Source: Shigella phage SHFML-26. From it: DNA of 64,000 nt. The stretch lies in the sequence record KX130862. One strand, written 5' to 3'. The position numbers and the translations under genes were made by a program. The notes below the pieces were generated by a model. It was not told the DNA's origin. It saw only the letters and a list, made by a program, of their open reading frames with translations, and did no database searches. Shown here one piece after another: positions 1 through 64,000 of the stretch. Numbering within the stretch: position 1 is the first letter of the stretch; every line of letters starts with the position of its first letter.

Positions 1-361
1 TAATTCCAAGACGATGTTTTCCCGTTAAAGGATTAACGATGATATAGCATTTACAGCTATTGATATGAACATTAGGTTGAGTCTGATTAATGAACACTTC
101 ACAATCATACTTAGCGAGTTGATTTTCTAAAAAGACTTTCATCTCTTCAACCGCATCAGGAAGCATATCACGGGCTTGCTCAAGACGACGATTTCGATAT
201 TCTTTAATGGTCGTTTTCCGCTTGACTTGCTTAGCTAAATCTTTCTTAAGATCGGTGATATATCCAACTCGACGATTTCCTTTGAATACAGAAATCCCAT
301 CTGTAGTATCACCGTATGCTTCAACGACCATTTCAGTAGTAATAAGCTGCAAATCCATCAT
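1..361 (-). CDS. hypothetical protein, 3' end beyond window start
   Basis: ATGATG start at 361-356 preceded by GAGGA RBS; open frame continues to position 1; immediately downstream of rnlA on same strand. Confidence 0.45.
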   Translation of the reverse strand, partial: MMDLQLITTEMVVEAYGDTTDGISVFKGNRRVGYITDLKKDLAKQVKRKTTIKEYRNRRLEQARDMLPDAVEEMKVFLENQLAKYDCEVFINQTQPNVHINSCKCYIIVNPLTGKHRLGI

Positions 362-422
362 AAAGTCCTCATGTTATGTCAGTAAGACTACTATAACACA
401 ACATGAGGGACTTGTAAACAGC

Positions 423-2010
<1,588 letters not shown>

Positions 2011-2037
2011 AATAAAATGGGCCTTGCGGCCCACTCC

Positions 2038-2540
2038 TTAAAAGTATTTTTTAAAACTCATCATAACTTTATCATCAACATCATTATCAATCTGTGCAAC
2101 AAGGTAAGATGACAATTCTACTTCTTGTGGCGCAGATTGAACATTATCAGAATTAAGATATTCACGAATCCAAGGATATGGATGTTTAACCGGAGCATCG
2201 GTAATTGGGCATGGAAGACCACACTGCTTCATACGAGATACAGTTAAGTAATCAATAAAGCTCCACATGCTATTTGTATTTAATCCAGGAACATCTCCAT
2301 CTTTAAATAAATGAACTGCCCAATCTTTTTCTTGGCGGTTAACTTCCATGAAAATATCAACTGCTTCTTGTTCACACTCTTGAGCAATTTTAACCCATTC
2401 ATCGCCATCAGTACCAGATTGAAGTTGACGAATAATATATTGGGTGCCTTTAAGGTGAAGCTGCTCATCACGCGCAATGAACTTCATAATCTTAGCATTA
2501 CCTTCCATGATTTCCATATTCTTATGGAAGTTAAAGGTAC
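2038..2540 (-). CDS. nrdB: ribonucleotide reductase small subunit NrdB, exon 2
   Basis: MEIMEGNAKIMKFIARDEQLHLKGTQ... RNR beta C-terminal half; joins exon 1 in frame (676+503 nt = 393 codons). Confidence 0.85.
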
Positions 2541-3630
2541 CGTATGTTCGATTGAGCTCGCTAATTCTCAACCCGTTCTCTTATGAACTGCTGCATGTTA
2601 CCATGCAGTCCAGACTATATCACAATCCCGGAGGGATTCTCCCCATTTCGAGTCGCTTGACCCTACGTCCGAAGACTAGTCGTTGAACCTTGTTTTGCAA
2701 TTGTCGCCGTGCCATCGTTTATATGTTGATGGTGATAAATCTTTCTTATCACAATATGGACAATTCAATTGAATTCTATTTGGATTTAATTTACATCTGT
2801 CATTATGTTTTAGATAAAATCCAGGACCTTTACCAATGTGACCACAGAAATCACATGTGATTTCTTTTTGTGCAGGATGGGTCCCGTTCTTAACCATTTC
2901 TAATGTTTTTGCTGATGTTCTTTTCTTATGGTCTTCTGATAAGAAATGATGTGAACCGTCATTTACCCGTTTTGATTGAGTTTCTGACTGCATTTTACCA
3001 CCGCAAAATACATGAGTACCTTCTTTTATAGCTGCAATATTGCGTTCTTTAACTTTTGCAATATGCTCAGCTTGTTGAAAATTATGTATACCTAATGCAG
3101 CTCTATTTAAATTAGATTTACGCTGTATTTCACCATCTAAAAGATGAAATGTACCATTTTCTATCTTAGATTTAATAGAGGCAATATTTTTAGCTCGTAC
3201 TTCAGGGATATTAAAAATCTGGATTTCTCTAGATTTTGCGGCTTTAGAAGCTAATTCAGAAATTTCTTCAGGAGAATATTTCATTCTAAGCTTTATAGCA
3301 TGACAAGCCTGGTAATCTTTTTGAGCTAAATGTATATCATAATGTTCCTGTATAGAAAGGCACATCAAATTATCTAAATCATTATTTTCACGGTTACCGT
3401 CTTTATGATGGATTTCGTATGTTCTTCCATCAGAATCTTTAGGTATAGGTCCGTTAGCATCTATCCAAATTTTTCTATAGTTCAATTGTGCATCCTCTTA
3501 AAAGTATAATCATATTTATATTATACTAATTAAAGGTGCAAGCAAAACCTTGGCTGCTAGTTTTCCTATAAAGGACTTTCCAGCAATTAAAGGAGTTTTC
3601 GATAAACGTTACCGTTTAAAGGCGCATTTT
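2541..3630 (-). mobile_element. group I self-splicing intron in nrdB (about 1090 nt) carrying I-TevIII
   Basis: Exon 1 ends on U, intron ends on G; 3' core (approx 2571-2690) resembles the td intron 3' core at 8081-8225; contains an HNH endonuclease ORF. Confidence 0.8.
2676..3485 (-). CDS. I-TevIII: HNH homing endonuclease I-TevIII, full length (269 aa)
   Basis: Intron-encoded ORF with HHKDGNRENNDLDNLMCLSIQEHYDIH HNH motif and C-terminal Cys-rich zinc-finger-like region. Confidence 0.85.
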   Translation of the reverse strand: MNYRKIWIDANGPIPKDSDGRTYEIHHKDGNRENNDLDNLMCLSIQEHYDIHLAQKDYQACHAIKLRMKYSPEEISELASKAAKSREIQIFNIPEVRAKNIASIKSKIENGTFHLLDGEIQRKSNLNRAALGIHNFQQAEHIAKVKERNIAAIKEGTHVFCGGKMQSETQSKRVNDGSHHFLSEDHKKRTSAKTLEMVKNGTHPAQKEITCDFCGHIGKGPGFYLKHNDRCKLNPNRIQLNCPYCDKKDLSPSTYKRWHGDNCKTRFND

Positions 3631-4306
3631 ACGCAAAAGATACATAAAAACGAATTGCTTCTAAGGCATTAATAACGTGCAAACAGAGGTAAAGAGATTT
3701 CATTAAAGCACGTTTAGCTTCGGCTTCTTGTTTAATAGCTCGGTTTAAACGAAAATCGGCATCAGGAGATTCTTTAGCTAGTTCTACAAATTCTTTAGCA
3801 TTTTCCCATTCACGGGTTTTAATCAGAACGTCATCATAATAGCGTCCAATGGATTCAGCACGTTTCATAATAGCTTCATCTAATACAATCTCATCAAATA
3901 CCTTTGACGGATCAGTATAAAGATTTCGCATGATATGTGTATATGAACGGCTGTGAATAGTTTCACTAAAAGTCCATGTAGCAACCCATGTATCAAGACT
4001 CGGGTCTGAAATTAATGACATAAGTACAGCAGACGGCGCACGACCCTGAATGCTATCTAAAAGTGATTGATACTTCAGGTTGTTAGTAAAAATATTTTGC
4101 TGGTACTGAGGAAGCTTATTAAATTGTGCAGCATCCATCATCAAGTTTACTTCTTCAGGACGCCAAAAAAATGATAAAGATTTCTCAATAAGTTCTTCAA
4201 ATACTCTATGTCGTTGAATATCATATCGAGCTAAACCCAATCCAGAACCAAAAAACATCGGCTCAGTCAAAATATTAACAGGGGATGTATTAAAAACTGT
4301 ACTCAT
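3631..4306 (-). CDS. nrdB: ribonucleotide reductase small subunit NrdB, exon 1
   Basis: MSTVFNTSPVNILTEPMFFGSGLGLARYDIQRHRVFEEL... ending ...RFYVSFA then T of the split Cys codon; track ORF stop TAA lies in the intron. Confidence 0.85.
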
Positions 4307-4944
4307 TTAGAATCCTTAAATTTACATTTATCATAATGCCATCTTAAAGCATTGCCTTTATTAACTTTCTTGCCACAATGCGGACAAGGCGGATACTCTG
4401 TACCTTGCTTAGTTCTCAAAGAAATCAAATCACGGGTTTCTTTAGTATGAGGAACATCTCTTGTCGGAGAGATTGTACCATACATCGGATTAAGCACGCC
4501 GACTTTAGCAGCAGCTATATTCTTTTTAGCTTCTTCGGTTTTAGGTTTTCTCATGCGAGCTAAATGCTCTTTGGTAAATTTCCTTCCTTTAAGGGCTCTA
4601 CTTATCTTTTCTCTGGTTTCCATAGAAACTTCACGTCCTATAGCAGCTTCAGATAAACGTCGTCTACCTAATTCGTACAGTTGAGAAGAAATTTTATATG
4701 AGCGATTTTTACCAGTCAAGCACATTAAACCAAAAGCTTTCTTTAATCCTGGGGTGTCATATATTTTACATAAAAGCCAATGAGCTATAAAATGCTCTCT
4801 ACCTGTTAATTCAACTAAATTTTCTTTATCATCAGAACCTCCCATACATCTAGGGATTATATGATGTGTCTCTTTATATTCGGATAAAGGTTCCCGAGCC
4901 TGAGCTCGGGAAATTAGGTCATTATAGATTTTTTGATAATTCAT
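4303..4944 (-). CDS. mobE: freestanding HNH homing endonuclease
   Basis: 213 aa with ETHHIIPRCMGGSDDKENLVELTGREHFIAHW HNH motif and C-terminal CPHCGKK zinc ribbon; located between nrdA and nrdB. Confidence 0.65.
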   Translation of the reverse strand: MNYQKIYNDLISRAQAREPLSEYKETHHIIPRCMGGSDDKENLVELTGREHFIAHWLLCKIYDTPGLKKAFGLMCLTGKNRSYKISSQLYELGRRRLSEAAIGREVSMETREKISRALKGRKFTKEHLARMRKPKTEEAKKNIAAAKVGVLNPMYGTISPTRDVPHTKETRDLISLRTKQGTEYPPCPHCGKKVNKGNALRWHYDKCKFKDSK

Positions 4945-7208
4945 TACAATTTACACGCTGCACAATCGTCGGCTTTAGGAGTTTCTATTTCATAATCATC
5001 AGTACCAGAACCATCACGGGTATTATGATAATAGAAATTTTTAATGCCATAATACCATCCGTATAGCATGTCATCAATCATTATTGACATTGGAACCTTG
5101 CCTTTAGGGAAGATTTGGGGGTCATAGTATGTATTCGCCGAAGCTGATTGACAAACCCATTTCAGCATAATAGCTACCTGCGTAAGATAAGGTTTATTAC
5201 CTTTCTTAGCTAATTTCCATGTATAATCATATAGGTCTATGTTATGCTCAATATTGGGCACGACTTGATTAAAGGAGCCCTCTTTTGATTCTTTAACAGA
5301 GACTGGTCCACGTGGAGGCTCGATACCGTTTGTACTGTTAGAAACTTGGGAAGATGACTCACATGGCATAAGTGCTGATAATGTGCTATTACGGATGCCA
5401 AAGAGCTTAAGGTCTTCCCGCAGCGACGACCAGTCACAAACGTATTTTGGAGCTGCGATTTGGTCAATCTTTTTATTGTACCAGTCGATAGGTAATTCGC
5501 CTCGAGACCAACGAGTGTCTGAATAATATTCGCAAGGTCCTTTTTCTTTGGCGAGCTTAATGGATGCTTTAATGAGTCCATACTGTAATCTCTCAAATAG
5601 TTCATGTGTTAAATCGTTAGCATCTTCATAAGAAGCAAAGTTACTTGCCAACCAAGCTGCATAGTTGGTAACACCTACACCAAGGTTACGACGCTTTTTA
5701 GCTTTTTCTGCTTCAGGAACTGGATATCCTTGGTAATCCAACAGATTATCAAGAGCACGAACTTGAACTTCTGCCAATTCATTAATTTTATCTTGGTCTT
5801 GCCAGTCAAAATTATCTAGTACGAATGCAGAGAGAGTACACAATCCAATTTCAGCATCAGGACTATTCACATCATTTGTTGGAATAGCAATTTCACAGCA
5901 CAAGTTACTCTGACGAATAGGTGCCTTTTCACGAATAAACGGAGTATAGTTATTCGTATTATCAATGAACTGTACATAAATTCTTGCTGTTCCTGAGCGT
6001 TCAGTCATGAGCAATTCAAATAGTTCACGGGCTTTAATACGCTTTTTACGAATATTAGGGACTTTTTCTGCTGCTTCGCATAATTCACGGAAACGGCTTT
6101 GGTCTTTAAAATAAGAATAATAAAGCTCGCCACCCATTTAATGTGGACTGAACAAAGTAATGTAATCGTTCTTTCCGAATCGTTCCATCATCAAATCATT
6201 CAGTTGAACACCATAATCCATATGACGAATGCGGTTTTCTTCTACGCCTTTGTTATTTTTCAAAACGAGAAGATTTTCAACTTCCAAATGCCAAATAGGA
6301 TAATAAGCAGTAGCAGCGCCGCCACGAATTCCGCCCTGTGAACATGAGTTAACTGCAGCCTGAAAATGTTTCCAAAAAGGAATAACACCAGGATGGCATA
6401 CATCACCCATGCCAATCTCAGAACCTTCGGCACGAATCATACCAACGTTAATACCAATTCCAGCGCGTTTAGAGATATATTCAACAATTGAAGCGGAAGC
6501 CTTATTGATAGACTTCAATGAATCACCTGCCTCAATAACAACACATGAACTAAACTGTCGAGTCGGAGTACGGCAACCAGCCATAATAGGAGTTGGCAAT
6601 GAAATCTGTCGAGTAGATACTGCTTCATAAAAACGGATAACATGTTTTAATCTATCAACAGGTTCATCTTGATGCAATGCCATTCCAATAGTCATAAATG
6701 CAAACTGCGGAGTTTCATAAATTTGACCGGTGGTTTTATCTTTGACTAGATATTTTTCTTTTAATTGCATCGCTCCGGAATAAGTAAATTCCATATCCCG
6801 CTCGTGCTTAATTTTTGATTCTAAAAATGTAATTTCTTCCGCAGAATATTTTGACAATAATTCAGGGTCATATTTACCTTCATTTACACAGTAAGAAATA
6901 TGGTCAATAAATGAACGTGGTTCATACTGCCCATAAACATGCTTACGAAGAGCAAACATTAAACAGCGTGCAGCTACATATTGATAATCAGGTTCTTCAA
7001 CCGAAATAGAATTCGCAGCAGCCTTAATGACAATAGTCTGAATATCATCAGTTGTCATTCCATCACGGAGATAAGATTTAATATTTTCATATAATTCATA
7101 AGGATCTACTGATGTTCCTTCAGCTGCCCAAGATAAAACTTTAATAATTTTTTGTGGGTCAAAGCTCTGAGAAACACCACTACTTTTGATAACATTAATT
7201 AATTGCAT
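4944..7208 (-). pseudogene. nrdA: ribonucleotide reductase large subunit NrdA, reading frame interrupted by in-frame TAA at 6138..6140
   Basis: Track ORFs 6138..7208 (356 aa, ...LFSPH*) and 4944..6137 (397 aa, MGGELYYSYF...) are one RNR alpha frame split by a single stop codon; 356+1+397 = 754 codons. Confidence 0.85.
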
Positions 7209-7525
7209 AAGTCCTCAACTTGAAAATCGTCTTTAAACAATCGGTTAACTATATGAGCTATTATATCACCATGACACGGCTTTGGTTTACATGTGCATCC
7301 TAGCCTCATTCCACGTAAAGGCTCTAAATGTGCTTTAGTTATTTCTCCGGATTTAATTCGACGTATAAAATCTTTTTTGAATAATTCAATGGCAGCCTCC
7401 CGGCTGCCAGCATCTTTACCGACGTAATTTCCCCAAAATGTACCGCGGTGAATATTAACATCAAAGTCGGATTTATATTTATTCACTACCTGGCATAGAC
7501 GGCCCGCGCGGTGATAATTCGTCAT
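7199..7525 (-). CDS. hypothetical protein (108 aa), possible metal-binding [11 protein letters not shown] motif
   Basis: Track ORF; co-oriented between td and nrdA. Confidence 0.5.
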
Positions 7526-7742
7526 ATTGTTTTTCCGTTAAAACAGTAATATCATAGTAACAATCAGAAGAAGTTTTAACTGTAGAAATTTTATTATCAA
7601 AATACTCACGAGTCATTTTATGAGTATAATATTTTTTGCCATAAATGATAATAGGCTGATTTGGTCCTGGAACTTCTAACTCACTTGGATTAGGAAGTGT
7701 AAAAAGAACTACACCAGAAGTATCTTTAAATCGTAAAATCAT
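7479..7742 (-). CDS. hypothetical protein (87 aa)
   Basis: Track ORF; co-oriented, just downstream of td exon 2. Confidence 0.45.
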
Positions 7743-7765
7743 AAATCCTCACAATTAAATTAAAA

Positions 7766-8077
7766 TTACACCGCCATTTTTCCTTTCAAGACGCCGTGGG
7801 ACTGATAATCTTTGAGAACGAAATCTTTAGGCCTGAGTTTAAGAATGTATTCCAATTGTTCTTTAGTAGAAAGATAGCGGAATTTATAAGGCAATCCGCC
7901 TATTACCAGTTCACAAAGCTCTTTAGGTTCACGACGTAAAATTTCTTTACATTGTTCTACGTGATTCATATAGATATGAGTATTACCACCGGAAAATATC
8001 AAATCTCCCGGAATAAGATTACACATCTTAGCTACAATATGAACTAACGTAGCATATGATGCAATATTAAATGGTAG
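7766..8077 (-). CDS. td: thymidylate synthase, exon 2
   Basis: LPFNIASYATLVHIVAKMCNL... TS C-terminal part; exon1+exon2 = 286 aa as in T4 TS. Confidence 0.9.
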   Translation of the reverse strand, partial: LPFNIASYATLVHIVAKMCNLIPGDLIFSGGNTHIYMNHVEQCKEILRREPKELCELVIGGLPYKFRYLSTKEQLEYILKLRPKDFVLKDYQSHGVLKGKMAV

Positions 8078-9093
8078 CATTATGTTCAGATAAGGTCGTT
8101 AATCTTACCCCGGAATTATATCCAGCTGCATGTCACCATGCAGATCAGACTATATCTCCAACTTGTTAAAGCAAGTTGTCTATCGTTTCGAGTCACTTGA
8201 CCCTACTCCCCAAAGGGATAGTCGTTAGGCATTTATGTAGAACCAATTCCATTTATCAGATTTTACACGATAAGTAACTAATCCAGACGAAATTTTAAAA
8301 TGTCTAGCTGCATCTGCTGCACAATCAAAAATAACCCCATCACATGAAATCTTTTTAATATTACTAGGCTTTTTACCTTTCATCTTTTCTGATATTTTAG
8401 ATTTAGTTATGTCTGAATGCTTATGATTAAAGAATGAATTATTTTCACCTGAACGATTTCTGCATTTACTACAAGTATAAGCAGAAGTTTGTATGCGAAC
8501 ACCGCACTTACAAAACTTATGGGTTTCTGGATTCCAACGCCCGTTTTTACTTCCGGGTTTACTGTAAAGAGCTTTCCGACCATCAGGTCCAAGTTTAAGC
8601 ATCTTAGCTTTAACAGTTTCAGAACGTTTCTTAATAATTTCTTCTTTTAATGGATGCGTAGAACATGTATCACCAAACGTTGCATCAGCAATATTGTATC
8701 CATTAATTTTAGAATTAAGCTCTTTAATCCAAAAATTTTCTCGTTCAATAATCAAATCTTTCTCATATGGAATTTCTTCCAAAATAGAACATTCAAACAC
8801 ATTACCATGTTTGTTAAAAGACCTCTGAAGCTTTATAGAAGAATGGCATCCTTTTTCTAAATCTTTAAAATGCCTCTTCCATCTCTTTTCAAAATCTTTA
8901 GCACTTCCTACATATACTTTATTGTTTAAAGTATTTTTAATCTGATAAATTCCGCTTTTCATAAATACCTCTTTAAATATAGAAGTATTTATTAAAGGGC
9001 AGTCCTACAATTTAGCACGGGATTGTCTACTAGAGAGGTTCCCCGTTTAGATAGATTACAAGTATAAGTCACCTTATACTCAGGCCTCAATTA
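8078..9093 (-). mobile_element. td group I self-splicing intron (1016 nt) carrying I-TevI
   Basis: Intron begins UAAUUGAGGCCUGAGUAUAAGGUGACUUAUAC... right after exon 1 GGU and ends ...CUGAACAUAAUG; matches the T4 td intron as recalled. Confidence 0.9.
8225..8962 (-). CDS. I-TevI: GIY-YIG homing endonuclease I-TevI (245 aa)
   Basis: MKSGIYQIKNTLNNKVYVGSAKDFEKRWKRH... GIY-YIG N-terminal domain, Zn finger and C-terminal DNA-binding region; inside the td intron. Confidence 0.9.
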   Translation of the reverse strand: MKSGIYQIKNTLNNKVYVGSAKDFEKRWKRHFKDLEKGCHSSIKLQRSFNKHGNVFECSILEEIPYEKDLIIERENFWIKELNSKINGYNIADATFGDTCSTHPLKEEIIKKRSETVKAKMLKLGPDGRKALYSKPGSKNGRWNPETHKFCKCGVRIQTSAYTCSKCRNRSGENNSFFNHKHSDITKSKISEKMKGKKPSNIKKISCDGVIFDCAADAARHFKISSGLVTYRVKSDKWNWFYINA

Positions 9094-9641
9094 ACCCAAG
9101 AAAACATCTACTGATCGTTGATACCACTGAAGGTCAAGGTATCCATTACGCACATTAAACTGATAGAACATATGACAAGGCGGTAATGCCATATATTTAA
9201 GTTCAGCTGGATTCCATGCTGAAACAATTTGACGCCTATCATTTGGCAGTTTTTTAATACGATCAATAACTTCTATAATTTGGTCTACACCGCCAAAATC
9301 GCGCCATTGTTTTCCATAAATTGGACCAAGTTCACCGCTATGGTATCCTAAATCTTTTGCTTGATTTTCGTAATTTTCATCCCAGACTGTTTTGCCTTGG
9401 ATTAACGAATCATGCTGAATTAATCGTAAATCATTGACATTTGTGCTTCCCGATAAAAACCATATTAGCTCAGCAATGCAAGCTTTCCAGGCGAGCTTCT
9501 TAGTTGTTACTGCAGGAAAACCTTTAGTTAAATCCCAGCGTAATTTAGTACCGAACAAAGCAATTGTTCCTGTGCCTGTTCGGTCATCGGTTTCGTAGCC
9601 ATTTTCCAGGATATCTTTAATTAAAAATTGGTATTGTTTCA

Positions 9642-9642
<1 letters not shown>
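9094..9642 (-). CDS. td: thymidylate synthase, exon 1
   Basis: MKQYQFLIKDILENGYETDDRTGTGTIALFG... ends ...VDVFLG immediately before the intron. Confidence 0.9.
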
Positions 9643-10671
<1,029 letters not shown>

Positions 10672-10681
10672 ATTATTTTCC

Positions 10682-10942
10682 TTAAACAGACTTTTTCACA
10701 ATTTTCCAATCAGCTTTAAACTGCTCGACGTCAGAATGGTAAATCCAGAATCCTGCGCTTTCTCCGTCTTCATAAAGAGGACATCCATCACATTCATCTT
10801 CCCACCCCATATCACGTAAAAGGTGTTCAGCTTTTTCAACAAGCTCAGAATCTTTACCGATGATATTAAAATACCATTTACCTCTAACTTCTGAATCTTT
10901 GATGCTCTGACGTTGTAATCTCATTTTTATTCTCCTTAGCAA
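10682..10942 (-). CDS. hypothetical protein (86 aa)
   Basis: Track ORF, co-oriented. Confidence 0.5.
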   Translation of the reverse strand: MLRRIKMRLQRQSIKDSEVRGKWYFNIIGKDSELVEKAEHLLRDMGWEDECDGCPLYEDGESAGFWIYHSDVEQFKADWKIVKKSV

Positions 10943-11063
10943 GCTTTAATCAAAAGGTATAAACAGACCAACATAACTGCTGCCATAATATAAGGTGCGA
11001 ACATTTTCTTTTCTCCATTAATTTTGATAGGGTAATAGTATCACACTACTACCCTGTTGTAAA

Positions 11064-11372
11064 CTACTTTTTGAAAGTTTTTCGCAAAAGTTCAATGATT
11101 TCATCTACATTGTTTTCGTCTACAATGCAGTGAATTTTTGTTACGCCATAAACCTTGTCTTTGACTTCATCTTCTTCAGAAGTCGGTTCTTTATATTCGC
11201 GGAAACAATAAAACTCTTCTTCACTAAGTTCAAAATAATCATCACCCATACCATCATCATTATAGATTTCACCATTAGCACAAATGATTTCGGTTACATA
11301 ATCAAAGCCATCTAAACTTGATATTGATTTAACTTCAAACCAACCACCATTTTCTTGAATGATGCCGACCAT
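11064..11372 (-). CDS. hypothetical protein (102 aa, acidic)
   Basis: Track ORF, co-oriented. Confidence 0.5.
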   Translation of the reverse strand: MVGIIQENGGWFEVKSISSLDGFDYVTEIICANGEIYNDDGMGDDYFELSEEEFYCFREYKEPTSEEDEVKDKVYGVTKIHCIVDENNVDEIIELLRKTFKK

Positions 11373-11496
11373 ATTAGCATTTGATGAACTAATATCAATG
11401 AAAGATTTAATACGATGTGGATTTAACTCGTATTTTTTGTCCGATTTCCATTTGGATTTTCCTCATTTTAATAGGGGCTTAATAGCCCCTTGATAA

Positions 11497-11724
11497 TTAT
11501 TGTTCAATCAGTCCCATGTAAAATTCTGCGTCTTCAGAATCCATGCCATCACAATATTCATTAGCCATAAAGCGGGTGAGGTCTTCAAGAGGACCTTCAA
11601 TAACGATTTGAATACTCCAAAACTTAGAATCTTGCACGCTTGTAATACTAAGTTCAGGATAACGATTACGAATAATCTCTTCAATATATTCAAAATCAAC
11701 GATGTCAATATCAACTTTAGCCAT
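11497..11724 (-). CDS. hypothetical protein (75 aa)
   Basis: Track ORF 11497..11787 trimmed to Met MAKVDIDIV preceded by GAAGAGGA RBS; longer start would lie upstream of the promoter. Confidence 0.45.
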
Positions 11725-11767
11725 ATTATTTTCCTCTTCAATTATTAGCAGTATTGCTGATAGTTGT

Positions 11768-11797
11768 ATAGTACCATGGAAGGACAAGGATGTAAAC
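11768..11797 (-). promoter_or_regulatory. T4-type early promoter (GTTTACA -35, 17-bp spacer, TACTAT -10)
   Basis: Reverse complement reads GTTTACAtccttgtccttccatggTACTAT, with A/T-rich upstream element. Confidence 0.5.
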
Positions 11798-11869
11798 CGT
11801 TTTGTGAAAAAATTTTTGAAATAAAAAAGGGGACCTCTAGGGTCCCCAATTAATTAGTAATATAATTTA

Positions 11870-12775
11870 TTAAAGGTCATTTAAAAGGTCATCCAGATCC
11901 GTGTCATCAGCACTAGATGAACTGCCAGAGCTTGAGCTCATAAAATCATCTTCAGTTTTTGTATTGAAGTCATCAACATTGAATGCATCCAAATCATCAG
12001 CAACTTTATCAGCTTTCTTAGCAGCAGTTGCAGCGGCACCACCCATAGCAGCAGTTCCCATAACTTGACTGAACTTAGTGCTCAGTTCTTCAAACGATTT
12101 GAATTTATCTTTAGAAGTCATTTCAGAAAGGTCAACCATTTGTTCGAACAGTTCTTTCTGGAAAGATTCATCGTCAATGTTTGGAATCGCAGATTGATTC
12201 AGGAATTTAGATTCATCGTAGTTACTAAATCCAGAAACTTGTTTAACTTTCAGTACAAAGTTAGCACCTTCCCACGGACAAGTTACATCAACCGGAGTTT
12301 CACCCATTTCGACATCAACCGCAATCATTGCATTGATTTTATCCCAGATTTTCTTACCGAAACGGTATTTAAATACTTTACCTTCGTTTTCTGGAGCAGC
12401 TGGGTCTTTTACAACAAGAATGTTAGCCCAGTAAGAAGTTTTACGTTTAACAAGACTGTACTCTTTATTGTCAGTGTTGTACAGATCATTTTTACTGATG
12501 TATTGACATACTGGGCAAGAATCGTAATCACCGTGAGTAGATGAACATGTTTCAATATACCATTTACCATTTTTCTTGAAACCGTGATTTACAAGAATTG
12601 CGAATGGTGCTTGTTCATCATTTTTAGACGGAAGAAAACGAATTACTGCTTGACCGTTACCCGCATTATCGAGTTTCAGTTTCCACTCGCCTTTATCTTC
12701 AGAAGAAAAACCTTTATTGCCATTCAGTTTAGCCATTTGTGCAGCAAGTTCAGCAGTAGATTTACGTTTAAACAT
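11870..12775 (-). CDS. 32: single-stranded DNA-binding protein gp32
   Basis: 301 aa [49 protein letters not shown]... with acidic Ser/Asp-rich C-terminus. Confidence 0.95.
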
Positions 12776-12824
12776 TTTATTTCCTTTTTAATTTAATTAA
12801 CAGTTGGTGCTATGACACTTTACC

Positions 12825-13457
12825 TCATAGCTGGCATAATTCGCAATACTCTGGGTCTTCGAGAGGTATCCAACCTGAGTTGAAATACTTTACCATCGAT
12901 TTAGCAGTTGTATCAGTTATATTTATATTACCTTTAACTCTTCGCCATCCAGGAGTTTTACCGTACAGATTAGAGGATAATAATAACACATAATTCTCGT
13001 AAGCGATATGAGATAATTTCCAAGACTCTATATTAGCTCGTGATGTTTTCCAAGGTCTAAAATCGTCACGGTTCATATAATTAGCCAATCTCATATGCTC
13101 TCTAACTTCCGGGTCTTTGGCTGGATGAGTTTCACCACTCACACCAAATCCACCACCAGCATATACCAGATTAAAATAGTCTGGATTATCTCTGGCATTT
13201 ACTTCAAGTTGGTATTTTCGTTCTGCTTCAATAACATCCAAGTCATCATCAATTTGAATTATTTTAACGCTCGGTTTTTGATGCATTACCGCATTCAAAA
13301 ATCTTTTTTGTTTACATGAGCTCCAGTATTCCTTTCCAGAAGAGTCATATATTATTCCGTTCTCAAATGAGCAATTTAATTTACTACCGATATAGTAGTA
13401 TGGCGGAGTCTTATTTTTGACACGGTCTTCAAATGTAAACCAATATACTATATTCAT
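12825..13457 (-). CDS. segG: GIY-YIG-type freestanding endonuclease (SegG-like)
   Basis: 210 aa with N-terminal IVYWFTF...YYIGSK GIY-YIG-like motif; between 32 and 59. Confidence 0.6.
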   Translation of the reverse strand: MNIVYWFTFEDRVKNKTPPYYYIGSKLNCSFENGIIYDSSGKEYWSSCKQKRFLNAVMHQKPSVKIIQIDDDLDVIEAERKYQLEVNARDNPDYFNLVYAGGGFGVSGETHPAKDPEVREHMRLANYMNRDDFRPWKTSRANIESWKLSHIAYENYVLLLSSNLYGKTPGWRRVKGNINITDTTAKSMVKYFNSGWIPLEDPEYCELCQL

Positions 13458-13458
13458 A

Positions 13459-14112
13459 TCAATACTTGCAAGATTTCACAGTTTCAATGAAAACACTTTT
13501 AGCTTTCTGTGAATCAATATTTAAAATTTTTCTATAAGCCTTTAACTTTATAGAATAATTATTCCAGACTAAATTATCAGTCTGTTCATCGTGTTTATCA
13601 ATTATATTTAAAAACGAATCAAGCAAGATAAACGTTTCAAACGAAATTATATTCGATTGAAGTAGTTTAAAAATATAACTTGATTGAACTTTTGGATTAT
13701 ATTCAAAGATTTCTTTAAAAGCAGAAACTTCAACTTTCTTACTAAAATAATAAATGTTGCGAATATCTTCTTCAAACTTAAATTTAATTTGCTTTAAGCG
13801 TCCGATATATTCACGATAAAACACAAGTGCATCAGCGTCAGAGATGTCACCAATCCAAGCATCTTGGTTAGCAACCAAATTACTTATAAAGATTAAAGCA
13901 AGTTCCTTTAATTTATATTTTTCTGATAACTTCTGGAAAAAATACTTATCCCTTCGCTTTTGATAAGCGGCATCAGACACCCGCATGCACCAATTATACT
14001 TAATAACATCATACTTTCCATTCATATGCTGTTTTATCATTAAGTATAATTTATAAACTGATTTACCATCAATGTATCTTTCACCACCAGCAGGCATGCG
14101 GAGTTTAATCAT
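13459..14112 (-). CDS. 59: helicase loader gp59
   Basis: 217 aa MIKLRMPAGGERYIDGKSVYKLYLMIKQH... Confidence 0.9.
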   Translation of the reverse strand: MIKLRMPAGGERYIDGKSVYKLYLMIKQHMNGKYDVIKYNWCMRVSDAAYQKRRDKYFFQKLSEKYKLKELALIFISNLVANQDAWIGDISDADALVFYREYIGRLKQIKFKFEEDIRNIYYFSKKVEVSAFKEIFEYNPKVQSSYIFKLLQSNIISFETFILLDSFLNIIDKHDEQTDNLVWNNYSIKLKAYRKILNIDSQKAKSVFIETVKSCKY

Positions 14113-14447
14113 AGTAGAAAATCTAATGTATTAGTTTTTTCACAACGAACAACAGAAGGACGTAAAAGATTTTCGTCAATAGCTTCTGACTGAATTTTTT
14201 CAATTATACCCGAAGGAATAAATTTAGCAAATTGAGTTTCAGGAATAGAATTTTCTTCTAAGAATGCTGTTGTAGCTTCAAGATAACTCATTCCAAACTC
14301 TTCTACCATTTTTTCAATAATAAATCCATTTTCTTGACGATCAAGAAGCTTTGCTATTTCATCCTTTTCTTTCTTGATTGAAAGTTCTTTTTCTGAAAGA
14401 CCGGTCTCATCGACCGGACGAATATCATTTAGAGAAAACTGTGTCAT
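14109..14447 (-). CDS. 33: late transcription co-activator gp33
   Basis: 112 aa from MTQFSLNDIRPVDETGLSEKE...; track ORF trimmed to this Met. Confidence 0.85.
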   Translation of the reverse strand: MTQFSLNDIRPVDETGLSEKELSIKKEKDEIAKLLDRQENGFIIEKMVEEFGMSYLEATTAFLEENSIPETQFAKFIPSGIIEKIQSEAIDENLLRPSVVRCEKTNTLDFLL

Positions 14448-14694
14448 AAAGTTCAACTACCTCTTCAGTTTCAGCTTCAAACACATCACGGTTATCTTTA
14501 TGATACAAAGCTAATAGACGATTAAACATCTTACCATCAACGCCAAGTTCATCTTTAGCACGAATTCGAATATCTTTAATCAGTTCATTATAACCGGAAA
14601 TTTTCAGTTTATGATCAGATGCTTCTTTAATAAATTTAGCCAAGTCTTCGCCATGGATAGCTTCATCAAATTCAACCATTTCTTTTTTAGCCAT
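14425..14694 (-). CDS. dsbA: dsDNA-binding protein DsbA
   Basis: 89 aa MAKKEMVEFDEAIHGEDLAKFIKEASDHKLK... Confidence 0.8.
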   Translation of the reverse strand: MAKKEMVEFDEAIHGEDLAKFIKEASDHKLKISGYNELIKDIRIRAKDELGVDGKMFNRLLALYHKDNRDVFEAETEEVVELYDTVFSK

Positions 14695-14702
14695 TATTCA
14701 CC

Positions 14703-15620
14703 TCAAAATTCATTAATGCTATTAGTTAATTTAGAAAGACCCGCTTTTACAAAATATGAATAAATTTTGCCACGCGGTGGTAATTTATATGAATTATAGT
14801 AATTCACGATGTTTGAAGCAATATTATCAGGAATATAATCAAAATCAATTAGAACTAAATTTTCTTTATAACGATTATATTCAGATTCTGTGAGAAGCAC
14901 CTTAGCTTGCTCACGATCATTAGCAATAGCTTCAACGATTGAAGTTTTCATTGAAGGAGTCCGTTCACCTTCAACTTTGGTAAACCAAAAGTCAGATCGT
15001 ACTTTAACTGAAGCAACGTTATCCTTTTTGTCGCCTTTAAGGATTTTAGTCATACAGTCAATTTCAGCAGAACCGCTTTTAATTTTAACCCATTTCTTAT
15101 GCATCGGTGACCATTGCTTAACATTTGGATATTTGTGAAGCTGTGTAAAGTCACCATCCGATGAAATGATTAAAATCTTATGTCCTTCTAAAGAGAACTT
15201 TTTAACAAGAACAGCAATGTGGTCATCTGCTTCATACTTATCAATATCCATAACAATGTATGGCATATAAGCTTTCAATTCATCTATAACTTTATGGCTG
15301 GATTCAAAATAACCTTCCCAGTCCCAAGTAGATTCTTCTCGTGCTTTTCCACGGTTTTTCTTATAATAATAGGCGAAATCACGACGCCAATATCCAGATT
15401 TCGCGTTATCAATACACAGTACAATTTTAGTGTATCCAAGCGTTTTTGCTTTTTTGACATTAAACTTAATTGAGTTCAATATCAAATGACGAACCATTGA
15501 TAAATTAATTTTTTCTTTATCTGGGAAGTTTACAAGAGCAGTTGAAAGTGCAATTTGACTAAAGTCAATAAAGCAAATTCCTTCTTTATAATCTTCATCC
15601 AGCATCATTTCTAAATCCAT
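14703..15620 (-). CDS. rnh: RNase H (5'-3' exonuclease / flap endonuclease)
   Basis: 305 aa from MDLEMMLDEDYKEGICFIDFSQIAL...; track ORF trimmed. Confidence 0.9.
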   Translation of the reverse strand: MDLEMMLDEDYKEGICFIDFSQIALSTALVNFPDKEKINLSMVRHLILNSIKFNVKKAKTLGYTKIVLCIDNAKSGYWRRDFAYYYKKNRGKAREESTWDWEGYFESSHKVIDELKAYMPYIVMDIDKYEADDHIAVLVKKFSLEGHKILIISSDGDFTQLHKYPNVKQWSPMHKKWVKIKSGSAEIDCMTKILKGDKKDNVASVKVRSDFWFTKVEGERTPSMKTSIVEAIANDREQAKVLLTESEYNRYKENLVLIDFDYIPDNIASNIVNYYNSYKLPPRGKIYSYFVKAGLSKLTNSINEF

Positions 15621-15682
15621 ATGAACCTCGTTCAATTAGTGAGATTTCTATTATATACTATCTAAATCTTAAAGTAAACAGG

Positions 15683-15690
15683 TATAAATA
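15683..15690 (+). promoter_or_regulatory. late promoter core TATAAATA upstream of gene 34
   Basis: ggTATAAATActtatt about 35 nt upstream of the gene 34 ATG, followed by AGGAG RBS. Confidence 0.6.
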
Positions 15691-15724
15691 CTTATTATTG
15701 AAAACACAATAGGAGCCCGGGAGA

Positions 15725-18700
15725 ATGGCCGAGATTAAAAGAAAGTTCAGAGCAGAAGATGGTCTGGACGCAGGTGGCGATAAAATAATCAACGTAGCTT
15801 TAGCTGATCGTACCGTAGGAACTGACGGTGTTAACGTTGATTACTTAATTCAAGAAAACACAGTTCAGCAATATGATCCAACTCGTGGATATTTAAAAGA
15901 TTTTGTAATCATTTATAATAATCGTTTTTGGGCAGCAACGGATAATATTCCAAAACCTGCTGGAAATTTTAATAGAATTCGTTGGAAAGCATTACGTACT
16001 GATGCTGTATATACAACCGTATCATCTGGACCATATCAATTAAAATCCGGAGAAGCAATTTCAGTAGATACATCAGTTGGCAATGACATTGAGTTTACTT
16101 TACCGCCTTCTCCGCTTGATGGAGAAACCGTAATAATTCAAGATATCGGTGGAAAACCTGGCATAAATCAGGTTAAAATAAATTCTTCAAATCAGAGTAT
16201 TGTCAATTTTAGAGGTGAACAGGTACGTTCAGTTTTAATGACTCATCCAAAGTCACAGATGGTATTCATTTTTAATAATCGTTTGTGGCAAATGTATATT
16301 GCTGATTATAGCAGAGAAGCTGCGATTGTTACTCCATCGACTGCATATCAAGCACAATCTAATGATTTTATCGTACGTAGATTTACTTCTGCCGCGCCGA
16401 TTAATGTTAAGCTTCCAAGATTTGCCAATCATGGAGATATCATTAATTTCGTTGATTTAGATAAATTAAATCCACTTTATCATACAATTGTTACGACATA
16501 TGATGAAACAACGTCAGTGCAAGAAGTTGGAACTCATTCCATTGAAGGCCGTACATCGATTGACGGTTTCTTGATGTTTGATGATAATGAGAAATTGTGG
16601 AGATTGTTTGACGGGGATAGTAAAGCACGTTTACGCATTATAACAACTAATTCTAATATTCGTCCAAATGAAGAAGTCATGGTATTTGGCGCGAATAATG
16701 GAACAACCCAGACAATTGAACTTCAGCTTCCGACTGATATTTCTGTTGGTGATACTGTCAAAATTTCCATGAATTACATGAGAAAAGGACAAACAGTTAA
16801 AATCAAAGCTGCAGGTGAAGATAAAATTGCTTCCTCAGTTCAATTGCTGCAATTCCCAAAACGTTCAGAATATCCGCCTGAAGCTGAATGGGTAACAGTT
16901 CAAGAATTAGTTTTTAACGGTGAAACTAATTATGTTCCAGTTTTACAACTTGCTTATATAGAAGATTCTGATGGAAAATGCTGGGTTGTACAGCAAAACG
17001 TTCCAACTGTAGAAAGAGTAGACTCTTTAAATGCTTCTACTAGAGCAAGATTAGGCGTAATTGCTTTAGCTACGCAAGCTCAAGCAAATGCTGATTTAGA
17101 AAATTCTCCACAAAAAGAATTAGCAATTACTCCAGAAACGTTAGCTAATCGTACTGCTACAGAAACTCGCAGAGGTATTGCAAGAATAGCAACTACTGCT
17201 CAAGTGAATCAGAACACCACATTCTCTTTTGCAGATGACCTTATCATCACTCCTAAAAAGCTGAATGAAAGAACTGCTACAGAAACTCGTAGAGGTGTCG
17301 CTGAAATTGCTACGCAGCAGGAAACTAATACAGGTACTGATGATACTACAATCATCACTCCTAAAAAGCTTCAAGCTCGCCAAGGTTCTGAATCATTATC
17401 TGGTATTGTAACTTATGTATCTACTGCAGGAGCTACTCCAGCTTCTAGCCGTGAATTAAATGGTACGAATGTTTATAATAAAAACACTAATAATTTAGTT
17501 GTTTCACCTAAAGCTTTGGATCAGTATAAAGCTACTCCAACGCAACAAGGCGCAGTAATTTTAGCAGTTGAAAGTGAAGTAATTGCTGGACAAAGCCAAG
17601 AAGGATGGGCAAATGCGGTTGTAACGCCAGAAACGTTACATAAAAAGACATCAACTGATGGAAGAATTGGTTTAATTGAAATTGCTACGCAAAGTGAAGT
17701 TAACACAGGAACTGACTATACTCGTGCAGTCACTCCTAAAACTTTAAATGACCGTAGAGCAACTGAAAGTTTAAGTGGTATAGCTGAAATTGCTACGCAA
17801 GTTGAATTCGACGCAGGCGTCGACGATACTCGCATCTCTACACCATTAAAAATTAAAACTAGATTTAATAGTACTGATCGTACTTCTGTTGTTGCTCTAT
17901 CTGGATTAGTTGAATCAGGAACTCTCTGGGACCATTATACCCTTAATATTCTTGAAGCAAATGAGACACAGCGTGGTACACTTCGTGTAGCTACACAAGT
18001 TGAAGCTGCTGCAGGAACATTAGATAATGTTTTAATAACTCCTAAAAAGCTTTTAGGTACTAAATCTACCGAATCGCAAGAAGGTGTTATTAAAGTTGCA
18101 ACTCAGTCTGAAACTGTGACTGGAACGTCAGCAAATACTGCTGTATCTCCAAAAAATTTAAAGTGGATTGTGCAGAGTGAACCAACTTGGGCAGCAACTA
18201 CTCTGATAAGAGGGTTTGTTAAAACTTCATCTGGTTCAATTACATTCGTTGGTAATGATACCGTTGGTTCAACGCAGTCATTAGAATCATATGAGAAAAA
18301 TGGTTATGCAGTATCACCATATGAATTAAACCGTGTATTAGCAAATTATTTGCCATTAAAAGCAAAAGCTGTAGATAGTAATTTATTAGATGGTCTAGAT
18401 TCGCTCCAGTTCATTCGTAGGGACATTGCACAAACAGTTAATGGTTCACTAACCTTAACCCAACAAACGAATCTGAGTGCCCCTCTTGTATCATCTAGTA
18501 CAGCTACGTTTGGTGGGTCAGTTTCAGCAAATAGTACATTAACTATTTCTAATACTGGAACGGCAACTCGATTGATTTTTGAGAAAGGACCTCAAACTGG
18601 AACAAACCCGGCTCAAACGATGACAGTCAGAGTGTGGGGAAATCAATTTAGTGGGGAATCAGACACAACACGTTCTACCGTATTTGAAGTTAGTGATGAA

Positions 18701-19594
18701 ACGTCTAGTCATTTTTATTCTCAGCGTAATAAAGCTGGAAATATAACATTTAATATCAACGGTACAGTAACACCGATAAATGTTAATGCTTCAGGAACAT
18801 TGAATGCAAATGGTGTAGCAACATTTGGTAATTCAGTCACTGCAACTGGTGAAATTATTTCTCGAAGCGCAAATGCTTTCCGTGCTATTAACGGAAATTA
18901 TGGTTTCATTGTTCGCAATGATGGGTCAGTAACGAATTTTATGCTTACTGCATCGGGTGATCAAACCGGCGGATTTAATGGATTGCGTCCTTTAGCTATT
19001 AATAATGCATCTGGCCAAGTAACGATTGGTGAAAGCTTAATCATTGCAAAAGGTGCTACTATAAGTTCAGGCGGTTTAACTGTTAACTCGAGAATTCGTT
19101 CTCAGGGTACTAAAACCTCTGATTTATATACCCGTGCGCCAACATCTGATACAGTAGGATTCTGGTCAATCGATATTAATGATTCAGCCACTTATAACCA
19201 GTTCCCGGGTTATTTTAAAATGGTTGAAAAAACTAATGAAGTGACTGGACTTCCATACTTAGAACGCGGTGAAGAAGTTAAATCTCCTGGTACATTGACT
19301 CAGTTTGGTAACACACTTGATTCGCTTTATCAAGATTGGATTACTTATCCAACGACCCCAGAAGCACGTACCACTCGCTGGACACGTACATGGCAGAAAA
19401 CCAAAAACTCTTGGTCAAGTTTTGTTCAGGTATTTGATGGAGGTAACCCTCCTCAACCTTCGGATATAGGAGCAATCCCATCTGATAATGGAATAATAGG
19501 TAATCTTACTATTCGTGATTTCTTACGAATTGGTAATGTTCGCATTATTCCTGACCCAGTGAATAAAACTGTTAAATTTGAATGGGTTGAATAA
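15725..19594 (+). CDS. 34: long tail fibre proximal subunit gp34
   Basis: 1289 aa MAEIKRKFRAEDGLDAGGDKIINVALADRTVG...; internal repeats of the ...TATETRRG(I/V)A(R/E)IAT... type. Confidence 0.95.
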   Translation: MAEIKRKFRAEDGLDAGGDKIINVALADRTVGTDGVNVDYLIQENTVQQYDPTRGYLKDFVIIYNNRFWAATDNIPKPAGNFNRIRWKALRTDAVYTTVSSGPYQLKSGEAISVDTSVGNDIEFTLPPSPLDGETVIIQDIGGKPGINQVKINSSNQSIVNFRGEQVRSVLMTHPKSQMVFIFNNRLWQMYIADYSREAAIVTPSTAYQAQSNDFIVRRFTSAAPINVKLPRFANHGDIINFVDLDKLNPLYHTIVTTYDETTSVQEVGTHSIEGRTSIDGFLMFDDNEKLWRLFDGDSKARLRIITTNSNIRPNEEVMVFGANNGTTQTIELQLPTDISVGDTVKISMNYMRKGQTVKIKAAGEDKIASSVQLLQFPKRSEYPPEAEWVTVQELVFNGETNYVPVLQLAYIEDSDGKCWVVQQNVPTVERVDSLNASTRARLGVIALATQAQANADLENSPQKELAITPETLANRTATETRRGIARIATTAQVNQNTTFSFADDLIITPKKLNERTATETRRGVAEIATQQETNTGTDDTTIITPKKLQARQGSESLSGIVTYVSTAGATPASSRELNGTNVYNKNTNNLVVSPKALDQYKATPTQQGAVILAVESEVIAGQSQEGWANAVVTPETLHKKTSTDGRIGLIEIATQSEVNTGTDYTRAVTPKTLNDRRATESLSGIAEIATQVEFDAGVDDTRISTPLKIKTRFNSTDRTSVVALSGLVESGTLWDHYTLNILEANETQRGTLRVATQVEAAAGTLDNVLITPKKLLGTKSTESQEGVIKVATQSETVTGTSANTAVSPKNLKWIVQSEPTWAATTLIRGFVKTSSGSITFVGNDTVGSTQSLESYEKNGYAVSPYELNRVLANYLPLKAKAVDSNLLDGLDSLQFIRRDIAQTVNGSLTLTQQTNLSAPLVSSSTATFGGSVSANSTLTISNTGTATRLIFEKGPQTGTNPAQTMTVRVWGNQFSGESDTTRSTVFEVSDETSSHFYSQRNKAGNITFNINGTVTPINVNASGTLNANGVATFGNSVTATGEIISRSANAFRAINGNYGFIVRNDGSVTNFMLTASGDQTGGFNGLRPLAINNASGQVTIGESLIIAKGATISSGGLTVNSRIRSQGTKTSDLYTRAPTSDTVGFWSIDINDSATYNQFPGYFKMVEKTNEVTGLPYLERGEEVKSPGTLTQFGNTLDSLYQDWITYPTTPEARTTRWTRTWQKTKNSWSSFVQVFDGGNPPQPSDIGAIPSDNGIIGNLTIRDFLRIGNVRIIPDPVNKTVKFEWVE

Positions 19595-19602
19595 GAGGTA
19601 TT

Positions 19603-20718
19603 ATGGAAAAATTTATGGCAGAGTTTGGACAAGGATATGTCCAAACGCCATTTTTATCGGAAAGCAATTCAGTAAGATATAAAATAAGCATAGCGGGTTC
19701 TTGCCCGCTTTCTACTGCGGGACCATATGTTAAATTTCAGGATAATCCCGTTGGAAATCAAACATTTAGTGCAGGTCTTCATTTAAGAGTTTTTGACCCT
19801 TCTACGGGAGCATTAGTTGATAGTAAGTCATATGCTTTTTCTGCTTCAAACAATACAACATCTGCCGCTTTTGTCAGTTTCATGAATTCTTTGTCAAACA
19901 ATAAACTTGTTGCTATATTAACTAGCGGAAAGGTTAATTTTCCTCCTGAAGTGGTATCTTGGTTAAGGGAAGCAGGAACTTCAGTTTTTCCATCAGATTC
20001 CGTATTGTCAAGATTTGACGTATCATATGCTGCTTTTTACACTTCTTCTAAAAGAGCTATCGCATTAGAGCATGTTAAACTAAGTAATAGAAAAAGCACA
20101 GATGACTATCAAACTATGTTAGATGTTGTATTTGATAGTTTAGAAGACGTTGGAGCGACAGGATTTCCAAAAAGAACTTATGAAAGCGTTGAGCAATTTA
20201 TGTCAGCGGTTGGTGGAACTAATAATGAAATTGTGCGTTTACCAACTTCAGCTGCTATAAGTAAACTTTCTGACTACAATTTAATTCCTGGTGATGTTCT
20301 TTATCTTAAAGCACAGTTATATGCTGATGCTGATTTACTTGATCTTGGAACTGCAAATATATCTATTCGTTTTTATGATGCATCAAATGGATATATTTCC
20401 TCGACCCAAGCTGAGTTTACTGGGCAAGCTGGGTCTTGGGAATTAAAAGAAGATTATGTAGTTGTTCCTGAAAATGCAGTAGGATTTACGATATATGCAC
20501 AGAGAACTGCACAAGCTGGTCAAGGCGGAATGAGGAATTTAAGCTTTTCTGAAGTATCAAGAAATGGCGGCATTTCAAAACCTGCCGAATTTGGCGTCAA
20601 CGGTATTCGCGTTAATTATGTCTGTGAATCGGCTTCACCTCCAGATATAATGGTACTTCCTACACAGGCATCGTCTAAAACTGGTAAAGTGTTTGGACAG
20701 GAATTTAGAGAAGTTTAA
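19603..20718 (+). CDS. 35: long tail fibre hinge connector gp35
   Basis: 371 aa MEKFMAEFGQGYVQTPFLSESNSVRYKISIAG... Confidence 0.9.
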   Translation: MEKFMAEFGQGYVQTPFLSESNSVRYKISIAGSCPLSTAGPYVKFQDNPVGNQTFSAGLHLRVFDPSTGALVDSKSYAFSASNNTTSAAFVSFMNSLSNNKLVAILTSGKVNFPPEVVSWLREAGTSVFPSDSVLSRFDVSYAAFYTSSKRAIALEHVKLSNRKSTDDYQTMLDVVFDSLEDVGATGFPKRTYESVEQFMSAVGGTNNEIVRLPTSAAISKLSDYNLIPGDVLYLKAQLYADADLLDLGTANISIRFYDASNGYISSTQAEFTGQAGSWELKEDYVVVPENAVGFTIYAQRTAQAGQGGMRNLSFSEVSRNGGISKPAEFGVNGIRVNYVCESASPPDIMVLPTQASSKTGKVFGQEFREV

Positions 20719-20721
20719 ACT

Positions 20722-20750
20722 GAGGGAGCCTTCGGGTTCCTTTTTTCTTT
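20722..20750 (+). terminator. putative rho-independent terminator after gene 35
   Basis: gagGGAGCCttcgGGTTCC stem-loop followed by TTTTTTCTTT. Confidence 0.5.
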
Positions 20751-20757
20751 ATAAATA
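20750..20757 (+). promoter_or_regulatory. late promoter core TATAAATA upstream of gene 36
   Basis: ctttaTAAATAatatt about 25 nt upstream of the gene 36 ATG. Confidence 0.6.
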
Positions 20758-20781
20758 ATATTAAAAATAAAGGGGCATACA

Positions 20782-21432
20782 ATGGCTGATTTAAAAGTAG
20801 GTTCAACTGTAGGTGGATCTGTCATTTGGCATCAAGGAAATTTTCCGTTGAATTCAGCCGGTGACGATGTACTCTACAAATCATTTAAAATATATTCAGA
20901 ATATAATAAACCACAGGCAGCTGATAATGATTTCGTTTCTAAATCTACTGGTGGTACTTACACAGGCCCAGTTACTATTAATTATGGTGTAAATAGTTAT
21001 CTTCAATTAAGTAATAATGAAACCCCCATCCGAATTCGTTCTGGTGGCGGCACTGGTAATACTCTTGTAGTTGGTGGCTCTTCTGGCGGTATTAGTTTTA
21101 GACCAGCAGGTAGTGAAATCACTACTGGACAAATTACTATTACGCCAGAAGGTTTGACAACATTTACCAAAGCTGTAACGGCTCCATCTGTAACTGTTAC
21201 ATCTACTCCTTCCGCAGCATCTGATGTTACTCGCAAAGATTATGTTGATGGAGCAATAAATACTGTTACAGCAAATGCAAACTCTAGGGTATTACGCTCT
21301 GGAGACACTATGACAGGAAATTTAACTGCGCCAAACCTTTTTTCGCAGAATCCTGCATCTCAACCTTCACACGTTCCACGATTTGACCAAATCGTAATTA
21401 AGGATTCTGTTCAAGATTTCGGCTATTATTAA
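20782..21432 (+). CDS. 36: long tail fibre distal connector gp36
   Basis: 216 aa [29 protein letters not shown]... Confidence 0.9.
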
Positions 21433-21440
21433 GAGGACTT

Positions 21441-24400
21441 ATGGCTACTTTAAAACAAATACAATTTAAAAGAAGCAAAACTGCAGGTCAACTTCCTGCT
21501 GCTTCAGTATTAGCCGAAGGTGAATTGGCTATTAATTTAAAAGATAAAACAATTTTCACAAAAGATGACTCAGGCAATGTTATAGAATTAGGTTTAAAAT
21601 ATGGAGGAACAATTGATGGTTCTTTAACTGTTAATGGAAATATAATTGGAAATTTAACAGGTAACGCTGCAACTGCAACGAAATTAAAAACAGCACGAAA
21701 AATTAATGGTATATCCTTTGATGGGTCAAAGGATATCACGCTAACTCCATCTGACATAAATGTCAATAGCACAACATTTATAAAAAATAATGGCGAATTA
21801 CCTGTTGATGCTAATTTAGATGAGTATGGGCCTGTTGAAGAATATCTTGGAGTTTGGTCGAAAGCAACTTCAACCAACGCTCAACCAGCAAATAAATTTC
21901 CAGAACAAAATGCTGTAGGTGTGCTAGAAGTATTTGTGGCCGGTCAATTTGCTGGTACTCAGAGATATACAACTAGATACGGAAATGTTTATATTCGTTC
22001 CTTGACTGCTACATGGAACGGAGTAAATGGTCCGTGGAGTGTGTGGCGAAATATTCAATCCGGTACTCGTCCACTGTCAACAACGATTGATCTTAATGAT
22101 CTAGGAGGCGCTGAACACTTTGGTTTGTGGCGAAATAGTTCAAATTCCATTGCTACCTTTGACAGAAATTTCCCAGAAGAAGGATCGTCAGCTCAAGGAC
22201 TTTTAGAAGTATATGAAGGTGGAAACTATTCTCGCACACAGAGATATACGACCAGATTTGGTGTTGTTTATACTCGCTGTCTTACTGCTGCGTGGGATGC
22301 TTCTGCGCCTAAATGGGGACCGTGGCAACAAGTCGGTAATGTCACACCAGCGACTTTTTATGATGGAGATCTGAATGATTTTAAAACTCCTGGGTTATAT
22401 AATATTTTAGGCACTGATGCCGTTATTAATTGTCCTACAGGCGAAGGTTTACCAGCCGTTATTGTTGGTTTGCTGGAAGTTAAACAGCGTGCTTCTGGTG
22501 GTGCTATTTTCCAAAAATTTACTACTGCCGGAACAGGTGCAACTACCCGCGATCGTATTTTTGAGCGCGCATACACCGGCGGTGTTTGGGGTACATGGAA
22601 CGAAGTATATACATCTTACTCTCTTCCAATTACTTTGGGTATGGGTGGTATTAAATCTAACTTAGCAGAGTTAGACTGGCAAGCATTTGATTTTGTTCCT
22701 GGTAGTATGTTTAGCGTTCCTTTGAACAAAATAAAGAACATGCCAGCTAATATGGATTGGGGTACGATTGACGGAAACTTAATTATGTTTTCTGTTGGTC
22801 CTAGCGAGCACACCAGCACAGGACGTACTGTTCAGGTTTGGCGTGGAACTGTATCCCAGACAAACTATCGTTATTTTGTCGTTCGTGTATTCGGTAATCC
22901 AGGGAGTAGAACATGTACAGTTCGACGCGTTGTTCTTGAAGACGGATCACATACTTGGACTGCTAAACAAGATTTTAATGGCGCAGTTAACTTTAACTCT
23001 ACTGTTAACCTTAATAACACTACCACATTTAAAACAGAAGTTAAATTCCGCTCGTTGAATGCATTCCGTATGTATGGCGGAAAATTTGGTACATTTTTAC
23101 GTAATGATGGAGAGAGTCTTTATATTCTTTCCACCGACGAAGATGATCAAGATGGAAACTTTAATACAAATAGACCTTTCCGTTATGAATTAAGAACTGG
23201 TGATGTTACTTTGGGTGGTGTTAGTGGTGCTAACGTTTTAAAATTAAAACGTGATTCTCTCACCGCATTTTTTGGTGGTGATATTAACATGAAAGGCACG
23301 ATGACTTTTGACGCCGGACGTTTAGGATCACGAGATTATTTTAAATTTAACCATTGGGGTGATAGCAATAACGCTCGTGATAACATCATCCAGTTAGAAG
23401 ATAGTCAAGGCGCCCATTTTTCCACTGAACGTACTTTAGCGACAGGTGCAATTAAAACTCGTTTCTTTGGCGAAACATTCACTGATGGTACATTATACCT
23501 AAATCAGATGAATAATAGCTCTGAACGATTCTCTATCAACAATTGGGGAAATTCAGAAGTTGGTCGCGCGGCAGTATTGGAAGTCGGCGATTCAAAAGGT
23601 TATCACTTCTATGCTGAACGCAGGACAGATAACAGTTTGATGTTTGATGTTGCTGGTTCTTTGACCGTGCATGGACCTAGCGGAATAACCATCAAAAACT
23701 CAACTGGTGCACGACATATCTGGTTTAGAGATGATAGCGATGCAGAAAAGGCTGTTATCTGGGCTACAGATGAGGGTATTTTACATATTCGCAATAATCA
23801 TGGGGGTTCATTTAGTCATCACTTCCAGGGTGCAATGATTAAAGTGGGAGAGCGTGTTCCTTATGCCGGAGATCAAGGGCTTATTCGCGGTGAAGTTTCT
23901 GGTGGTGCTTATGTGAATTGGAGAGATCGCCCTGCTGGTTTGTTGCTTGACTGTCAACAAAGCGTTGATAGTGCTCATGCTATTTGGAAAGCGGTTGATT
24001 GGGGGCGTAACTTCATCGCTGCTCTGGACGTTCATTGTCCCGGTGATAGTAATAATACTGCGACAGCGATTCTTCATGTTCAGGCTGCTGATTATCAATT
24101 CCATGCAAATGGGAGCTTTGATGCCAGTGGCAACGGAAACTTTAACGATGTTTATATTCGATCAGACCGTCGCCTTAAAGACAATATAGAAGATTATACC
24201 GGAAATGCGTTAAGTTTGATTGGTAAACTGAAAGTGAAAACTTACGATAAAGTTAAATCTCTTAAGGACCGTGAAATTATCGGTCATGAGATCGGCATTA
24301 TCGCACAGGATTTACAAGAAATATTACCAGAAGCGATTAATATTTCGAAAATTGGCAATCTTGATAAACCAGACGAAGTTCTGACAATTTCTAACTCCGC

Positions 24401-24515
24401 TGTGAATGCTCTTTTAATTAAGGCCATTCAGGAAATGAGTGAAGAAATTAAAGAATTGAAAACGCCTTTCTTCACTAAAATTGCTCGCAAAATTAGTAAA
24501 TATTTTAAATTCTAA
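21441..24515 (+). CDS. 37: long tail fibre distal subunit gp37 with C-terminal intramolecular-chaperone-like domain
   Basis: 1024 aa; N-terminus [13 protein letters not shown]...[11 protein letters not shown] conserved; C-terminus ...[34 protein letters not shown]... resembles self-cleaving chaperone domains of other phage fibres. Confidence 0.9.
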
Positions 24516-24551
24516 CAACAAGGGGGAAATGCCCCCTTTGGAGTATAAATT

Positions 24552-25334
24552 ATGGCAGTAGTTGGAGTTCCTGGCTGGATTGGAAGTTCAGCCGCAAATG
24601 AAACAGGACAACGCTGGATGAGTCAAGCGGCTGGTCAATTAAGATTGGGTGTTCCTTGCTGGATGAGTCAATTTGCAGGTCGCTCACGAGAAATTATTCA
24701 CACGCTTGGAGCAGACCATAACTTCAATGGTCAATGGTTCCGAGATAGATGTTTTGAGGCAGGTAGTGCACCTATAGTGTTTAATATCACTGGAGATTTA
24801 GTATCATATTCTAAAGATGTTCCTTTATTCTTCATGTACGGAGATACACCAAATGAATATGTTCAGTTAAATATACATGGCGTAACGATGTATGGACGTG
24901 GCGGTAATGGTGGTAGCAATAGTCCTGGCTCAGCTGGAGGTCATTGTATTCAAAACGATATTGGTGGGAGACTAAGAATTAATAATGGTGGAGCTATTGC
25001 TGGCGGCGGTGGCGGCGGTGGCGGCGGATATTATTCTCCTTTTTCACGAATGAGATTAACCTTTGGCGGTGGTGGTGGGCGTCCGTTTGGTGCACCTGGC
25101 GGATCTATTGATATGCAATCAGGCGCAACTGCTGGTACTATTTCTGCACCTGGCTCAGGATCCGTGAATGGTATCTATAATGGTGGAAACGGTGGTGAAG
25201 TAGGTTCCGCGGGAGGTAGATGCAATATTCGCGGTCAAGGATCTGAATATAATGGCGGCGCTGCTGGTTATGCTGTCATAGGGTCTGCTCCAACGTGGCA
25301 AAATGTTGGAGCAATATATGGTCCAAGAGTATAA
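24552..25334 (+). CDS. 38: gp38 receptor-recognising adhesin (T2-type, glycine-rich motifs)
   Basis: 260 aa [33 protein letters not shown]... with [11 protein letters not shown] and [14 protein letters not shown] glycine-rich motifs; unlike the short T4 gp38 chaperone. Confidence 0.85.
25002..25028 (+). repeat. (GGC GGC GGT)x3 simple repeat encoding the poly-Gly tract of gp38
   Basis: Direct trinucleotide repeat within gp38 coding sequence. Confidence 0.6.
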
Positions 25335-25364
25335 TGTGAATAAATACCCTTAAAAGGAGGGTCT

Positions 25365-26021
25365 ATGGCAGCACCTAGAATATCATTTTCGCCCTCTGAT
25401 ATTCTATTTGGTGTTCTAGATCGCTTGTTCAAAGATAATGCTACCGGGAAAGTTCTTGCTTCCCGGGTAGCTGTCGTAATTCTTTTGTTTATAATGGCGA
25501 TTGTATGGTATAGGGGAGATAGTTTCTTTGAGTACTATAAGCAATCAAAGTATGAAACATACAGTGAAATTATTGAAAAGGAAAGAAATGCACGCTTTGA
25601 ATCTGTCGCCCTGGAACAACTCCAGATAGTTCATATATCATCTGAGGCAGACTTTAGTGCGGTGTATTCTTTCCGCCCTAAAAACTTAAACTATTTTGTT
25701 GATATTATAGCATATGAAGGAAGATTACCTTCAACAATAACTGAAAAATCACTTGGAGGATATCCTGTTGATAAAACTATGGATGAATATACAGTTCATT
25801 TAAATGGACGTCATTATTATTCCAATTCAAAATTTGCTTTTTTACCAACTAAAAAGCCTACTCCCGAAATAAACTACATGTACAGTTGTCCATATTTTAA
25901 TTTGGATAATATCTATGCTGGAACGATAACCATGTACTGGTATAGAAATGATCATATAAGTAATGACCGCCTTGAATCAATATGTGCTCAGGCGGCCAGA
26001 ATATTAGGAAGGGCTAAATAA
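25365..26021 (+). CDS. t: holin
   Basis: 218 aa MAAPRISFSPSDILFGVLDRLFKDNATGKVLASRVAVVILLFIMAIVWYRGD...; single N-terminal TM segment. Confidence 0.95.
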   Translation: MAAPRISFSPSDILFGVLDRLFKDNATGKVLASRVAVVILLFIMAIVWYRGDSFFEYYKQSKYETYSEIIEKERNARFESVALEQLQIVHISSEADFSAVYSFRPKNLNYFVDIIAYEGRLPSTITEKSLGGYPVDKTMDEYTVHLNGRHYYSNSKFAFLPTKKPTPEINYMYSCPYFNLDNIYAGTITMYWYRNDHISNDRLESICAQAARILGRAK

Positions 26022-26294
26022 TTATTTGTTCGTATACATCTCTAGATATCGATATACACCCTCAAAACCCTCGTTGAATTCGTCGATGAGGGTTTTCTTA
26101 TCTTCTTGAGTTAATTCAGAAACAATTTTACGGAATGAATTCTGATTTAACTTTCTACCTTCATGTGTTACTCCAATCTCATTCAGAAATGCAATAAAAT
26201 TAGCACGATTCTCAACAATATCTTCTCTGGAAAATTTAATCAAAATAGACGCAACAGTAATAATTTCACGAACTGTATCAATATTTTTATTCAT
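26022..26294 (-). CDS. asiA: anti-sigma-70 factor AsiA
   Basis: 90 aa MNKNIDTVREIITVASILIKFSREDIVENRANFIAFLNEIG... Confidence 0.9.
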   Translation of the reverse strand: MNKNIDTVREIITVASILIKFSREDIVENRANFIAFLNEIGVTHEGRKLNQNSFRKIVSELTQEDKKTLIDEFNEGFEGVYRYLEMYTNK

Positions 26295-26306
26295 TAACTA
26301 TACCAC

Positions 26307-26459
26307 TCAATTAGTTGACTTTGTTATAATATCATCAGACGCTTGATTTGTAAACTGGTCTGTGTTATTTTCTTCAAAAATTTTTTCTACGAATTCTTTG
26401 AACGACTCACGTTCCTGAGTTACATTGTGCTCGATTACCATTTCAAGATTATAACTCAT
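26307..26459 (-). CDS. small hypothetical protein (50 aa, acidic)
   Basis: ATG overlaps the stop of the upstream ORF (ATGA); hand-translated, coordinates approximate. Confidence 0.35.
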   Translation of the reverse strand: MSYNLEMVIEHNVTQERESFKEFVEKIFEENNTDQFTNQASDDIITKSTN

Positions 26460-26734
26460 TCGAAATAATCTTCAATTTCGTAATCATGGACATAAATCAT
26501 TATAGTTTCTAATACATCATCAATACTTTTTCCTGGAGCTGGAATTACGTAAAAATATCCTGCTTTTGAGAGGTCTTTATAAGTTCCAACCAAGAAATCA
26601 TTATTCTCAAGATGTAGTTCTTCAACTAATTCATTAACAATTAAGTGGTATAAATTTGGTAGAAACTTATATAGCTTTTCTAGAATATCAATTTTGATTG
26701 TATATTGAACCACAGATTGAGAATCAATAATCAT
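26456..26734 (-). CDS. arn: acidic 92-aa protein, Arn-like (anti-restriction)
   Basis: Size, acidity and position upstream of asiA fit T4 Arn; sequence identity not verifiable from memory. Confidence 0.55.
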   Translation of the reverse strand: MIIDSQSVVQYTIKIDILEKLYKFLPNLYHLIVNELVEELHLENNDFLVGTYKDLSKAGYFYVIPAPGKSIDDVLETIMIYVHDYEIEDYFE

Positions 26735-26817
26735 AGACCTTCCCCTTATGTTTCTGTTTGCGATTAGATTCTTTAAACGCTTTCTTCTTATCCTTATGAA
26801 CAGAAGCTTTATTAAAA

Positions 26818-27036
26818 TTATGTTTTGCGACTAAATTGTTCATAATGCTGAATTACCTCTCTTAAACATTTGCATGTGAATGAAAACTTTTTAGCTACAC
26901 CACATTCAAATATATGTTCTCTTAAATCGCGTGTATCGGTATATCCCATCTCAACGATAAAATGCCGTATTAGATTTTTATCTTTATCGTTGAGAGAATT
27001 AAAATAATCGGATTTTGAATTAATTTCCCTGGCCAA
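26818..27036 (-). CDS. hypothetical protein (72 aa)
   Basis: Track ORF, co-oriented. Confidence 0.45.
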   Translation of the reverse strand: MAREINSKSDYFNSLNDKDKNLIRHFIVEMGYTDTRDLREHIFECGVAKKFSFTCKCLREVIQHYEQFSRKT

Positions 27037-27316
27037 ATTGAATCACCTTCAGTTGACGTTTTAGCTCTTTTATCATCTCTTCGTTCATCGCAATATAAAG
27101 ATCGCGTAAAGCAGGTTTTAGCATTCCATTTACTGGAGAACTAAATGGGCACACATAATCTTTTCCTACAAGCTTTTTAGTTAATTCCATATCACAAAAC
27201 TGAAATGCAGGTTCATTAGCATAAATTCCCCAATTAGTTGACATCATTTTATTGGCATATTCCAATGCTTGGATTTGATTAGTAATTCCATCAATTTGAA
27301 ACTTTTTAATATTCAT
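27020..27316 (-). CDS. hypothetical protein (98 aa)
   Basis: Track ORF, co-oriented. Confidence 0.45.
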   Translation of the reverse strand: MNIKKFQIDGITNQIQALEYANKMMSTNWGIYANEPAFQFCDMELTKKLVGKDYVCPFSSPVNGMLKPALRDLYIAMNEEMIKELKRQLKVIQFGQGN

Positions 27317-27777
27317 TAGTAAAGGTCCTCGGAGTAAAGTTCTTTTTCACTACCACCACGTTCAATACGCACTTGTCCAGCGTAAGTTGCAATAATCATT
27401 GCTTCTTCACGTGTCCAATAATTACTATATTGGTCAATAAACCCTTGGTCATCATCACAAACTTGTTGAGTAACTAATTGAGGTTTAACTACATCTAAAA
27501 CTTCGGCCATATCTTTAGAATAATGACGAGCACCTGGAATAACAAGAGTTCGTCCATCTTTTAATTTAAAACGGTTGGCTGCGCAAACAATTCGTCGTTG
27601 ATACTTTTGGTTTTCATCCCAGTATGCGGTTTGCCAACAGATTTCAGGAACTTCTGCAAGAATATCTTCTTCTGTGCATTTATAACCATGTGCTTTAAAT
27701 TTTTGAACAAGACTCTCCGGAGTCTCACGAGATAAAGGAACATTCAGCATTTTTAAACGATTGATAAATGGGTTCAT
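27316..27777 (-). CDS. hypothetical protein (153 aa)
   Basis: Track ORF, co-oriented; stop/start overlaps with neighbours. Confidence 0.5.
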
Positions 27778-28103
27778 TTAAACCATCCTTTAATACGCTG
27801 CCACAAAGTTTTCTGTTGAGCTTTGTTAACACCAATTGAGCGAATAACTGGTTGAGATTCCTGGAATTCTTTATAATCAGCAAGATAAATTTCATAAGCT
27901 GCATCCGTAAATGAACTTATTGCTGCCATAAAATTATTGCGAATACCTACTGGAGCATCTTTACTTTCACGAATAATCATGTATTTACCAGTCTTAATCT
28001 TTACGATAGTTCCAAGATAAGCTCCATGGTACCAAATATCCCAACCCTCTTGAGTAGGTTCTGCACAACGACGAAGTTCATTGACAATTTCTAACTTGTT
28101 CAT
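27774..28103 (-). CDS. hypothetical protein (109 aa)
   Basis: Track ORF immediately downstream of motA. Confidence 0.5.
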
Positions 28104-28113
28104 TATTTATTCC

Positions 28114-28749
28114 TCACAGTTCAGATGCTACAGTGATTACAGATTCAATGTTTTCTGCCGAGCGTTTAATGTCAAGATACACATTACCGTTTTTAGCGAT
28201 TTTACATGACATTCCGATGTCAGTAAATTTCTGAATATGATGTTCCATCATTTTGTATCCAAAAATTCGCATATTTCCATTGTTGTTAATTTCAAAATTA
28301 CGAATTCCGTGAGTACGTTTTTCTAAAATAGCGAGATAGTTACTACGATAAGTTTCAACCTTTTTAAGAACAAATCCATTTTCATCTAAAAGTTTTAACA
28401 TGAAGTCTTTATCTTCTTCCATATCGGAAGTAATTTCGCGAGCTTTACGAGTTGCTCGTTTTTTCAGCAGTTCCGGAGCGTTTTCCTGTGCGTATAAAGT
28501 TGCTGCATTTGAAATAATATCCTGAGCTTCACCTGTAATGATTAATCCATCACCAGATTTCTCCACCAGGCCTTTTTTAATCAATACCCCAATATTACTA
28601 TTAACTACTGCGTTACCTAAATCTGGATGCACCTCACGAACTTCTGCAGCTGTAATGAAATCTTTCTTAGCAATGGTAATTAAAATCGCAGCAGTTTTTT
28701 CATTCAGAACATCGTTAGAAGCTTTGATGATGTAAGTTACTTTAGACAT
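28114..28749 (-). CDS. motA: middle transcription activator MotA
   Basis: 211 aa MSKVTYIIKASNDVLNEKTAAILITIAKKDFITAAEVREVHPDLGNAV... Confidence 0.9.
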   Translation of the reverse strand: MSKVTYIIKASNDVLNEKTAAILITIAKKDFITAAEVREVHPDLGNAVVNSNIGVLIKKGLVEKSGDGLIITGEAQDIISNAATLYAQENAPELLKKRATRKAREITSDMEEDKDFMLKLLDENGFVLKKVETYRSNYLAILEKRTHGIRNFEINNNGNMRIFGYKMMEHHIQKFTDIGMSCKIAKNGNVYLDIKRSAENIESVITVASEL

Positions 28750-28790
28750 TTTCTAATCTCCGTAATTCTGTATCAGTAGTTGATAGTTGT

Positions 28791-28820
28791 ATAGTACCAC
28801 AGTATGCTTTGGTTGTAAAC
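28791..28820 (-). promoter_or_regulatory. T4-type early promoter upstream of motA
   Basis: Reverse complement contains GTTTACA -35 and TACTAT -10; same conserved motif as at 11768-11797. Confidence 0.5.
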
Positions 28821-28875
28821 CGTTTTGTGAAAAAATTTTTAAAATAAAAAGGGAGAGCCTCGGCTCTCCCTAAAA

Positions 28876-29025
28876 TTACTGCATGACTGTGATAACTGTC
28901 ATGATAACACGTTGAATTCCGAACGCAAGAAGACCTCCTGCTACGGCTGGAACAACACCTAAACCCGCTAGTAAAATGCCACCAGATACTAATGCAGCGC
29001 TTGTAATACCAATGAATGGACTCAT
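28876..29025 (-). CDS. small membrane protein (49 aa, Gly/Ala-rich hydrophobic)
   Basis: MSPFIGITSAALVSGGILLAGLGVVPAVAGGLLAFGIQRVIMTVITVMQ; ATG overlaps gene 52 stop (ATGA). Confidence 0.45.
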   Translation of the reverse strand: MSPFIGITSAALVSGGILLAGLGVVPAVAGGLLAFGIQRVIMTVITVMQ

Positions 29026-30350
29026 TTGATTTCCTCTAAATCTTTGGTGTATTCTGTAACTACATCAGTAGTTTTCCAATATTCGTTTTCTTCTTTTTTA
29101 GCTTTAGCTTCTTCAGCAAGTTTCTTCGCTTCATCGGAGGTCATATGAAAAATATTCATTCCAACTAGTTTATCAACATAAGAAGAATACATATCAATTT
29201 TAGAAAGTTCTTCGGTCAGTTCTTTACGAGTTTTACCCTGTACAACAATTTCACCTGAAATTACTTTCTTAATGAAATGTGCCTTGGCAAAGGCTAAACG
29301 AAAAGCTGACTCAGTTTCTTTAATTTTGTTATCAATTCGTTTTTGGACATAAGTTTTACGAACTTCAACGAAGTCTTTAATTAAATCAACTACGTTATCG
29401 TAAACTTGTAGCTTTCCTTTCTCATTAATAACCGTAATATTCTGAGAACGACGCTCAATCAACCCGAAGTCTTTCATAATTTTTGCATGGCGTTCTTCTT
29501 CGTTATCGCTCAAAGAGTATTCTTTGCGGAATTTAACTTTGAAGCCAAAGCCATGCTCACCACAAGCATCATCCCATGTAATGAAGCCTTTATCTTCAAG
29601 CGGGTCTAAGATTTTACTCACATAAGTTTCACGATCATACTTATATGGAATCTCAGTGATATGCATTTGAGTTCGTGAAGTAAACTTGTATGTTCCACGA
29701 ATTTCATATTGCCCATCAATTTCAACGACTTCACCACGAAATTCTGGGAATTCTACCTTCGGTTTAGTTACTTTCTTTCCTTGAAGAGCTTGCAGTACAG
29801 CTTTCTTGACAGAAGAAACACTATGAGGAAGAATGTAAGTTGCATAACCAGTTGCAATACCGGAAACACCATTAAGAAGAACGGTAGGAATAATAGGCAA
29901 ATAGAAAGCAGGCGGAATGTGTTCTTTATCTTGATGTACTGGAGCATATTCAGTATCTTTATATACGTTATAGAAATTTTTACTTACACGAGCAAAAATA
30001 TAACGACTTGCCGCTGCCTTTTGGACAGTACGAGAACCGAAGTTTCCTTGACCATCTAACAGAGGAAAGTTATTATTCCAAGTGTTAGCCATCAAAGCGC
30101 CTGCGTCTTGTGCAGAGTTTTCGCCATGGTGATATCCGAGGTCCGCTACACCACCTGCAATAGAAGCGAGTTTGTGAAACTTATCTTTATTTCCTCGTGC
30201 CAAATCAAGAGCTCGAGCAATAACAAATCGTTGAACTGGCTTAAATCCATCAATCATATTTGGGATAGCACGATTTTCAACCGTGTACATAGCATAAGCC
30301 AATGCTTCATTATCAATGATACTTTTTAAATCGCGATTATTCAGTTGCAT
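29022..30350 (-). CDS. 52: DNA topoisomerase II medium subunit gp52
   Basis: 442 aa MQLNNRDLKSIIDNEALAYAMYTVENRAIPNMIDGFKPVQRFV... (GyrA-like breakage-reunion domain). Confidence 0.95.
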   Translation of the reverse strand: MQLNNRDLKSIIDNEALAYAMYTVENRAIPNMIDGFKPVQRFVIARALDLARGNKDKFHKLASIAGGVADLGYHHGENSAQDAGALMANTWNNNFPLLDGQGNFGSRTVQKAAASRYIFARVSKNFYNVYKDTEYAPVHQDKEHIPPAFYLPIIPTVLLNGVSGIATGYATYILPHSVSSVKKAVLQALQGKKVTKPKVEFPEFRGEVVEIDGQYEIRGTYKFTSRTQMHITEIPYKYDRETYVSKILDPLEDKGFITWDDACGEHGFGFKVKFRKEYSLSDNEEERHAKIMKDFGLIERRSQNITVINEKGKLQVYDNVVDLIKDFVEVRKTYVQKRIDNKIKETESAFRLAFAKAHFIKKVISGEIVVQGKTRKELTEELSKIDMYSSYVDKLVGMNIFHMTSDEAKKLAEEAKAKKEENEYWKTTDVVTEYTKDLEEIK

Positions 30351-30354
30351 AAAT

Positions 30355-30495
30355 TTACCATACTAGTGAATGTAGTGCCATAATAACATCAGAAATGAAA
30401 AGCACGACTTGAATTAATCCGAACATTACTCCATAATATAGTGCTACCAATAAAGTAGCAAGGGCTAATGAATAGCCCAAGATTTTCTTAATCAT
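30355..30495 (-). CDS. small membrane protein (46 aa)
   Basis: MIKKILGYSLALATLLVALYYGVMFGLIQVVLFISDVIMALHSLVW; start overlaps the ac stop; hand-translated. Confidence 0.4.
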   Translation of the reverse strand: MIKKILGYSLALATLLVALYYGVMFGLIQVVLFISDVIMALHSLVW

Positions 30496-30643
30496 TAGAT
30501 AACAGCACAAATGTTAAATATGCACACATACCCTGGGCTAAAGCCTGCGAAAACACACTACTGGCATCGATACAGATAGTTAAAACACATGCTACTATCC
30601 AACAAATAAATGAAATAACTCCTAATAATTTTGCGATATTCAT
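30488..30643 (-). CDS. ac: small membrane protein (51 aa), Ac-like
   Basis: MNIAKLLGVISFICWIVACVLTICIDASSVFSQALAQGMCAYLTFVLLSND; size and position between stp and 52 fit T4 ac; hand-translated. Confidence 0.45.
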   Translation of the reverse strand: MNIAKLLGVISFICWIVACVLTICIDASSVFSQALAQGMCAYLTFVLLSND

Positions 30644-30653
30644 AGTATTCTCC

Positions 30654-30740
30654 TCAACTATTTTTAAAACCTAAAATACCAAAGTTTTTAAGATTGTCAC
30701 GATAGAACTGCATCACATGTTCGTTATGGAAATTACTCAT
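30654..30740 (-). CDS. stp: Stp peptide
   Basis: 28 aa [28 protein letters not shown], matching the start of T4 Stp as recalled; hand-translated. Confidence 0.7.
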
Positions 30741-31198
30741 TAATATGCCTGCAAAACAAATTTAAAGTTATCAGCCAACATACGGTTTATTTCTTCAAGT
30801 GTTTGATACTCAGAATGATGATTACGAGTAAACGCCAAAGCTAACTGACCTTTACCAAATCCTGTCGTCAGAGGTTTCATCTTAGAAGCAGGCAGATAAA
30901 ATACTGTGTATGGAACATTGTTATTTGCAATAGTACGCGCAAGCTGAGACCGACGCTGACGAATATGACTTAGAACCGCACTGAATCCTTGCTTAGAACG
31001 CTGATTACCTACATAAAATCGTGCAGACACGCACGGATTACTAAATGGACGACCATCTAATTTACTCACTAAAAAGTAAAATCCAGGTTTAGATAAAATA
31101 TCTTTATGCGGAGTTCCCAAAAACCACTCACCGCCCTTGATTGTACCAATAACAGTAGCGCCTGCATTATTCAGATCAGTAACAGTCATATATTTCAT
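30740..31198 (-). CDS. ndd: nucleoid disruption protein Ndd
   Basis: [33 protein letters not shown]...; track ORF trimmed to this Met. Confidence 0.85.
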
Positions 31199-31258
31199 AT
31201 TAATTTCCTCTAAATTATTTTCTACTCCAAGGCCGCATGGATACACACGGCCATTAAA

Positions 31259-31474
31259 TTAATCGTCGCAGTCGACGCTCAATTCCCAGAATTCTTCTAC
31301 GGTATAAGTTTCAGTATCATTTTCAATACAGAAACGTTCATTACTATTGTTTGCTAAAGTAGCATTAACTGTCATTTTTTCGCTAGTGCTCTTAAGAGGT
31401 GAAATACGAATTAACTGATCACCGTTATCTAAACAAAAAATTTCACCAACTTTTACATCTTTAAAACTTTTCAT
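31259..31474 (-). CDS. hypothetical protein (71 aa)
   Basis: Track ORF. Confidence 0.45.
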   Translation of the reverse strand: MKSFKDVKVGEIFCLDNGDQLIRISPLKSTSEKMTVNATLANNSNERFCIENDTETYTVEEFWELSVDCDD

Positions 31475-31589
31475 AATTCACCTCAAGGAGTATAAAATCC
31501 AAACGCAGTTGTTGACCATCCCATCCAATATGGAAAATTTGCACCAATGTAAAACATAAGAATATAAAACCAACCGCTCAGCAAATTCA

Positions 31590-31808
31590 TCATTTTACAC
31601 CATTCCAAATTGTTTCAACCACGGATTTTAAACCATTTTGATGAATATCAATTCCGACTACTGTCATCAAATAGATTCCAACTACAACTGAACCTAAGGC
31701 AAAAATCAGCATGAAAATGAATAAAGCCGGAAAAATATTATCGAAAAACCATTCAATAAATGTAAAAGCACTGCGTTTACGCTTCATATTTTCCTCACAT
31801 AAATCCAA
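31590..31808 (-). CDS. hypothetical membrane protein (72 aa)
   Basis: Track ORF; hydrophobic core FPALFIFMLIFALGSVVVGIYLMTVVG. Confidence 0.45.
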   Translation of the reverse strand: MDLCEENMKRKRSAFTFIEWFFDNIFPALFIFMLIFALGSVVVGIYLMTVVGIDIHQNGLKSVVETIWNGVK

Positions 31809-32004
31809 AGTAAACGTTTAATACATCAATCATTAAAACGATTGGGAATATACTCAAAACTACTAGTATTATAACTACATTCCATATAGCTTTAATAATC
31901 TTTTTCATTTTCTGTTCCTCCGTAGTTGATAGGGTAATAGTACCACGGAAGAACAGTCTTGTAAACAACTTTTTAAAAATATTCGTAATAAATGTGAATA
32001 CCAA
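31795..32004 (-). CDS. hypothetical membrane protein (69 aa)
   Basis: Track ORF; C-terminal hydrophobic segment. Confidence 0.4.
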   Translation of the reverse strand: MVFTFITNIFKKLFTRLFFRGTITLSTTEEQKMKKIIKAIWNVVIILVVLSIFPIVLMIDVLNVYFGFM

Positions 32005-32150
32005 CTACTACCGCTGAAACCTGTGCAACCCACCACGCACAAGCAATAAGTACAGAATTCAAAATTTTCATAATAACCTCATCACAAAAGTAAATGTTAA
32101 ACAAATTAATGGAATACTAATTAACCAAACAAAACACCACCATAATGAAC

Positions 32151-32414
32151 TCATAGTTCAATCTCAGCGATTTTCATTTCATTATTGTTAATAGCATTTT
32201 TAAGACTATCCGAAAGAATTACATTCCAGTGGTCATTCATATGACCATTAACTAAGCGTGTAATTTCTTCGGGAGTTGAAAAATAAGGCGTATCAGACTC
32301 CCAATGCGATAATCCTAAGCGAGTATAAATCATGCCTTCATCATCGCTAGAATATTCAACTGACACAAACTCATCAGTTATTTTATGTTTAGCGTAATAA
32401 AATTTAAATTTCAT
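32151..32414 (-). CDS. hypothetical protein (about 87 aa)
   Basis: Track ORF 32151..32513 trimmed to an internal Met downstream of the early promoter. Confidence 0.4.
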   Translation of the reverse strand: MKFKFYYAKHKITDEFVSVEYSSDDEGMIYTRLGLSHWESDTPYFSTPEEITRLVNGHMNDHWNVILSDSLKNAINNNEMKIAEIEL

Positions 32415-32448
32415 TTTACTCTCCAAATCCGTATCAGTTGATAGTTGT

Positions 32449-32478
32449 ATAGTACCACGGTCCTTGTGGTATGTAAAC
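32449..32478 (-). promoter_or_regulatory. T4-type early promoter downstream of denB
   Basis: Reverse complement contains GTTTACA -35 and TACTAT -10 in the conserved motif. Confidence 0.5.
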
Positions 32479-32494
32479 CATTTTGTGAAATTTT

Positions 32495-33052
32495 TTAAAT
32501 GGAAAGATACCATCCGCTGTAGTTGCTTTTTCTTACAACCTTACGAAGGTCTTCTCTATCACCGATGAACTTCGGAGTGTATTGGATGACACCTGGATGA
32601 ATTTCTTTAGTGTTGAATATAATTATACAGTCAGCGACTTGATGATTTAGAATGGGCCCTAGATTTATTCCAGAACCATATGGATACTCTCCGCTGCATC
32701 CTGTTGTCACCGAAATCCAACGTGAGTCAGTTTGATGTGTCTTAACTTCTACACGAAGCCCGCAGTATCTTGGATGCGCCAATACATCCCATGCATATGT
32801 GTACGGATCATCGACATCTTCTTGACCTTTGTTAACATACCCGCTCATCCAATCTGCTACAAAAAACTCTGCGTACACAGCGATACGGCATCTTTCGATA
32901 ACTTCTGCCTTATCCTGATTTGGGTTTTGTTTTAAAGAGTATCTTGCAGTATCAACAATTTTGACCTTCATTTCACTAGTCAAGTCACTGTTCGATAGGG
33001 TAAATGTCGGAATCTGAAATAGTCTCTGTAACCCCGGATTCGTTTTCTGCAT
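32495..33052 (-). CDS. denB: endonuclease IV
   Basis: 185 aa MQKTNPGLQRLFQIPTFTLSNSDLTSEMKVKIVDTARYSLKQ... Confidence 0.9.
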   Translation of the reverse strand: MQKTNPGLQRLFQIPTFTLSNSDLTSEMKVKIVDTARYSLKQNPNQDKAEVIERCRIAVYAEFFVADWMSGYVNKGQEDVDDPYTYAWDVLAHPRYCGLRVEVKTHQTDSRWISVTTGCSGEYPYGSGINLGPILNHQVADCIIIFNTKEIHPGVIQYTPKFIGDREDLRKVVRKSNYSGWYLSI

Positions 33053-33314
33053 TTAAACTTTCCTTTTTACCACTAAGATAAGCGTTATACACTTTAAGAG
33101 TACCATAGTAAATTCGATCATTTTCATCTAAAGAATTACGATCAAGTTCATCGAGATTCTTTTTGTCCATGACTATAACATCATTGCAGTAAAGAACTCC
33201 AAGTTTTTCATGCCCAAACTCGAATTTATTGCAGTACACAATATTAACGTAATGATTACCATGTAGAGAAATTTCTTTTATGTCGGTGTCACCGATATTC
33301 ATACAATAAATCAT
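32985..33314 (-). CDS. hypothetical protein (109 aa)
   Basis: Track ORF; 3' end overlaps denB start. Confidence 0.45.
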   Translation of the reverse strand: MIYCMNIGDTDIKEISLHGNHYVNIVYCNKFEFGHEKLGVLYCNDVIVMDKKNLDELDRNSLDENDRIYYGTLKVYNAYLSGKKESLNAENESGVTETISDSDIYPIEQ

Positions 33315-33331
33315 AATTTACCTTAAAACAA

Positions 33332-33347
33332 AAGGGCCGAAGCCCTT
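33332..33347 (-). other. intercistronic RNA stem-loop with UUCG tetraloop on the transcribed strand
   Basis: aaGGGCcgaaGCCCtt on plus strand; same motif recurs at about 33555, 38835, 61954 and 63009. Confidence 0.5.
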
Positions 33348-33540
33348 ATTTGAATTGTTCAATTCTTTTCTCTAAACAGTCAGCATAAGATTTCATTGAG
33401 ATAAACTGCGAAAGTAACAGTTCTTGCTCAACTGCACTAACTGTTAGAAACTTTGCGCTTTCTAAAAATTTGCTCAGTGCATTAATTTTGAGCATTAATT
33501 GATCGTATTCTTCTTTTACTCGTGCTTGATAACCTAACAT
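33346..33540 (-). CDS. hypothetical protein (64 aa)
   Basis: Track ORF between rIIB and denB. Confidence 0.45.
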   Translation of the reverse strand: MLGYQARVKEEYDQLMLKINALSKFLESAKFLTVSAVEQELLLSQFISMKSYADCLEKRIEQFK

Positions 33541-33568
33541 AATTTTCCTTAGTTAAGGGCCGAAGCCC

Positions 33569-34507
33569 TTATTTAAATTGTTCAGTAACGTCTTCAACTA
33601 CTTCGTATTGGCAGGTACGCATTTTAGCATCGTTGTAATCAATCGGAATTGATACTACATCGCGAGGATGAACTTTAACTTTTACAACTCGGCTGGTTGA
33701 ACTACCAAAGTGACGAATATAAGATTTAGAACACACATGCAGACCGCGAGAACAAGTCTGTGTATCATCGTCATTCACACGAGTACGTGGCATTTTAACT
33801 ACTTTACCCGGACTGTTATCAAAGGTGTTTGAGTGACAGTCAAAGTAATTGCTGCGAACTACTTTCCAAGCATAGAAGTAGCCATCTTCTGTAATTTCAA
33901 TATCGTTTGCTACCAAGAAATCAAAGAGTCGAGATACCGCTTTTTGGCTTGGGTTTTCCAACAGATTTTCCAAGAACGGAAAATAAAATTCAAAGTTTTC
34001 GCCTTTTTCCATCGAGTCAAGAATACGATCAACCAAACCAGACCGCAATTCAATATTTTGATAGAACAAGCTTCCACCTTCAATTCGAACATCGCCGGAA
34101 ATATATTTTTCAACAGCGCGACGAACATTAATTTTTTGTGCAGCTTCTTCCAGCTTATCTGCTACAAGCAGATTAAGAATTTCCTGGAAGTTTGAATGAG
34201 TATTAGGAGTTGCGTTATAAGTTACACCGTCAACAGTAATTGAAATGAATTTTTTAGATGCATTCCAAATAATGTCAGATTTAGCAACTGGAGCAATAAC
34301 TGCATCGCTATTAACTTTAACTGTAATATCACCGCTAATAGTAACTTTAGGGCGTTTAGCTTCTTCAGCATTTTTCAAAACACGACGGATTGTGTCAACC
34401 GATACATCCTTCCAATAAGCCAATTCCTGTTGGGTGTAATTACCACTTGAATACAGTTTAACAATTTCAGCTTGTTCGTTTTTGGTCAGGCATTTAATAT
34501 TGTACAT
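33569..34507 (-). CDS. rIIB: rIIB protein
   Basis: 312 aa MYNIKCLTKNEQAEIVKLYSSGNYTQQELAYWKDVSVDTIRR... Confidence 0.95.
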   Translation of the reverse strand: MYNIKCLTKNEQAEIVKLYSSGNYTQQELAYWKDVSVDTIRRVLKNAEEAKRPKVTISGDITVKVNSDAVIAPVAKSDIIWNASKKFISITVDGVTYNATPNTHSNFQEILNLLVADKLEEAAQKINVRRAVEKYISGDVRIEGGSLFYQNIELRSGLVDRILDSMEKGENFEFYFPFLENLLENPSQKAVSRLFDFLVANDIEITEDGYFYAWKVVRSNYFDCHSNTFDNSPGKVVKMPRTRVNDDDTQTCSRGLHVCSKSYIRHFGSSTSRVVKVKVHPRDVVSIPIDYNDAKMRTCQYEVVEDVTEQFK

Positions 34508-34518
34508 AATTTTCCTTA

Positions 34519-36696
34519 TTAGGCCGCAAGGGCCTTCATAGTTTTAGCGATTTGAGAAACTTCATCATCACTTAAAGAGTTGCGATAACCGATGAAGTCG
34601 GAAACAATACGGAATTTCTTGGTAAACTCAGCAACCATTTTATCGCTGTTTTTTGAAGCATTATTTGATAATACATCAAAAAGATTAGTTACTGTCCAGA
34701 TGTCATGACCGATGGTATCTTTTCCACCATTAAAATATACGCCCCGTAATGAACTAACCATATTAGCGAGTCGTGTATATTCTTCAGAAACTTCATCTAT
34801 ACTGAAGTACTTCATCATAAAATCTAACTCAGGATACTTGATAATTTTATCAATATATCGTTTAGCTGAACTTGAATAACCTACATACTTATCATAATCT
34901 ACATCATCAAAAGCATCTACATATAAATCACGCAAAGCTTCAAAAATACATTGGCACTGACCGAGTTCTTTTACCTTTTTCTGCAAAAGCGGACGAATAA
35001 CATAAAATTCATTAATGCCAATAAGATTAGCCATACGAATCAAAATATTCATAGATGGATGACAAAGAGATGTAGTACCATCCATAGAGAAAATATCAGA
35101 ACGATGCATATACGCTACATACCCAGTAATTTCATCTGCTTCTGATGTGAGCGTAAATAATTCCTCTTTTTCCCAGCGCCCGTCTTTAATTTCAAACTTA
35201 AATGCTGTAGCAGCTTTAGGACGAGGAGCTTTACTTTTAACTACCTTTGGAATATAACTTTTTACTAAAGCTTCAATTTCTGACAAATAATGAATGTTAA
35301 CTTCATCACTTTCAAACATCGCCATAATATCAGGGAGTAAATCAATCTGCGATTCTACTTCTGGATTAATAAACAGAAGACGTTCGTTATGATGAATATT
35401 CAAAGTGTTATTAAATTCACTATCATCTAACGCTCGTGCTAATCCACGAACAATATTAACACGATTTTTAATATTATCAATAACGATATTAATTTTTGTT
35501 GTATTAATACCAAACAGACGATAACTTGATGCAACGGCTGAAGTTTCATGACTTTGCTTAATGCGCTTCAGTCGAGGGTCAAGATTTACTTCATACACAA
35601 CTCCTGCATTGCATAACTTACTATCAGGTTCAAACATGCTTTGCATCTTCTTATATGACAGATTTTTAGTCGTAAATTTGACTGAATTACTAATCATATA
35701 ATCTCGAGCAGAATACCCCATCTTCATCAATTCACGATATGTGTGACGAGGAGATGTAGATTCTTTAAATCGTTTTACATCTTCATTAAATGCTTTCTCA
35801 CTGAGTTCTTTAACTCGTTCAATAATATTTTTACGAGTGCGATCATCCAGTGAAAGAGCCTCGCGAGATGGAGCAATATCAAGTGAACCCATTGGAAACT
35901 TAATGTAATTCACTTCATTGCGAATGCTTAGCCAGTTACGGTCTCTAATAACACCATCAATAGGATAAACAATACCGCCATAGATAGCATATAATCCACC
36001 ACGATCAGGCCAGTATCTTTCTGGATTTACACCATAATAATCATCAAAATCAGGAAAATAATCAATTTCGCGGTCAAGACCATTAATGATAGCCAAATCT
36101 TTGAACGGTCGCATGATATAAGAAACTTCATAAGCAAAGTTTCTAAAATCTTTTTCTTCAACTGGAACTACGATTTCAATACCAGTTTTATCATCTGGAC
36201 CCATTTCTTTTACGAATGTAGGTTTAATCTGTGGGCCATCACCATCCATGTAAGCTACATAACCACGAATTTCACCTTTATGATACGAAGTAATACTAAA
36301 CGTATCAGTATAACTAAACGGAGATTTAGAACCTAAACCAAATCCGCCAATAAAGTCATTAGATTCAGCTTTAGATGAACTGAAGTATGAATTATACAAC
36401 CCAGGAGAATTATCATCACCTTGAATATCAAAATCACTCATACCCGGACCAAAATCTCGACAAACAAATCGCGGATCTAAACGTCCAGGAACTTGTATAA
36501 TAAATTTTTCAGGATTTCCATTAAGTGCATGAGCATCAATCATGTTAGTAATCAATTCACGGACTACTGCGCGAATCTTGTTTGTATACAAATCAGATGA
36601 CAGAATTTTAAATACTTTAGGAGATGCTGTGATGCTAAATGCTTTTGATTTAGAACCATTACCAAGAATTGTTTCTTTTTCAGTAGTGATAATCAT
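34519..36696 (-). CDS. rIIA: rIIA protein
   Basis: 725 aa [44 protein letters not shown]... Confidence 0.95.
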
Positions 36697-36706
36697 AATT
36701 TCCTCA

Positions 36707-36910
36707 TTAATTCATATTACGCTTAATAACTTCGGCAACTTCTAGTAGTTCATCTTTAGTTGCGGTGTCGGATTGAATTTTATCTCTAATATCCTTAAAG
36801 CGGTTTTTAAATTCTTCGGCTTCTCCCATATCGAAAAAGCGTTGAATGATTCTATATTCTCGATGAACTGCTTTATCAAAAAGTTCTAAATTTACTTTAT
36901 ATGATTTCAT
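36707..36910 (-). CDS. hypothetical protein (67 aa)
   Basis: Track ORF between gene 39 and rIIA. Confidence 0.5.
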
Positions 36911-36964
36911 TTCAATATCCTCATTTGCCCAATTAATTATACCACATCCTTGTGGTAAAGTAAA

Positions 36965-38785
36965 CTACTGACTCATCCATTCTTTACGAAGGTCAGCATT
37001 ATCTCCCATGAGCATTTCAAAAAGCTCTTTCCAGTTCTCAGGAAGTTTAACAACATCATATACTGGGTTTTGAATCATCTCACGATATTCAGATTTTTCC
37101 AAAGAGCCAAGTCCCTTAATATAACGGATGCTATGTTTAGGTAGAGCATCTTTGGCACTCTCATATTCAGCGACTGTATAAAACCATTCTTGTTTTTTAC
37201 CGACCTGAGCGATGATTACAGGAGTTTTGACAAAACGAATTCGTCCTTGCTCAAACAATTCTGGCCAATTACTAAAAAATCCGAGCAGAGAAGGATAAAT
37301 GCTTCCTAGACCATCATGGTCAGCATCAGTCATAATAGCAATATTATGATAATTCAAGTTTTCAGCTTTTTCACCGAGAACTAATCCAGTGATTGCGCAA
37401 ATATCAAACAGTTCTTTGTTTTTAAGCATATCTGCATAAGACATACCCCAACTGTTGAGAACTTTACCGCGCAATGGATAACCACCGTGAAGTTCTTTAT
37501 CACGAACATCAATAAGATATCCGATAGCAGAATCACCCTCAGTCAAGAAAAGAGTAGTATCAGCATCTTTACCGCAAAGATTCGCTTTGATATGTTTATG
37601 AACCTTAGCTTTAGAAGCCTTTTTAGCTGCTTTAGTTTCTGCTGCTTTTTCTGCCGCCAATTTACGAGCCAAAGCAGCTTCAATAATCGGCATTAGAATT
37701 GCTTCATTATTTAGAATAGCACGTGAAATCTTTTTAGCATCAAGCTGAATATGACTACGGATTTCACCAAATGGAGAAGTCAAACGCTCTTTAGTTTGAG
37801 AATCAAATCGCATGTTTTTCATATCACGGACAAACATAACGATAGTCAAACATTCTTTAACGCGTGCTTTAGTCACATCAATTTTGAACTTACGTTTGAT
37901 TTGTGGAATAAGGTCTTCACAAATATCATCCATAACACAGTCAATGTGATGGCCACCATTCTTAGTGTGGATGTTATTCACATAAGTTAATTGACGAAAT
38001 CCATCCGGTGAACGACCAACTGCAATAGAACAATTTTCTTGTTCTTGAACAATAGCATGCTCATCATATTGGCGTGCATATTTCTTAAAATTGCCCTGAA
38101 CCTTTTTACCATTAAAGGTAAATTGAATATCAGGATAAACTACTGCAAGTGTCTGGAGACGATCTAATGTAATGTCAAGATAAACTTGGGACAGCTCATT
38201 AGTTTCAAATGACATAAAATCAGGAATGAAAGTAACACGAGTTCCTTTCCATTTTCCAGGAATATCTTCCCATGATTTATTTTCCATGCCATTTGAACAA
38301 CGAACTACAATATTATTTTGACCATCACCAGTTTCACCGACAAACATCACAGAAAAAATGTTAGTTAAACTAGAACCAACACCGTTCATACCACCGGTGA
38401 CACGTTCTTTATCATCACCGAAGTTACCACCTGCTTTTGGAATAGTCCATGCAGCAACAGGACCAGGAATTTCTTCACCGGTAGGTGTTTTAACCATCGC
38501 TTGTGGAATACCACGACCGTTATCTTCAACTGTTACTTGATTGTTTTTAATAGTAACATTAATTTTATTTGCGAATTTAAACTTAGTACGAATACCTTCA
38601 TCTACTGAGTTATCGATAATTTCATCAATAAGCTTAACAAGACCAGGTACATACTGAACACTTTCCCATTTACCAAACAGAAAGCGCTCATGCATTTCAT
38701 TAGCTGAAGAGCCAATGTACATGCCGCTACGCTTTTTGATATGTTCAATATCACTCAGAATTTTAATTTCATTCTTAATCATCAC
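36965..38785 (-). CDS. 39: DNA topoisomerase II large subunit, uninterrupted (covers T4 gp39 plus gp60 equivalent)
   Basis: 606-aa GyrB-like ORF MMIKNEIKILSDIEHIKKRSGMYIGSS... running through the TOPRIM/C-terminal region without the gene-60 split. Confidence 0.9.
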   Translation of the reverse strand: MMIKNEIKILSDIEHIKKRSGMYIGSSANEMHERFLFGKWESVQYVPGLVKLIDEIIDNSVDEGIRTKFKFANKINVTIKNNQVTVEDNGRGIPQAMVKTPTGEEIPGPVAAWTIPKAGGNFGDDKERVTGGMNGVGSSLTNIFSVMFVGETGDGQNNIVVRCSNGMENKSWEDIPGKWKGTRVTFIPDFMSFETNELSQVYLDITLDRLQTLAVVYPDIQFTFNGKKVQGNFKKYARQYDEHAIVQEQENCSIAVGRSPDGFRQLTYVNNIHTKNGGHHIDCVMDDICEDLIPQIKRKFKIDVTKARVKECLTIVMFVRDMKNMRFDSQTKERLTSPFGEIRSHIQLDAKKISRAILNNEAILMPIIEAALARKLAAEKAAETKAAKKASKAKVHKHIKANLCGKDADTTLFLTEGDSAIGYLIDVRDKELHGGYPLRGKVLNSWGMSYADMLKNKELFDICAITGLVLGEKAENLNYHNIAIMTDADHDGLGSIYPSLLGFFSNWPELFEQGRIRFVKTPVIIAQVGKKQEWFYTVAEYESAKDALPKHSIRYIKGLGSLEKSEYREMIQNPVYDVVKLPENWKELFEMLMGDNADLRKEWMSQ

Positions 38786-38834
38786 TTATCCTCGTTTGGT
38801 TTCGGGAATATTATACTCCGGTAATCATAAAGCT

Positions 38835-38853
38835 AAAGGCCCGAAGGCCTTTT
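38835..38853 (-). other. RNA stem-loop (UUCG loop on transcript) upstream of gene 39
   Basis: aaaGGCCcgaaGGCCttt palindrome. Confidence 0.45.
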
Positions 38854-39121
38854 ATTTAAAACGGATAGTCGAATCCTTAAAGAACAACCCAGAACATACG
38901 GTTCCTTCTACTTTTTGCCCAGTAGGTCCAATAGCACGAAATCCAGTATGCTGGAAATCATTTTCAGAGCAACCGAACCAGTTATATCCAGTGATTTCAA
39001 TATTAGTAAAACCACTTGAAGACAAAATTTTAGTTGCATTATCAGCATCAGTACATCCTACTAAAGACACTACTAGTACTAATGCCGCGATAGAACGATT
39101 AATATATTTCATAATTTTCAC
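38852..39121 (-). CDS. putative lipoprotein (89 aa)
   Basis: Signal peptide with lipobox LVVSLVGC. Confidence 0.55.
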   Translation of the reverse strand: MKIMKYINRSIAALVLVVSLVGCTDADNATKILSSSGFTNIEITGYNWFGCSENDFQHTGFRAIGPTGQKVEGTVCSGLFFKDSTIRFK

Positions 39122-39489
39122 TCAAATTTAATGGCTTGAAGGAGACTAATAATTCTCAAGCGACTTCCTTCATCTTTAACTGTAAAAGAAAGAGGGTCAC
39201 CAGACTTCATAGTGATAGTGCATTCAAAATCAAAATCTTCGGGAACTTCTTCGAAGAAGTCAAATTCTTCATCATAAATTAAAACTTCACTCCGAAGACT
39301 GTGAAGAATTTTTCCGTCATTTCCAGATGCTGTACTAATCATTGTAACATTATTACCTTTCATATCTTCAACGATAAATTCGCTTGTAGATATTACATTA
39401 CTAATAGAACCATTCCTATAAATAGCAGAAAATAGATATTTCTTTTCTTCACCTTCGCGAATGCGATATTTCTTACCAATTTTAAACAT
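39118..39489 (-). CDS. hypothetical protein (123 aa)
   Basis: Track ORF. Confidence 0.5.
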   Translation of the reverse strand: MFKIGKKYRIREGEEKKYLFSAIYRNGSISNVISTSEFIVEDMKGNNVTMISTASGNDGKILHSLRSEVLIYDEEFDFFEEVPEDFDFECTITMKSGDPLSFTVKDEGSRLRIISLLQAIKFE

Positions 39490-39491
39490 AA

Positions 39492-39668
39492 TTACCCTTT
39501 AAGTAAGTCGTAAAATCCACCATTCACATGCTTAGGGGCAGAGACTAACCGAATAGCAATCCGATGACAATCAGGACATACATCAGTATCTCTTTCAGAA
39601 ATTTTCTTGATTTTTTCGTATTCTTTTGCGCAGTCTTTTGATTGACATTTATAATCATAAAGCGGCAT
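39492..39668 (-). CDS. small zinc-ribbon protein (58 aa)
   Basis: MPLYDYKCQSKDCAKEYEKIKKISERDTDVCPDCHR... with CxxxxC...CPDC spacing; hand-translated, below track size cut-off. Confidence 0.4.
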   Translation of the reverse strand: MPLYDYKCQSKDCAKEYEKIKKISERDTDVCPDCHRIAIRLVSAPKHVNGGFYDLLKG

Positions 39669-39670
39669 AA

Positions 39671-40084
39671 TTATTCCTTAAAGTGAGCTTTCAACATCTG
39701 ATACAAGGACCATGCCTGTTCATTATTTTCAATAGTAACTTTCATTACAGGGAATTTAGATTGATCAGTTATCGGTGCAGATTCTTCCTGCTCTTCAGCT
39801 GCCTGGTATGGATTTTCAACTTCATTAAAGAATTCAGCTTCATTCGATGAAAGCCAAATAAAATCTTCATCCAAAATATCTTTACCAGAAGATAGTACTA
39901 AATTTCCAGCAAATGACATAATTTTAATAGGACGCCCAAGAGCATCCACATCTAAAATTTTAAAAGGATGCATACCTAAACGGCGTGCATAGATTCCGTT
40001 ATCAGTATGGTCTTTAATAAAATTTTCTTGAGCTTGTTTATTTTTAAATTGATACCATTTATTAACTTCAAATCTAATAGCCAT
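39671..40084 (-). CDS. hypothetical protein (137 aa)
   Basis: Track ORF. Confidence 0.5.
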
Positions 40085-40302
40085 TAATAAATTTCCTTCC
40101 AGTAAGTTGTGCCATCTTCAGTGATTTCACGGAATACACCATAAATTGGTTGTTTATCACCGACTTTCTCATATACATAAACCGAAGTCAAGTGAGTAAA
40201 CTTGATAGTGTGTTCCTTTTGAACTACTACCAAATCTGGATCGAATAATACATCTTCAAATTCATCATTAGTGCAATTCTGAACAATTTTACGTTTCATC
40301 AT
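40084..40302 (-). CDS. hypothetical protein (72 aa)
   Basis: Track ORF. Confidence 0.45.
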
Positions 40303-40473
40303 AATTTCCTCATTAATTGAACATTGGAGCGATGCGTTTCAGAAGAGTATCAGCGCACCTTTAACGAATTATCCATTTTATTCTTCAAGTTGTTTTCTGT
40401 ATCAGTAGTTGATATTGATATAGTACCATAATCAACTACTGATGTATATAGTTTTATGAAAAAATTTTAAACT

Positions 40474-40965
40474 TTATGCATAGCGAGCTTTGCTGTAGTG
40501 TTTAATCCAACTTTCAGGAATGACTTTGTATGTTCCTAAAAATACCGCGTTGTATAACTTAACGCCATCTTCTACCCATTGATCAGTAATGTATGCACAC
40601 ATAGCGCGAGTACGCTGAGGAAGTGGTTGTCCACCTTCGGTAAATTCAAACTCATAAGGAGCAATGAACTTGATAGCTTGACCAAGTTTCCACTTAAAGT
40701 CTACACCTACATGCGAAGTATCAATCGTTTCAATTCCTTTAGCAGGAACAGCTTTCAAAAACGCAGGCTCAAGAAATTTCCATCGAACATAACCAAACTG
40801 GGGCTTAGACATTCCATCTTTAGCAATGATACGTACTTTTACTTCAGAATCTTCATCTTTAACACCGTGTTTAAGCTGAATGCTTACAACTTCGACCAAT
40901 TTTCCTGCTGCTTTAGAACGGGATTTATCAGATACACGAGCAATTTCACCGATATTAATATTCAT
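40474..40965 (-). CDS. hypothetical protein (163 aa), paralogue of 41042..41584
   Basis: C-terminal segment CAYITDQWVEDGVKLYNAVFLGTYKVIP shared with neighbour. Confidence 0.5.
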   Translation of the reverse strand: MNINIGEIARVSDKSRSKAAGKLVEVVSIQLKHGVKDEDSEVKVRIIAKDGMSKPQFGYVRWKFLEPAFLKAVPAKGIETIDTSHVGVDFKWKLGQAIKFIAPYEFEFTEGGQPLPQRTRAMCAYITDQWVEDGVKLYNAVFLGTYKVIPESWIKHYSKARYA

Positions 40966-41041
40966 AATTATCTCTCACTTGTTAAAAAGATTTTATACTC
41001 CACAGGACCATTATACTCTGGTCCCAAGAGTTTGTAAACTA

Positions 41042-41584
41042 TTAATTCAAAATAGCTACCACTGCACTACGAGGTACTACGCTAAAATCACCTGCATGAA
41101 CAACGTTCAGGAGTTCAACACCATCTTCAATCCATTGGTCTGTTACCCAACCGCAGACGCAAATGAATGGAGTCTTGATAGCAACTGCACGAGTCAAAAG
41201 GTCAGTAGGATCAACTTCTTGGAAGAGGATAAGCTCTGCTTCAAAGACTATAGTTTTAATTACTTCATCATTATCTAAGCGATGTGCTCGAATCACATAA
41301 GCTTTATTCTTATCATGCCAATTACTTTTTGAAAAACTTTTAACCACAAACTCGCCTTCACCAAAAACACTAGTCAATGCTTTATAACCCAAATCTAGTT
41401 CAGTAGTTTTAATTTCAGTTTCAACCAGTTTGTAGGTTTTGCCAATTTCGATGGTCCGAGCAGTCATAAATGTTTCCTTAATTTCTAATGGTTTAATAAG
41501 AGTGCCGTACATGCTTGCTATATCCATATCAAACAGCTTATCTACAGGATTCGGTGTGTATTCAGGATTATAATTAAATTTCAT
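41042..41584 (-). CDS. hypothetical protein (180 aa), paralogue of 40474..40965
   Basis: C-terminal segment CGWVTDQWIEDGVELLNVVHAGDFSVVP. Confidence 0.5.
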   Translation of the reverse strand: MKFNYNPEYTPNPVDKLFDMDIASMYGTLIKPLEIKETFMTARTIEIGKTYKLVETEIKTTELDLGYKALTSVFGEGEFVVKSFSKSNWHDKNKAYVIRAHRLDNDEVIKTIVFEAELILFQEVDPTDLLTRAVAIKTPFICVCGWVTDQWIEDGVELLNVVHAGDFSVVPRSAVVAILN

Positions 41585-41586
41585 AA

Positions 41587-42126
41587 TTATCTCATTTCAA
41601 TAAAATCTACAAGTTCAGCATGGGATTTACGGAACATTACTTGGTGTCCGCCAATAATAACTTGGTCATCTGGCACTTCGTATACAGCAAGATAAAATCC
41701 TTTAGAAGATAATTCTTCACGCTCTTCTCGTGTGAACCATCTCATCATATCATATTCGCTAGCGAAAGCAAAATGATAAAGAGCTACAAACCATCCGGGA
41801 ATATGATATTCTACTCCAACATAATCTTTCTTGAACTTAGTATTAATTACGATATTAGCATTTTTAACTAATAGTTTGTCTTCGTGCGGAAGAGGAATTC
41901 TTTTATTATCATTACTATGATGCATAAAATTAGGTCTGTCATAACCTACGTGTAATAACCACTCTTCACTCCATGAATCTATTATACTTCTATATGGCGT
42001 TATTTGAACACAAAGATTTCGACGTATTGTTATAGCATCTTCATAATTAAGAATACTAAAAGATGATTCAACACGATAAATTTTCATTTTATTATCCTCA
42101 GTAGCTATGGTGTTATAATACCACAA
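41587..42126 (-). CDS. hypothetical protein (179 aa)
   Basis: Track ORF. Confidence 0.5.
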   Translation of the reverse strand: MWYYNTIATEDNKMKIYRVESSFSILNYEDAITIRRNLCVQITPYRSIIDSWSEEWLLHVGYDRPNFMHHSNDNKRIPLPHEDKLLVKNANIVINTKFKKDYVGVEYHIPGWFVALYHFAFASEYDMMRWFTREEREELSSKGFYLAVYEVPDDQVIIGGHQVMFRKSHAELVDFIEMR

Positions 42127-42150
42127 CTAACCGAGGAAGTAAACAACTTT

Positions 42151-42834
42151 TTATCGTTTTGTTGGAAGAGACAGAGGATCGCATTCTTCCTCTGACGGAG
42201 CATCTTCAAGACCCATAGCATATCGCAAAGCATACTTCATCATCAGGATGTCTTTCGCACAGTCATGAATAGAATCATGCGCAACGAATCCATCTAAAGT
42301 TCCTTTTGGAAGAGGACATGTGGTCATATCACGAACAAGCAGAAGTGCTTCAATTCTGGTACGAATATCACGCTGATTCCAGAATTTACACGGTTCTAAC
42401 TTAAATGTATCAAGCTCATTCTCAGAAACGCCATTAAGACGTTGAATATCACGAATGAGATCGACTAAAATTGGAAAATCAAACGACATTCCACGGCACC
42501 AACCTTGAGATTTCCAAGGATCGATATTATGTGCATTGATGTAATCATTAAATTTTGCAATACCGTCGATAGTGCTTACATCTTCATCGGACGGTGCAAT
42601 ATTTTTTCGAGCTTCAGGGGATTGATTCTTCCACCATTCGATAGTGCTTTTAGTAAAAAGACGGTGTCCTTTTTGGCTTTTTAAATCAAATTTGATTTTA
42701 ATGCCACGTGAAACTAATTCATCGAATGTTTCAACGACTTCTGGATTAGGGTCAAAAGCAATTACAGCTAAATCAATAACAGCTGCCTTTTCGCCGCTTC
42801 CCATTGTTTCAAAATCTATAATAAAATCAAACAT
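42151..42834 (-). CDS. dexA: exonuclease A (DEDD 3'-5' exonuclease)
   Basis: 227 aa MFDFIIDFETMGSGEKAAVIDLAVIAF... Confidence 0.85.
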   Translation of the reverse strand: MFDFIIDFETMGSGEKAAVIDLAVIAFDPNPEVVETFDELVSRGIKIKFDLKSQKGHRLFTKSTIEWWKNQSPEARKNIAPSDEDVSTIDGIAKFNDYINAHNIDPWKSQGWCRGMSFDFPILVDLIRDIQRLNGVSENELDTFKLEPCKFWNQRDIRTRIEALLLVRDMTTCPLPKGTLDGFVAHDSIHDCAKDILMMKYALRYAMGLEDAPSEEECDPLSLPTKR

Positions 42835-43076
42835 TAAATTTTCCTTGCTAAATCGCGAATTTGACCTACAGTATAGTCTTGAATATAAACTTTATTAATA
42901 GGCTCATCAATAAATTTTGCCATAGATTCAATGTCTTTTTGTATCTCTTCAAGACTGTATACTATCTTTGAAGCTTTTTCGCGAATAGTAATATTTTCAG
43001 GACCCGGATTTTCTTCAATGACAGCTTTAACATTTGTCATAAGAGATTTAAACTGGTACCAACTCAATTCAATCAT
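42834..43076 (-). CDS. hypothetical protein (80 aa)
   Basis: Track ORF. Confidence 0.45.
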   Translation of the reverse strand: MIELSWYQFKSLMTNVKAVIEENPGPENITIREKASKIVYSLEEIQKDIESMAKFIDEPINKVYIQDYTVGQIRDLARKI

Positions 43077-43329
43077 TAATAATCGCCTTATAAAGATAGC
43101 TAATTTCGCCTAAAATATAATCATTGATTGTAACAGTTTTCACTTCACCACAAAAGAATTCTAACGCAATTAAATCTCGTTCAATTTCTTCTAATTGAAG
43201 CCTCAACTTACTAGATTCTATTTTTACAGTTTCACGATTTTTGCTATAAGCAATTTCATAAATTTCGCTTACTTTATCTTGAAGAAGATAAAACTGATCT
43301 TTAGTTATTTCCACGAATAGCTTCCTCAA
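43069..43329 (-). CDS. hypothetical protein (86 aa)
   Basis: Track ORF. Confidence 0.45.
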   Translation of the reverse strand: MRKLFVEITKDQFYLLQDKVSEIYEIAYSKNRETVKIESSKLRLQLEEIERDLIALEFFCGEVKTVTINDYILGEISYLYKAIIND

Positions 43330-43561
43330 ATTTAATCAGTAATTTACAAACACTTTCATCTAGTGTAATTACCGTATCTGTATTACTGTGATATGATTGT
43401 TTTTCAATTCGTTTAATTGCTAATATAGTATCACTTATAAGATAAAGCTTATGAAGGAGCTCAGCTCCTGTTACCATAACATTAAGATTATCTTGCTTAT
43501 TAGTATGCTTCCTTATACCATCTATTAGACGATTTAAATATTTTGAATTGATGTTAATCAT
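43301..43561 (-). CDS. hypothetical protein (86 aa)
   Basis: Track ORF. Confidence 0.45.
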   Translation of the reverse strand: MININSKYLNRLIDGIRKHTNKQDNLNVMVTGAELLHKLYLISDTILAIKRIEKQSYHSNTDTVITLDESVCKLLIKFEEAIRGNN

Positions 43562-43567
43562 ATATCC

Positions 43568-44887
43568 TCACACATAAAATACATCATAACGACCACGAGT
43601 AACACCAACATAAAGAAGTTGTTGAGCCAATTCAGCATCTGCATAATGAATACAAGGCGTATAAATGAAAGCACGGTCTACAGACATGCCCTGTGCTTTA
43701 TGGAATGTTGATGCAGGAAGTGCTTTCACTTTACTAAACTGTGATTTAGCATCCCAAAAATCACTCCATGGAGCTTTTCCGCCTTTGTTCCAATTTTTAT
43801 AAGTTTCTGCCGTTTTACCTAAAAATAGATTAAACTTATATAGCTCTTCATCAGATGAAATTATTTTAATCTTTTCACGATAATATTCATCATCGCCGTA
43901 AGTTTCTACTGTTAAATCCCAATGACGAATTAAGTATTCTCCAGAAACACCACGAGCTTTAACAAAGGTTGATGTATACTCTGCTTCTATAATACGAACT
44001 AATTGTCCGTTGTTAAAAATAATTTCTGACACAGGCTTTCCATCAATTTTATATGTTTTAATTAATGGTTCCTGCATTACAATAATTTCACCGACAATAA
44101 AATCTTTATCAGTTTCAAAAATCTTTTTACGAATAATGCTATTTAACTTATCAACAGATTTATTCGTAAATGCCATTACGCGATTTTCAAACAAATCATC
44201 TAGAGATTTGACGATTGAAAAATAATTTACCATAAAATCGCGTAAAGCGGTATCACCAGTAAATCCACGTACTCCATGCCCGTCAACAACTTTATCATAA
44301 ATCCACTTACCGTTACGAACGTCAGTAGCTACATCAATAATAGGAGCATTACTGCGTTTAACTTCAGTGAGTTCACACTGATAAAAATCTTTATGTGTAA
44401 AGAATGGACTGATATAAGCAGTGTTTTCTCCTGGGTCAACAGGTCTAATCTGCTTATTATCACCTATTCCAATTATAGTACACCACGGCGGGATAGTTGA
44501 AAGCAGAATTTTAAATAGCTTTCTATCATACATTGACACTTCATCGCAGATTAATACCCTGCATTTAGCTAAATCTGGTACTTCCTTCTGCTCAAAGAGG
44601 ACATTTTCTTCATATGTTACAGGGTTAATTTTAAGAATACTGTGAATAGTACTCGCTTCTTTCCCTGATAGTTTTGAAAGAATCTTTTTAGCTGCATGAG
44701 TAGGAGCTGCTAAAATAATACCAGTTTCACCCGTAGATATTAAAGCTTCAATGATGAACTTAGTAAGAGTAGTCTTACCGGTACCGGCAGGTCCATTAAT
44801 AGTTACATGATGTTTCTTTTCTTTAATAGCCTTCATAACAATGTTAAAGGCATTTTTCTGGCCTTCGGTCAAATCATCAAATGTCAT
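43568..44887 (-). CDS. dda: Dda DNA helicase (SF1B)
   Basis: 439 aa with Walker A GPAGTGKTT; MTFDDLTEGQKNAFNIVMKAIKEKKHHVTINGPAGTGKTT... Confidence 0.9.
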   Translation of the reverse strand: MTFDDLTEGQKNAFNIVMKAIKEKKHHVTINGPAGTGKTTLTKFIIEALISTGETGIILAAPTHAAKKILSKLSGKEASTIHSILKINPVTYEENVLFEQKEVPDLAKCRVLICDEVSMYDRKLFKILLSTIPPWCTIIGIGDNKQIRPVDPGENTAYISPFFTHKDFYQCELTEVKRSNAPIIDVATDVRNGKWIYDKVVDGHGVRGFTGDTALRDFMVNYFSIVKSLDDLFENRVMAFTNKSVDKLNSIIRKKIFETDKDFIVGEIIVMQEPLIKTYKIDGKPVSEIIFNNGQLVRIIEAEYTSTFVKARGVSGEYLIRHWDLTVETYGDDEYYREKIKIISSDEELYKFNLFLGKTAETYKNWNKGGKAPWSDFWDAKSQFSKVKALPASTFHKAQGMSVDRAFIYTPCIHYADAELAQQLLYVGVTRGRYDVFYV

Positions 44888-45195
44888 CGTAAATTCCCTG
44901 CAATTGGTATACTAACAATACGCCCAGTATCTAAAATTCGCTGATATAATCTTTGTGTGTCTACGTCAGGCTTAACATGTTTAACTTCTATTTTATTAAA
45001 CCAAAATTTACGTGGAGTCTCAACTAATCTTGGAATTCCCTTACCTAAAGCTAGTCGATACTGCTCTTTAAGAGTAGTAAATACTTTATCAGCAATCTTC
45101 CATTCAAAAAATACAGCAGGACGATGTTCATCAAGAGGAACAGGCACTGCAAATCCATCTTTGTCTCTATAAACTATCGCATATACATAAAACAT
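44884..45195 (-). CDS. hypothetical protein (103 aa)
   Basis: Track ORF; stop overlaps dda start. Confidence 0.45.
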   Translation of the reverse strand: MFYVYAIVYRDKDGFAVPVPLDEHRPAVFFEWKIADKVFTTLKEQYRLALGKGIPRLVETPRKFWFNKIEVKHVKPDVDTQRLYQRILDTGRIVSIPIAGNLR

Positions 45196-45196
45196 A

Positions 45197-45943
45197 TTAT
45201 CCTCGGATAAGTTTAAAAATTGAACAATTTAGCGGGTATCCTCTTTTCAGTTTAAGTTTATCAATAAAAGACAAATTTTGATACCGCTCTACACCTTGAA
45301 TAATTTTATCACACATATCATATTGCATTTCTGCTTCTGACAACTTTTTCACAGTTTTCCAATCCGAGCCTTTAAGAAGAACGTTCAATTTAACAACTTC
45401 AGCGCCTTCTGCTATACGAGAACCATCAATACGAGCTTTGAGTGCTACAATCGTTAGCTTAATGTCTGAGGTTTGTTTTGATTTAGAAAGCTGAGAAATG
45501 TGTTCAATTCGGTTTTCACGTTTTTTCTGTATAGCTTTAATTTGATTATAAGTCTTTTTGATTTTAGCCCATTTCTTTTCATCTAAATTTAGTTTATAAA
45601 CTTTTTTCGCAGATGAACGACCAATTCGCAAAGCAAATAAATCACGCTTTTCAATCAACTCTTCTAAAGTATAATCAGAACGAAATGTATTGTACTTTTT
45701 CTTTACTGCAATAACATTCCCTTTAATGTATCCAACGTTATTATCAAAACGTTCTAATGATAATTTCTCTCCTTCAATACGATTATCAAAAGGTTCTCCT
45801 GAGTAAGCACAAACTTTTTGATCTAAAATGTTCTTAATGTAATTGAAGTCTAAGTTAAAATCTTTAGAACGTCTTTTTGCAGATGCCTGAGTATGCTCTA
45901 GACGACGTTTAATTTTACGAATTTGATTATTAGACAGCTTCAT
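45197..45943 (-). CDS. hypothetical basic protein (248 aa), Srd-like by position
   Basis: Track ORF between dda and modA; Lys/Arg-rich. Confidence 0.45.
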   Translation of the reverse strand: MKLSNNQIRKIKRRLEHTQASAKRRSKDFNLDFNYIKNILDQKVCAYSGEPFDNRIEGEKLSLERFDNNVGYIKGNVIAVKKKYNTFRSDYTLEELIEKRDLFALRIGRSSAKKVYKLNLDEKKWAKIKKTYNQIKAIQKKRENRIEHISQLSKSKQTSDIKLTIVALKARIDGSRIAEGAEVVKLNVLLKGSDWKTVKKLSEAEMQYDMCDKIIQGVERYQNLSFIDKLKLKRGYPLNCSIFKLIRG

Positions 45944-46066
45944 ATTTTTCTCACATCTTACGGACGGTTAACTACTTATACTATAACATTTTTACTTTAA
46001 CTTGTAAACAACTTTATGTAAAAATGCTTTAAAACTTTCATGGTATAATGAATCTAAGTCCTTCCA

Positions 46067-46669
46067 TTATAGATTAAATCCTTCAAAATCAAGAGTATAG
46101 ATAGTGTATGTTGAACACTTTTTGTACTCATATCTATCTGCAATTCTAAATACACTTCCAGCTGGTATCATTACTTCTTGTTCATCTGAAACTAATTCCA
46201 TATTACGATAACGATGACTATCCGGAAACTTAAAGTTTGGATTGTATTCTTTACAACGTAAAGCTTTTATAGCATACTCCTGGAAATTAAACACCATAGG
46301 AGCTTTGAATTCAAAAATAACTTGTGTGTTGTATTCTAATCCAGAAGCAAAATGTAGAGCTATATTTTTATCATATGAAGCTGATACTACTTTATCAAAT
46401 GTAATAATATCAATTCCTTGATTTAACACCTGTTTAATCTCAACTGGAACACCTCTCCAAAGAGGTTTATCGTTTGGAACCAAACGAGATTTGACTATTT
46501 CATTTAACCAAGAATGATCGTCTGGTTTATTAGTAATACAATGAATTAAAAGTTCAATTTCAGATAAATTAAATCCTTCGGAAAGTAATTCTTCACGAAT
46601 AGAAGCACGCACCGATGCATCCATTGATTTGATTTTAAAATCTTTTAATTGCATTGCTGAATATTTCAT
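46067..46669 (-). CDS. modA: ADP-ribosyltransferase ModA
   Basis: 200 aa with R ... S-x-S ... E-Q-E arrangement (LWRGVP, SASYD, DEQEVMIP). Confidence 0.7.
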   Translation of the reverse strand: MKYSAMQLKDFKIKSMDASVRASIREELLSEGFNLSEIELLIHCITNKPDDHSWLNEIVKSRLVPNDKPLWRGVPVEIKQVLNQGIDIITFDKVVSASYDKNIALHFASGLEYNTQVIFEFKAPMVFNFQEYAIKALRCKEYNPNFKFPDSHRYRNMELVSDEQEVMIPAGSVFRIADRYEYKKCSTYTIYTLDFEGFNL

Positions 46670-47289
46670 TCAACTACCTCAATATCATAAACTTTAAATG
46701 TTCCAAATGAATCGTGTAATTTTTCTTTTGAAATAGAAGTTATTTTATACTTTCCAATTGGAATCATCCATTCTTGTTCACGCACAATCATCATTAAGTT
46801 ATCAGTACGCTCTGAATCTAATCCATCAGTATCTTCATATGTATACTTAAACTCAGTATTAGGAGAAGAAAGTATAATATCGCTGATATGGTCAGAATAA
46901 TTAAAAGCTTTATCAGTTTTTAAGCGAAATATTATTTCAGTGAAATACTCAACATAAGAAAAACCACATGCTGTGTGCAAACTAGTAGTAAATGAATCTA
47001 CTCTGTTCGTTGAAAACACTTCTCCGACTTGTAAATCTTTAATGAGTTCTTTTGTCGATTTTGATATACCACGATATAACTGATATGGTGATTTAGTTAA
47101 ATGCTTTTTAATGATTTTATTCAACTGCTGATGAAGAGCTTCATTCTTTTTAGCTTCCATACATTGCCAAAGAATTGACTGTTCAAAGTCAGTAAATTTT
47201 TCACAGACCTTTTTATACATATCATATTGAAAATCAACGCTTTCAGCTTTTATAGATAACTGTTCAACATCTGCAAGATTAATAATCAT
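46666..47289 (-). CDS. modB: ADP-ribosyltransferase ModB
   Basis: 207 aa with LYRGIS, FSTNRVD, REQEWMIP motifs; tandem with modA. Confidence 0.7.
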   Translation of the reverse strand: MIINLADVEQLSIKAESVDFQYDMYKKVCEKFTDFEQSILWQCMEAKKNEALHQQLNKIIKKHLTKSPYQLYRGISKSTKELIKDLQVGEVFSTNRVDSFTTSLHTACGFSYVEYFTEIIFRLKTDKAFNYSDHISDIILSSPNTEFKYTYEDTDGLDSERTDNLMMIVREQEWMIPIGKYKITSISKEKLHDSFGTFKVYDIEVVE

Positions 47290-47356
47290 GATAGCCTCCG
47301 TATACTTCAGAAGCTATCATATCATTGTTAGAAAGGAAAGTAAACAACTTTTTGAA

Positions 47357-47539
47357 TTATTTTGCCCAAGGAGCCCAAGGCGGAGGGTCAAGATGGTATG
47401 AAGCTAGTTCTTCTAGAAGAGCATCTGGGGCTTCAATTCCATAATTCTGTAATACTATACGGTACTCTTTCTTATAATCACTAGAATCATTCTGGATATT
47501 CGTAGAATGATTATCTTCTAACATCTCAAATAAATCCAT
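47357..47539 (-). CDS. hypothetical protein (60 aa)
   Basis: Track ORF. Confidence 0.4.
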   Translation of the reverse strand: MDLFEMLEDNHSTNIQNDSSDYKKEYRIVLQNYGIEAPDALLEELASYHLDPPPWAPWAK

Positions 47540-47547
47540 ACTAATTC

Positions 47548-48030
47548 CTAGCGATAAAAACCAAAATAACGATTAGCTTCAATAATCTTTCTTTCTTCTT
47601 CAGACATTCTCCAGCGTAGTCCAACATCAAAATGAGCCCAGACCATCTTAACAAATGCATTTATATCTTTAATATCTTCAATAATGAATGTTTTACTTTT
47701 AGAAGGTTGACCTGCTAAATTAAGTGCTAATTTAACTTTATCGTCTTCAAACAGGGCAAAAAGACCATATTCATGAGCTCTTTTATAGCCTTTAATAGTT
47801 AAAGCTTCAGAAGAAGAAAACGGTGAATCAGTATTCTGTAAAATATCTTCAGTATGCTTTATAATTAGAATAACATTTTCTGGATATTTTCTTTCTTTTA
47901 TATCTTTAATTAAAAGATCCGGATTTTCTGCTAAAGGAATAATTAATGAGCATTTTTTATCAAGTGCATTTACTGATTTACCTTCTTTAGACATAAATTC
48001 TATTGAATAATGTTTTGCTACTTCAATCAT
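47548..48030 (-). CDS. hypothetical protein (160 aa)
   Basis: Track ORF. Confidence 0.5.
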
Positions 48031-48183
48031 GCGATTTCCTCTTGCCTACTAATGGACCATCAGGAATTTTGTTTTCCTGGATATATTTCTCATTTTCTTC
48101 CATCATTTTACTGCCAATTTTAAGAAGCAAATCCATTGCTTCATTTGCTTTAGCTTTAGCCTCTTCTAATATCATATCTCTGT

Positions 48184-48387
48184 TCACGATTTATCCCCAT
48201 AGATGTCTCTCATTAATTTAAGCGCTGAGCGTTCTAATTTCTTTTCTTTCTCAGCACTAATCATTGATTTCATCCATTCTTCCGATTCGTTCTGCATTTC
48301 TTTATTTACTTGTTCAACCCAACCATCATCAATGTACATTGAGTTTGGTCTATTGAACCATTCAAACATTTTCTTCAGAACTTTCAT
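48184..48387 (-). CDS. hypothetical protein (67 aa)
   Basis: Track ORF. Confidence 0.4.
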
Positions 48388-48859
48388 TTGTTTTACCTAA
48401 AACAACAGTAGGAGCATCATCAAATTCATGAATTTTTAGCAAATTTGGATGTAAACTATTCCATACAGAAGAAATAAAGTATGATAAAGCGTCTTCACTC
48501 GCAATTATAAATTTATTTCCTTTATCTATTTTCCAACTATATACTGAATCATACGAATAAAATGATAAAGGTTTATTATTATAATGTTCTGTGCTAACGT
48601 TAATGTATTCTGATTTAGTAAATGCTTCAATTGCTCTAAACGGAATATTTGGCACAGTTTCAATAATACCAATCTTTTTAAGTTTTATTTCAGCATCTTC
48701 TGGAACTGGCATTGAAACGAAATTTTCTACGAGATACATTGGGTCACAATAACCCTTATCAATCATTACTGCTACAGTAATTGGAACATCTTTAGCAAAC
48801 GACATGCTATTACTGCTAATATACATTTCAAACAAAATCGCTTCCATAATTTTCCTCAA
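48362..48859 (-). CDS. hypothetical protein (165 aa)
   Basis: Track ORF. Confidence 0.5.
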
Positions 48860-49194
48860 TCACAAGATGTAGATGAACAACTAGAATCACAAGAACTTCC
48901 ACATGAATCGCCCGTCCATACATGAACAGGAACATTAGTGTCATATGAATCAGAACTAGACTGTGTATTCTGCGTATTAGATGATGTAGGTGTTGACCAG
49001 CGCCAAGGATTTTTATAATATTCTTGGGCTTCTTCATAAGTCATAGTAACTGCTTCTACTGTTCCATCTCCCATATAAACATATTCAACTACAGTTAAAG
49101 GAAGGTAGTCATTTGAAATAGGAACTACACCTTCTCCGGGAGTTGTAGAGAAAAAATCCGTAAAGAAACTTTTAAACCAATTAAAGATAAACAT
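48856..49194 (-). CDS. hypothetical protein (112 aa) with Ser/Cys-rich C-terminal tail
   Basis: C-terminus ...[20 protein letters not shown]. Confidence 0.5.
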
Positions 49195-49400
49195 TACAAA
49201 AAGCCTCTTTTGAATTCAACTTGCTTCTCGCCATAATCATATCGAATCTCTGCATTAAATTCAACAGAACCATCTGCGTACATCATAAATGAATGCACAA
49301 CAACTTCTGTAGACCATGGCTGTAGTTCATATTTCTTCATTACATGCCGTGAAATGATAATATCTAAATCTTCATTTGGTTTAATCCAGCGATTTAACAT
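49194..49400 (-). CDS. hypothetical protein (68 aa)
   Basis: Track ORF. Confidence 0.45.
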   Translation of the reverse strand: MLNRWIKPNEDLDIIISRHVMKKYELQPWSTEVVVHSFMMYADGSVEFNAEIRYDYGEKQVEFKRGFL

Positions 49401-49498
49401 AGTGCTCTCCTCTATAAGATAATTCTATTATACCATACTCATTTTGGAAAGTAAACCGGTAAAATGAAAAAAGGACTCCCGAAGGAGTCCTTGAATTA

Positions 49499-49735
49499 TT
49501 AACCACCTATTTCTGTAGGCGTAAACATTGCAGCATTCTTAGTTTTCCAAGTTGCTGCATCGGAAACTACATCAGAATAAGCTGCTTTTTCTGAAGGAAA
49601 GATTTGATAATGAGAATCTGCAATACGGTGTTCATTTGAATATACATCAAATGCTACAGAAACTTCCATACCTTTAACTTCTTTGCCTTCACCCGCTGGA
49701 TGAGTAAAGGTCTTGATGTTAACGAAACCACCCAT
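49499..49735 (-). CDS. soc: small outer capsid protein Soc
   Basis: 78 aa with the pattern FVNIKTF...KE.SVAF..YS..H.I...HYQ.FPSEKAAYS shared with T4 Soc. Confidence 0.8.
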   Translation of the reverse strand: MGGFVNIKTFTHPAGEGKEVKGMEVSVAFDVYSNEHRIADSHYQIFPSEKAAYSDVVSDAATWKTKNAAMFTPTEIGG

Positions 49736-49774
49736 AATAAACTCCTTTATTGTTTAATTACAGGTGTATTTATA

Positions 49775-49948
49775 TCAGTCTTCAATGAAAACTTGTGCCA
49801 GGAATTCGTGTTCATCTTGAATTTGTTTATATAAAGCCATTACAGCATTTATATTAGAGCTATCTACTTTAAGTTGATAGGCATACCACTCGTATAAATT
49901 AATTAAAGCTTTTTGTCGTCTAATAAATTCTTCTTTGGATATTTTCAT
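49775..49948 (-). CDS. small hypothetical protein (57 aa)
   Basis: Hand-translated; ATG overlaps the stop of 49945..50145 (ATGA). Confidence 0.35.
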   Translation of the reverse strand: MKISKEEFIRRQKALINLYEWYAYQLKVDSSNINAVMALYKQIQDEHEFLAQVFIED

Positions 49949-50145
49949 TTTGAATGCTCTATAATTAATTTTAAGGCTTCTTTACTGACAAAAATTTCAT
50001 CAAGACCTTCTTCTACACCCCAATCAACTACACGAAGCTGATTAGATAAGAGCTCGTATGTGAGCTCCTTGTCATAATTTTTAAATAGCTGGTCAATACG
50101 TTTCTTGTGGGCTTTCTTAAGCTGGCGTTTATTTAAACGAGCCAT
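49945..50145 (-). CDS. hypothetical protein (66 aa)
   Basis: Track ORF immediately downstream of gene 56. Confidence 0.45.
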   Translation of the reverse strand: MARLNKRQLKKAHKKRIDQLFKNYDKELTYELLSNQLRVVDWGVEEGLDEIFVSKEALKLIIEHSK

Positions 50146-50663
50146 TAATAACCTCGGTCTTGACGAGCGAAGTTTTCAGCATTTTTCAGATAATAAAGTT
50201 TAAAGATTTCTTCAGCCGTAAGACCGAGGCCTTGGAACATGTTCAGAACGAAATGAAGAATATCAATCATTTCGAATTTAATTTCCAACTGGTCTTGTGG
50301 AGACAAATCAGTAATCAGAGTTTCACGTCGTTCACCATGTTGAGCTTTCCAAGGCTTCCATACAGCAGATGCATCTTTTTCACCATTGCTCATACCACCA
50401 AGAGAAGTCAATAGTTCGCGGAATTCATCATCAATATAATCTTTCTGATTACGCAGCCAATCAACAACTTCACCCGCAGTAGCCAAATCATCAGGATGAC
50501 GGTTATATTCAGGTTTATCTTTAGCTAAACGAACCTGCAGAGATTTCTGCATATCAAGCATAACTTGCAACGGGTCTTTTTCATCACCGAGAATATCCCA
50601 GTATTCATTTTGAGCTTTATCAGCGCCTTCAATCAGTTGTGAACATTCATTAAAGTATGCCAT
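50145..50663 (-). CDS. 56: dCTP pyrophosphatase (dCTPase-dUTPase) gp56
   Basis: MAYFNECSQLIEGADKAQNEYWDILGDEKDPLQVMLD...EIFKLYYLKNAENFARQDRGY; track ORF trimmed to Met with AAGGAAA RBS. Confidence 0.85.
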   Translation of the reverse strand: MAYFNECSQLIEGADKAQNEYWDILGDEKDPLQVMLDMQKSLQVRLAKDKPEYNRHPDDLATAGEVVDWLRNQKDYIDDEFRELLTSLGGMSNGEKDASAVWKPWKAQHGERRETLITDLSPQDQLEIKFEMIDILHFVLNMFQGLGLTAEEIFKLYYLKNAENFARQDRGY

Positions 50664-50734
50664 TATTTTTCCTTTCAATTCATGGGTTAGTAGATTAATT
50701 ATACAATAAATATATAAAGCAATAAGGAGGATAT

Positions 50735-50935
50735 ATGGTACAAAAATTAATGGCACTTGTTAATGCCATAAAAGGTAATAAAAAACGTATAGCTTTTACT
50801 ATTTCTGCTATGGTAGGAATTTTACTCTGGAATTTTGTTTTATCACCAATTGCTATTGCTCATGGTGTTAATATTCCAGTAATTACTCTTGATACATTCG
50901 TAGATTTAGCATTTGCTTTAGTTGGGTTAATTTAA
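50735..50935 (+). CDS. small hydrophobic protein (66 aa) on the opposite strand
   Basis: Strong SD AAGGAGG 6 nt upstream of ATG; two predicted TM segments; sits in the 56-61 intergenic gap. Confidence 0.5.
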   Translation: MVQKLMALVNAIKGNKKRIAFTISAMVGILLWNFVLSPIAIAHGVNIPVITLDTFVDLAFALVGLI

Positions 50936-51960
50936 ATCTTAGCGTATTTAGATAGCCGCATTTTAGCCATCAACCCTTGGGCAATATTATTTTTCATATA
51001 TTCCATAATTTGTTTAGGGGTTGCACCTTCCTTTCTAATCATATCATTAACATCTTTTGATTTCCAGGGAGATTTATCCCAAAACATAACCCTTTCTCCT
51101 GCATCAACTAATTTAGTCATTCGTTTAATAGTGTCAGGGTGACGAGGTTCATTATCTAAAACCCATACACGTCTATCTTTAAATGGAACAATTTCTAGGT
51201 CTAATTGACCACCCGTAATAGCTATACCATTTTCAATAAAAAGTGAATCTATAGGTCCTTCTAGAACATATACATCACCATCTTTGACTCGTTCGACTCC
51301 ATAAATTTTTGTTGCCTCAGGATAAGCTTTGATGGTGATATATTTTTGAGGAGCATCTTTCTTTAATGCACGTCCTTGAAAAGACTCAGCTTTTCCGTTA
51401 GCATTATAAATTGGAATAACAAGACGAGGCTCAGGTATTTCCTTTTTATATGTTCCTGGCGCTATACTATTAACTAATTTAGGCCATTCGGTTGTAAACC
51501 AAAGATATTTCCATTTATCCTTTGGAATACAACGAGCTTTTACATATTTTATAATTGGATGGTCTTCCGCCAGTTTATCTAATCTAATGCATGACGGAAG
51601 AGATTTAATTATTTTCTTCTCAGGTTGTTTAGGAAGTTCTTTAGGTTTTTCTACTGGACGACTTTTACCTTTTTCCTTTCTTATTTCAAAGATATACTCA
51701 CGATATAAATCAGGTTCAAACTCCTTTAAATATATTCCGATTGGTGCATGATAGTTACAGTTATAACAATGAATATTTCCTTCATTATTATCGCCATAAT
51801 ACCATCCACGGGCTTTATTTTGGTCGGTTTTTGAATCTCCACAAACAGGACATCTAAACCGTAATTTAAAAGTTGAACTATTATTTACTTGTGTGAATTT
51901 AGGTAAATGAGCTAATGCACGGTATGCAAACTCATTATCAATCCAAGGTATTGATGACAT
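50932..51960 (-). CDS. 61: DNA primase gp61
   Basis: 342 aa with N-terminal zinc-ribbon CPVCGDS...CYNCNYH and TOPRIM region. Confidence 0.9.
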   Translation of the reverse strand: MSSIPWIDNEFAYRALAHLPKFTQVNNSSTFKLRFRCPVCGDSKTDQNKARGWYYGDNNEGNIHCYNCNYHAPIGIYLKEFEPDLYREYIFEIRKEKGKSRPVEKPKELPKQPEKKIIKSLPSCIRLDKLAEDHPIIKYVKARCIPKDKWKYLWFTTEWPKLVNSIAPGTYKKEIPEPRLVIPIYNANGKAESFQGRALKKDAPQKYITIKAYPEATKIYGVERVKDGDVYVLEGPIDSLFIENGIAITGGQLDLEIVPFKDRRVWVLDNEPRHPDTIKRMTKLVDAGERVMFWDKSPWKSKDVNDMIRKEGATPKQIMEYMKNNIAQGLMAKMRLSKYAKI

Positions 51961-51962
51961 TT

Positions 51963-52127
51963 TTACTCTTCTTTTTCTTTAGATTCCTCTTTTTTCTTTT
52001 TAGGAATCTGTTCAGGACCTTTATTTACTACAGCGCCTGACGTTGTTCCAGTGGAGATATTTTCAGGATTACCACCTGAATCTCCAGCTACCATATCTTC
52101 TTTAATAAATTCTTTATATGTTTTCAT
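51963..52127 (-). CDS. small hypothetical protein (about 54 aa, Lys/Glu-rich tail)
   Basis: Hand-translated ORF directly upstream of gene 61. Confidence 0.4.
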   Translation of the reverse strand: MKTYKEFIKEDMVAGDSGGNPENISTGTTSGAVVNKGPEQIPKKKKEESKEKEE

Positions 52128-52128
52128 A

Positions 52129-52755
52129 TTAACCTCTATTCATAAAAGCATTAAAAATTTGGTCATCAATAGAAACATCTACTTTAGACTGTTTTTCTGA
52201 TGGTAATTCATATCCACATATTACAATTTTGTGATCAATATCAAAATACACAGAAGCAATATGATTAATGATGTTTTCAGTAAAGTCTAAATCAACATCA
52301 ATATCTTTTTGACCACAGCCCAAAGGATAAATAATGCGAGTAATTCGATTATCTTTAACAAAGATTCCACCGACATACTCTGTGCTGTGTTTAAAGTCTA
52401 CACGCCGACGAAATGAAAAATATTCAGGCTCTTTATGAGCTCTGCTCATAGGACACAACGAGTAACTAGAATAAGAGATGTCAAATCCTACGCCTTCGAT
52501 ATGAGCCAAAGTGTCATGATTAAACCAATTATAATCGTACGCCAAATCCATTAGATTATAATATGTAAAAGGCACCGGATTAACATCATTAGTCACAAGC
52601 ATATAATTAGCAACTGCTATAATTTCATTGTTTTTAACGAATACAAACCGTGATTGATGTGAATGACCCGGACCCGCGTTTTCACGATTAATGATATAAC
52701 ACTGGGCACCTTTATATTTGTATGTATCTTTACACTTGTGCATTTGATAGAGCAT
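52129..52755 (-). CDS. hypothetical protein (208 aa), 61.2-like by position
   Basis: Track ORF; position and length fit T4 gene 61.2. Confidence 0.5.
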   Translation of the reverse strand: MLYQMHKCKDTYKYKGAQCYIINRENAGPGHSHQSRFVFVKNNEIIAVANYMLVTNDVNPVPFTYYNLMDLAYDYNWFNHDTLAHIEGVGFDISYSSYSLCPMSRAHKEPEYFSFRRRVDFKHSTEYVGGIFVKDNRITRIIYPLGCGQKDIDVDLDFTENIINHIASVYFDIDHKIVICGYELPSEKQSKVDVSIDDQIFNAFMNRG

Positions 52756-53048
52756 TATTCACCTACTACTTCAGCAATGATATTTTTATTATTAAAGTTT
52801 TTATCGCAATACAGAACATAATTATACTGCATTACACCACCAGACTTAAGCTGTTTTTGTACTTCAGCTTTCATTTCAGGACGATCACGCTCAACGATAT
52901 TCATAATATCTGCTTCAATTTGAGTTTCAACCTCAGTCTGATCTGCAGTCATAGACCATTCGCACAAATCTTTGTCATAACCCGCCATAGCAGGCTGAGC
53001 AGCGCAAGAAGATAAAGCAAAAATTGCAGCAAAGATAAATTTTTTCAT
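52755..53048 (-). CDS. sp: secreted 97-aa protein, spackle-like
   Basis: Signal peptide MKKFIFAAIFALSSCAAQPAMA; size and position fit T4 sp. Confidence 0.6.
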   Translation of the reverse strand: MKKFIFAAIFALSSCAAQPAMAGYDKDLCEWSMTADQTEVETQIEADIMNIVERDRPEMKAEVQKQLKSGGVMQYNYVLYCDKNFNNKNIIAEVVGE

Positions 53049-53111
53049 GATAATCTCCTCAGTAGTTTATATTTATAGTATCTCAATTTCCAATAAAAGT
53101 AAACAGTTATT

Positions 53112-53363
53112 TTAAAACTTCTGCAAATCACATGTTACAAACTGTTTCTCTAACTTGGCGATTTTACGAAAGTATCTTTTGCATTGACGAATCTGTCGCT
53201 TTGTAGGGCGCACAACAAACTTAATAAATTCCACTCGACCAAATGGAGGGCTTTCTTCTGCCGGAATATCTAATACTAATTCCCACGTATCTGCAATAAG
53301 TGCTTTGAATTGAGTATTTTTCCTGACGTTATACGGAGTAGGTTTAAATAAAACAATATGCAT
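53112..53363 (-). CDS. small basic protein (83 aa), 61.4-like by position
   Basis: Track ORF 53112..53405 trimmed to Met with GAGGA RBS just after the dmd stop; Lys/Arg-rich. Confidence 0.5.
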   Translation of the reverse strand: MHIVLFKPTPYNVRKNTQFKALIADTWELVLDIPAEESPPFGRVEFIKFVVRPTKRQIRQCKRYFRKIAKLEKQFVTCDLQKF

Positions 53364-53364
53364 A

Positions 53365-53547
53365 TTATCCTCGGCAATCCACTTCACATACTTTCTTGTC
53401 ATCAATGAAAGCTTTAACTAATGCTTTATTAACTTCAGCATATTGAGTAGTAGCCCATTGAACGTCATCTTTCATCATTGTGATCTCTTTAGTAAACATG
53501 CTTTCGTTCTTAAACCACCCCATAAAAACTACCTTTACCAATTCCAT
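53365..53547 (-). CDS. dmd: Dmd (antitoxin against host RnlA/LsoA)
   Basis: 60 aa MELVKVVFMGWFKNESMFTKEITMMKDDVQWATTQY... Confidence 0.75.
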   Translation of the reverse strand: MELVKVVFMGWFKNESMFTKEITMMKDDVQWATTQYAEVNKALVKAFIDDKKVCEVDCRG

Positions 53548-53605
53548 AACAATCTCCTCATTTAACCAACAAGACTACTATACCATAGTCTTGTCAGCTT
53601 GTAAA

Positions 53606-55033
53606 CTAAAATTTTAATTCATTTGCCAAAGCATCTAACTGAGCTCGAGCGGATTCGTTTCTTTGATAGCGATTCTGTTCAGCCTGAATCTGCTGTGAAC
53701 CTGCTACTTCGTTCACTTCAGTTGGAGTAGAATCTTGTTCAATTTCTACCCATTTCTGATTTCCTTTTTGAACACCCATCAAAAACTTATTCCATTTATT
53801 CTTATCACCGTATCGTGATTTGATTTGCTTAATAAGTTGTTGTTCAGCAGCTGCTAGCTCCTCGGTTTCAATGACCGCAAGCATAAAATCGGCTGTTGCT
53901 GGAAGGCCGGCAGATTCTGCAATATCGCTCATGTTAACATCAGAAGAGTCCCAAGCTTGTTTACCAACCTGTGCTGCGGTCCAAAGAACAGTTTCGGTTT
54001 CAACAGCCAGAGCACGCAATTCCTCTGCGATAGCTTTAACAGTTGTGTAACTATTTTCTGAATAAACTCTGATGCGGCAAGATTTACAAATACCCAGATA
54101 GTCAACAATAATGATTGTTGGAACAAAATTCTTCTTGAGCTTCAATTCATTCAAGAGAGACCTGAATGTATTAGCGTCTGCTCCACCAGTAGGATACTGT
54201 TTAACGATTAAACGTCCAAGAGTAGATTTCTCACGCCATTTTTCCATTTTTCCTTTATACTCAGCGTAAGAAATATGCCCATCATCAATGTCATCAAGAG
54301 AAACATCAAGCATATTAGCATCAATACGCTTAGCACAGACTTCTTCTGCCATTTCCATGGAAATGTAAAGAACATTATGTCCGAGCTGCAAATAATCTGC
54401 TGCCAATGAACACAGACCTAATGACTTACCGACGTTAACACCAGCCATTAAAACGTTCAGTGTTCCAGTTTCAGCTCCACCTTTAGTAATTTTATTTAGA
54501 ATTTTGAGTCTAAATGGAACCTTACGAGCTTTATTCATATAAGATAGCCAACGTGCTTCGTAGTCATCCATCCAATCATGACCAACGTAACTATCAAATG
54601 AAATTGATAATGCTTGGCGCATGATGTCAGGAATAGCACCTACATCTGGCATTTTCTTATTTCGTTTTTCCGGAGGAAGCTCAGCATTAGTTTGAATTTC
54701 AATTATTTTAGACGTAGCATTAAACATCGCCCTTTGCTGAACATATTTTTCTGTTTCTTTTACTAACCAGCTATGGTCTTCTGGAGAATCGGCTAGTTTC
54801 GAAATAAGTGTTTTTACACCAGAATATTCTGTTTCAGTAAATGAACTATTTTCTAATGCAACATTTAACGCATTAATAGATGGAACGCTATGGTACTCAT
54901 TAACATGAGATTTAATTAATTTGAATGTATTTTTAGCTGGACCACTTTCAAAATATTCTGAATCCATATATGGCCAAACTTTTGAAAAATAAGCTTGATC
55001 AAATATGAGATGAGAAAGAATAATTTCTACCAC
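53606..55033 (-). CDS. 41: replicative DNA helicase gp41
   Basis: 475 aa DnaB-family with Walker A GVNVGKS. Confidence 0.95.
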   Translation of the reverse strand: MVEIILSHLIFDQAYFSKVWPYMDSEYFESGPAKNTFKLIKSHVNEYHSVPSINALNVALENSSFTETEYSGVKTLISKLADSPEDHSWLVKETEKYVQQRAMFNATSKIIEIQTNAELPPEKRNKKMPDVGAIPDIMRQALSISFDSYVGHDWMDDYEARWLSYMNKARKVPFRLKILNKITKGGAETGTLNVLMAGVNVGKSLGLCSLAADYLQLGHNVLYISMEMAEEVCAKRIDANMLDVSLDDIDDGHISYAEYKGKMEKWREKSTLGRLIVKQYPTGGADANTFRSLLNELKLKKNFVPTIIIVDYLGICKSCRIRVYSENSYTTVKAIAEELRALAVETETVLWTAAQVGKQAWDSSDVNMSDIAESAGLPATADFMLAVIETEELAAAEQQLIKQIKSRYGDKNKWNKFLMGVQKGNQKWVEIEQDSTPTEVNEVAGSQQIQAEQNRYQRNESARAQLDALANELKF

Positions 55034-55042
55034 ACTTACTCC

Positions 55043-55405
55043 TTAAAAGAATTTAAATTTTTTCTTTGACCTTTTATTAAATGCATCTTGTAGTTGCATT
55101 GTAATACATTTTTCTACATGAGGAGCTAACTCAGCTTTTCTTTCTTGGTCAAGAACAGCAAAGTCCATTACGACTTTTCCATCAACCCAATCTAATTTTG
55201 TCACATACACAATGTGTGTAGAACCGTCTTCTAGTTTAATGACAATCTCCTGGATAACATTTTCCATAGCGGATTTAATTATCTTAAGAGACTCATTAAA
55301 AAGACGTTCTTTTCTTTCTTCTTCCCCCTCCGAAGAGGGGGATTCATCGATAATTTCTAGATCTAAATCTAAATCATCTTTATTCATTAAATTCTTCCAT
55401 ATCAC
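55043..55405 (-). CDS. 40: acidic 120-aa protein, gp40-like by position
   Basis: Between uvsX and 41 as T4 gene 40. Confidence 0.55.
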   Translation of the reverse strand: MIWKNLMNKDDLDLDLEIIDESPSSEGEEERKERLFNESLKIIKSAMENVIQEIVIKLEDGSTHIVYVTKLDWVDGKVVMDFAVLDQERKAELAPHVEKCITMQLQDAFNKRSKKKFKFF

Positions 55406-56561
55406 TTAACTGCTCGAGGTCAGTTTCTAAATCAGCAGCTGATTTACTTTTACTTTCTGGAGATTTAAATTTTTCAACCTTTGAGTTAATCAATTCATCA
55501 ACTTCAGCTTCAACAATTTCATTACTATCAATAGCACCTAACTGATAAGCACGTTTAATAGCATCTCGGAATGGTTGATGCTTAAATAAAGGACCCCAGA
55601 ATGTAGTGCAGTTGGTATCTTTTGCACGCCAAGATTTTTCTTCGCGAATCATCTCACCGGTTTCTTCATCAAGAAATTCACGAGCATACCAGCCATTTTT
55701 AGGTTTTACCACGAATCCTAATTCTAGAGCCATATCTAACAATCCAGAATAAGGATCGATACCACCGTCAAATTTAACATCAATAAAGAATTTACTTTTT
55801 TCTTTAACGGTACGAGATTTTTCTACATTTAGAACAAATTGATACCCCTGAAGATCGGAACCATCTTTAATCTGGCGCTTACCGATAATGAATACAGTAT
55901 CAGCCGAATACATTACGCCTGTACCACCTGTCATCACGGTTTTACTAAACATTTCGATTGTTTCAATTGTATGGTTAACCGCAACACATGGAATATTTTT
56001 AATGCTAAAATAAGGAGTAACAATACGGAATAATGACTTCAGTGATTTAGCACGAGTCATATCTGCCACAGATTTTTCATTCAAGGCATCTTCCGTTTCT
56101 TTCTTAGAAGCCATATTACCAATTGAGTCGATGAATACAATAACTTTTTCACCACGCTCAATAGCTTCAAGCTGATTCACCATATCAATTTTCAGCTGTT
56201 CAACTGACTGGATTGGTGTGTGAATTACTCGTTCCGGGTCAACTCCCATGGATCGCAAATAAGCTGGAGTAATACCAAATTCGCTATCATAGAATAGACA
56301 AACCGCGTCAGGATATTTGTTCAAATACGCCGCAACCATAGTCAAAGACATATTTGATTTAAAGTGTTTAGAAGGACCTGCAAAAATGGTTAAACCAGAC
56401 TGCATACCACCGTCAATCGCACCTGAAATAGCGATATTAAGCATTGGGATTTTTGTACGGATTACATCCTTTTCATTAAAGAATTTAGATGTAGTCAGTT
56501 CAGCAGTCATTTTAGAAGTGGAAGCTTTAATCAAACGGGATTTTAAATCTGCAATAGACAT
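55380..56561 (-). CDS. uvsX: RecA-like recombinase UvsX
   Basis: 393 aa MSIADLKSRLIKASTSKMTAELTTSKFFNEKD...; C-terminus identical to T4 UvsX as recalled. Confidence 0.95.
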   Translation of the reverse strand: MSIADLKSRLIKASTSKMTAELTTSKFFNEKDVIRTKIPMLNIAISGAIDGGMQSGLTIFAGPSKHFKSNMSLTMVAAYLNKYPDAVCLFYDSEFGITPAYLRSMGVDPERVIHTPIQSVEQLKIDMVNQLEAIERGEKVIVFIDSIGNMASKKETEDALNEKSVADMTRAKSLKSLFRIVTPYFSIKNIPCVAVNHTIETIEMFSKTVMTGGTGVMYSADTVFIIGKRQIKDGSDLQGYQFVLNVEKSRTVKEKSKFFIDVKFDGGIDPYSGLLDMALELGFVVKPKNGWYAREFLDEETGEMIREEKSWRAKDTNCTTFWGPLFKHQPFRDAIKRAYQLGAIDSNEIVEAEVDELINSKVEKFKSPESKSKSAADLETDLEQLSDMEEFNE

Positions 56562-56638
56562 TCATTTTTTCCATAGGCATCATTATATTTTCCTCACTGG
56601 TTAAAGATAGAGTAATTATAACACAATAAATTTAGGCA

Positions 56639-57487
56639 TTAATCAACTGCTATTGGATGAATAGCATTAAACTTATGAAACGCTTCTGATTTTTCTTTGC
56701 GCGAAACACACATGCGAAGAACCTTTAATGGCTCGTCTTCTTCACCTAATGATTTTCGTTTTTCAATATTAGAAGTTTTCCAACGAGCTTGCTCTGGAAA
56801 CTCTCTATTGATTTGCTCAAGCGCTCTATTATGTTTAGAATTACTACGAATTGAGCTACATCCGCCTGGAGCTTGCGCTTTTCCAGATACAACCAGATAT
56901 TTGAACAAGGCCAAATGCGGATAACCTTGATTAATTAAATTGAGAAATGCATACATATCTTCGCATAAATCAATTTTTCCATACCCAATTTGTTCTGTTG
57001 TAAGTTTTCCAAGGTCATACCAAGTATTCGTGAATCCATATGAATTTTCACGATAATTACCCCAAGATGAAGTAATTTTAAAAATTGGTAAACGAGCATG
57101 ACCATGATAATACCCGCAATCCATGGCATCTTCAACGTATTGAATCAATTCATAGAACTGTTCACGAGTTAGCTGATTAATTTTATCTACGCAGCGACGA
57201 TCATCTTTCTTTCGCATTGAACTCATACGAATAGTAGTATCATCATCAATCATCCAAATTCGTTGACCTGCATACATATCAGTAATTGCTTTACGAGTAC
57301 CAGCAATTCCGTTAACATCATCAGGAATAGTTATAATTTTAGCTCTAGACCCGTAAGCGTCATAATAAGCTTTTTCTTCGTGTTCACGCACTACAATATG
57401 AGGTTCATAATCAGTCGGAAACATATCAAGGGCAGAAACTGCCCCTACGCGTTGATAGCTTGGAATTACGAATTGAATCATTTCCAC
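56639..57487 (-). CDS. putative glycosyltransferase (DXD motif) at the position of T4 beta-glucosyltransferase
   Basis: 282 aa with WMIDDDTT DXD-like motif; does not match T4 beta-gt as recalled; adjacent to gene 42. Confidence 0.5.
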   Translation of the reverse strand: MEMIQFVIPSYQRVGAVSALDMFPTDYEPHIVVREHEEKAYYDAYGSRAKIITIPDDVNGIAGTRKAITDMYAGQRIWMIDDDTTIRMSSMRKKDDRRCVDKINQLTREQFYELIQYVEDAMDCGYYHGHARLPIFKITSSWGNYRENSYGFTNTWYDLGKLTTEQIGYGKIDLCEDMYAFLNLINQGYPHLALFKYLVVSGKAQAPGGCSSIRSNSKHNRALEQINREFPEQARWKTSNIEKRKSLGEEDEPLKVLRMCVSRKEKSEAFHKFNAIHPIAVD

Positions 57488-58218
57488 TCACCGTTATAAT
57501 CTTTTTTCGCAATATGAGTTTCGCCAGTTTTCCACCAATGGTCAACCAAATAAAAATGACGGGAATACACATGAAGGCTCCCGACATTCCATATAATGGA
57601 ACCTGCTTTATACTGACGAGTTGAATCACCTGCATTCAAATCAGATACTAATTTATCTAGTACGTATTTTTGCCATGCATAATCATTACGGAATCCGAAA
57701 ACCACGTCATTTGAACGCATGCTTACTACTGCATTGACTTTCTTGTCACGAATCAGATACTGTACGGTATTCGTACACATGAAATCTGACATACCATCTT
57801 TATTGTAGTCAAACTGCATAGATGGACGAGTATAAATCATGATACCACGTCGAGAATCAGGATTTTGACCAAGTTCAGCTAGACACATATCATATTGAGC
57901 ATAGTTATCTTCTGACCAGATAGCCCAACCATAATTCGAGTTAATTTCACCTTTAGAAGATGCTACCTGCTGCCAAATCTTTGGTGTTTCACCTGGAATA
58001 TCTTTAACAAACAAGCTCTTAGATTTATACCATTCAAGTTCACGCTGGATGTATTCATCATTAAGAGCGCCAAAAATAAACGGTTCATCTGCTACAAATG
58101 ATGCGCCAATAATTTCAATAGTTTTAACGCCAGTTTTATCAACTACGAAATCTTTTTCTTTTAATGCAAGCCCCAAATGAAGACGGATTTCTTCAACTGT
58201 CATAGAGTCACTAATCAT
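57478..58218 (-). CDS. 42: dCMP hydroxymethylase gp42
   Basis: 246 aa thymidylate-synthase-fold enzyme MISDSMTVEEIRLHLGLALKEKDFVVDKTGVKTIEIIGASF... Confidence 0.9.
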   Translation of the reverse strand: MISDSMTVEEIRLHLGLALKEKDFVVDKTGVKTIEIIGASFVADEPFIFGALNDEYIQRELEWYKSKSLFVKDIPGETPKIWQQVASSKGEINSNYGWAIWSEDNYAQYDMCLAELGQNPDSRRGIMIYTRPSMQFDYNKDGMSDFMCTNTVQYLIRDKKVNAVVSMRSNDVVFGFRNDYAWQKYVLDKLVSDLNAGDSTRQYKAGSIIWNVGSLHVYSRHFYLVDHWWKTGETHIAKKDYNGEWK

Positions 58219-58371
58219 TTAAACCTCAATTGATACATTCATATTTAACTTGTAACAGTAATAAACCCCAACCTAAAATAATAGTTGGAATCATAAGAGG
58301 AACCGTTACACTATAGTATATACTTATTATAATCATCAAGATTAAAAGCAATACTGCTAAAATTTTGCTTT

Positions 58372-58623
58372 TCATTCCTTCTCTCTGATGATAATTACCT
58401 GATTTGGCTGTGCAGACTTTTTGGTTTCACCCGCAATTGACCAAATAAAGGTAATAAACCAACCAATAATTGACCAGTTAAACAGTAAAGATGTAAAAAA
58501 GATTCCTACTGTCGATTTTGACCCACGCATCAAGGCGATGAACCATGGAAGCATGTATATAATAATAGCCAACACGCCTGAAACTAAAACCATAAAAATT
58601 GAACCTGCTACTAAAGTTTCCAT
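58372..58623 (-). CDS. imm: immunity (superinfection exclusion) membrane protein Imm
   Basis: 83 aa with two TM segments METLVAGSIFMVLVSGVLAIIIYMLPWFIALMRG... Confidence 0.8.
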   Translation of the reverse strand: METLVAGSIFMVLVSGVLAIIIYMLPWFIALMRGSKSTVGIFFTSLLFNWSIIGWFITFIWSIAGETKKSAQPNQVIIIREKE

Positions 58624-58630
58624 GTTTTCC

Positions 58631-59023
58631 TCACTTAGTCAAATTTTTTACGCATGAATTATAAGAATTCACTACATACTCCATCGGAGCATTTTTACCA
58701 GTACGCCATTGGTAATTATTAGCCCAATTAGCCCAAAGTTCGGCACAGTAGTTTTCAATTTTTTCTTCGCGTGTAATTACATCTGAATTACGATACGCTT
58801 GAGCAGATTCATCTGGACGAATAGCTTCGTCAAAATTCGCCTGCATTTGTTCTACTGTCTGTTTTGGAGCCTCTTTATAACACTTAACATTAGGATTATA
58901 AAATTTGCTTGAACAATTTACAATTTTTCCTACATCAGACTGATTTACTACCGGTCCTTGAGCTACACAACCAGTAAGACCTAATGCAATAACCAAAATA
59001 GCGATTTTCATTTTACTCTCCAA
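58631..59023 (-). CDS. putative lipoprotein (130 aa)
   Basis: Signal peptide with lipobox LGLTGC. Confidence 0.5.
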   Translation of the reverse strand: MESKMKIAILVIALGLTGCVAQGPVVNQSDVGKIVNCSSKFYNPNVKCYKEAPKQTVEQMQANFDEAIRPDESAQAYRNSDVITREEKIENYCAELWANWANNYQWRTGKNAPMEYVVNSYNSCVKNLTK

Positions 59024-59044
59024 ATCCGTATCAGTTGATAGTTG

Positions 59045-59075
59045 TATAGTACCATGGAAGAACAGGGATGTAAAC
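59045..59075 (-). promoter_or_regulatory. T4-type early promoter
   Basis: Reverse complement contains GTTTACA -35 and TACTAT -10 in the conserved motif. Confidence 0.5.
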
Positions 59076-59195
59076 CGTTTTAGTTGAAAAATTTTTAAAT
59101 TGAATCCAAAGGGTCCAGAATCATCTGTTTTTCATAAGTATAGATTTATATTACTTGTATGAAAAAGGGACCCGGAGGTCCCTAGATTTATTCTA

Positions 59196-61706
59196 TCAGC
59201 CAAACAGGAAGTCTAACGAAGCTTTTTCTTCATAGTCCATACCTGCCGATTCACACATACCTGCAAGCGGCTTAACAAACGATTTTTGGAACAAAGTTGA
59301 GTAGTCAATCCAAGATAGTACGTCAGAACGAATTTCTTTTGGAAGTTCTGTACCTGATGGCCAAGCAATGCACTTGTCACCAAATGGATTTCCTTCACGT
59401 AATGGAAGAACCATTACTTTATTTCCATCCAAAATTGGAGCTACACCTAAACCACTAACAGCTCGACGATAAGTTAGCACACCACGAATATGGAATGGGC
59501 ATTTAAATCCTGGCCAACCTTTATCATCATATTTCGCTATATCGTTCGCAGTTTTTACTTCAGCAATAACTTTATAGTCAAGTTGACGATATTCTTTCTC
59601 GAAGTTCTTGTAGTATTCTTGGACAGACTCTTCACCTTCCTGAAGAATACGACGAATACTTTCTTCGAGAGCTTCTTGCACCGCTTTTGGTGTTGAACTC
59701 TGCTGAGTTTCCATACCCATGATTTTTAGATGCGGTTCGGCAAATCGCTTATCTTCCATATCATAAACGTTCAGAGCATAACGTTTTTTCGCTTTCCAAA
59801 ATCCACCAACACCCTTTGAACCAAGCGGAGGGCAAGAAATAGCTTCACGGTCCATATGCATCAGATGCTCGCGGTTATTCATATAATCACATAACTCACG
59901 ATATGCAACATCAATCATAGGTTCCATCTTTTTCTTACCAAACTGATTCATGAATTCAACTAAATCATTTTGTTCTTTAAAGCGGTCAAGACCTACTTTT
60001 TCAATTACTTTATCTACACAAACATATACCGAATCAGTATCACCTGCTGCGATGAAATCTTCACCATTAGTTCCACATACTTTATTCAGATATTCATTAA
60101 TTTTGCGAGCAATCCATTGAATACCGACTTGACCGAAAATTGTGATAGCAGTAGCATTTCGCAAATCATAGTAGCGGAAATGAATATTACCAAGAGCACC
60201 ATAAAGACTGTTAATAAGAATTTTACGGTTCAACTGATTTGTGTTAGCAAGTGTAGCAGCTTTTTCACATTCTTCAATCAGACTGTTAAGAACAGATTCG
60301 GTGTAATTCGATAATTCGTTTAAGAAATCATCATTGAACTTAACATATCGTTCAACTTCCGGTTTAGTTGAACAGGACCCTGCGCCTTTCATAATAATCT
60401 TTTTAATAGCTTCGGCATTCATTTCTTCAGCGAACATTTTCTTTTTCCAATCTTTACGCTGGAAAAATACTTTAGCGATTTCCTTTGGAATGATACCTTC
60501 TTGATGCTTATCATACATCCATCCATTCGGAGAACAAGAATATTCATCACTCGGTTTAGGAGCTGTTCCTGCGATATATTCATGAATTGGATGAACTTTA
60601 AACTGCCCACGAATAGTCTCAGGACTAATGTTAACCTGACGAATAATGCTCGGATACAGAGACGTCAAGTCAAAACTCATAATATATCGACGAGCAATTG
60701 GTTTAGGTTCAAATACAAATGCACCCGGAAAACTCTGTTTAACGTGCGAACCTTGTTGAGGAATAACCTTATGTTCACCTTTCAATGAGTTAAAAATAAT
60801 AGCATCCCAAGTTTTAATAGGACTCATTACACCAGAAAAAGGCATTTTAGCATAATAAGACATACTTAAAACTAGATCGATAAACCCGCGAATTTTATCA
60901 ATTGCTTGAACTGATTCTACGTCAATGATGTTATAACTAATGTATCGTTGATGATTAGTCTCACGAAGTTTATTAATAGGACCGTCGTATGGTAATTTAC
61001 CTTTTTTGGTTTCATGTTGAGCAACTGATTCCAAAGAGAATGACGGCAAATTAGTAAATGCGAATTTCTTATACAAATCTAAATAATCAAGAATAGATAC
61101 GCCATCAATAGAATAAATTTCTTTGCTACCGTACATATTTTGAATTAGTTTAGATTTTACCCGACCGATTGGAGAGAAACGTTTCATACTGCGTTCACCT
61201 AGAATCATTTTAACGCGATTCATAATATATGGAACGTCAAACCCCTCAATATTCCAACCAGTAAAAATAGCAGGTCGTTTCTGTTCCCAGAGATTGATAT
61301 ATTCCATGAGCATATCACGCTCATTATCGAATGGCATATAAATTACTCGGTCAAGAATTTCTTGAGGAACTTCATCACCACCTTCACAGTCAAGCTTAGC
61401 AGCTAACTTTGCATCCCATTTTGATACTGAACCGTACATTGAATTCAAAAGGTCGAAAACATAAAAACGATCATCAATTGAATCGTAATGAGTGATAGCA
61501 TCAATTTCATATTCAGCTTTCATTGGGTCAGGAAATTTATCACCAGTAACCTCAATGTCACAGTTAGCTACACGAACAAATTTTCGGTCATAAACAATTT
61601 CTGAACCATACGTATCACTGATATAAGCGAGTTTAAAATCGTTCATACCGAGAGCTTCGAGACCGATGTCTTCCATTCGTTTCATCCAATCTCGAGCATA
61701 TTTCAT
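59196..61706 (-). CDS. 43: DNA polymerase gp43 (ORF as called; canonical N-terminal ~63 codons lie upstream and are interrupted)
   Basis: 836-aa family-B polymerase starting MKYARDWMKRMEDIGLEALGMNDFKLAY..., corresponding to T4 gp43 from about residue 63. Confidence 0.9.
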   Translation of the reverse strand: MKYARDWMKRMEDIGLEALGMNDFKLAYISDTYGSEIVYDRKFVRVANCDIEVTGDKFPDPMKAEYEIDAITHYDSIDDRFYVFDLLNSMYGSVSKWDAKLAAKLDCEGGDEVPQEILDRVIYMPFDNERDMLMEYINLWEQKRPAIFTGWNIEGFDVPYIMNRVKMILGERSMKRFSPIGRVKSKLIQNMYGSKEIYSIDGVSILDYLDLYKKFAFTNLPSFSLESVAQHETKKGKLPYDGPINKLRETNHQRYISYNIIDVESVQAIDKIRGFIDLVLSMSYYAKMPFSGVMSPIKTWDAIIFNSLKGEHKVIPQQGSHVKQSFPGAFVFEPKPIARRYIMSFDLTSLYPSIIRQVNISPETIRGQFKVHPIHEYIAGTAPKPSDEYSCSPNGWMYDKHQEGIIPKEIAKVFFQRKDWKKKMFAEEMNAEAIKKIIMKGAGSCSTKPEVERYVKFNDDFLNELSNYTESVLNSLIEECEKAATLANTNQLNRKILINSLYGALGNIHFRYYDLRNATAITIFGQVGIQWIARKINEYLNKVCGTNGEDFIAAGDTDSVYVCVDKVIEKVGLDRFKEQNDLVEFMNQFGKKKMEPMIDVAYRELCDYMNNREHLMHMDREAISCPPLGSKGVGGFWKAKKRYALNVYDMEDKRFAEPHLKIMGMETQQSSTPKAVQEALEESIRRILQEGEESVQEYYKNFEKEYRQLDYKVIAEVKTANDIAKYDDKGWPGFKCPFHIRGVLTYRRAVSGLGVAPILDGNKVMVLPLREGNPFGDKCIAWPSGTELPKEIRSDVLSWIDYSTLFQKSFVKPLAGMCESAGMDYEEKASLDFLFG

Positions 61707-61895
61707 TGATGGTAAATTTTTGAGGTAGCGCTAGTTTTTACCATAGATGTCTTTGTACTTTGACTCTTCCTTACAATGCCTAAACATAGTTGGAAGATAT
61801 TCTACTTCACGAGTACGTTCCTTTCCGTTTTCATCAATATAACGTTCAACAATGTTATTTCCGACTGTTTCAATAGAGATATAAAATTCTTTCAT
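61707..61895 (-). other. 43: interrupted 5' segment of gene 43 (54 codons, TAG, 8 codons, in frame with the main ORF)
   Basis: Reverse complement encodes [65 protein letters not shown]; coordinates approximate. Confidence 0.6.
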
Positions 61896-61953
61896 AGATA
61901 TTCCTTAGTTTATAGCCCGAGTTATTAGGCTCTTGATATATTATACTCCAAAT

Positions 61954-61971
61954 AAGGGGCCGAAGCCCCTT
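61954..61971 (-). other. RNA stem-loop (UUCG loop) upstream of gene 43
   Basis: aaGGGGCcgaaGCCCCtt palindrome about 60 nt upstream of the MKEFYISIE start. Confidence 0.45.
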
Positions 61972-61973
61972 GC

Positions 61974-62195
61974 TTAAATTAGTACTATTTGTCGGTGAAA
62001 AATTGTCATTCCATCTGCATTAATTGACTTAACGACCGCAGTAAAGTGTTTTTGTTCTGGGTGAATTAATTTTTGAAATTCTACCTGAAATTTTAGTTGA
62101 AGGTTTTCTGGTAAATCGAAAAGTGTTTCTGTTGCAGAAAGATTATATTTTTCTTTAAGAGACGCCATGTATTCTTGTGGAGTTATAGCAGTCAT
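61974..62195 (-). CDS. small hypothetical protein (73 aa) between regA remnant and gene 43
   Basis: MTAITPQEYMASLKEKYNLSATETLFDLPENLQLKFQ...; ATG 2 nt after the regA-frame stop; does not resemble gp62 as recalled. Confidence 0.4.
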   Translation of the reverse strand: MTAITPQEYMASLKEKYNLSATETLFDLPENLQLKFQVEFQKLIHPEQKHFTAVVKSINADGMTIFHRQIVLI

Positions 62196-62196
62196 A

Positions 62197-62976
62197 TTAA
62201 TTACCAATCGTATATTTAGGAACGAGTTTCCATTCATGCTTTTGTTTAAAAGAAATAACTCGGAAGTTATTAGTTAAATCTTTCATAAAAGTTCTTTGAC
62301 CAGGAACGATTTCAATCAGTCCCCAATCTTCTAATAGCCATGCAATCGAATCACGACGAACTTCATCTTCTTCTGTCATTTCAACTTGGCGACCATCCAT
62401 ACGAAGCATTTCTTTAAAATGAACGATATAGTGCTTGCAGATTTCAGTCAATCGACGAATCATCTGCTTCATCATTTCAATTTTATCTTCATCGGTCGGT
62501 TGACCGAACGTAATAACTCGGCAGCGTGACTGAAGTGGTTTAATAATACCATCAATATTATTAGCAGTAATAATAATACTGCAGTTTGAACTATAAGCTT
62601 CCATAAAGGAACGAAGATGTCGCTGAGACTCTGCTAACCCTGAGCGGTCAAATTCATCAATAACGATTACTTTTTGACGACCATCAAATGAAGCTGCACT
62701 AGCAAAATTAGTCAAAGGACCACGAACGAAATCAATTTTACAGTCTGATCCATTCACAAACATCATATCAGCATTTACATCATGACACAATGCTTTTGCT
62801 ACAGTTGTTTTACCTGTTCCTGGAGAAGGAGAATGAAGAATAATATGTGGAATTTTACCTTTACTTGTAATAGATTTAAAGGTTTCTTTATCAAAGGCGG
62901 GAAGAATACATTCATCGATAGTAGATGGACGATATTTCTGTTCAAGAATGTGTTCTTTTTCATTTACAGTAATCAT
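62197..62976 (-). CDS. 44: in-frame fusion ORF: clamp-loader gp44 N-terminal ~185 aa joined to RegA C-terminal ~76 aa
   Basis: MITVNEKEHILEQKYRP...SPSPGTGKTT...DEFD...SRC...MIRRLTEICKH then YIVHFKEMLRMDGRQVEMTEEDEV...KYTIGN without a stop. Confidence 0.8.
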   Translation of the reverse strand: MITVNEKEHILEQKYRPSTIDECILPAFDKETFKSITSKGKIPHIILHSPSPGTGKTTVAKALCHDVNADMMFVNGSDCKIDFVRGPLTNFASAASFDGRQKVIVIDEFDRSGLAESQRHLRSFMEAYSSNCSIIITANNIDGIIKPLQSRCRVITFGQPTDEDKIEMMKQMIRRLTEICKHYIVHFKEMLRMDGRQVEMTEEDEVRRDSIAWLLEDWGLIEIVPGQRTFMKDLTNNFRVISFKQKHEWKLVPKYTIGN

Positions 62977-63008
62977 AATTTCCTCATTCAAGTTTTAGTG
63001 TAAATTAT

Positions 63009-63026
63009 AAAGGGCCGAAGCCCTTT
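63009..63026 (-). other. RNA stem-loop (UUCG loop) between genes 45 and 44
   Basis: aaaGGGCcgaaGCCCttt palindrome. Confidence 0.45.
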
Positions 63027-63027
63027 A

Positions 63028-63714
63028 TTAAAAATCGTGGGTAGAATCAGCTTCAAGAGCTACTACATAATTCGCATGTTCACCTTCAAATTTAGCAGCA
63101 CCTTGTTTACCTTTTGCCCAGAGCAGAAGTTTATAATTTCCTGGTTGCATTTTCATATTTGCCATGTTGATAATGAAATTAAATGTATTTTCACCATCAT
63201 AATCACCAAGAGTCAAAGAATATTTAACACGGGTCAAAGCAGAATCTTCTACTTTATTAAAACCGTTAATTACGATTTTACCTTCTTTTACTGTGATAGC
63301 AATTGTATCAATCTGCAGACCACGAGATACACGCAACAGCTGTTGAAGGTCTTCAGCTTTAATTTCAGTAACAACAGATGCTACCGGGAATGGAATTGGT
63401 TTATTAGGAGCAACTACTGTGCTCGGATCAGCTGCTGGCCAAAAAATTGTTGAACGAGCATCAGCAATTTTAATATTTCCATCTTCTGACTGGGAAATTT
63501 CTGCATCGTCATTAACTAGGGACAGAATACCGAGAAAACCGTTCAAATCGTAAATTGCTACATCAAAATCAATAGTGTCAGAAATATTTGCTTCCGCATA
63601 AGTTGTACCATTAACTGCGCGAGTCATAATAAATTGACCAGATTTAAGCATAATGCCAGAGTTAATAGTAGCGAAATTTTTAAGCAGAGCAGTAGTATCT
63701 TTAGACAGTTTCAT
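63028..63714 (-). CDS. 45: sliding clamp gp45
   Basis: 228 aa MKLSKDTTALLKNFATINSGIMLKSGQFIMTRAVNGTTYAEANISDTIDFD... Confidence 0.95.
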   Translation of the reverse strand: MKLSKDTTALLKNFATINSGIMLKSGQFIMTRAVNGTTYAEANISDTIDFDVAIYDLNGFLGILSLVNDDAEISQSEDGNIKIADARSTIFWPAADPSTVVAPNKPIPFPVASVVTEIKAEDLQQLLRVSRGLQIDTIAITVKEGKIVINGFNKVEDSALTRVKYSLTLGDYDGENTFNFIINMANMKMQPGNYKLLLWAKGKQGAAKFEGEHANYVVALEADSTHDF

Positions 63715-63768
63715 GTAATTTCCTTCAATTCAAATGAGATTTAATTTTATAACTAATTTAATAAAGCA

Positions 63769-64000
63769 ATTAACGATTAAAATCGGCAGCAATTGTTTCC
63801 GCAACAATTTGAGCAGCAACAATTAGACGTTCATCTGCATTACCACAATAATCATCTTCAAGACGTTCACCACATGAAGTCATAATAAATTTAGCACCAG
63901 CATTTAGAGATTCTGTAGTATGTTTGCGCATTAGTTCAATCCATTTATTACTTACTTCACGATCGATAGCTTCATAATACGCATGACGAGCAGGTGCAGA
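63769..64000 (-). CDS. hypothetical protein, N-terminus beyond window end (RpbA position)
   Basis: Open frame from 64000 to stop at 63769-63771 ending ...[17 protein letters not shown]; upstream of gene 45. Confidence 0.4.

Follow-up and report, generated by a model that had tools for sequence, protein, structure and literature searches.

An apparent orthologue of the T4 gene 41–61 accessory cluster in Shigella phage SHFML-26

Introduction

The closest described counterpart of the locus studied here is the accessory cluster between genes 41 and 61 of phage T4. In the words of the authors who renamed gene 61.4 as tifA, this region "may be an anti-TA island" (Srikant, Guegler, Laub, eLife 2022, PMC9391042), and they called other genes in it attractive antitoxin candidates. 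[quoted passage not shown] The tifA gene lies directly downstream of dmd in T2, T4, T6, and RB69, where the two genes are co-transcribed; the T4 pair is expressed from an early promoter that precedes dmd (PMC9391042).

Inhibition of ToxN has been reported for the TifA homologues of T2, T4, T6, and RB69 (PMC9391042). TifA binds ToxN and RNA together and leaves ToxN trapped in a large ribonucleoprotein, and a Pro-Thr-capped basic helix (P53, T54, K55, R56, and R59) is required for both RNA binding and ToxN inhibition (PMC10853763). Residue 41 sets the potency of the protein: F41 is the weak state found in T4, and F41S or F41H variants are stronger (PMC10853763). The F41 allele of T4 fails against plasmid-borne toxIN unless amplified (PMC10853763), whereas the native single-copy gene is enough against chromosomal toxIN, its disruption causing a ~100-fold drop in plaquing (PMC9391042). 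In evolved T4, tandem amplification was mediated by microhomologies of 6–10 bp flanking dmd-tifA (PMC9391042).

AdfA is the product of gene 61.2 in T4 (PMC9391042). In RB69, the R164H substitution confers DarT1 neutralization on AdfA; of the two forms, only that with His164 interacts with DarT1 in a two-hybrid test, and the Arg form does not (PMC11257639). T4 lacking adfA showed no phenotype on either DarTG1 or DarTG2, and the authors proposed another DarT target for the protein (PMC11257639). The remaining characterized member of the cluster, Spackle, is a periplasmic protein that binds the lysozyme domain of the tail protein gp5 and inhibits it allosterically, bringing about superinfection exclusion and resistance to lysis from without (PMC7677548).

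Results

Gene content and order of the block

We analyzed a 64,000-nucleotide stretch of Shigella phage SHFML-26 (record KX130862), hereafter the window, which derives from a T4-like myovirus of the genus Tequatrovirus. A 1.8-kb block within it matched 538 phage records at ≥80% identity, nearly all of them Tequatrovirus and relatives, with phage e11/2 as the best DNA match (98.4% over the 1.8 kb compared). The first-pass annotation had reported four small co-oriented genes between genes 41 and 61, and minus-strand ORFs of the positions and lengths it gave do occupy 52129–53547, flanked by gene 41 (helicase) on one side and gene 61 (primase) on the other. A fifth co-oriented small gene, 61.1, was absent from its list. 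The genes are, in order of transcription:

53606–55033, minus strand: gene 41 (helicase), 472 of 475 residues identical to T4
53365–53547, minus strand: dmd (61.5), 60-aa antitoxin mimic against the RnlA/LsoA RNase toxins, by homology
53112–53363, minus strand: tifA (61.4), basic protein of 83 aa that binds RNA and inhibits the ToxN endoribonuclease, by homology
52755–53048, minus strand: sp (61.3), 97-aa precursor of a 75-aa periplasmic protein, by homology
52129–52755, minus strand: adfA (61.2), 208-aa anti-DarT factor A, by homology, with a start codon that overlaps the stop of sp (TAATG)
51963–52127, minus strand: 61.1, 54-aa protein, tightly packed between adfA and gene 61
50932–51960, minus strand: gene 61 (primase), 336 of 342 residues identical to T4

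The minus-strand order 41-dmd-61.4-sp-61.2-61.1-61 is that of T4 (NC_000866). Neighboring genes are closely spaced, with start and stop codons that overlap or lie 1–3 nt apart at the dmd/tifA, sp/adfA, adfA/61.1, and 61.1/61 junctions. All four ORFs of the original list are backed by Pfam matches with concordant PHROGs, and NCBIfam gave no match to any of the five block proteins (61.1 included). Rfam at gathering thresholds gave no match across the whole window. Four plus-strand ORFs (52722–53015, 52663–52821, 52051–52200, and 53480–53617) matched no phage protein family and were set aside as antisense shadows; three of the four lie inside 52129–53547.

Protein identities to T4 were taken from global pairwise alignments against the NC_000866 proteins and span 91–100% for the block. 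The comparison with the T4 proteins, which had been suggested as a check, gave 100% for Dmd, 77/85 for gp61.4, 94/97 for Sp, and 200/208 for gp61.2; the similarity to T4 that the first-pass annotation presumed is present, and the gene numbers it gave for tifA and adfA are correct. The block is almost certainly the orthologue of the T4 gene 41–61 accessory cluster, with functions carried over from the work on T4 and RB69.

Dmd

The Dmd family targets LsoA in addition to RnlA. The protein encoded next to gene 41 is identical to T4 Dmd at all 60 residues. Pfam PF17587 is matched from end to end (residues 1–60 on profile positions 1–60 of 60; E = 1.6e-46, 156.9 bits, cut-off 27), and a structural counterpart is chain B of PDB entry 5hy3, deposited as "Antitoxin Dmd" (5hy3_B, E = 1.8e-37); 5i8j is a further solved structure. 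The full-length Pfam match and complete identity uphold the initial reading of this 60-aa ORF as Dmd, an antitoxin against RnlA/LsoA. We infer from the 100% identity to the T4 protein that this Dmd inhibits RnlA and LsoA, which would occur through direct binding of these HEPN RNases, and it should be fully active.

TifA

The ATG of tifA at position 53363 is located 1 nt past the dmd stop codon and is preceded, at a distance of 6 nt, by a GAGGA ribosome-binding site. A 97-aa ORF with a TTG start (53112–53405) was dropped in favor of the 83-aa ATG form on three grounds: the ribosome-binding site, the T4 annotation, and a PHROG alignment that runs from residue 15. The 83-aa protein is basic, with a pI of 10.0 and 17 lysines and arginines versus 8 aspartates and glutamates. 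It matches Pfam DUF7279 (E = 1e-20, 73.8 bits, cut-off 24.5) and phrog_2375 (2.8e-37), and the PDB sequence search returned nothing for it, even at E up to 1. Up to a frameshift near its end, 77 of 79 residues are identical to T4 TifA, the two substitutions being A50V and V69A; overall, the count is 77/85 (83 aa versus 85 aa). Its charge, its match to T4 TifA, and its position adjoining dmd all agree with the basic 83-aa protein first described at the 61.4 position, and the statement that 61.4 is tifA and counters ToxIN is confirmed in the literature (PMC9391042).

Residues R52, P53, T54, K55, R56, and R59 are invariant in an alignment of TifA from the window, T4, T6, e11/2, and RB69. This basic C-terminal helix, with its PT cap and K55, R56, and R59, would hold RNA and ToxN together in an inactive ribonucleoprotein. 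Residue 41 is a phenylalanine, and because of F41 we expect an activity of T4-like strength: this TifA should be weak, enough against chromosomal but not against plasmid-borne toxIN. The same allele predicts sensitivity to strongly expressed toxIN.

The C-terminus is altered by a 1-nt deletion at ~53126–53131, where GATTATGCAG becomes GATT-TGCAG. In the DNA alignment, the deletion converts the last six residues, YAEVLK, to four, LQKF, and this TifA therefore lacks an intact T4-type C-terminal extension (residues 71–85). We considered whether the odd C-terminus is a natural variant of the T6 type and ruled this out, as T6 TifA ends in YAKVLK. The alignment also shows that the 70-aa TifA of RB69 lacks the whole extension, and since the RB69 protein is nonetheless active (PMC9391042), the extension does not define the family. 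Given that the frameshift lies beyond residue 79, in an extension absent from the more potent RB69 TifA, loss of function is unlikely.

Spackle

The sp product is identical to T4 Spackle at 94 of 97 positions, and two of the three changes fall within the signal peptide, leaving K53E as the sole change in the mature protein. The match to Pfam PF25676 (T4_Spackle) is full length (E = 2.8e-45, 153.3 bits, cut-off 27). PDB entry 6x6o_A is matched at E = 1.1e-60, and the mature chain in 7cn6_A aligns to residues 23–97; Spackle structures have been solved as 6x6o, 6xc0, 6xc1, 7cn6, and 7cn7. A Sec-type signal ends in AMA|G, placing the start of the mature chain at G23. Both disulfide cysteines (Cys29 and Cys81) are kept, and the residues that contact gp5 (S32, M33, T34, A35, Q37, and N76) are all as in T4. 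The 97-aa signal-peptide protein had been called spackle-like, and the identity to T4 Sp, the AMA|G signal, and the PF25676 match substantiate that call.

This Sp should be fully active. Once exported to the periplasm, it would clamp the gp5 lysozyme domain of incoming T-even tails and so block superinfection and lysis from without. Sp is assigned as a superinfection-exclusion protein, not as a counter-defence factor.

AdfA and gp61.1

AdfA differs from T4 gp61.2 by eight substitutions (200/208 identical) and is 70% identical to RB69 AdfA. Its 208 residues cover positions 1–211 of 211 in Pfam PF23813, "Anti-DarT factor A" (E = 2.7e-135, 448.9 bits, cut-off 27), establishing the 208-aa ORF at the 61.2 position as was first noted. 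A homologue is present in 485 phage records; the PDB sequence search found nothing for AdfA, even at E up to 1. Four of the eight substitutions relative to T4 (positions 62, 66, 82, and 84) are residues that the window shares with RB69 and that set T4 apart. His165 of the window protein aligns with Arg164 of RB69 AdfA, which predicts that the window encodes the DarT1-binding form.

AdfA would be expected to bind the DarT ADP-ribosyltransferase, leaving phage DNA unmodified. The protein is expected to be T4-like in carrying the His allele, and its share in countering DarTG1 is uncertain. The main anti-DarTG factor of T4 is AdfN (gp30.3), encoded elsewhere, outside the window (PMC11257639). The gene number first given for adfA, 61.2, stands; the tie to DarTG is weaker than first implied for an AdfA of the T4 type. 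[quoted passage not shown]

The 54-aa gp61.1 is identical to its T4 counterpart at 52 positions. It matches phrog_1823 at 7e-34, in the PHROG category "unknown function", and had no Pfam match; a literature search for it listed only phage-genome descriptions, going by their titles, and we found no function assigned to it. Given its position in the locus and the published remark on antitoxin candidates (PMC9391042), one may speculate that 61.1 is a further antitoxin or anti-defence factor and that the AdfA allele acts perhaps on a DarT family missed by the T4 allele, a reading that we consider distinctly improbable.

Expression signals and repeats

The non-coding features of the block are as follows:

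53577–53605, minus strand: early promoter of the sigma-70 type preceding dmd (TTTACA and TATAGT separated by 17 nt, the -10 element being preceded by TG)
53564–53599, minus strand: hairpin of 15 bp from RNA folding, located after the stop of gene 41 and ahead of the ribosome-binding site of dmd, in overlap with the promoter
53542–53560, minus strand: upstream copy, TGAGGAGATTGTTATGGAA, of a 19-nt ribosome-binding site/start repeat (direct repeat family D2), at the dmd start
53049–53111, minus strand: tifA-sp intergenic region with a possible promoter, read from the sequence
53043–53061, minus strand: downstream copy, TGAGGAGATTATCATGAAA, of the 19-nt repeat (family D2), at the sp start

In a promoter scan, the site upstream of dmd matched at 10 of 12 positions and has an extended -10 element. 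Promoter-like sites overall are as frequent as chance predicts (9 observed versus 8.6 expected), and we regard only the pre-dmd promoter as supported, because the 76-nt gene 41-dmd junction that contains it is near-identical to that of T4 (75/76; 76/76 for e11/2), where an early promoter has been placed. Transcription from this promoter would cover dmd-tifA, which are followed by a 63-nt spacer and then by the tight sp-adfA-61.1-61 string.

The hairpin is stable (-18.9 kcal/mol, z = -4.8, with none of 200 shuffles as stable) and is conserved in T4, T6, and e11/2. No T-run follows it, and a terminator scan of 51800–53800 found none. The hairpin may form the 3' end of gene 41 transcripts or stabilize them.

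The tifA-sp spacer contains GTTTAC (53104–53099), TGaGATACT (53085–53077), TATAAATA (53077–53070), and a GAGGAG ribosome-binding site; the first two elements are suggestive of a putative promoter. Relative to T4 and e11/2, the spacer carries a 2-nt deletion and a C-to-T change that together create TATAAATA. A late promoter before sp, read from this motif, was rejected, as the motif occurs in the window no more often than expected by chance (8 observed, 9.6 expected).

The two repeat copies, TGAGGAGATTGTTATGGAA and TGAGGAGATTATCATGAAA, are 84% identical with a 10-nt exact core and are spaced by 499 nt, so that they bracket exactly dmd-tifA. This arrangement might serve as an amplification microhomology of the kind seen in evolved T4.

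Discussion

The block reported here very closely resembles one already published for T4 as a possible "anti-TA island", and very little in it is new. The practical value of the locus lies only in annotation and in host-range prediction from alleles. Most records of close relatives label 61.4 and 61.2 as "hypothetical protein", and these could be renamed TifA and AdfA.

If functions carry over from T4 and RB69, Dmd, TifA, and AdfA would act as phage-supplied antitoxins. Shut-off of host gene expression by the phage would let the host antitoxins decay, and the phage proteins would replace them.

This picture presumes that each orthologue keeps the activity of its T4 namesake. The genes might instead be true orthologues of which at least one is inactive or retargeted here, so that the phage would gain no protection against ToxIN or DarTG as implied; we judge this unlikely. 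AdfA might act on a DarT other than DarT1, or on nothing. It differs from T4 at eight positions, and the proposal of another DarT target (PMC11257639) fits such a shift, but the histidine is kept at the decisive position and half of the differences are sites where the window sides with RB69 against T4. TifA might be too weak, as it carries the F41 allele that in T4 fails against plasmid-borne toxIN unless amplified, or damaged by the terminal frameshift, which recodes its tail in a way seen in no other record. Against this, a single copy of T4 tifA is sufficient against chromosomal toxIN (PMC9391042), and the frameshift affects only residues beyond 79, in a tail that RB69 TifA does without.

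A separate question is whether the loss of 1 nt from tifA and of 2 nt upstream of sp reflects natural alleles at all. Both deletions could be artefacts of sequencing, assembly, or the laboratory, a prospect that we hold to be unlikely. The tifA deletion was seen in 0 of 237 matching phage records, and the same window contains further lesions without precedent among phage records: the essential gene 43 has an in-frame TAG (61713–61734) with three 1-nt insertions, and in the essential genes 44-62-regA a 1114-bp deletion fuses 44 to regA (junction at 62432). A phage with these lesions should not replicate unaided, so the genome analyzed may come from a mutant or have been assembled imperfectly. 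However, indels are rare around the block: the 8.3 kb spanning gene 61 through imm.1 shows just four relative to e11/2, which argues against generalized indel noise, and the tifA deletion lies outside any homopolymer.

The orthologues of three anti-TA factors, dmd, tifA, and adfA, fall within 1.4 kb, in an interval that varies among T4, RB69, and T2. The first-pass annotation saw here an anti-defence island next to imm and sp functions. The three anti-TA orthologues support the island. Proximity to imm does not hold: imm lies at 58372–58623, ~4.8 kb upstream of the block, with genes 41, 40, uvsX, a glucosyltransferase gene, and 42 in between. Only in RB69 are imm and imm.1 placed between sp and 61.4, which may explain the adjacency first stated. 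The sp function is next to the anti-TA genes as described and has a role in exclusion, but Sp itself is not an anti-defence protein, so that "island" fits three of the five block genes.

It is rather unlikely that the co-location is unselected, with an insertion-tolerant gap separating two essential genes, 41 and 61, and unrelated small early genes gathering in it by chance. In favor of this reading, six additional genes are interspersed in the RB69 interval, T2 lacks adfA (PMC11257639), Sp has no link to a TA system (PMC7677548), and 61.1 has no known function. Against it, three independent factors against three TA types sit within 1.4 kb, dmd and tifA are adjacent and co-transcribed in T2, T4, T6, and RB69 (PMC9391042), and the authors of the T4 work favor an island (PMC9391042). 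A selected island and an insertion-tolerant gap are compatible, and both fit the variability of the interval.

Comparison with known systems

The cluster of T4 has the same gene order, orientation, and spacing as that of the window, and the promoter region matches at 75 of 76 positions. Identities are 100% for Dmd, 77/79 before the frameshift for TifA, 97% for Sp, 96% for AdfA, and 96% for gp61.1. The differences are few: T4 TifA has 85 aa and the tail YAEILK, whereas the window encodes 83 aa ending in LQKF; AdfA and Sp differ by eight and three substitutions, respectively; and the window has the 2-nt deletion upstream of sp.

Escherichia phage e11/2 (vB_EcoM_112, KJ668714) is the closest public genome for the block, at 98.4% DNA identity and 99.0% for AdfA, and has the same gene content from gene 61 to imm.1. 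Unlike the window, it encodes an intact 85-aa 61.4 protein, and its interval from gene 56 to gene 61 holds dam and an additional ORF, neither of which is present in the window. Its public annotation lists 61.4 and 61.2 as "hypothetical protein".

RB69 (NC_004928) is the more distant comparison. As in the window, its genes 41 and 61 enclose dmd, 61.4, sp, 61.2, and 61.1 in that order. Two extra ORFs separate 41 from dmd, imm and imm.1 separate 61.4 from sp, and another two extra ORFs separate 61.2 from 61.1. RB69 TifA, at 70 aa and 56% identity, has H41 and is the more potent ToxN inhibitor, with the core, including PTKRQIRQ, conserved. RB69 AdfA, 70% identical, has Arg164, the non-neutralizing allele, where the window has histidine.

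Lesions in the replication genes

Compared with T4 and e11/2 (Escherichia phage vB_EcoM_112, KJ668714), the window has lost 1114 bp, with the deletion junction at 62432. The loss takes in the 3' portion of gene 44, the whole of gene 62, and the 5' portion of regA, and joins the remaining segments in frame. The resulting ORF follows gene 44 (clamp loader) up to ..TEICKH, at about codon 197, and continues as the C-terminal portion of regA (YIVHFKEML..). A search of 50,697 phage genomes turned up no record spanning this junction; coverage reached 52% at best. Because genes 44 and 62 are essential, the deletion reflects a laboratory mutation, a genome that is defective, or faulty assembly.

Features from gene 43 to gene 44
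62197-62991, minus strand: gene 44-regA fusion ORF, joined in frame across the 1114-bp deletion
61974-62237, minus strand: small ORF flanked by gene 43 and regA, corresponding to e112_052
61731-61895 and 59196-61706, minus strand: gene 43 DNA polymerase, split into ORFs; lesion region 61707-61740

A second lesion interrupts the DNA polymerase gene, where three 1-base insertions fall inside 22 nt, at 61713, 61726, and 61734. These generate an in-frame TAG after codon 54, with the frame regained downstream, so that the product reads GKN*RYLKNLPSMKY versus GKNCAPQKFPSMKD in T4; the same three insertions also create an AGCGCT site. The lesion occurs in none of the 216 matching phage records (best 96%), and it has the look of an engineered or amber change rather than random indel noise. 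The adjacent small ORF has no T4 counterpart and is matched in e11/2 by the hypothetical protein e112_052 (73 aa).

A conserved hairpin ahead of dmd

53564-53599, minus strand: 15-bp hairpin, -18.9 kcal/mol, z = -4.8

This hairpin, bordered by the gene 41 stop on one side and the dmd RBS on the other, overlaps the -10 hexamer of the dmd promoter. It is conserved across T4, T6, and e11/2 with 1-2 base differences, lacks a T-run, and may form the 3' end of gene 41 transcripts or stabilise them.

Mosaic gene content around gene 61

49499-49735 and 49775-50145, both minus strand: soc and the soc-gene 56 space
50145-50756: gene 56; the gene 56-61 interval is 50684-50931
50735-50935, plus strand: 66-aa hydrophobic ORF, phrog_2024 (5.4e-31)

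Gene 56 DNA is just 75-81% identical to T4, e11/2, and RB69, which marks a mosaic breakpoint at about 50724. The 66-aa ORF, a member of the conserved phage family phrog_2024, runs on the opposite strand and shares 4 nt with the end of gene 61; its counterparts are annotated as e112_035 in e11/2 and ORF029w in RB69.

Comparison with T4, e11/2, and RB69

T4 carries a dam methyltransferase gene between genes 56 and 61, and e11/2 carries dam plus one further ORF, whereas the window lacks both. Its layout is similar to that of RB69, in which a small plus-strand ORF beside gene 61 directly adjoins gene 56. The gene segF separates soc from gene 56 in T4 but is absent here, the space being filled by two small ORFs of 57 and 66 aa; the 78-aa soc product is closer in type to RB69 and e11/2 than to T4 Soc.

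RB69 (NC_004928) features
5012-5690 and 6153-6899: imm, imm.1, and ORFs 040c and 041c

RB69 has its superinfection-immunity genes, imm and imm.1, within the dmd-61 block, between sp and 61.4, and two uncharacterised ORFs, 040c and 041c, separate gene 41 from dmd. These placements show the gene 41-61 interval to be an accessory-gene hot spot, with 040c and 041c as anti-defence candidates.

Follow-up and report, generated by a model that had tools for sequence, protein, structure and literature searches.

The closest described counterpart of the gene analyzed here is ba-gt (also called g-gt or ggt) of phages T2 and T6, whose original cloning paper is reportedly that of Winkler and Rueger (Nucleic Acids Res 1993). 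The link between this gene and its function comes from recent deletion studies in T6. The T2/T6 product, a PF20691 protein, transfers glucose onto alpha-glucosyl-hydroxymethyl-cytosine (alpha-glucosyl-hmC) to form gentiobiosyl-hmC (PMC13216743). T6 Δba-gt contained only alpha-glucosyl-hmC and was more sensitive to the Brig1 glycosylase (PMC11078745), and the DNA of T6 Δg-gt was a substrate of BapA (bioRxiv 10.64898/2026.02.25.707755). The T6 protein, also called TAGT, was predicted with AF3 to adopt a GT-A fold and forms a sister cluster to GT2 (PMC13216743, NAR 2026). The combination of alpha-GT and TAGT is the commonest Tequatrovirus arrangement, and that of alpha-GT and beta-GT in T4 is the exception (PMC13216743). 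HPLC/MS of ten natural Tequatroviruses with alpha-GT and TAGT and without beta-GT revealed alpha-5-gentiobiosyl-methyl-dC and no beta-glucosyl form (PMC13390438). In the same study, hmC made up about one-third and gentiobiosyl-hmC about two-thirds in the DNA of TB37, a member of the Durham group, with only a trace of alpha-glucosyl-hmC, and the Geo/EL/BGP group, distinguished by a dam-like gene, showed a 1:2:2 ratio; among these Durham phages, the presence of dam accompanies a lower gentiobiose fraction (PMC13390438). The subject of the "contingency loci" preprint is agt, not ggt. Publications to date (Nature 2024; NAR 2026; AEM 2026) thus already describe the gene together with its phenotype, its predicted fold class, and the synteny with T4 beta-gt.

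The beta-glucosyltransferase of T4 (beta-gt, PF09198) is encoded in the same slot as ggt. The two enzymes have the UDP-glucose donor, a DNA-linked acceptor, and the beta linkage in common, and both diversify hmC glucosylation beyond alpha-gt. They differ in fold, which is GT-B in T4 beta-gt and predicted to be GT-A in the ggt enzyme, and in the acceptor, which is the hmC hydroxyl for T4 beta-gt and the 6-OH of alpha-glucose for the ggt enzyme. In the work of Iyer and Aravind, the TAGT (TET-associated glycosyltransferase) family is reported to owe its name to members associated with TET/JBP dioxygenases, enzymes that generate 5hmC on DNA post-replication. The protein studied here shares the I-P-S-Y-x-R, T-R, and D-D-D motifs and a predicted GT-A fold with this PF20691 family, but the hmC of its phage would originate from the gp42 pathway at the nucleotide level, and its acceptor would be a sugar already on the base. 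The inverting GT2-type GT-A glycosyltransferases SpsA (1h7l), TarP (6h1j), AvpGT (9jma), and BcsA (4p00) are also among the closest known systems.

We analyzed a stretch of 64,000 nucleotides from Shigella phage SHFML-26 (KX130862), hereafter called the window. The six-frame ORF list and reading of the DNA revealed an uninterrupted minus-strand ORF at 56639..57487 with a GTG start, a length of 282 aa, and a TAA stop at 56639-56641. In the annotations of the orthologs in T2, Ec_YwIITB1, TB37, and Geo, the start lies two codons inside the GTG at 57487. The corresponding ATG (57479-57481, minus strand) overlaps the stop codon of gene 42 as ATGA and has a Shine-Dalgarno-like sequence, GGTGAG, upstream. 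Because the ortholog starts correspond to this ATG and are accompanied by the ATGA overlap and GGTGAG, ggt most likely starts at 57481 and encodes a protein of 280 aa, not 282 aa, and the GTG at 57487 is probably unused. The same overlap couples gene 42 translationally to ggt. The initial annotation had described a 282-aa ORF between uvsX and gene 42; the ORF proved to be real and its flanks were confirmed, whereas its start is likely the internal ATG, and its location on the minus strand had been left unstated.

The flanking genes are gene 42, encoding dCMP hydroxymethylase (57478..58218, minus strand; 97.6% identical to T4 gp42), and uvsX, encoding the recombinase (55380..56561, minus strand; 90.5% identical to T4 UvsX). 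The latter is the downstream neighbor of ggt and serves as a boundary marker outside the modification pathway. T2, T6, TB37, Geo, and YwIITB1 likewise have ggt between gene 42 and uvsX. The window gene (56639..57481, minus strand) differs from that of T2 at 41 nucleotides, 35 of which are at third codon positions and four of which change an amino acid, and from that of Ec_YwIITB1 at 12 nucleotides with no change in the protein. These substitutions show that the ORF is under purifying selection, and it is not a chance ORF. Two plus-strand ORFs inside ggt (56697-56924 and 57263-57499) were taken as chance occurrences, being unsupported and overlapping a gene that is clearly under purifying selection.

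The whole ggt protein matched a single PHROGs family, PHROG 842, named "beta-glucosyl-HMC-alpha-glucosyltransferase" (E=1.9e-89). It also matched the Pfam family PF20691 over model positions 2-205 of 205 with a score of 38.8 bits, above the gathering cutoff of 27.5. A weak Pfam match to PF01877 "RNA_binding" was dismissed because its score of 12.8 bits (E=0.15) was below the cutoff of 26.9. A megablast search detected ggt at 90–99% nucleotide identity in 473 phage records, including T2, RB33, Shfl2, and many Tequatrovirus isolates, and many of these records annotate the gene as beta-glucosyl-HMC-alpha-glucosyltransferase. The window protein has the same length as the T2/T6 enzyme (280 aa) and was near-identical over its full length to the characterized enzymes and to those of natural isolates, with 280, 278, 276, and 273 of 280 residues identical to the proteins of Ec_YwIITB1, TB37, T2, and Geo, respectively, and 274 of 280 to that of each of the two T6 records. 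From the sequence searches, the ggt product is identified with high confidence as the T2/T6-type beta-glucosyl-HMC-alpha-glucosyltransferase (ba-GT, g-gt, or TAGT), which would act with the hmC pathway to generate gentiobiosyl-hmC. None of the evidence contradicted this assignment.

In contrast, the protein showed no detectable similarity to T4 beta-gt by BLASTP (E=3.4), and the Pfam search gave no match to the T4 beta-gt family PF09198 at E<=10 or to the T4 alpha-gt family PF11440. No sequence-level match to the family models of CAZy GT2 or Pfam Glycos_transf_2 was obtained, and a PDB sequence search yielded no relative, the best hits being unrelated RNA-binding proteins at E=0.78; no solved structure of the family exists. 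The proposal in the initial annotation that the protein does not resemble T4 beta-gt and may provide the second glucosylation of the T2/T6 type was thus borne out by both family matches and by the comparison with the T2 and T6 enzymes.

To compare the locus with that of T4, the window was aligned to the T4 genome by blastn. Positions 55000-56549 of the window aligned with T4 22006-23555 (uvsX), and positions 57496-59200 aligned with T4 25497-27201 (gene 42 onward). The 946-bp cassette between them (56550..57495) had no DNA homology to T4, and its T4 counterpart is a 1,941-bp segment containing the homing endonuclease gene segA and beta-gt. The breaks in homology with T4 coincide precisely with the start of uvsX and the stop of gene 42, and hence the cassette was swapped cleanly relative to segA and beta-gt. 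At 36.5%, the GC content of ggt matched that of uvsX and gene 42 (36–37%; window, 35.4%), whereas T4 beta-gt (30.9%) and segA lay at 30–31% (L003:3571-5456). That beta-gt and segA have a lower GC content than ggt and the conserved genes around it points to acquisition of the arrangement seen in T4. The agreement of the GC content of ggt with that of its neighbors fits the published view of alpha-GT and TAGT as the common arrangement.

A scan of 56300-58500 for promoters and terminators was uninformative: 15 promoter-like sites were detected where 9.7 ± 3.4 were expected, and one terminator-like site where 0.9 was expected. The only terminator-like match in this region, in codons 12-18 of ggt (57427-57447, minus strand), is a hairpin of 9 bp, TAGGGGCAG-TTT-CTGCCCTTG, which is GC-rich and precedes a T-rich stretch. 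The hairpin lies directly after the codon for the invariant R11 and is conserved in T2 and T6.

To identify conserved residues, 51 relatives, nearly all with PF20691, were collected by a profile search, and 46 of them, some only 13–25% identical to the query, were aligned. Residues I6, R11, R63, D79, D80, and D81 were invariant in all 46 relatives, and all are present in the window protein. P7 (44/46), Y9 (42/46), R32, Y39, T62, and R212 (45/46) were conserved in at least 90% of the relatives, and position 175 was Asp in 40 of the 46. The window copy is full-length, with Q10, R11, R63, the DDD triplet, D175, and R212 intact.

An AlphaFold2 model generated from the alignment of 46 relatives was confident (mean pLDDT 92.9, pTM 0.91) and showed an alternating beta/alpha core. 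The triplet D79-D80-D81 (57239..57247, minus strand), a DXD-type motif encoded by (GAT)3, immediately follows strand E74-78 in the model, which is the canonical position of the DXD motif in GT-A folds. This triplet is part of WMIDDDTT (57233..57256, minus strand), residues 76-83 of the 280-aa protein. This predicted structure supports a GT-A fold for the ggt protein. The DXD-like motif WMIDDDTT and the GT-A-type glycosyltransferase fold proposed in the initial annotation are supported by the invariance of DDD and its placement in the model and agree with the AF3-based description of the T6 protein. DDD79-81 is a candidate site for the divalent metal and the UDP diphosphate. The I-P-S-Y-x-R motif (residues 6-11; 57449..57466, minus strand), located after strand beta-1 (E3-7 in the model), resembles the "P-x-Y-N" nucleotide-binding loop of GT2-type enzymes, and the loop ending in R11 and T62-R63 are candidate nucleotide-binding elements. 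D175 (56957..56959, minus strand), at the N-terminus of helix H174-184, belongs to a C-E-D motif that can be likened to the "TED" motif of inverting GT2 enzymes, and it is a candidate catalytic base by this analogy.

We searched the window for partners of ggt in the modification pathway. In addition to gene 42, gene 56 encoding dCTPase/dUTPase was found at 50148..50663 on the minus strand by tblastn with T4 gp56 (73.8% identity, E=2e-84). As both genes are present in the window, hmC DNA is expected, in agreement with what had been proposed from gp42 and gp56 beforehand. These two partners are shared with T2 and T6. No match to alpha-gt was obtained in the window at E<=1e-3 by tblastn with the T4 or D5505 query, a result that is uninformative because the expected locus lies past the end of the window. 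In all three related genomes examined (D5505, Ec_YwIITB1, and Geo), alpha-gt is present and adjoins gene 47, about 11–12 kb beyond ggt; T4 alpha-gt also adjoins gene 47, roughly 12 kb beyond beta-gt. Neither T4 beta-gt nor T4 dam, encoding DNA adenine methyltransferase, had a tblastn match anywhere in the window. The gap between gene 56 and gene 61 leaves no room for dam (50663-52755, from gene 56 to sp), which is the TB37-type organization and not the T4/Geo-type.

In the proposed pathway, gp56 would remove dCTP and gp42 would make the hm-dCMP precursor, so that only hm-dCTP would be incorporated, giving DNA with 5-hydroxymethyl-cytosine. The alpha-glucosyltransferase, presumably encoded outside the window about 11 kb beyond ggt, would add an alpha-linked glucose to most hmC. 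The ggt enzyme would then attach a further glucose, donated by UDP-glucose, at the 6-OH of the first glucose through a beta-1,6 linkage to form gentiobiosyl-hmC. It would be a presumably metal-dependent, inverting enzyme with a GT-A fold. Inversion of configuration would be required because the donor, alpha-linked UDP-glucose, yields a beta product, and an inverting mechanism matches the GT2-like GT-A fold.

TB37 is among the closest relatives of the window, with 95.9% identity over 24 kb. Since the two phages share 278/280 residues of the enzyme and dam is missing from the window as it is from TB37, the DNA of this phage is predicted, by correlation and not by mechanism, to be T6-like, with gentiobiosyl-hmC accounting for roughly two-thirds, bare hmC for one-third, and mono-alpha-glucosyl-hmC for very little. 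The two-thirds figure assumes that the enzyme allele sets the gentiobiose level, and other factors may contribute to it because Geo, whose enzyme differs at only seven residues, gives the 1:2:2 ratio. The predicted chemistry, namely gentiobiosyl-hmC and bare hmC with no beta-glucosyl-hmC, in turn predicts which defenses would be evaded or triggered. The gentiobiosyl pattern would mask alpha-glucosyl-hmC and is predicted to protect the DNA from the Brig1 and BapA glycosylases, and the DNA is predicted to remain a target of GmrSD/BrxU-type enzymes. Such predictions may be of use for typing therapeutic or collection phages and add no new biology.

We also considered that the ggt protein might be a functional replacement for T4 beta-gt that glucosylates bare hmC directly as a first-step transferase. 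It occupies the exact slot of beta-gt, and a beta linkage is required of it as of beta-gt. Moreover, solitary TAGT homologs, accompanied by neither alpha- nor beta-GT, occur in 288 of 753 phage genomes (NAR 2026, PMC13216743), and thus some members of the TAGT family may act directly on the base. For the window protein, which is 98–99% identical to the T2, T6, and Durham enzymes, this activity is nevertheless very improbable, as the T6 deletion strain retains only alpha-glucosyl-hmC (PMC11078745), and beta-glucosyl-hmC is absent from the DNAs of T2, T6, and the Durham Tequatroviruses, in which 25–33% of hmC stays bare, a fraction that an enzyme acting directly on hmC should have glucosylated (bioRxiv 10.64898/2026.02.25.707755; PMC13390438). 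Transfer of another sugar, or formation of a linkage other than that made by the T2/T6 enzyme, seems even less probable. Sugar specificity cannot be read from the sequence alone, and related Mosigvirus phages make mono- and di-arabinosylated cytosines (PMC13216743; PMC13390438); however, the TB37 enzyme differs at only two of 280 residues and TB37 DNA carries gentiobiose by HPLC/MS (PMC13390438), and gene 42 of the window, at 97.6% identity, corresponds to T4 dCMP hydroxymethylase and not to the 5-hydroxy-dCMP synthase of the arabinose pathway.

The lesions found in records of laboratory stocks, namely the codon-10 TAG of T6 MH550421, the loss of one Asp of DDD in T6 AP018814, and R11H in T2, raise the question of whether ggt is an inactive remnant in this phage. 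The window copy is full-length with Q10, R11, R63, DDD, D175, and R212, its product is identical to that of another natural isolate, and its substitutions follow the pattern of purifying selection; inactivity is accordingly rated as being just as improbable as an altered sugar. The assignment of ggt as the T2/T6-type beta-glucosyl-HMC-alpha-glucosyltransferase is thus the preferred reading.

The few substitutions between the window protein and the T2 enzyme include position 11, where the window has the family consensus Arg and the two T2 records (PV958097, L001:4007-4849; AP018813, L009:307-1149), which come from the USA and Japan, have His. Arg at position 11 is shared by the window with all 46 diverse members of the family, four natural isolates, and another 15 cluster members. 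T6 MH550421 (L005:4138-4980) has TAG at codon 10 of ggt, a base unique to that record, and its CDS is annotated from Met20 with a length of 261 aa. T6 AP018814 (L012:911-1750), whose 168,697-bp sequence is also recorded as NC_054907, has lost one GAT of (GAT)3, resulting in WMIDD-TT and a 279-aa protein. R11H, the codon-10 TAG, and the Asp deletion were all absent from the window, the four natural isolates, and the 15 further cluster members. The lesions in the T6 records reflect either drifted laboratory stocks or record errors, and the (GAT)3 repeat might be prone to slippage because one GAT is missing in AP018814.

The gentiobiosyl-hmC content of T2 is about 5%, as against about 72% in T6 (bioRxiv 10.64898/2026.02.25.707755), and R11H is, speculatively, a candidate cause of the low content in T2. 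A tentative and rather doubtful extension is that the window allele, with Q10, R11, and intact DDD, represents the fully active wild type and that the classical laboratory phages carry damaged or weakened alleles. If this were true, R11H would explain the long-known difference in gentiobiose between T2 and T6 despite their almost identical enzymes, and the identity of ggt would be unchanged.

An anomaly was observed in gene 43, encoding DNA polymerase (about 59196-61894, minus strand), which has an in-frame TAG within 61690-61745. Compared with T4 and T6, the gene contains three single-A insertions, CT[A]GCGCT[A]CCTCAAAAATTT[A]CCA, and a single G-to-T change, all in a stretch of about 45 nt. 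With a net gain of +3, the frame is restored, but "NCAPQKFPSMKD" becomes "N*RYLKNLPSMKY", and the longest ORF is 836 aa instead of 898. The variant was present in none of 475 phage records, and the best matches listed all differ from the window at exactly these four positions. The TAG could stem from an amber or engineered mutant, from miscalled bases in modified DNA, or from an artifact.

Between gene 42 and imm, a very hydrophobic ORF of 49 aa (MKSKILAVLLLILMIIISIYY...) was found at 58226-58375 on the minus strand. This ORF is absent from the T4 RefSeq annotation, though the T4 DNA there is 95.6% identical, and it is annotated in T2, TB37, and Geo.

Follow-up and report, generated by a model that had tools for sequence, protein, structure and literature searches.

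An interrupted gene 43 in the genome record of Shigella phage SHFML-26 is probably a local consensus or assembly error

The sequence analyzed here is a stretch of 64,000 nucleotides (the window) from the 168,993-bp record KX130862 of Shigella phage SHFML-26, in which gene 43 lies on the reverse strand in two pieces. According to the list of open reading frames and their translations, codons 1-54 followed by an in-frame TAG (61733-61731) occupy 61731..61895(-), and the 54 residues encoded there, MKEFYISIE...KDIYGKN, show no difference from residues 1-54 of T4 gp43. In the same frame past the TAG stand RYLKNLPS and then an ATG (61706-61704) that corresponds to wild-type Met63. The remainder of the gene, starting from Met63, is an 836-aa ORF at 59196..61706(-), which was deposited as 'DNA polymerase' (ANN86941.1) and in which Pfam identified DNA_pol_B_exo1 and DNA_pol_B (E=3.9e-21 and 5.1e-25, respectively). 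An earlier note, made from the letters alone, had described this succession of a canonical gp43 N-terminus, TAG, RYLKNLPS and the called Met, which is borne out by the ORF translation and the match to T4 gp43; the T4 gp43 sequence that it gave, ...YGKNCAPQKFPSMKDARDWM, proved to be exact. Over residues 1-898 of T4 gp43, the gp43 of the window is 98.9% identical. Gene 43 is not a single uninterrupted ORF of approximately 898 codons in this record, as TAG stands at codon 55; the 2,697-nt gene 43 ORF was present in 20 of 20 relatives. The position of the gene is conserved, with regA/43.1 on one side and imm.1 on the other, and the 67-nt upstream region containing the RBS and operator is the same as in relatives.

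Alignment with T4_ev151, RB18 and RB14 defined the lesion. Where the wild type reads AACTGCGCTCCTCAAAAATTTCCATCAATGAAAGATGC, the window reads AACT[A]GCGCT[A]CCTCAAAAATTT[A]CCATCAATGAAA[T]ATGC, with the altered bases in single brackets. On the reverse strand, an A inserted at 61732 (T on the + strand) turns T^GC into TAGC and creates the TAG, a second A at 61726 turns CT^CC into CTACC, and a third A at 61713 turns TTT^CC into TTTACC and restores the frame. Each of these insertions is private to the window in comparison with 13-20 relatives. BLAST comparisons of the window with 20 relatives revealed exactly three separate 1-nt gaps in every case, and the bases at 61732, 61726 and 61713 are the only window-private inserted bases in 18.6 kb when 13 relatives are compared. 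A private G>T substitution on the coding strand (reverse) at 61700 changes GAT to TAT, or D65Y in wild-type numbering. At the protein level, TAG stands at Cys55, and the other differences are A56R, P57Y, Q58L, F60N, one extra Leu and D65Y.

These comparisons recovered what the earlier note had proposed, namely a single A inserted at three separate places, always after a T and with a net gain of three bases, an amber codon with scrambled residues, and a nearby GAT>TAT change from D to Y. Its remark that the pattern is unlike homopolymer error also holds, as none of the three insertions lies in a homopolymer run. In a simulation of three random insertions in the gene 43 stretch, an in-frame stop was obtained in 11% of the triples, so that, given the insertions, the stop itself is nothing unusual. 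The arrangement is similar to that of the Crick-Brenner (+ + +) combinations in T4 rIIB, in which three +1 insertions within 20 nt likewise restore the frame and leave a short altered stretch. It differs in that the gene affected in the window is another one, and essential, that the shifted stretch opens with a nonsense codon, and that nothing points to selection for frame restoration. Given that nonsense codon, restoration of the frame would be of no use to gene 43.

Wild-type relatives with the same sequence, which had been named as a possible refutation, were looked for and not found, either among the 20 aligned relatives or among 501 matching phage records (KX130862 itself not among them; best identity 98.8%). 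The allele likewise did not occur in IMG/VR, metagenome contigs or genome contigs. Natural polymorphism was rejected as an explanation: when the four changes were sought one by one in IMG/VR, only chance matches in unrelated DNA were obtained. The exact 54-aa product was encountered on three ENA contigs, which proved to be wild type and truncated at the contig ends, one of them running on into the TG of the wild-type TGC. In the ten genomes with identical UvsX, gp43 (898 aa), gp44 (319), gp62 (187) and RegA (122) were intact in 10 of 10.

All three insertions fall within a native quasi-palindrome spanning 61704..61749, which was characterized by a repeat search and by comparing the predicted folds of mutant and wild type. 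Its 13-nt arms (61704-61716 and 61737-61749) are 85% complementary and are spaced by 20 nt. Insertions 1 and 2 convert T-GCGC-T to the perfect 8-bp palindrome TAGCGCTA (61733-61726), thus extending the palindrome from 6 to 8. Insertion 3 makes TTTACCAT the exact complement of the upstream ATGGTAAA and converts ATGG-T-AAA/TTT-CCAT to a perfect 8-bp inverted repeat; an 8-bp stem was predicted in the mutant only and not in the wild type. The 8-bp palindrome and the 8-bp inverted repeat arose jointly in 0.4% of random insertion triples, a post hoc statistic. This gain of symmetry above chance resembles genuine templated mutation and counts against an artefact. As in quasipalindrome frameshifts of the Ripley model, insertion 3 removes a single bulge in the native 13-nt quasi-palindrome. 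The case differs from that model in that both arms of TAGCGCTA gained a base, for which a single template switch cannot account. No ectopic donor for gene conversion was found: a search of the window for further copies of the 24-mer, allowing up to 3 mismatches, was negative. The quasi-palindrome also adjoins CTGCGCTCCTC, the motif with the highest local G+C content.

The gene 43 lesion is not the only disruption in this record. Approximately 700 bp upstream of it, a 1,115-bp deletion has removed gene 62 along with parts of gene 44 and regA, leaving an in-frame gp44(1-~182)-RegA(45-122) fusion ORF at 62197..62976(-). The junction, CAC/TAT at about 62434/62433, is in frame and at a codon boundary, with microhomology of at most 2 nt. 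Pfam detected both AAA and Translat_reg within the one ORF of this 259-aa gp44'-'RegA fusion, and gene 45 is intact in the window. None of 504 records spans the junction, which is missing from the other sequence collections as well. In addition, a patch of nrdA at 6061..6419(-) carries GAA>TAA (E357*, 6140-6138) together with 10 further private amino-acid changes; its private changes are 11 non-synonymous versus 1 synonymous, in a segment in which four relatives are 100% identical in protein. Private 1-nt indels are also found in frd.2 (+1) and 61.4 (-1).

Disruptive events are clustered, with 26 of 40 having a neighbour within 100 nt versus 4.6 expected (P<5e-5), and the G+C fraction of their surroundings is slightly higher (0.40 vs 0.35). 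Outside the lesions, the private substitutions comprise 153 synonymous and 51 non-synonymous changes, and 150 of the 204 are at third codon positions. The rest of the genome is thus clearly under purifying selection. Both a generally decaying or relaxed-selection genome and random noise introduced in silico were ruled out by the finding that 75% of the private substitutions are synonymous and 75% are transitions.

SHFML-26 (ATCC PTA-121236) is a natural isolate and commercial lytic phage for which no engineering has been described. It is a plaque-forming lytic component of ShigActive/ShigaShield and is used at 1e8-1e10 PFU/mL. The genome was assembled from MiSeq reads with CLC Genomics Workbench 7.0.2 using default settings. 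Exact matches to SHFML-26 proteins were obtained for the 836-aa ORF, the 259-aa gp44'-'RegA fusion, both NrdA halves and gp38. The sister record SHFML-11, which was produced by the same pipeline, has no private indels in 20 kb; a pipeline-wide artefact was therefore rejected, and the problem is specific to KX130862. Residual nanopore or PacBio errors on glucosyl-hmC DNA, an idea that had arisen since the insertions precede C or GC and the disruptive events have G+C-richer surroundings, were dropped because the method was MiSeq with CLC. Escape from a Cas12a PAM/protospacer was also considered and set aside: TTTV PAMs adjoin the changes, yet they occur every few tens of nt in AT-rich DNA.

A viable phage cannot be without gp43, gp44 and gp62, and the lesions are therefore best explained as a record-level artefact. 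We consider it likely that the gene 43 lesion reflects a local error of the KX130862 consensus or assembly and not a property of the phage. The lesions are confined to one record and are incompatible with the documented phenotype of a viable lytic phage, and the gene 43 lesion co-occurs with other selection-blind lesions against a background of purifying selection. Artefacts in deposited phage records are alike in these respects, with lesions that are unique to one record, affect essential genes of a viable phage and keep selection-blind company. KX130862 has already been left out of a core-genome analysis, as an independent 2021 pan-genome study excluded it for frameshifts and missing core genes. 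Usual homopolymer-length errors differ from what is found in KX130862, which has same-base insertions outside homopolymers, a frame-restoring cluster and a clean 1.1-kb deletion. A few short stretches were probably mis-built during de novo assembly or consensus calling from the MiSeq reads with CLC default settings, and the real SHFML-26 would most likely have an ordinary uninterrupted 898-codon gene 43 encoding ...GKN CAPQKF PSMKDARDW.... Single-base insertions outside homopolymers are atypical of Illumina or de Bruijn-graph errors, which counts against an artefact, as does the lack of private indels in 20 kb of the sister record SHFML-11. Moreover, the microhomology of at most 2 nt makes repeat collapse unlikely, so that the 44-regA deletion junction, at least, may have been present in actual molecules or in chimeric fragments of the library.

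Alternatively, the lesions may be genuine and stem from a defective, helper-dependent sub-population of a high-titre lysate, whose variant paths were taken by the assembler; we regard this as unlikely. The +A insertions would then have arisen by Ripley-type template switching in the quasi-palindrome, and the gene 43 null would be complemented in trans. The absence at the deletion junction of any repeat able to mislead an assembler is consistent with such an origin, as is the appearance of a perfect 8-bp inverted repeat along with TAGCGCTA, and the functions of 43, 44, 62, regA and nrdA could all be supplied in trans. A T-even genome without clamp-loader genes has a counterpart in T4del, a T4 that lacks clamp and clamp loader and is maintained with a helper plasmid (eLife 2021, PMC8121543), which shows that a T4 deleted for replication genes can be propagated when these are supplied from elsewhere. 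On the other hand, this reading requires the null genome to have predominated, or to have been favoured in assembly, at several unlinked loci (6, 11, 53 and 61-62 kb) simultaneously, and a deletion of ~1 kb would be expected to bring no packaging or replication gain in a headful-packaging phage. Because both arms of TAGCGCTA changed, a single event with one arm as the template for the other is excluded, and the disruptive changes are indel-rich in comparison with substitutions, which is unusual for spontaneous mutation. It seems quite improbable, too, that a 'cheater' genome, abundant in the commercial lysate and carrying a quasipalindrome-templated +1 burst in gene 43 and an in-frame clamp-loader deletion, was captured by the assembler rather than the infectious genome.

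An early in-frame TAG in T4 gene 43 renders the phage DNA-negative on a non-suppressor host, and the earlier note had implied a genuine amber or frame-restored mutant. Like the window, classical T4 gene 43 ambers have an early in-frame TAG, but theirs is a single-base change of a sense codon in a gene that is otherwise wild type, whereas in the window the TAG comes from an insertion, scrambled residues and D65Y follow it, and a clamp-loader deletion is nearby. We consider it very improbable that the record represents an engineered or classical conditional-lethal amber replication mutant grown on a suppressor or complementing host. Such a mutant would account for a stop that is TAG in place of a sense codon and for a 44-regA deletion that is in frame at a codon boundary, and an engineered T4 without clamp and clamp loader does exist. 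In T4del, however, genes 45, 44 and 62 were wholly removed and a Cas12a site was inserted (PMC8121543); the window, which is not of T4 background, retains gene 45 as well as 182 gene 44 codons and contains no such insertion. Conversion of TGC to TAG by an insertion accompanied by two more insertions is not how ambers arise or are designed, and the nrdA stop is TAA, not TAG. Even with suppression, the protein would not otherwise be wild type, as it would retain five wrong residues, one that is extra, and D65Y. With gene 62 gone and gene 44 truncated, growth on a suppressor host would not make the rest of the genome viable; the 44-62-regA deletion is beyond rescue by amber suppression, and the suppressor-mutant reading is therefore not supported. 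The implied mutant is also at odds with a viable production phage that is a natural isolate in commercial use, with the other disrupted genes, and with the exclusion of the record by the pan-genome study.

The chance that the interruption represents functional recoding is exceedingly small, whether by UAG read-through, by a short ribosomal hop from AAC to AAU, or by a two-piece polymerase consisting of the 54-aa peptide and a product reinitiated at Met63. AAC-UAG...AAU-UUA is in frame, with the synonymous AAU 15 nt downstream, although such a match is easy to obtain by chance in A-rich sequence, and the stop directly follows the take-off codon as in T4 gene 60 bypassing. In contrast, the arrangement occurs in one record only and is missing from more than 500 relatives. 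Fold prediction at the TAG (MFE -8 kcal/mol, z = -0.81) gave no hairpin at the UAG, and TAGCGCTA cannot form one, so that the take-off site lacks a stable stem-loop. Inspection of the sequence upstream of the Met63 ATG revealed no Shine-Dalgarno motif, and the window contains no suppressor tRNA and indeed no tRNA genes at all. Furthermore, residues 1-120 belong to a folded N-terminal domain in the solved T4 and RB69 structures, and loss of the clamp loader would be lethal all the same.

The gene 43 lesion, as a probable error of the record, is of little biological importance and of some importance for curation. In both KX130862 and its RefSeq version, the 'DNA polymerase' (YP_009279042.1) is truncated, the 'clamp loader/translation repressor' (YP_009279045.1) is a chimera and NrdA is split. 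These flawed proteins have spread into UniRef and protein clusters, and they can mislead core-genome, synteny and recoding screens. Resequencing of SHFML-26 would be worthwhile because the product that contains it is under regulatory (GRAS) review, with a safety case in which the genome sequence is cited. Were the lesions real, a production lysate would be dominated by defective genomes, a finding of practical interest to phage manufacturers.

The earlier note had described, in the start of the gene for the phage DNA polymerase (gene 43, gp43), an in-frame TAG, three single-A insertions and a GAT to TAT change. On the minus strand, the coding-orientation translation begins at 61895 and covers codons 1-54, ending KDIYGKN. 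The in-frame TAG (61733-61731) lies directly after codon 54 and is followed by CGC TAC CTC AAA AAT TTA CCA TCA (RYLKNLPS) and then by the ATG (61706-61704) that opens an 836-aa ORF (59196..61706). Direct translation of T4 gene 43 gave ...YGKNCAPQKFPSMKDARDWM as the wild-type reading at this site, exactly the gp43 sequence that the note had given; because of this translation, the TAG is placed at Cys55, the called Met corresponds to wild-type Met63, and GAT>TAT is D65Y. A four-way alignment and a BLAST comparison with 20 relatives gave the same parse, namely one extra nucleotide at each of three separate sites (61732, 61726 and 61713), in every case A on the coding strand and T on the plus strand, accompanied by a single G>T at 61700. 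This agreement therefore confirmed the observation in full, and the description of the sequence is real and accurate. According to a scan against relatives, the insertions are the sole private inserted bases (seen here and absent from the compared relatives) in 18.6 kb. Even with suppression, gp43 would still contain D65Y, an additional residue and five incorrect ones, and the altered residues lie within the folded N-terminal domain of the solved T4 and RB69 structures.

All three insertions also raise dyad symmetry. They convert T-GCGC-T into a perfect palindrome, TAGCGCTA, and make TTT-CCAT exactly complementary to the upstream ATGGTAAA; a repeat search and fold comparison showed that the insertion in TTT-CCAT abolishes the single bulge of the native 13-nt quasi-palindrome. 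Both gains occurred together in only 0.4% of simulated random triples (a post hoc statistic), making the joint gain an unusual feature.

The possibility that wild-type relatives share this sequence was not borne out. A 501-nt gene 43 stretch matched 501 phage records in a BLAST collection that excluded KX130862 itself; the best match had 98.8% identity, with 498 nt opposite the query's 501, and none of the 501 carried the allele. Likewise, a 41-nt version of the allele was not found in IMG/VR, nor a 36-nt version in metagenome or genome contig collections, and the four changes searched one by one matched only unrelated DNA. The exact 54-aa peptide on three ENA contigs was rejected as a second occurrence, these being wild-type contigs that end at that codon. 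In all 10 genomes with identical UvsX, gp43 has 898 aa.

Just upstream of gene 43, a 259-aa ORF (62197..62976, minus strand) is an in-frame fusion of the clamp-loader protein gp44 to RegA, a translational repressor, with Pfam AAA and Translat_reg domains within one frame and a junction at about 62434/62433. Relative to T4_ev151, 1,115 bp are absent, from about codon 182 of gene 44 through all of gene 62 up to regA codon 44; the product comprises gp44 residues 1-~182 and RegA residues 45-122. The join (CAC/TAT) falls on a codon boundary, with microhomology of at most 2 nt and no repeat able to collapse an assembly graph. It was spanned by 0 of 504 phage records and was not found in any other collection searched.

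A tblastn comparison of the window with T4 proteins, taken one gene at a time, showed that nearly all other genes are intact, and revealed an in-frame stop in nrdA (GAA>TAA, E357*; 6140-6138, minus strand) that splits the gene into ORFs of 356 aa and 397 aa. The surrounding segment (6061-6419, minus strand) holds 12 private changes, of which 11 are non-synonymous, the stop among them, and eight affect an A on the coding strand; its protein is 100% identical among T4, RB3 and two other relatives. This is the clearest companion patch to the gene 43 lesion. Scans for private indels, with 4-13 relatives compared in each region, also detected a +1 insertion at 11440 (about codon 4 of frd.2; T on the plus strand), which has a private substitution at a distance of 14 nt (11454), and a -1 deletion after 53125 at the 3' end of 61.4, which alters the last residues from DYAEVLK* to DLQKF*. 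Three private non-synonymous changes in 11 nt of rIIB (codons ~30-34; 34407-34417, minus strand; G>D, Q>K, D>Y) may represent another selection-blind patch.

Private substitutions in the window were synonymous in 153 cases and non-synonymous in 51, two of the latter really belonging to an all-synonymous recoding in td. Third codon positions held 150 of the 204, and about 75% were transitions. The pattern is that of a normal lineage subject to purifying selection. Near-identical relatives exist in nature, including a gut-metagenome contig with 99.8% identity over gp34-gp37. Disruptive events are a small, separate, clustered class: 26 of 40 had a neighbour within 100 nt, where 4.6 would be expected and none of 20,000 simulations exceeded 18. 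Given this clustering and the nrdA patch, the lesion in gene 43 belongs to a set of short patches, blind to selection, that lie on a well-selected genome.

In td, seven private substitutions (9130-9142, minus strand) recode five consecutive codons synonymously (GGC TAT TTG GAT TTG to GGA TAC CTT GAC CTT), a few nucleotides upstream of a CAACG motif near the intron insertion site; the recoding looks natural and is possibly related to the homing site. The td intron ORF, I-TevI (8228-8962), is 100% identical to that of T4. In nrdB (2038-4306, minus strand), the intron carries a full-length 269-aa I-TevIII (ORF 2676-3485; 99% identity to that of RB3), which is truncated in T4. T2/T6-type traits include an unsplit 606-aa topoisomerase gene 39 (36965-38785, minus strand) without gene 60, and therefore without the 50-nt bypass, and without mobA; a beta-alpha-glucosyltransferase (56639-57487, minus strand) replacing T4 beta-gt; and a T2-type gp38 adhesin (24552-25334, plus strand). 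The trait coordinates also list 49400-50900, and dam, segF and segA had no matches at their T4 positions. In the motB.1 region, a hypervariable ORF (41042-41584, minus strand) differs from four relatives by many private amino-acid changes and by an indel of net +3 (41455-41459), which probably reflect natural divergence or limited sampling.

Among the five lytic phages that make up ShigActive/ShigaShield is SHFML-26 (ATCC PTA-121236), dosed at 1e8-1e10 PFU/mL. The product phages were each sequenced on MiSeq, and CLC Genomics Workbench 7.0.2, run at default settings, was used for assembly and annotation. A 2021 pan-genome study dropped SHFML-26 because of frameshifts and absent core genes, and also dropped Sf25 because of frameshifts. 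Shigella phage Sf25 (MF327009.1) matched the 501-nt query in two pieces across 645 nt, and its NrdA is annotated as 837 aa long; this record should also be treated with caution. The 168,993-bp record KX130862 has exact protein matches to the 836-aa polymerase ORF (ANN86941.1/YP_009279042.1), the 259-aa fusion (ANN86944.1), the NrdA halves (ANN86853.1 and ANN86852.1) and gp38. The fusion bears the deposited name 'replication factor C small subunit / clamp loader' and the UniRef name 'Translation repressor protein'. At 90% identity, the 836-aa 'DNA polymerase' is clustered with OpgD glucan-biosynthesis proteins, which supply the representative and most of the members listed for this cluster of 8,660, apparently a database mis-clustering and not a property of the window.

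Established T4 genetics shows that gp43, gp44 and gp62 are indispensable to T4-type DNA replication, and a plaque-purified phage at high titre on ordinary hosts cannot be without them. Suppression of the amber codon could not rescue the 44-62-regA deletion. On the most economical reading, the deposited KX130862 consensus is very probably wrong at gene 43 and the companion sites. Illumina or de Bruijn errors do not classically take the form of same-base insertions outside homopolymers. The assembler may instead have followed variants in real molecules, either a defective, trans-complemented sub-population of the lysate or chimeric library fragments. This alternative is kept alive by the dyad symmetry of the insertions, but it appears unlikely, as null alleles would have to be preferred at several unlinked loci, and the changes in both TAGCGCTA arms are impossible by one template switch.

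Deliberate engineering is highly improbable for a natural isolate. The nrdA stop is ochre, not amber, and the design fits no known construct, including T4del, in which 45-44-62 were removed and a Cas12a site was left (PMC8121543). Least credible of all, to the point of being nearly negligible, is recoding, whether by UAG read-through, by hopping from AAC-UAG onto an in-frame AAU that lies 15 nt further downstream, or by reinitiation at Met63 to give a split polymerase. Only the SHFML-26 record has this arrangement, fold analysis showed no stimulatory structure, the inspected coding strand has no Shine-Dalgarno motif upstream of Met63, no suppressor tRNA was found within the window, and clamp loader loss would still be lethal. 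The gene 43 lesion is best classed not as a real biological feature of the phage but as a patch of error in a record whose problems were already known; in practice it serves to flag KX130862, together with its RefSeq and UniRef derivatives, for curation.

Follow-up and report, generated by a model that had tools for sequence, protein, structure and literature searches.

The replication gene cluster of Shigella phage SHFML-26 (sequence record KX130862) very probably carries a private, very recent loss-of-function deletion in an otherwise ordinary Tequatrovirus genome, as opposed to a natural gene arrangement or a functional gene fusion. The DNA analysed here is a stretch of 64,000 nt (hereafter, the window), that is, 64 kb of the approximately 168 kb genome, and the searches for relocated genes described below cover these 64 kb. 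The initial annotation flagged an open reading frame (ORF) at positions 62197-62991 of the minus strand, which is indeed present in the ORF list, as the N-terminus of the clamp-loader subunit gp44 fused in frame to the C-terminus of RegA. The TTG start given for this ORF in the list is mechanical and is not the real one; the start is the ATG at 62974-62976, downstream of the native GAGGAAATT ribosome-binding site, and the product is 259 aa long. Both the PDB and the Pfam matches confirmed the fusion, with the lengths of its two parts corrected from about 185 and about 76 aa to 182 and 77 aa, respectively.

Residues 1-182 of the chimera are 100% identical to gp44 of the T4 gp44/gp62 clamp loader (PDB 3U5Z, 3U60 and 8UNF; chains 8UNF_E and 3U5Z_B), and the C-terminal portion matches the RegA structure 1REG. 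In the Pfam search, the AAA domain (PF00004) was detected with E=1.9e-17, with the Walker A motif, the Walker B motif (DEFD) and the SRC arginine finger all retained, and the Translat_reg domain (PF01818) was detected in the C-terminal part, in which RegA residues 46-122 show 98.7% identity to the RegA protein of phage HP3. The gp44 lid (PF21328) is represented in the chimera by just 27 of its 63 positions, below the cut-off, and the Gp44_C collar domain (PF21429) was not found in it by Pfam, whereas intact relatives contain both the lid and the collar. There is no full-length, free-standing RegA of about 122 aa with a start of its own, only residues 46-122 as the tail of a gp44 fragment. Judging by the domain content, the predicted protein is neither a complete gp44, given that it has no collar and no gp62 partner, nor a complete RegA.

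Comparison with related phages accounts for the chimera by a deletion of 1,115 bp that keeps the reading frame, in line with the loss of about 1.1 kb proposed at the outset (Table 1). In the alignments to HP3 and D5505, the break falls between codon 182 of gene 44 and codon 45/46 of regA (positions 2169|3285 of the HP3 locus, equivalent to window positions 62432/62431), and the position of the break in the window is the same in comparisons with all 12 relatives. The junction codon, CAC, consists of CA from codon 182 of gene 44 and C from codon 45 of regA, and the frame is preserved because 1,115, which equals 2 modulo 3, offsets the frame difference between gene 44 and regA. Compared with the T4 gp44/gp62 clamp loader, SHFML-26 lacks gp44 residues 183-319, which comprise most of the lid and the entire collar, and all 187 codons of gene 62; RegA residues 1-45 are lost as well. 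The SHFML-26 locus is 1,115 bp shorter than that of every relative examined, and about 500 Tequatrovirus records align to window positions 61650-63100 as two pieces, with 2,563 bp in those genomes versus 1,451 bp here. The distance from the gene 45 stop to the gene 43 start, originally put at about 1.13 kb, measures 1,133 bp.

The missing material is not found elsewhere in the window. When HP3 gp44, gp62 and RegA were used as tblastn queries, gp62, the C-terminal part of gp44 and the N-terminal part of RegA were absent from the rest of the 64 kb; the gp62 query (the PF16790 partner) had no hit in the window with an E-value below 1.2, so the reported lack of gene 62 at this locus extends to all 64 kb. 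Nor was the deleted DNA relocated within the 64-kb window, as assessed with blastn. Repeat-mediated deletion was considered and rejected given that the flanks share only 1 nt. This minimal microhomology together with the lack of filler bases suggests that the ends were joined by an illegitimate, homology-independent event.

Table 1 Coordinates of the features discussed, in window numbering
Feature	Position	Strand	Basis
nrdA, in which codon 357 (6138-6140) is a private ochre, GAA>TAA	4944..7208	-	Protein-level sweep with annotated D5505 homologues
Gene 43 (DNA polymerase), divided between ORFs of 54 codons (61731-61895) and 836 codons (59196-61706)	59196..61895	-	
Private patch of lesions in gene 43: insertion of a single A at three sites, and GAT>TAT (G>T)	61700..61735	-	
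Region upstream of gene 43: GC-rich hairpin and gene 43 leader, identical to HP3	61896..61973	-	
ORF43.1 (73 aa; PF25760, Phage_RB18_ORF43), intact, 100% identical to the HP3 copy	61974..62195	-	
Chimeric ORF gp44(1-182)::RegA(46-122), 259 aa and stop	62197..62976	-	Native gene 44 start; ORF list, Pfam, PDB match
regA part: codons 46-122 and TAA stop, with neither its own start codon nor its own ribosome-binding site	62197..62431	-	
Deletion junction: 1,115 bp missing compared with HP3 and D5505, 1 nt (A) of microhomology, no inserted bases	62431..62432	.	Base-level alignment
Codons 1-182 of gene 44, encoding the AAA+ module (Walker A, GTGKT; DEFD; SRC) and the first 27 of 63 lid positions	62433..62976	-	Pfam, PDB
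Intact gene 45, encoding the sliding clamp; Pfam detects both clamp domains	63028..63714	-	

The surroundings of the deletion are those of a canonical Tequatrovirus 45-44-62-regA-43 locus: gene 45 is adjacent, the intergenic hairpin is retained, and translation of gene 44 starts at the same point, with signals identical to those of the relatives. Farther downstream, ORF43.1 and the gene 43 leader match those of HP3. ORF43.1, which sits between regA and gene 43 and was overlooked in the initial annotation, as were the gene 43 and nrdA lesions described below, is present in HP3, D5505 and three further relatives; others have a gap of about 78 nt instead. The region immediately upstream of gene 43 presumably holds the gp43 translational operator. 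A scan of the locus for promoters and terminators yielded no more sites than shuffled sequence did. Downstream of gene 43, a 78-aa ORF of D5505 (L002 23025-23261) is missing from the window (58998-59011 vs L002 23014-23248); the aligned flanks of the missing segment share a 14-nt overlap, suggestive of a natural indel bounded by a repeat. On the other side of the locus, at window positions 63944-63967, TTTATTACTTACTTCACGATCGAT, the Cas12a target used to build the T4 deletion strain T4del (PMC8121543), is exactly conserved.

The short form of the locus was not encountered in any other genome. None of the 501 Tequatrovirus phage records has a single place covering the junction; the 29-mer spanning it has no exact match in IMG/VR, GTDB genomes or JGI metagenomes; and complete E. 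coli genomes and PLSDB plasmids gave no match of any kind. At the protein level, the exact chimera is missing from an index of 153 billion genes, and a search of a collection of 5.8 billion proteins with an 80-aa junction peptide retrieved only ordinary 122-aa RegA and one gp44 fragment, with no protein containing the two halves. The gp45 protein encoded in the window is a common one (1,146 blocks in public data), and the 10 genome and metagenome contexts that were read around an identical gp45 all contain the full-length set, namely, gene 44 (319 aa), gene 62 (187 aa), regA (122 aa) and gene 43 (898 aa). Thus, gp62 is kept as the downstream gene in 10 of 10 relative contexts, in contrast to the SHFML-26 window. 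A short gp44 with this C-terminus as the normal state in relatives, which would have refuted the initial reading, did not emerge from these searches of phage records, E. coli genomes, plasmids, contigs and proteins. Given that the architecture does not recur in relatives, it does not appear to be an evolutionarily maintained natural gene fusion.

The window contains two more private lesions. About 700 bp from the deletion, a 36-nt patch of gene 43 reads AACT[A]GCGCT[A]CCTCAAAAATTT[A]CCATCAATGAAA[T]ATGCT, with the inserted and substituted bases in single brackets; it creates an in-frame TAG at codon 55, restores the overall frame with one codon added, and generates a perfect palindrome, TAGCGCTA, with AGCGCT inside. 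This patch was found in none of the 12 relatives, nor in the viral, genome or metagenome contig collections, and copying from an ectopic donor was dismissed given that there is no donor sequence in the window. Gene 43 is naturally split in some distant T4-related phages. A natural split was rejected in the case of SHFML-26, where codon 55 gains no more than 3 nt and the gene is intact in all close relatives. The second lesion, an ochre codon absent from all 446 phage records compared, divides the large ribonucleotide reductase subunit, NrdA, inside its barrel domain.

Should the genome exist as written, the chimera would be made from the native translation signals of gene 44 and, as its domain content indicates, would keep the ATP-binding AAA+ module without most of the lid and without the whole collar that holds the pentamer. 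The clamp loader of T4 has a 4:1 pentamer architecture (PMC8121543); no such pentamer, and hence no clamp loader, would be expected to form because the chimera lacks the collar and the clasp subunit gp62 is gone. The RegA fragment would probably be inactive, and translational repression of early mRNAs should be lost because the first 45 residues are missing. Together, the deletion, the TAG and indel cluster in gene 43 and the nrdA ochre imply that the genome should be DNA-synthesis negative. It would multiply only with proteins supplied in trans, whether by a helper or co-infecting phage or by a complementing or suppressor host, unless the lesions exist solely in the record; T4 lacking genes 45, 44 and 62 needs a helper plasmid in its host cells to propagate (PMC8121543).

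A viable natural variant would have to rely either on a functional chimera or on a clamp loader and RegA encoded elsewhere, in the other approximately 100 kb. The intact AAA+ module, with its Walker A, Walker B and SRC motifs, and the extent of the window, only 64 kb of the genome, would be compatible with this scenario, but the collar and gp62 are absent, gene 43 is stopped as well, none of the approximately 500 related genomes places these genes elsewhere, and T4 without genes 44 and 62 fails to propagate (PMC8121543). In view of the private knock-outs of gene 43 and nrdA, we consider a viable variant very unlikely indeed.

The window otherwise resembles a normal mosaic relative of D5505, with 96.6% identity over 25 kb. 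In a protein-level sweep of the 64 kb, no D5505 homologue was found to be interrupted apart from those affected by the deletion and the gene 43 and nrdA lesions, and the other indels compared with D5505 are located in intergenic or visibly divergent mosaic segments, with the exception of a 1-nt change near the end of a small ORF. The latter is a 1-nt deletion at about position 53126 that, in the comparison with D5505 alone, alters the end of an 85-aa ORF (...FVTCDYAEVLK in D5505 vs ...FVTCDLQKF here) and may be an ordinary polymorphism; 2 nt are missing at 53074, in the spacer downstream of this ORF. Compared with the 12 relatives, there are no private substitutions in gene 45 or in the gene 44 part, and only six private SNPs in gene 43 outside the lesion patch. 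We therefore rejected generally poor sequence as an explanation, given that no further homologue is interrupted and that neither gene 45 nor the gene 44 part has a private site.

The codon differences from D5505 are overwhelmingly synonymous: the ratios of synonymous to non-synonymous differences are 79:4 for gene 43, 9:0 for the gp44 part, 5:0 for the RegA part and 16:4 for gene 45. Thus, these genes were under full selection until essentially the time when the lesions arose, and the surviving codons bear the marks of strong purifying selection. A long-decayed pseudogene is contradicted by this synonymous excess and by the zero private sites in the gp44 part. The pattern fits a very recent mutational, engineered or record-only event, and not slow pseudogene decay or noisy sequencing.

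Several other features of the window were noted. Three ORFs that look like mobile endonuclease genes lie in places with no D5505 alignment: an HNH_3 ORF inside the split nrdB (2676-3485), an HNH/NUMOD3 ORF between nrdB and nrdA (4303-4944), and a 210-aa ORF without a Pfam match between genes 32 and 59 (12825-13457). The proximal long tail fibre protein gp34 is annotated as two CDS in D5505 (L013 21046-24970) vs one intact 1,289-aa ORF in the window (15725-19594), so that this interruption belongs to D5505 and not to SHFML-26. A metagenomic scaffold (ENA ERZ28651243, scaffold_102) encodes an identical 1,024-aa gp37 and aligns to window positions 14825-30828; the scaffold does not extend to the 43-45 locus. 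The scaffold is 99.5% identical to the window over about 10 kb and 97.0% identical over the remaining 5.6 kb; given this drop in identity, it does not come from the same strain, and the pattern illustrates the mosaic ancestry of SHFML-26. A 31-mer spanning strain-specific SNPs of gene 43 was not found in IMG/VR.

If the allele is private and non-functional, as we favour, it either exists in real DNA, from a defective or engineered phage, or is a fault of the record, and we regard these two possibilities as roughly evenly balanced. Under the second, the lesions in 44-62-regA, gene 43 and nrdA would be absent from the phage DNA and would all have entered the sequence during assembly, closure of gaps, consensus calling or manual editing, or through some later alteration. 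This is quite possible, if somewhat short of probable. All three lesions are private to the SHFML-26 sequence; loss of the genes hit should be lethal or costly, yet the surviving codons look freshly selected; and three spaced 1-nt insertions plus a substitution that, within 36 nt, restore the frame would be an odd natural mutation. Against this, the rest of the 64 kb shows no poor base-calling and no stray frameshifts, and an assembler based on a k-mer graph needs junction-spanning reads to join flanks that share only 1 nt. With so little sequence in common between the two sides, a de Bruijn mis-join is unlikely, which argues against a routine assembly error and leaves bad gap closure, an edit or later alteration as the possible routes. 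The initial annotation had listed a defective, engineered, mis-assembled or compensated genome as the possible origins; this list is narrowed here, with poor quality removed, a de Bruijn mis-join made unlikely and no compensation detected in the window.

Classical DNA-negative conditional-lethal mutants of T4 lie in genes 43, 44 and 62, and there are regA mutants, too. The same genes are hit in SHFML-26, and the in-frame TAG in gene 43 might in principle be suppressible; unlike in those mutants, the 44-62-regA lesion is a non-conditional deletion, and gene 43 carries a multi-site indel cluster and not a single base change. A replication-deficient strain obtained by deliberate engineering or by selection in the laboratory and propagated on a complementing or suppressor host, comparable to T4del or to DNA-negative regA- overproducers of early proteins, would have precedents: T4 clamp-loader deletions exist and are maintained on helper plasmids (PMC8121543). 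Moreover, all three lesions affect DNA-synthesis functions, the in-frame amber and the perfect palindrome TAGCGCTA (with AGCGCT) in gene 43 resemble a designed edit, and the deletion is in frame, an outcome that is one in three for a random deletion and mildly favours design or selection.

The engineered deletion strain T4del (Subramanian et al. 2021, eLife, PMC8121543) resembles SHFML-26 in being a T4-type phage without a functional clamp loader, with the genes expected to be provided in trans. In T4del, a Cas12a site, TTTACCGGGAGGAAGATATAGCAC, stands in place of the cleanly deleted genes 45, 44 and 62. In SHFML-26, unlike T4del, gene 45 is intact, regA is truncated as well, there is no inserted site, the deletion ends lie inside codons, and the backbone is not that of T4; TTTACCGGGAGGAAGATATAGCAC is absent from the window even when up to 3 mismatches are allowed. 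Identity with the published strain is rejected on account of the intact gene 45, the missing TTTACCGGGAGGAAGATATAGCAC and the lack of inserted bases at the junction. Engineering in general is rather unlikely on similar grounds: the backbone, a wild-type-like mosaic, shares about 96.6% identity with D5505 and is not T4, the junction carries no scar or cassette, the ends fall mid-domain and not at gene boundaries, and the nrdA ochre has no obvious design purpose. A search of the literature for deletions of 44-62-regA yielded just reviews and the T4del paper, with no matching strain.

Real DNA might also come from a natural, helper-dependent 'cheater' genome that has shed the polymerase, the clamp loader, RegA and NrdA and uses the replication proteins of co-infecting T4-like phages. 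All the functions lost through the three lesions are diffusible and trans-acting, the window has intact structural, packaging-independent and regulatory genes, and mixtures of T4-like phages co-occur in metagenomes, as exemplified by the scaffold with the identical gp37. However, none of the three lesions was seen a second time in the collections searched, a defective lineage must be the majority to become the consensus, and a deletion of 1.1 kb would be expected to give no packaging or replication advantage to a phage that packages DNA by the headful. We consider such an origin distinctly improbable.

The components involved are the well-known T4 proteins gp44, RegA and gp43, with gp62 absent, and there is no new kind of system or protein here. 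The main value of the finding is that of a quality flag: the genome as written has no clamp loader, and its DNA polymerase and NrdA are both broken. The SHFML-26 record is therefore unfit as a reference, for comparison of gene content, or as proof that T4-like phages can dispense with gp62. Automatic annotation would probably label the chimera as 'AAA family ATPase' or 'translation repressor' and so hide the defect. If all three lesions are real in a lysate or a metagenome, SHFML-26 would count among the rare sequenced cases of replication-defective T-even genomes sustained by complementation, a matter of moderate interest to the study of phage social evolution and of relevance to quality control in phage therapy.
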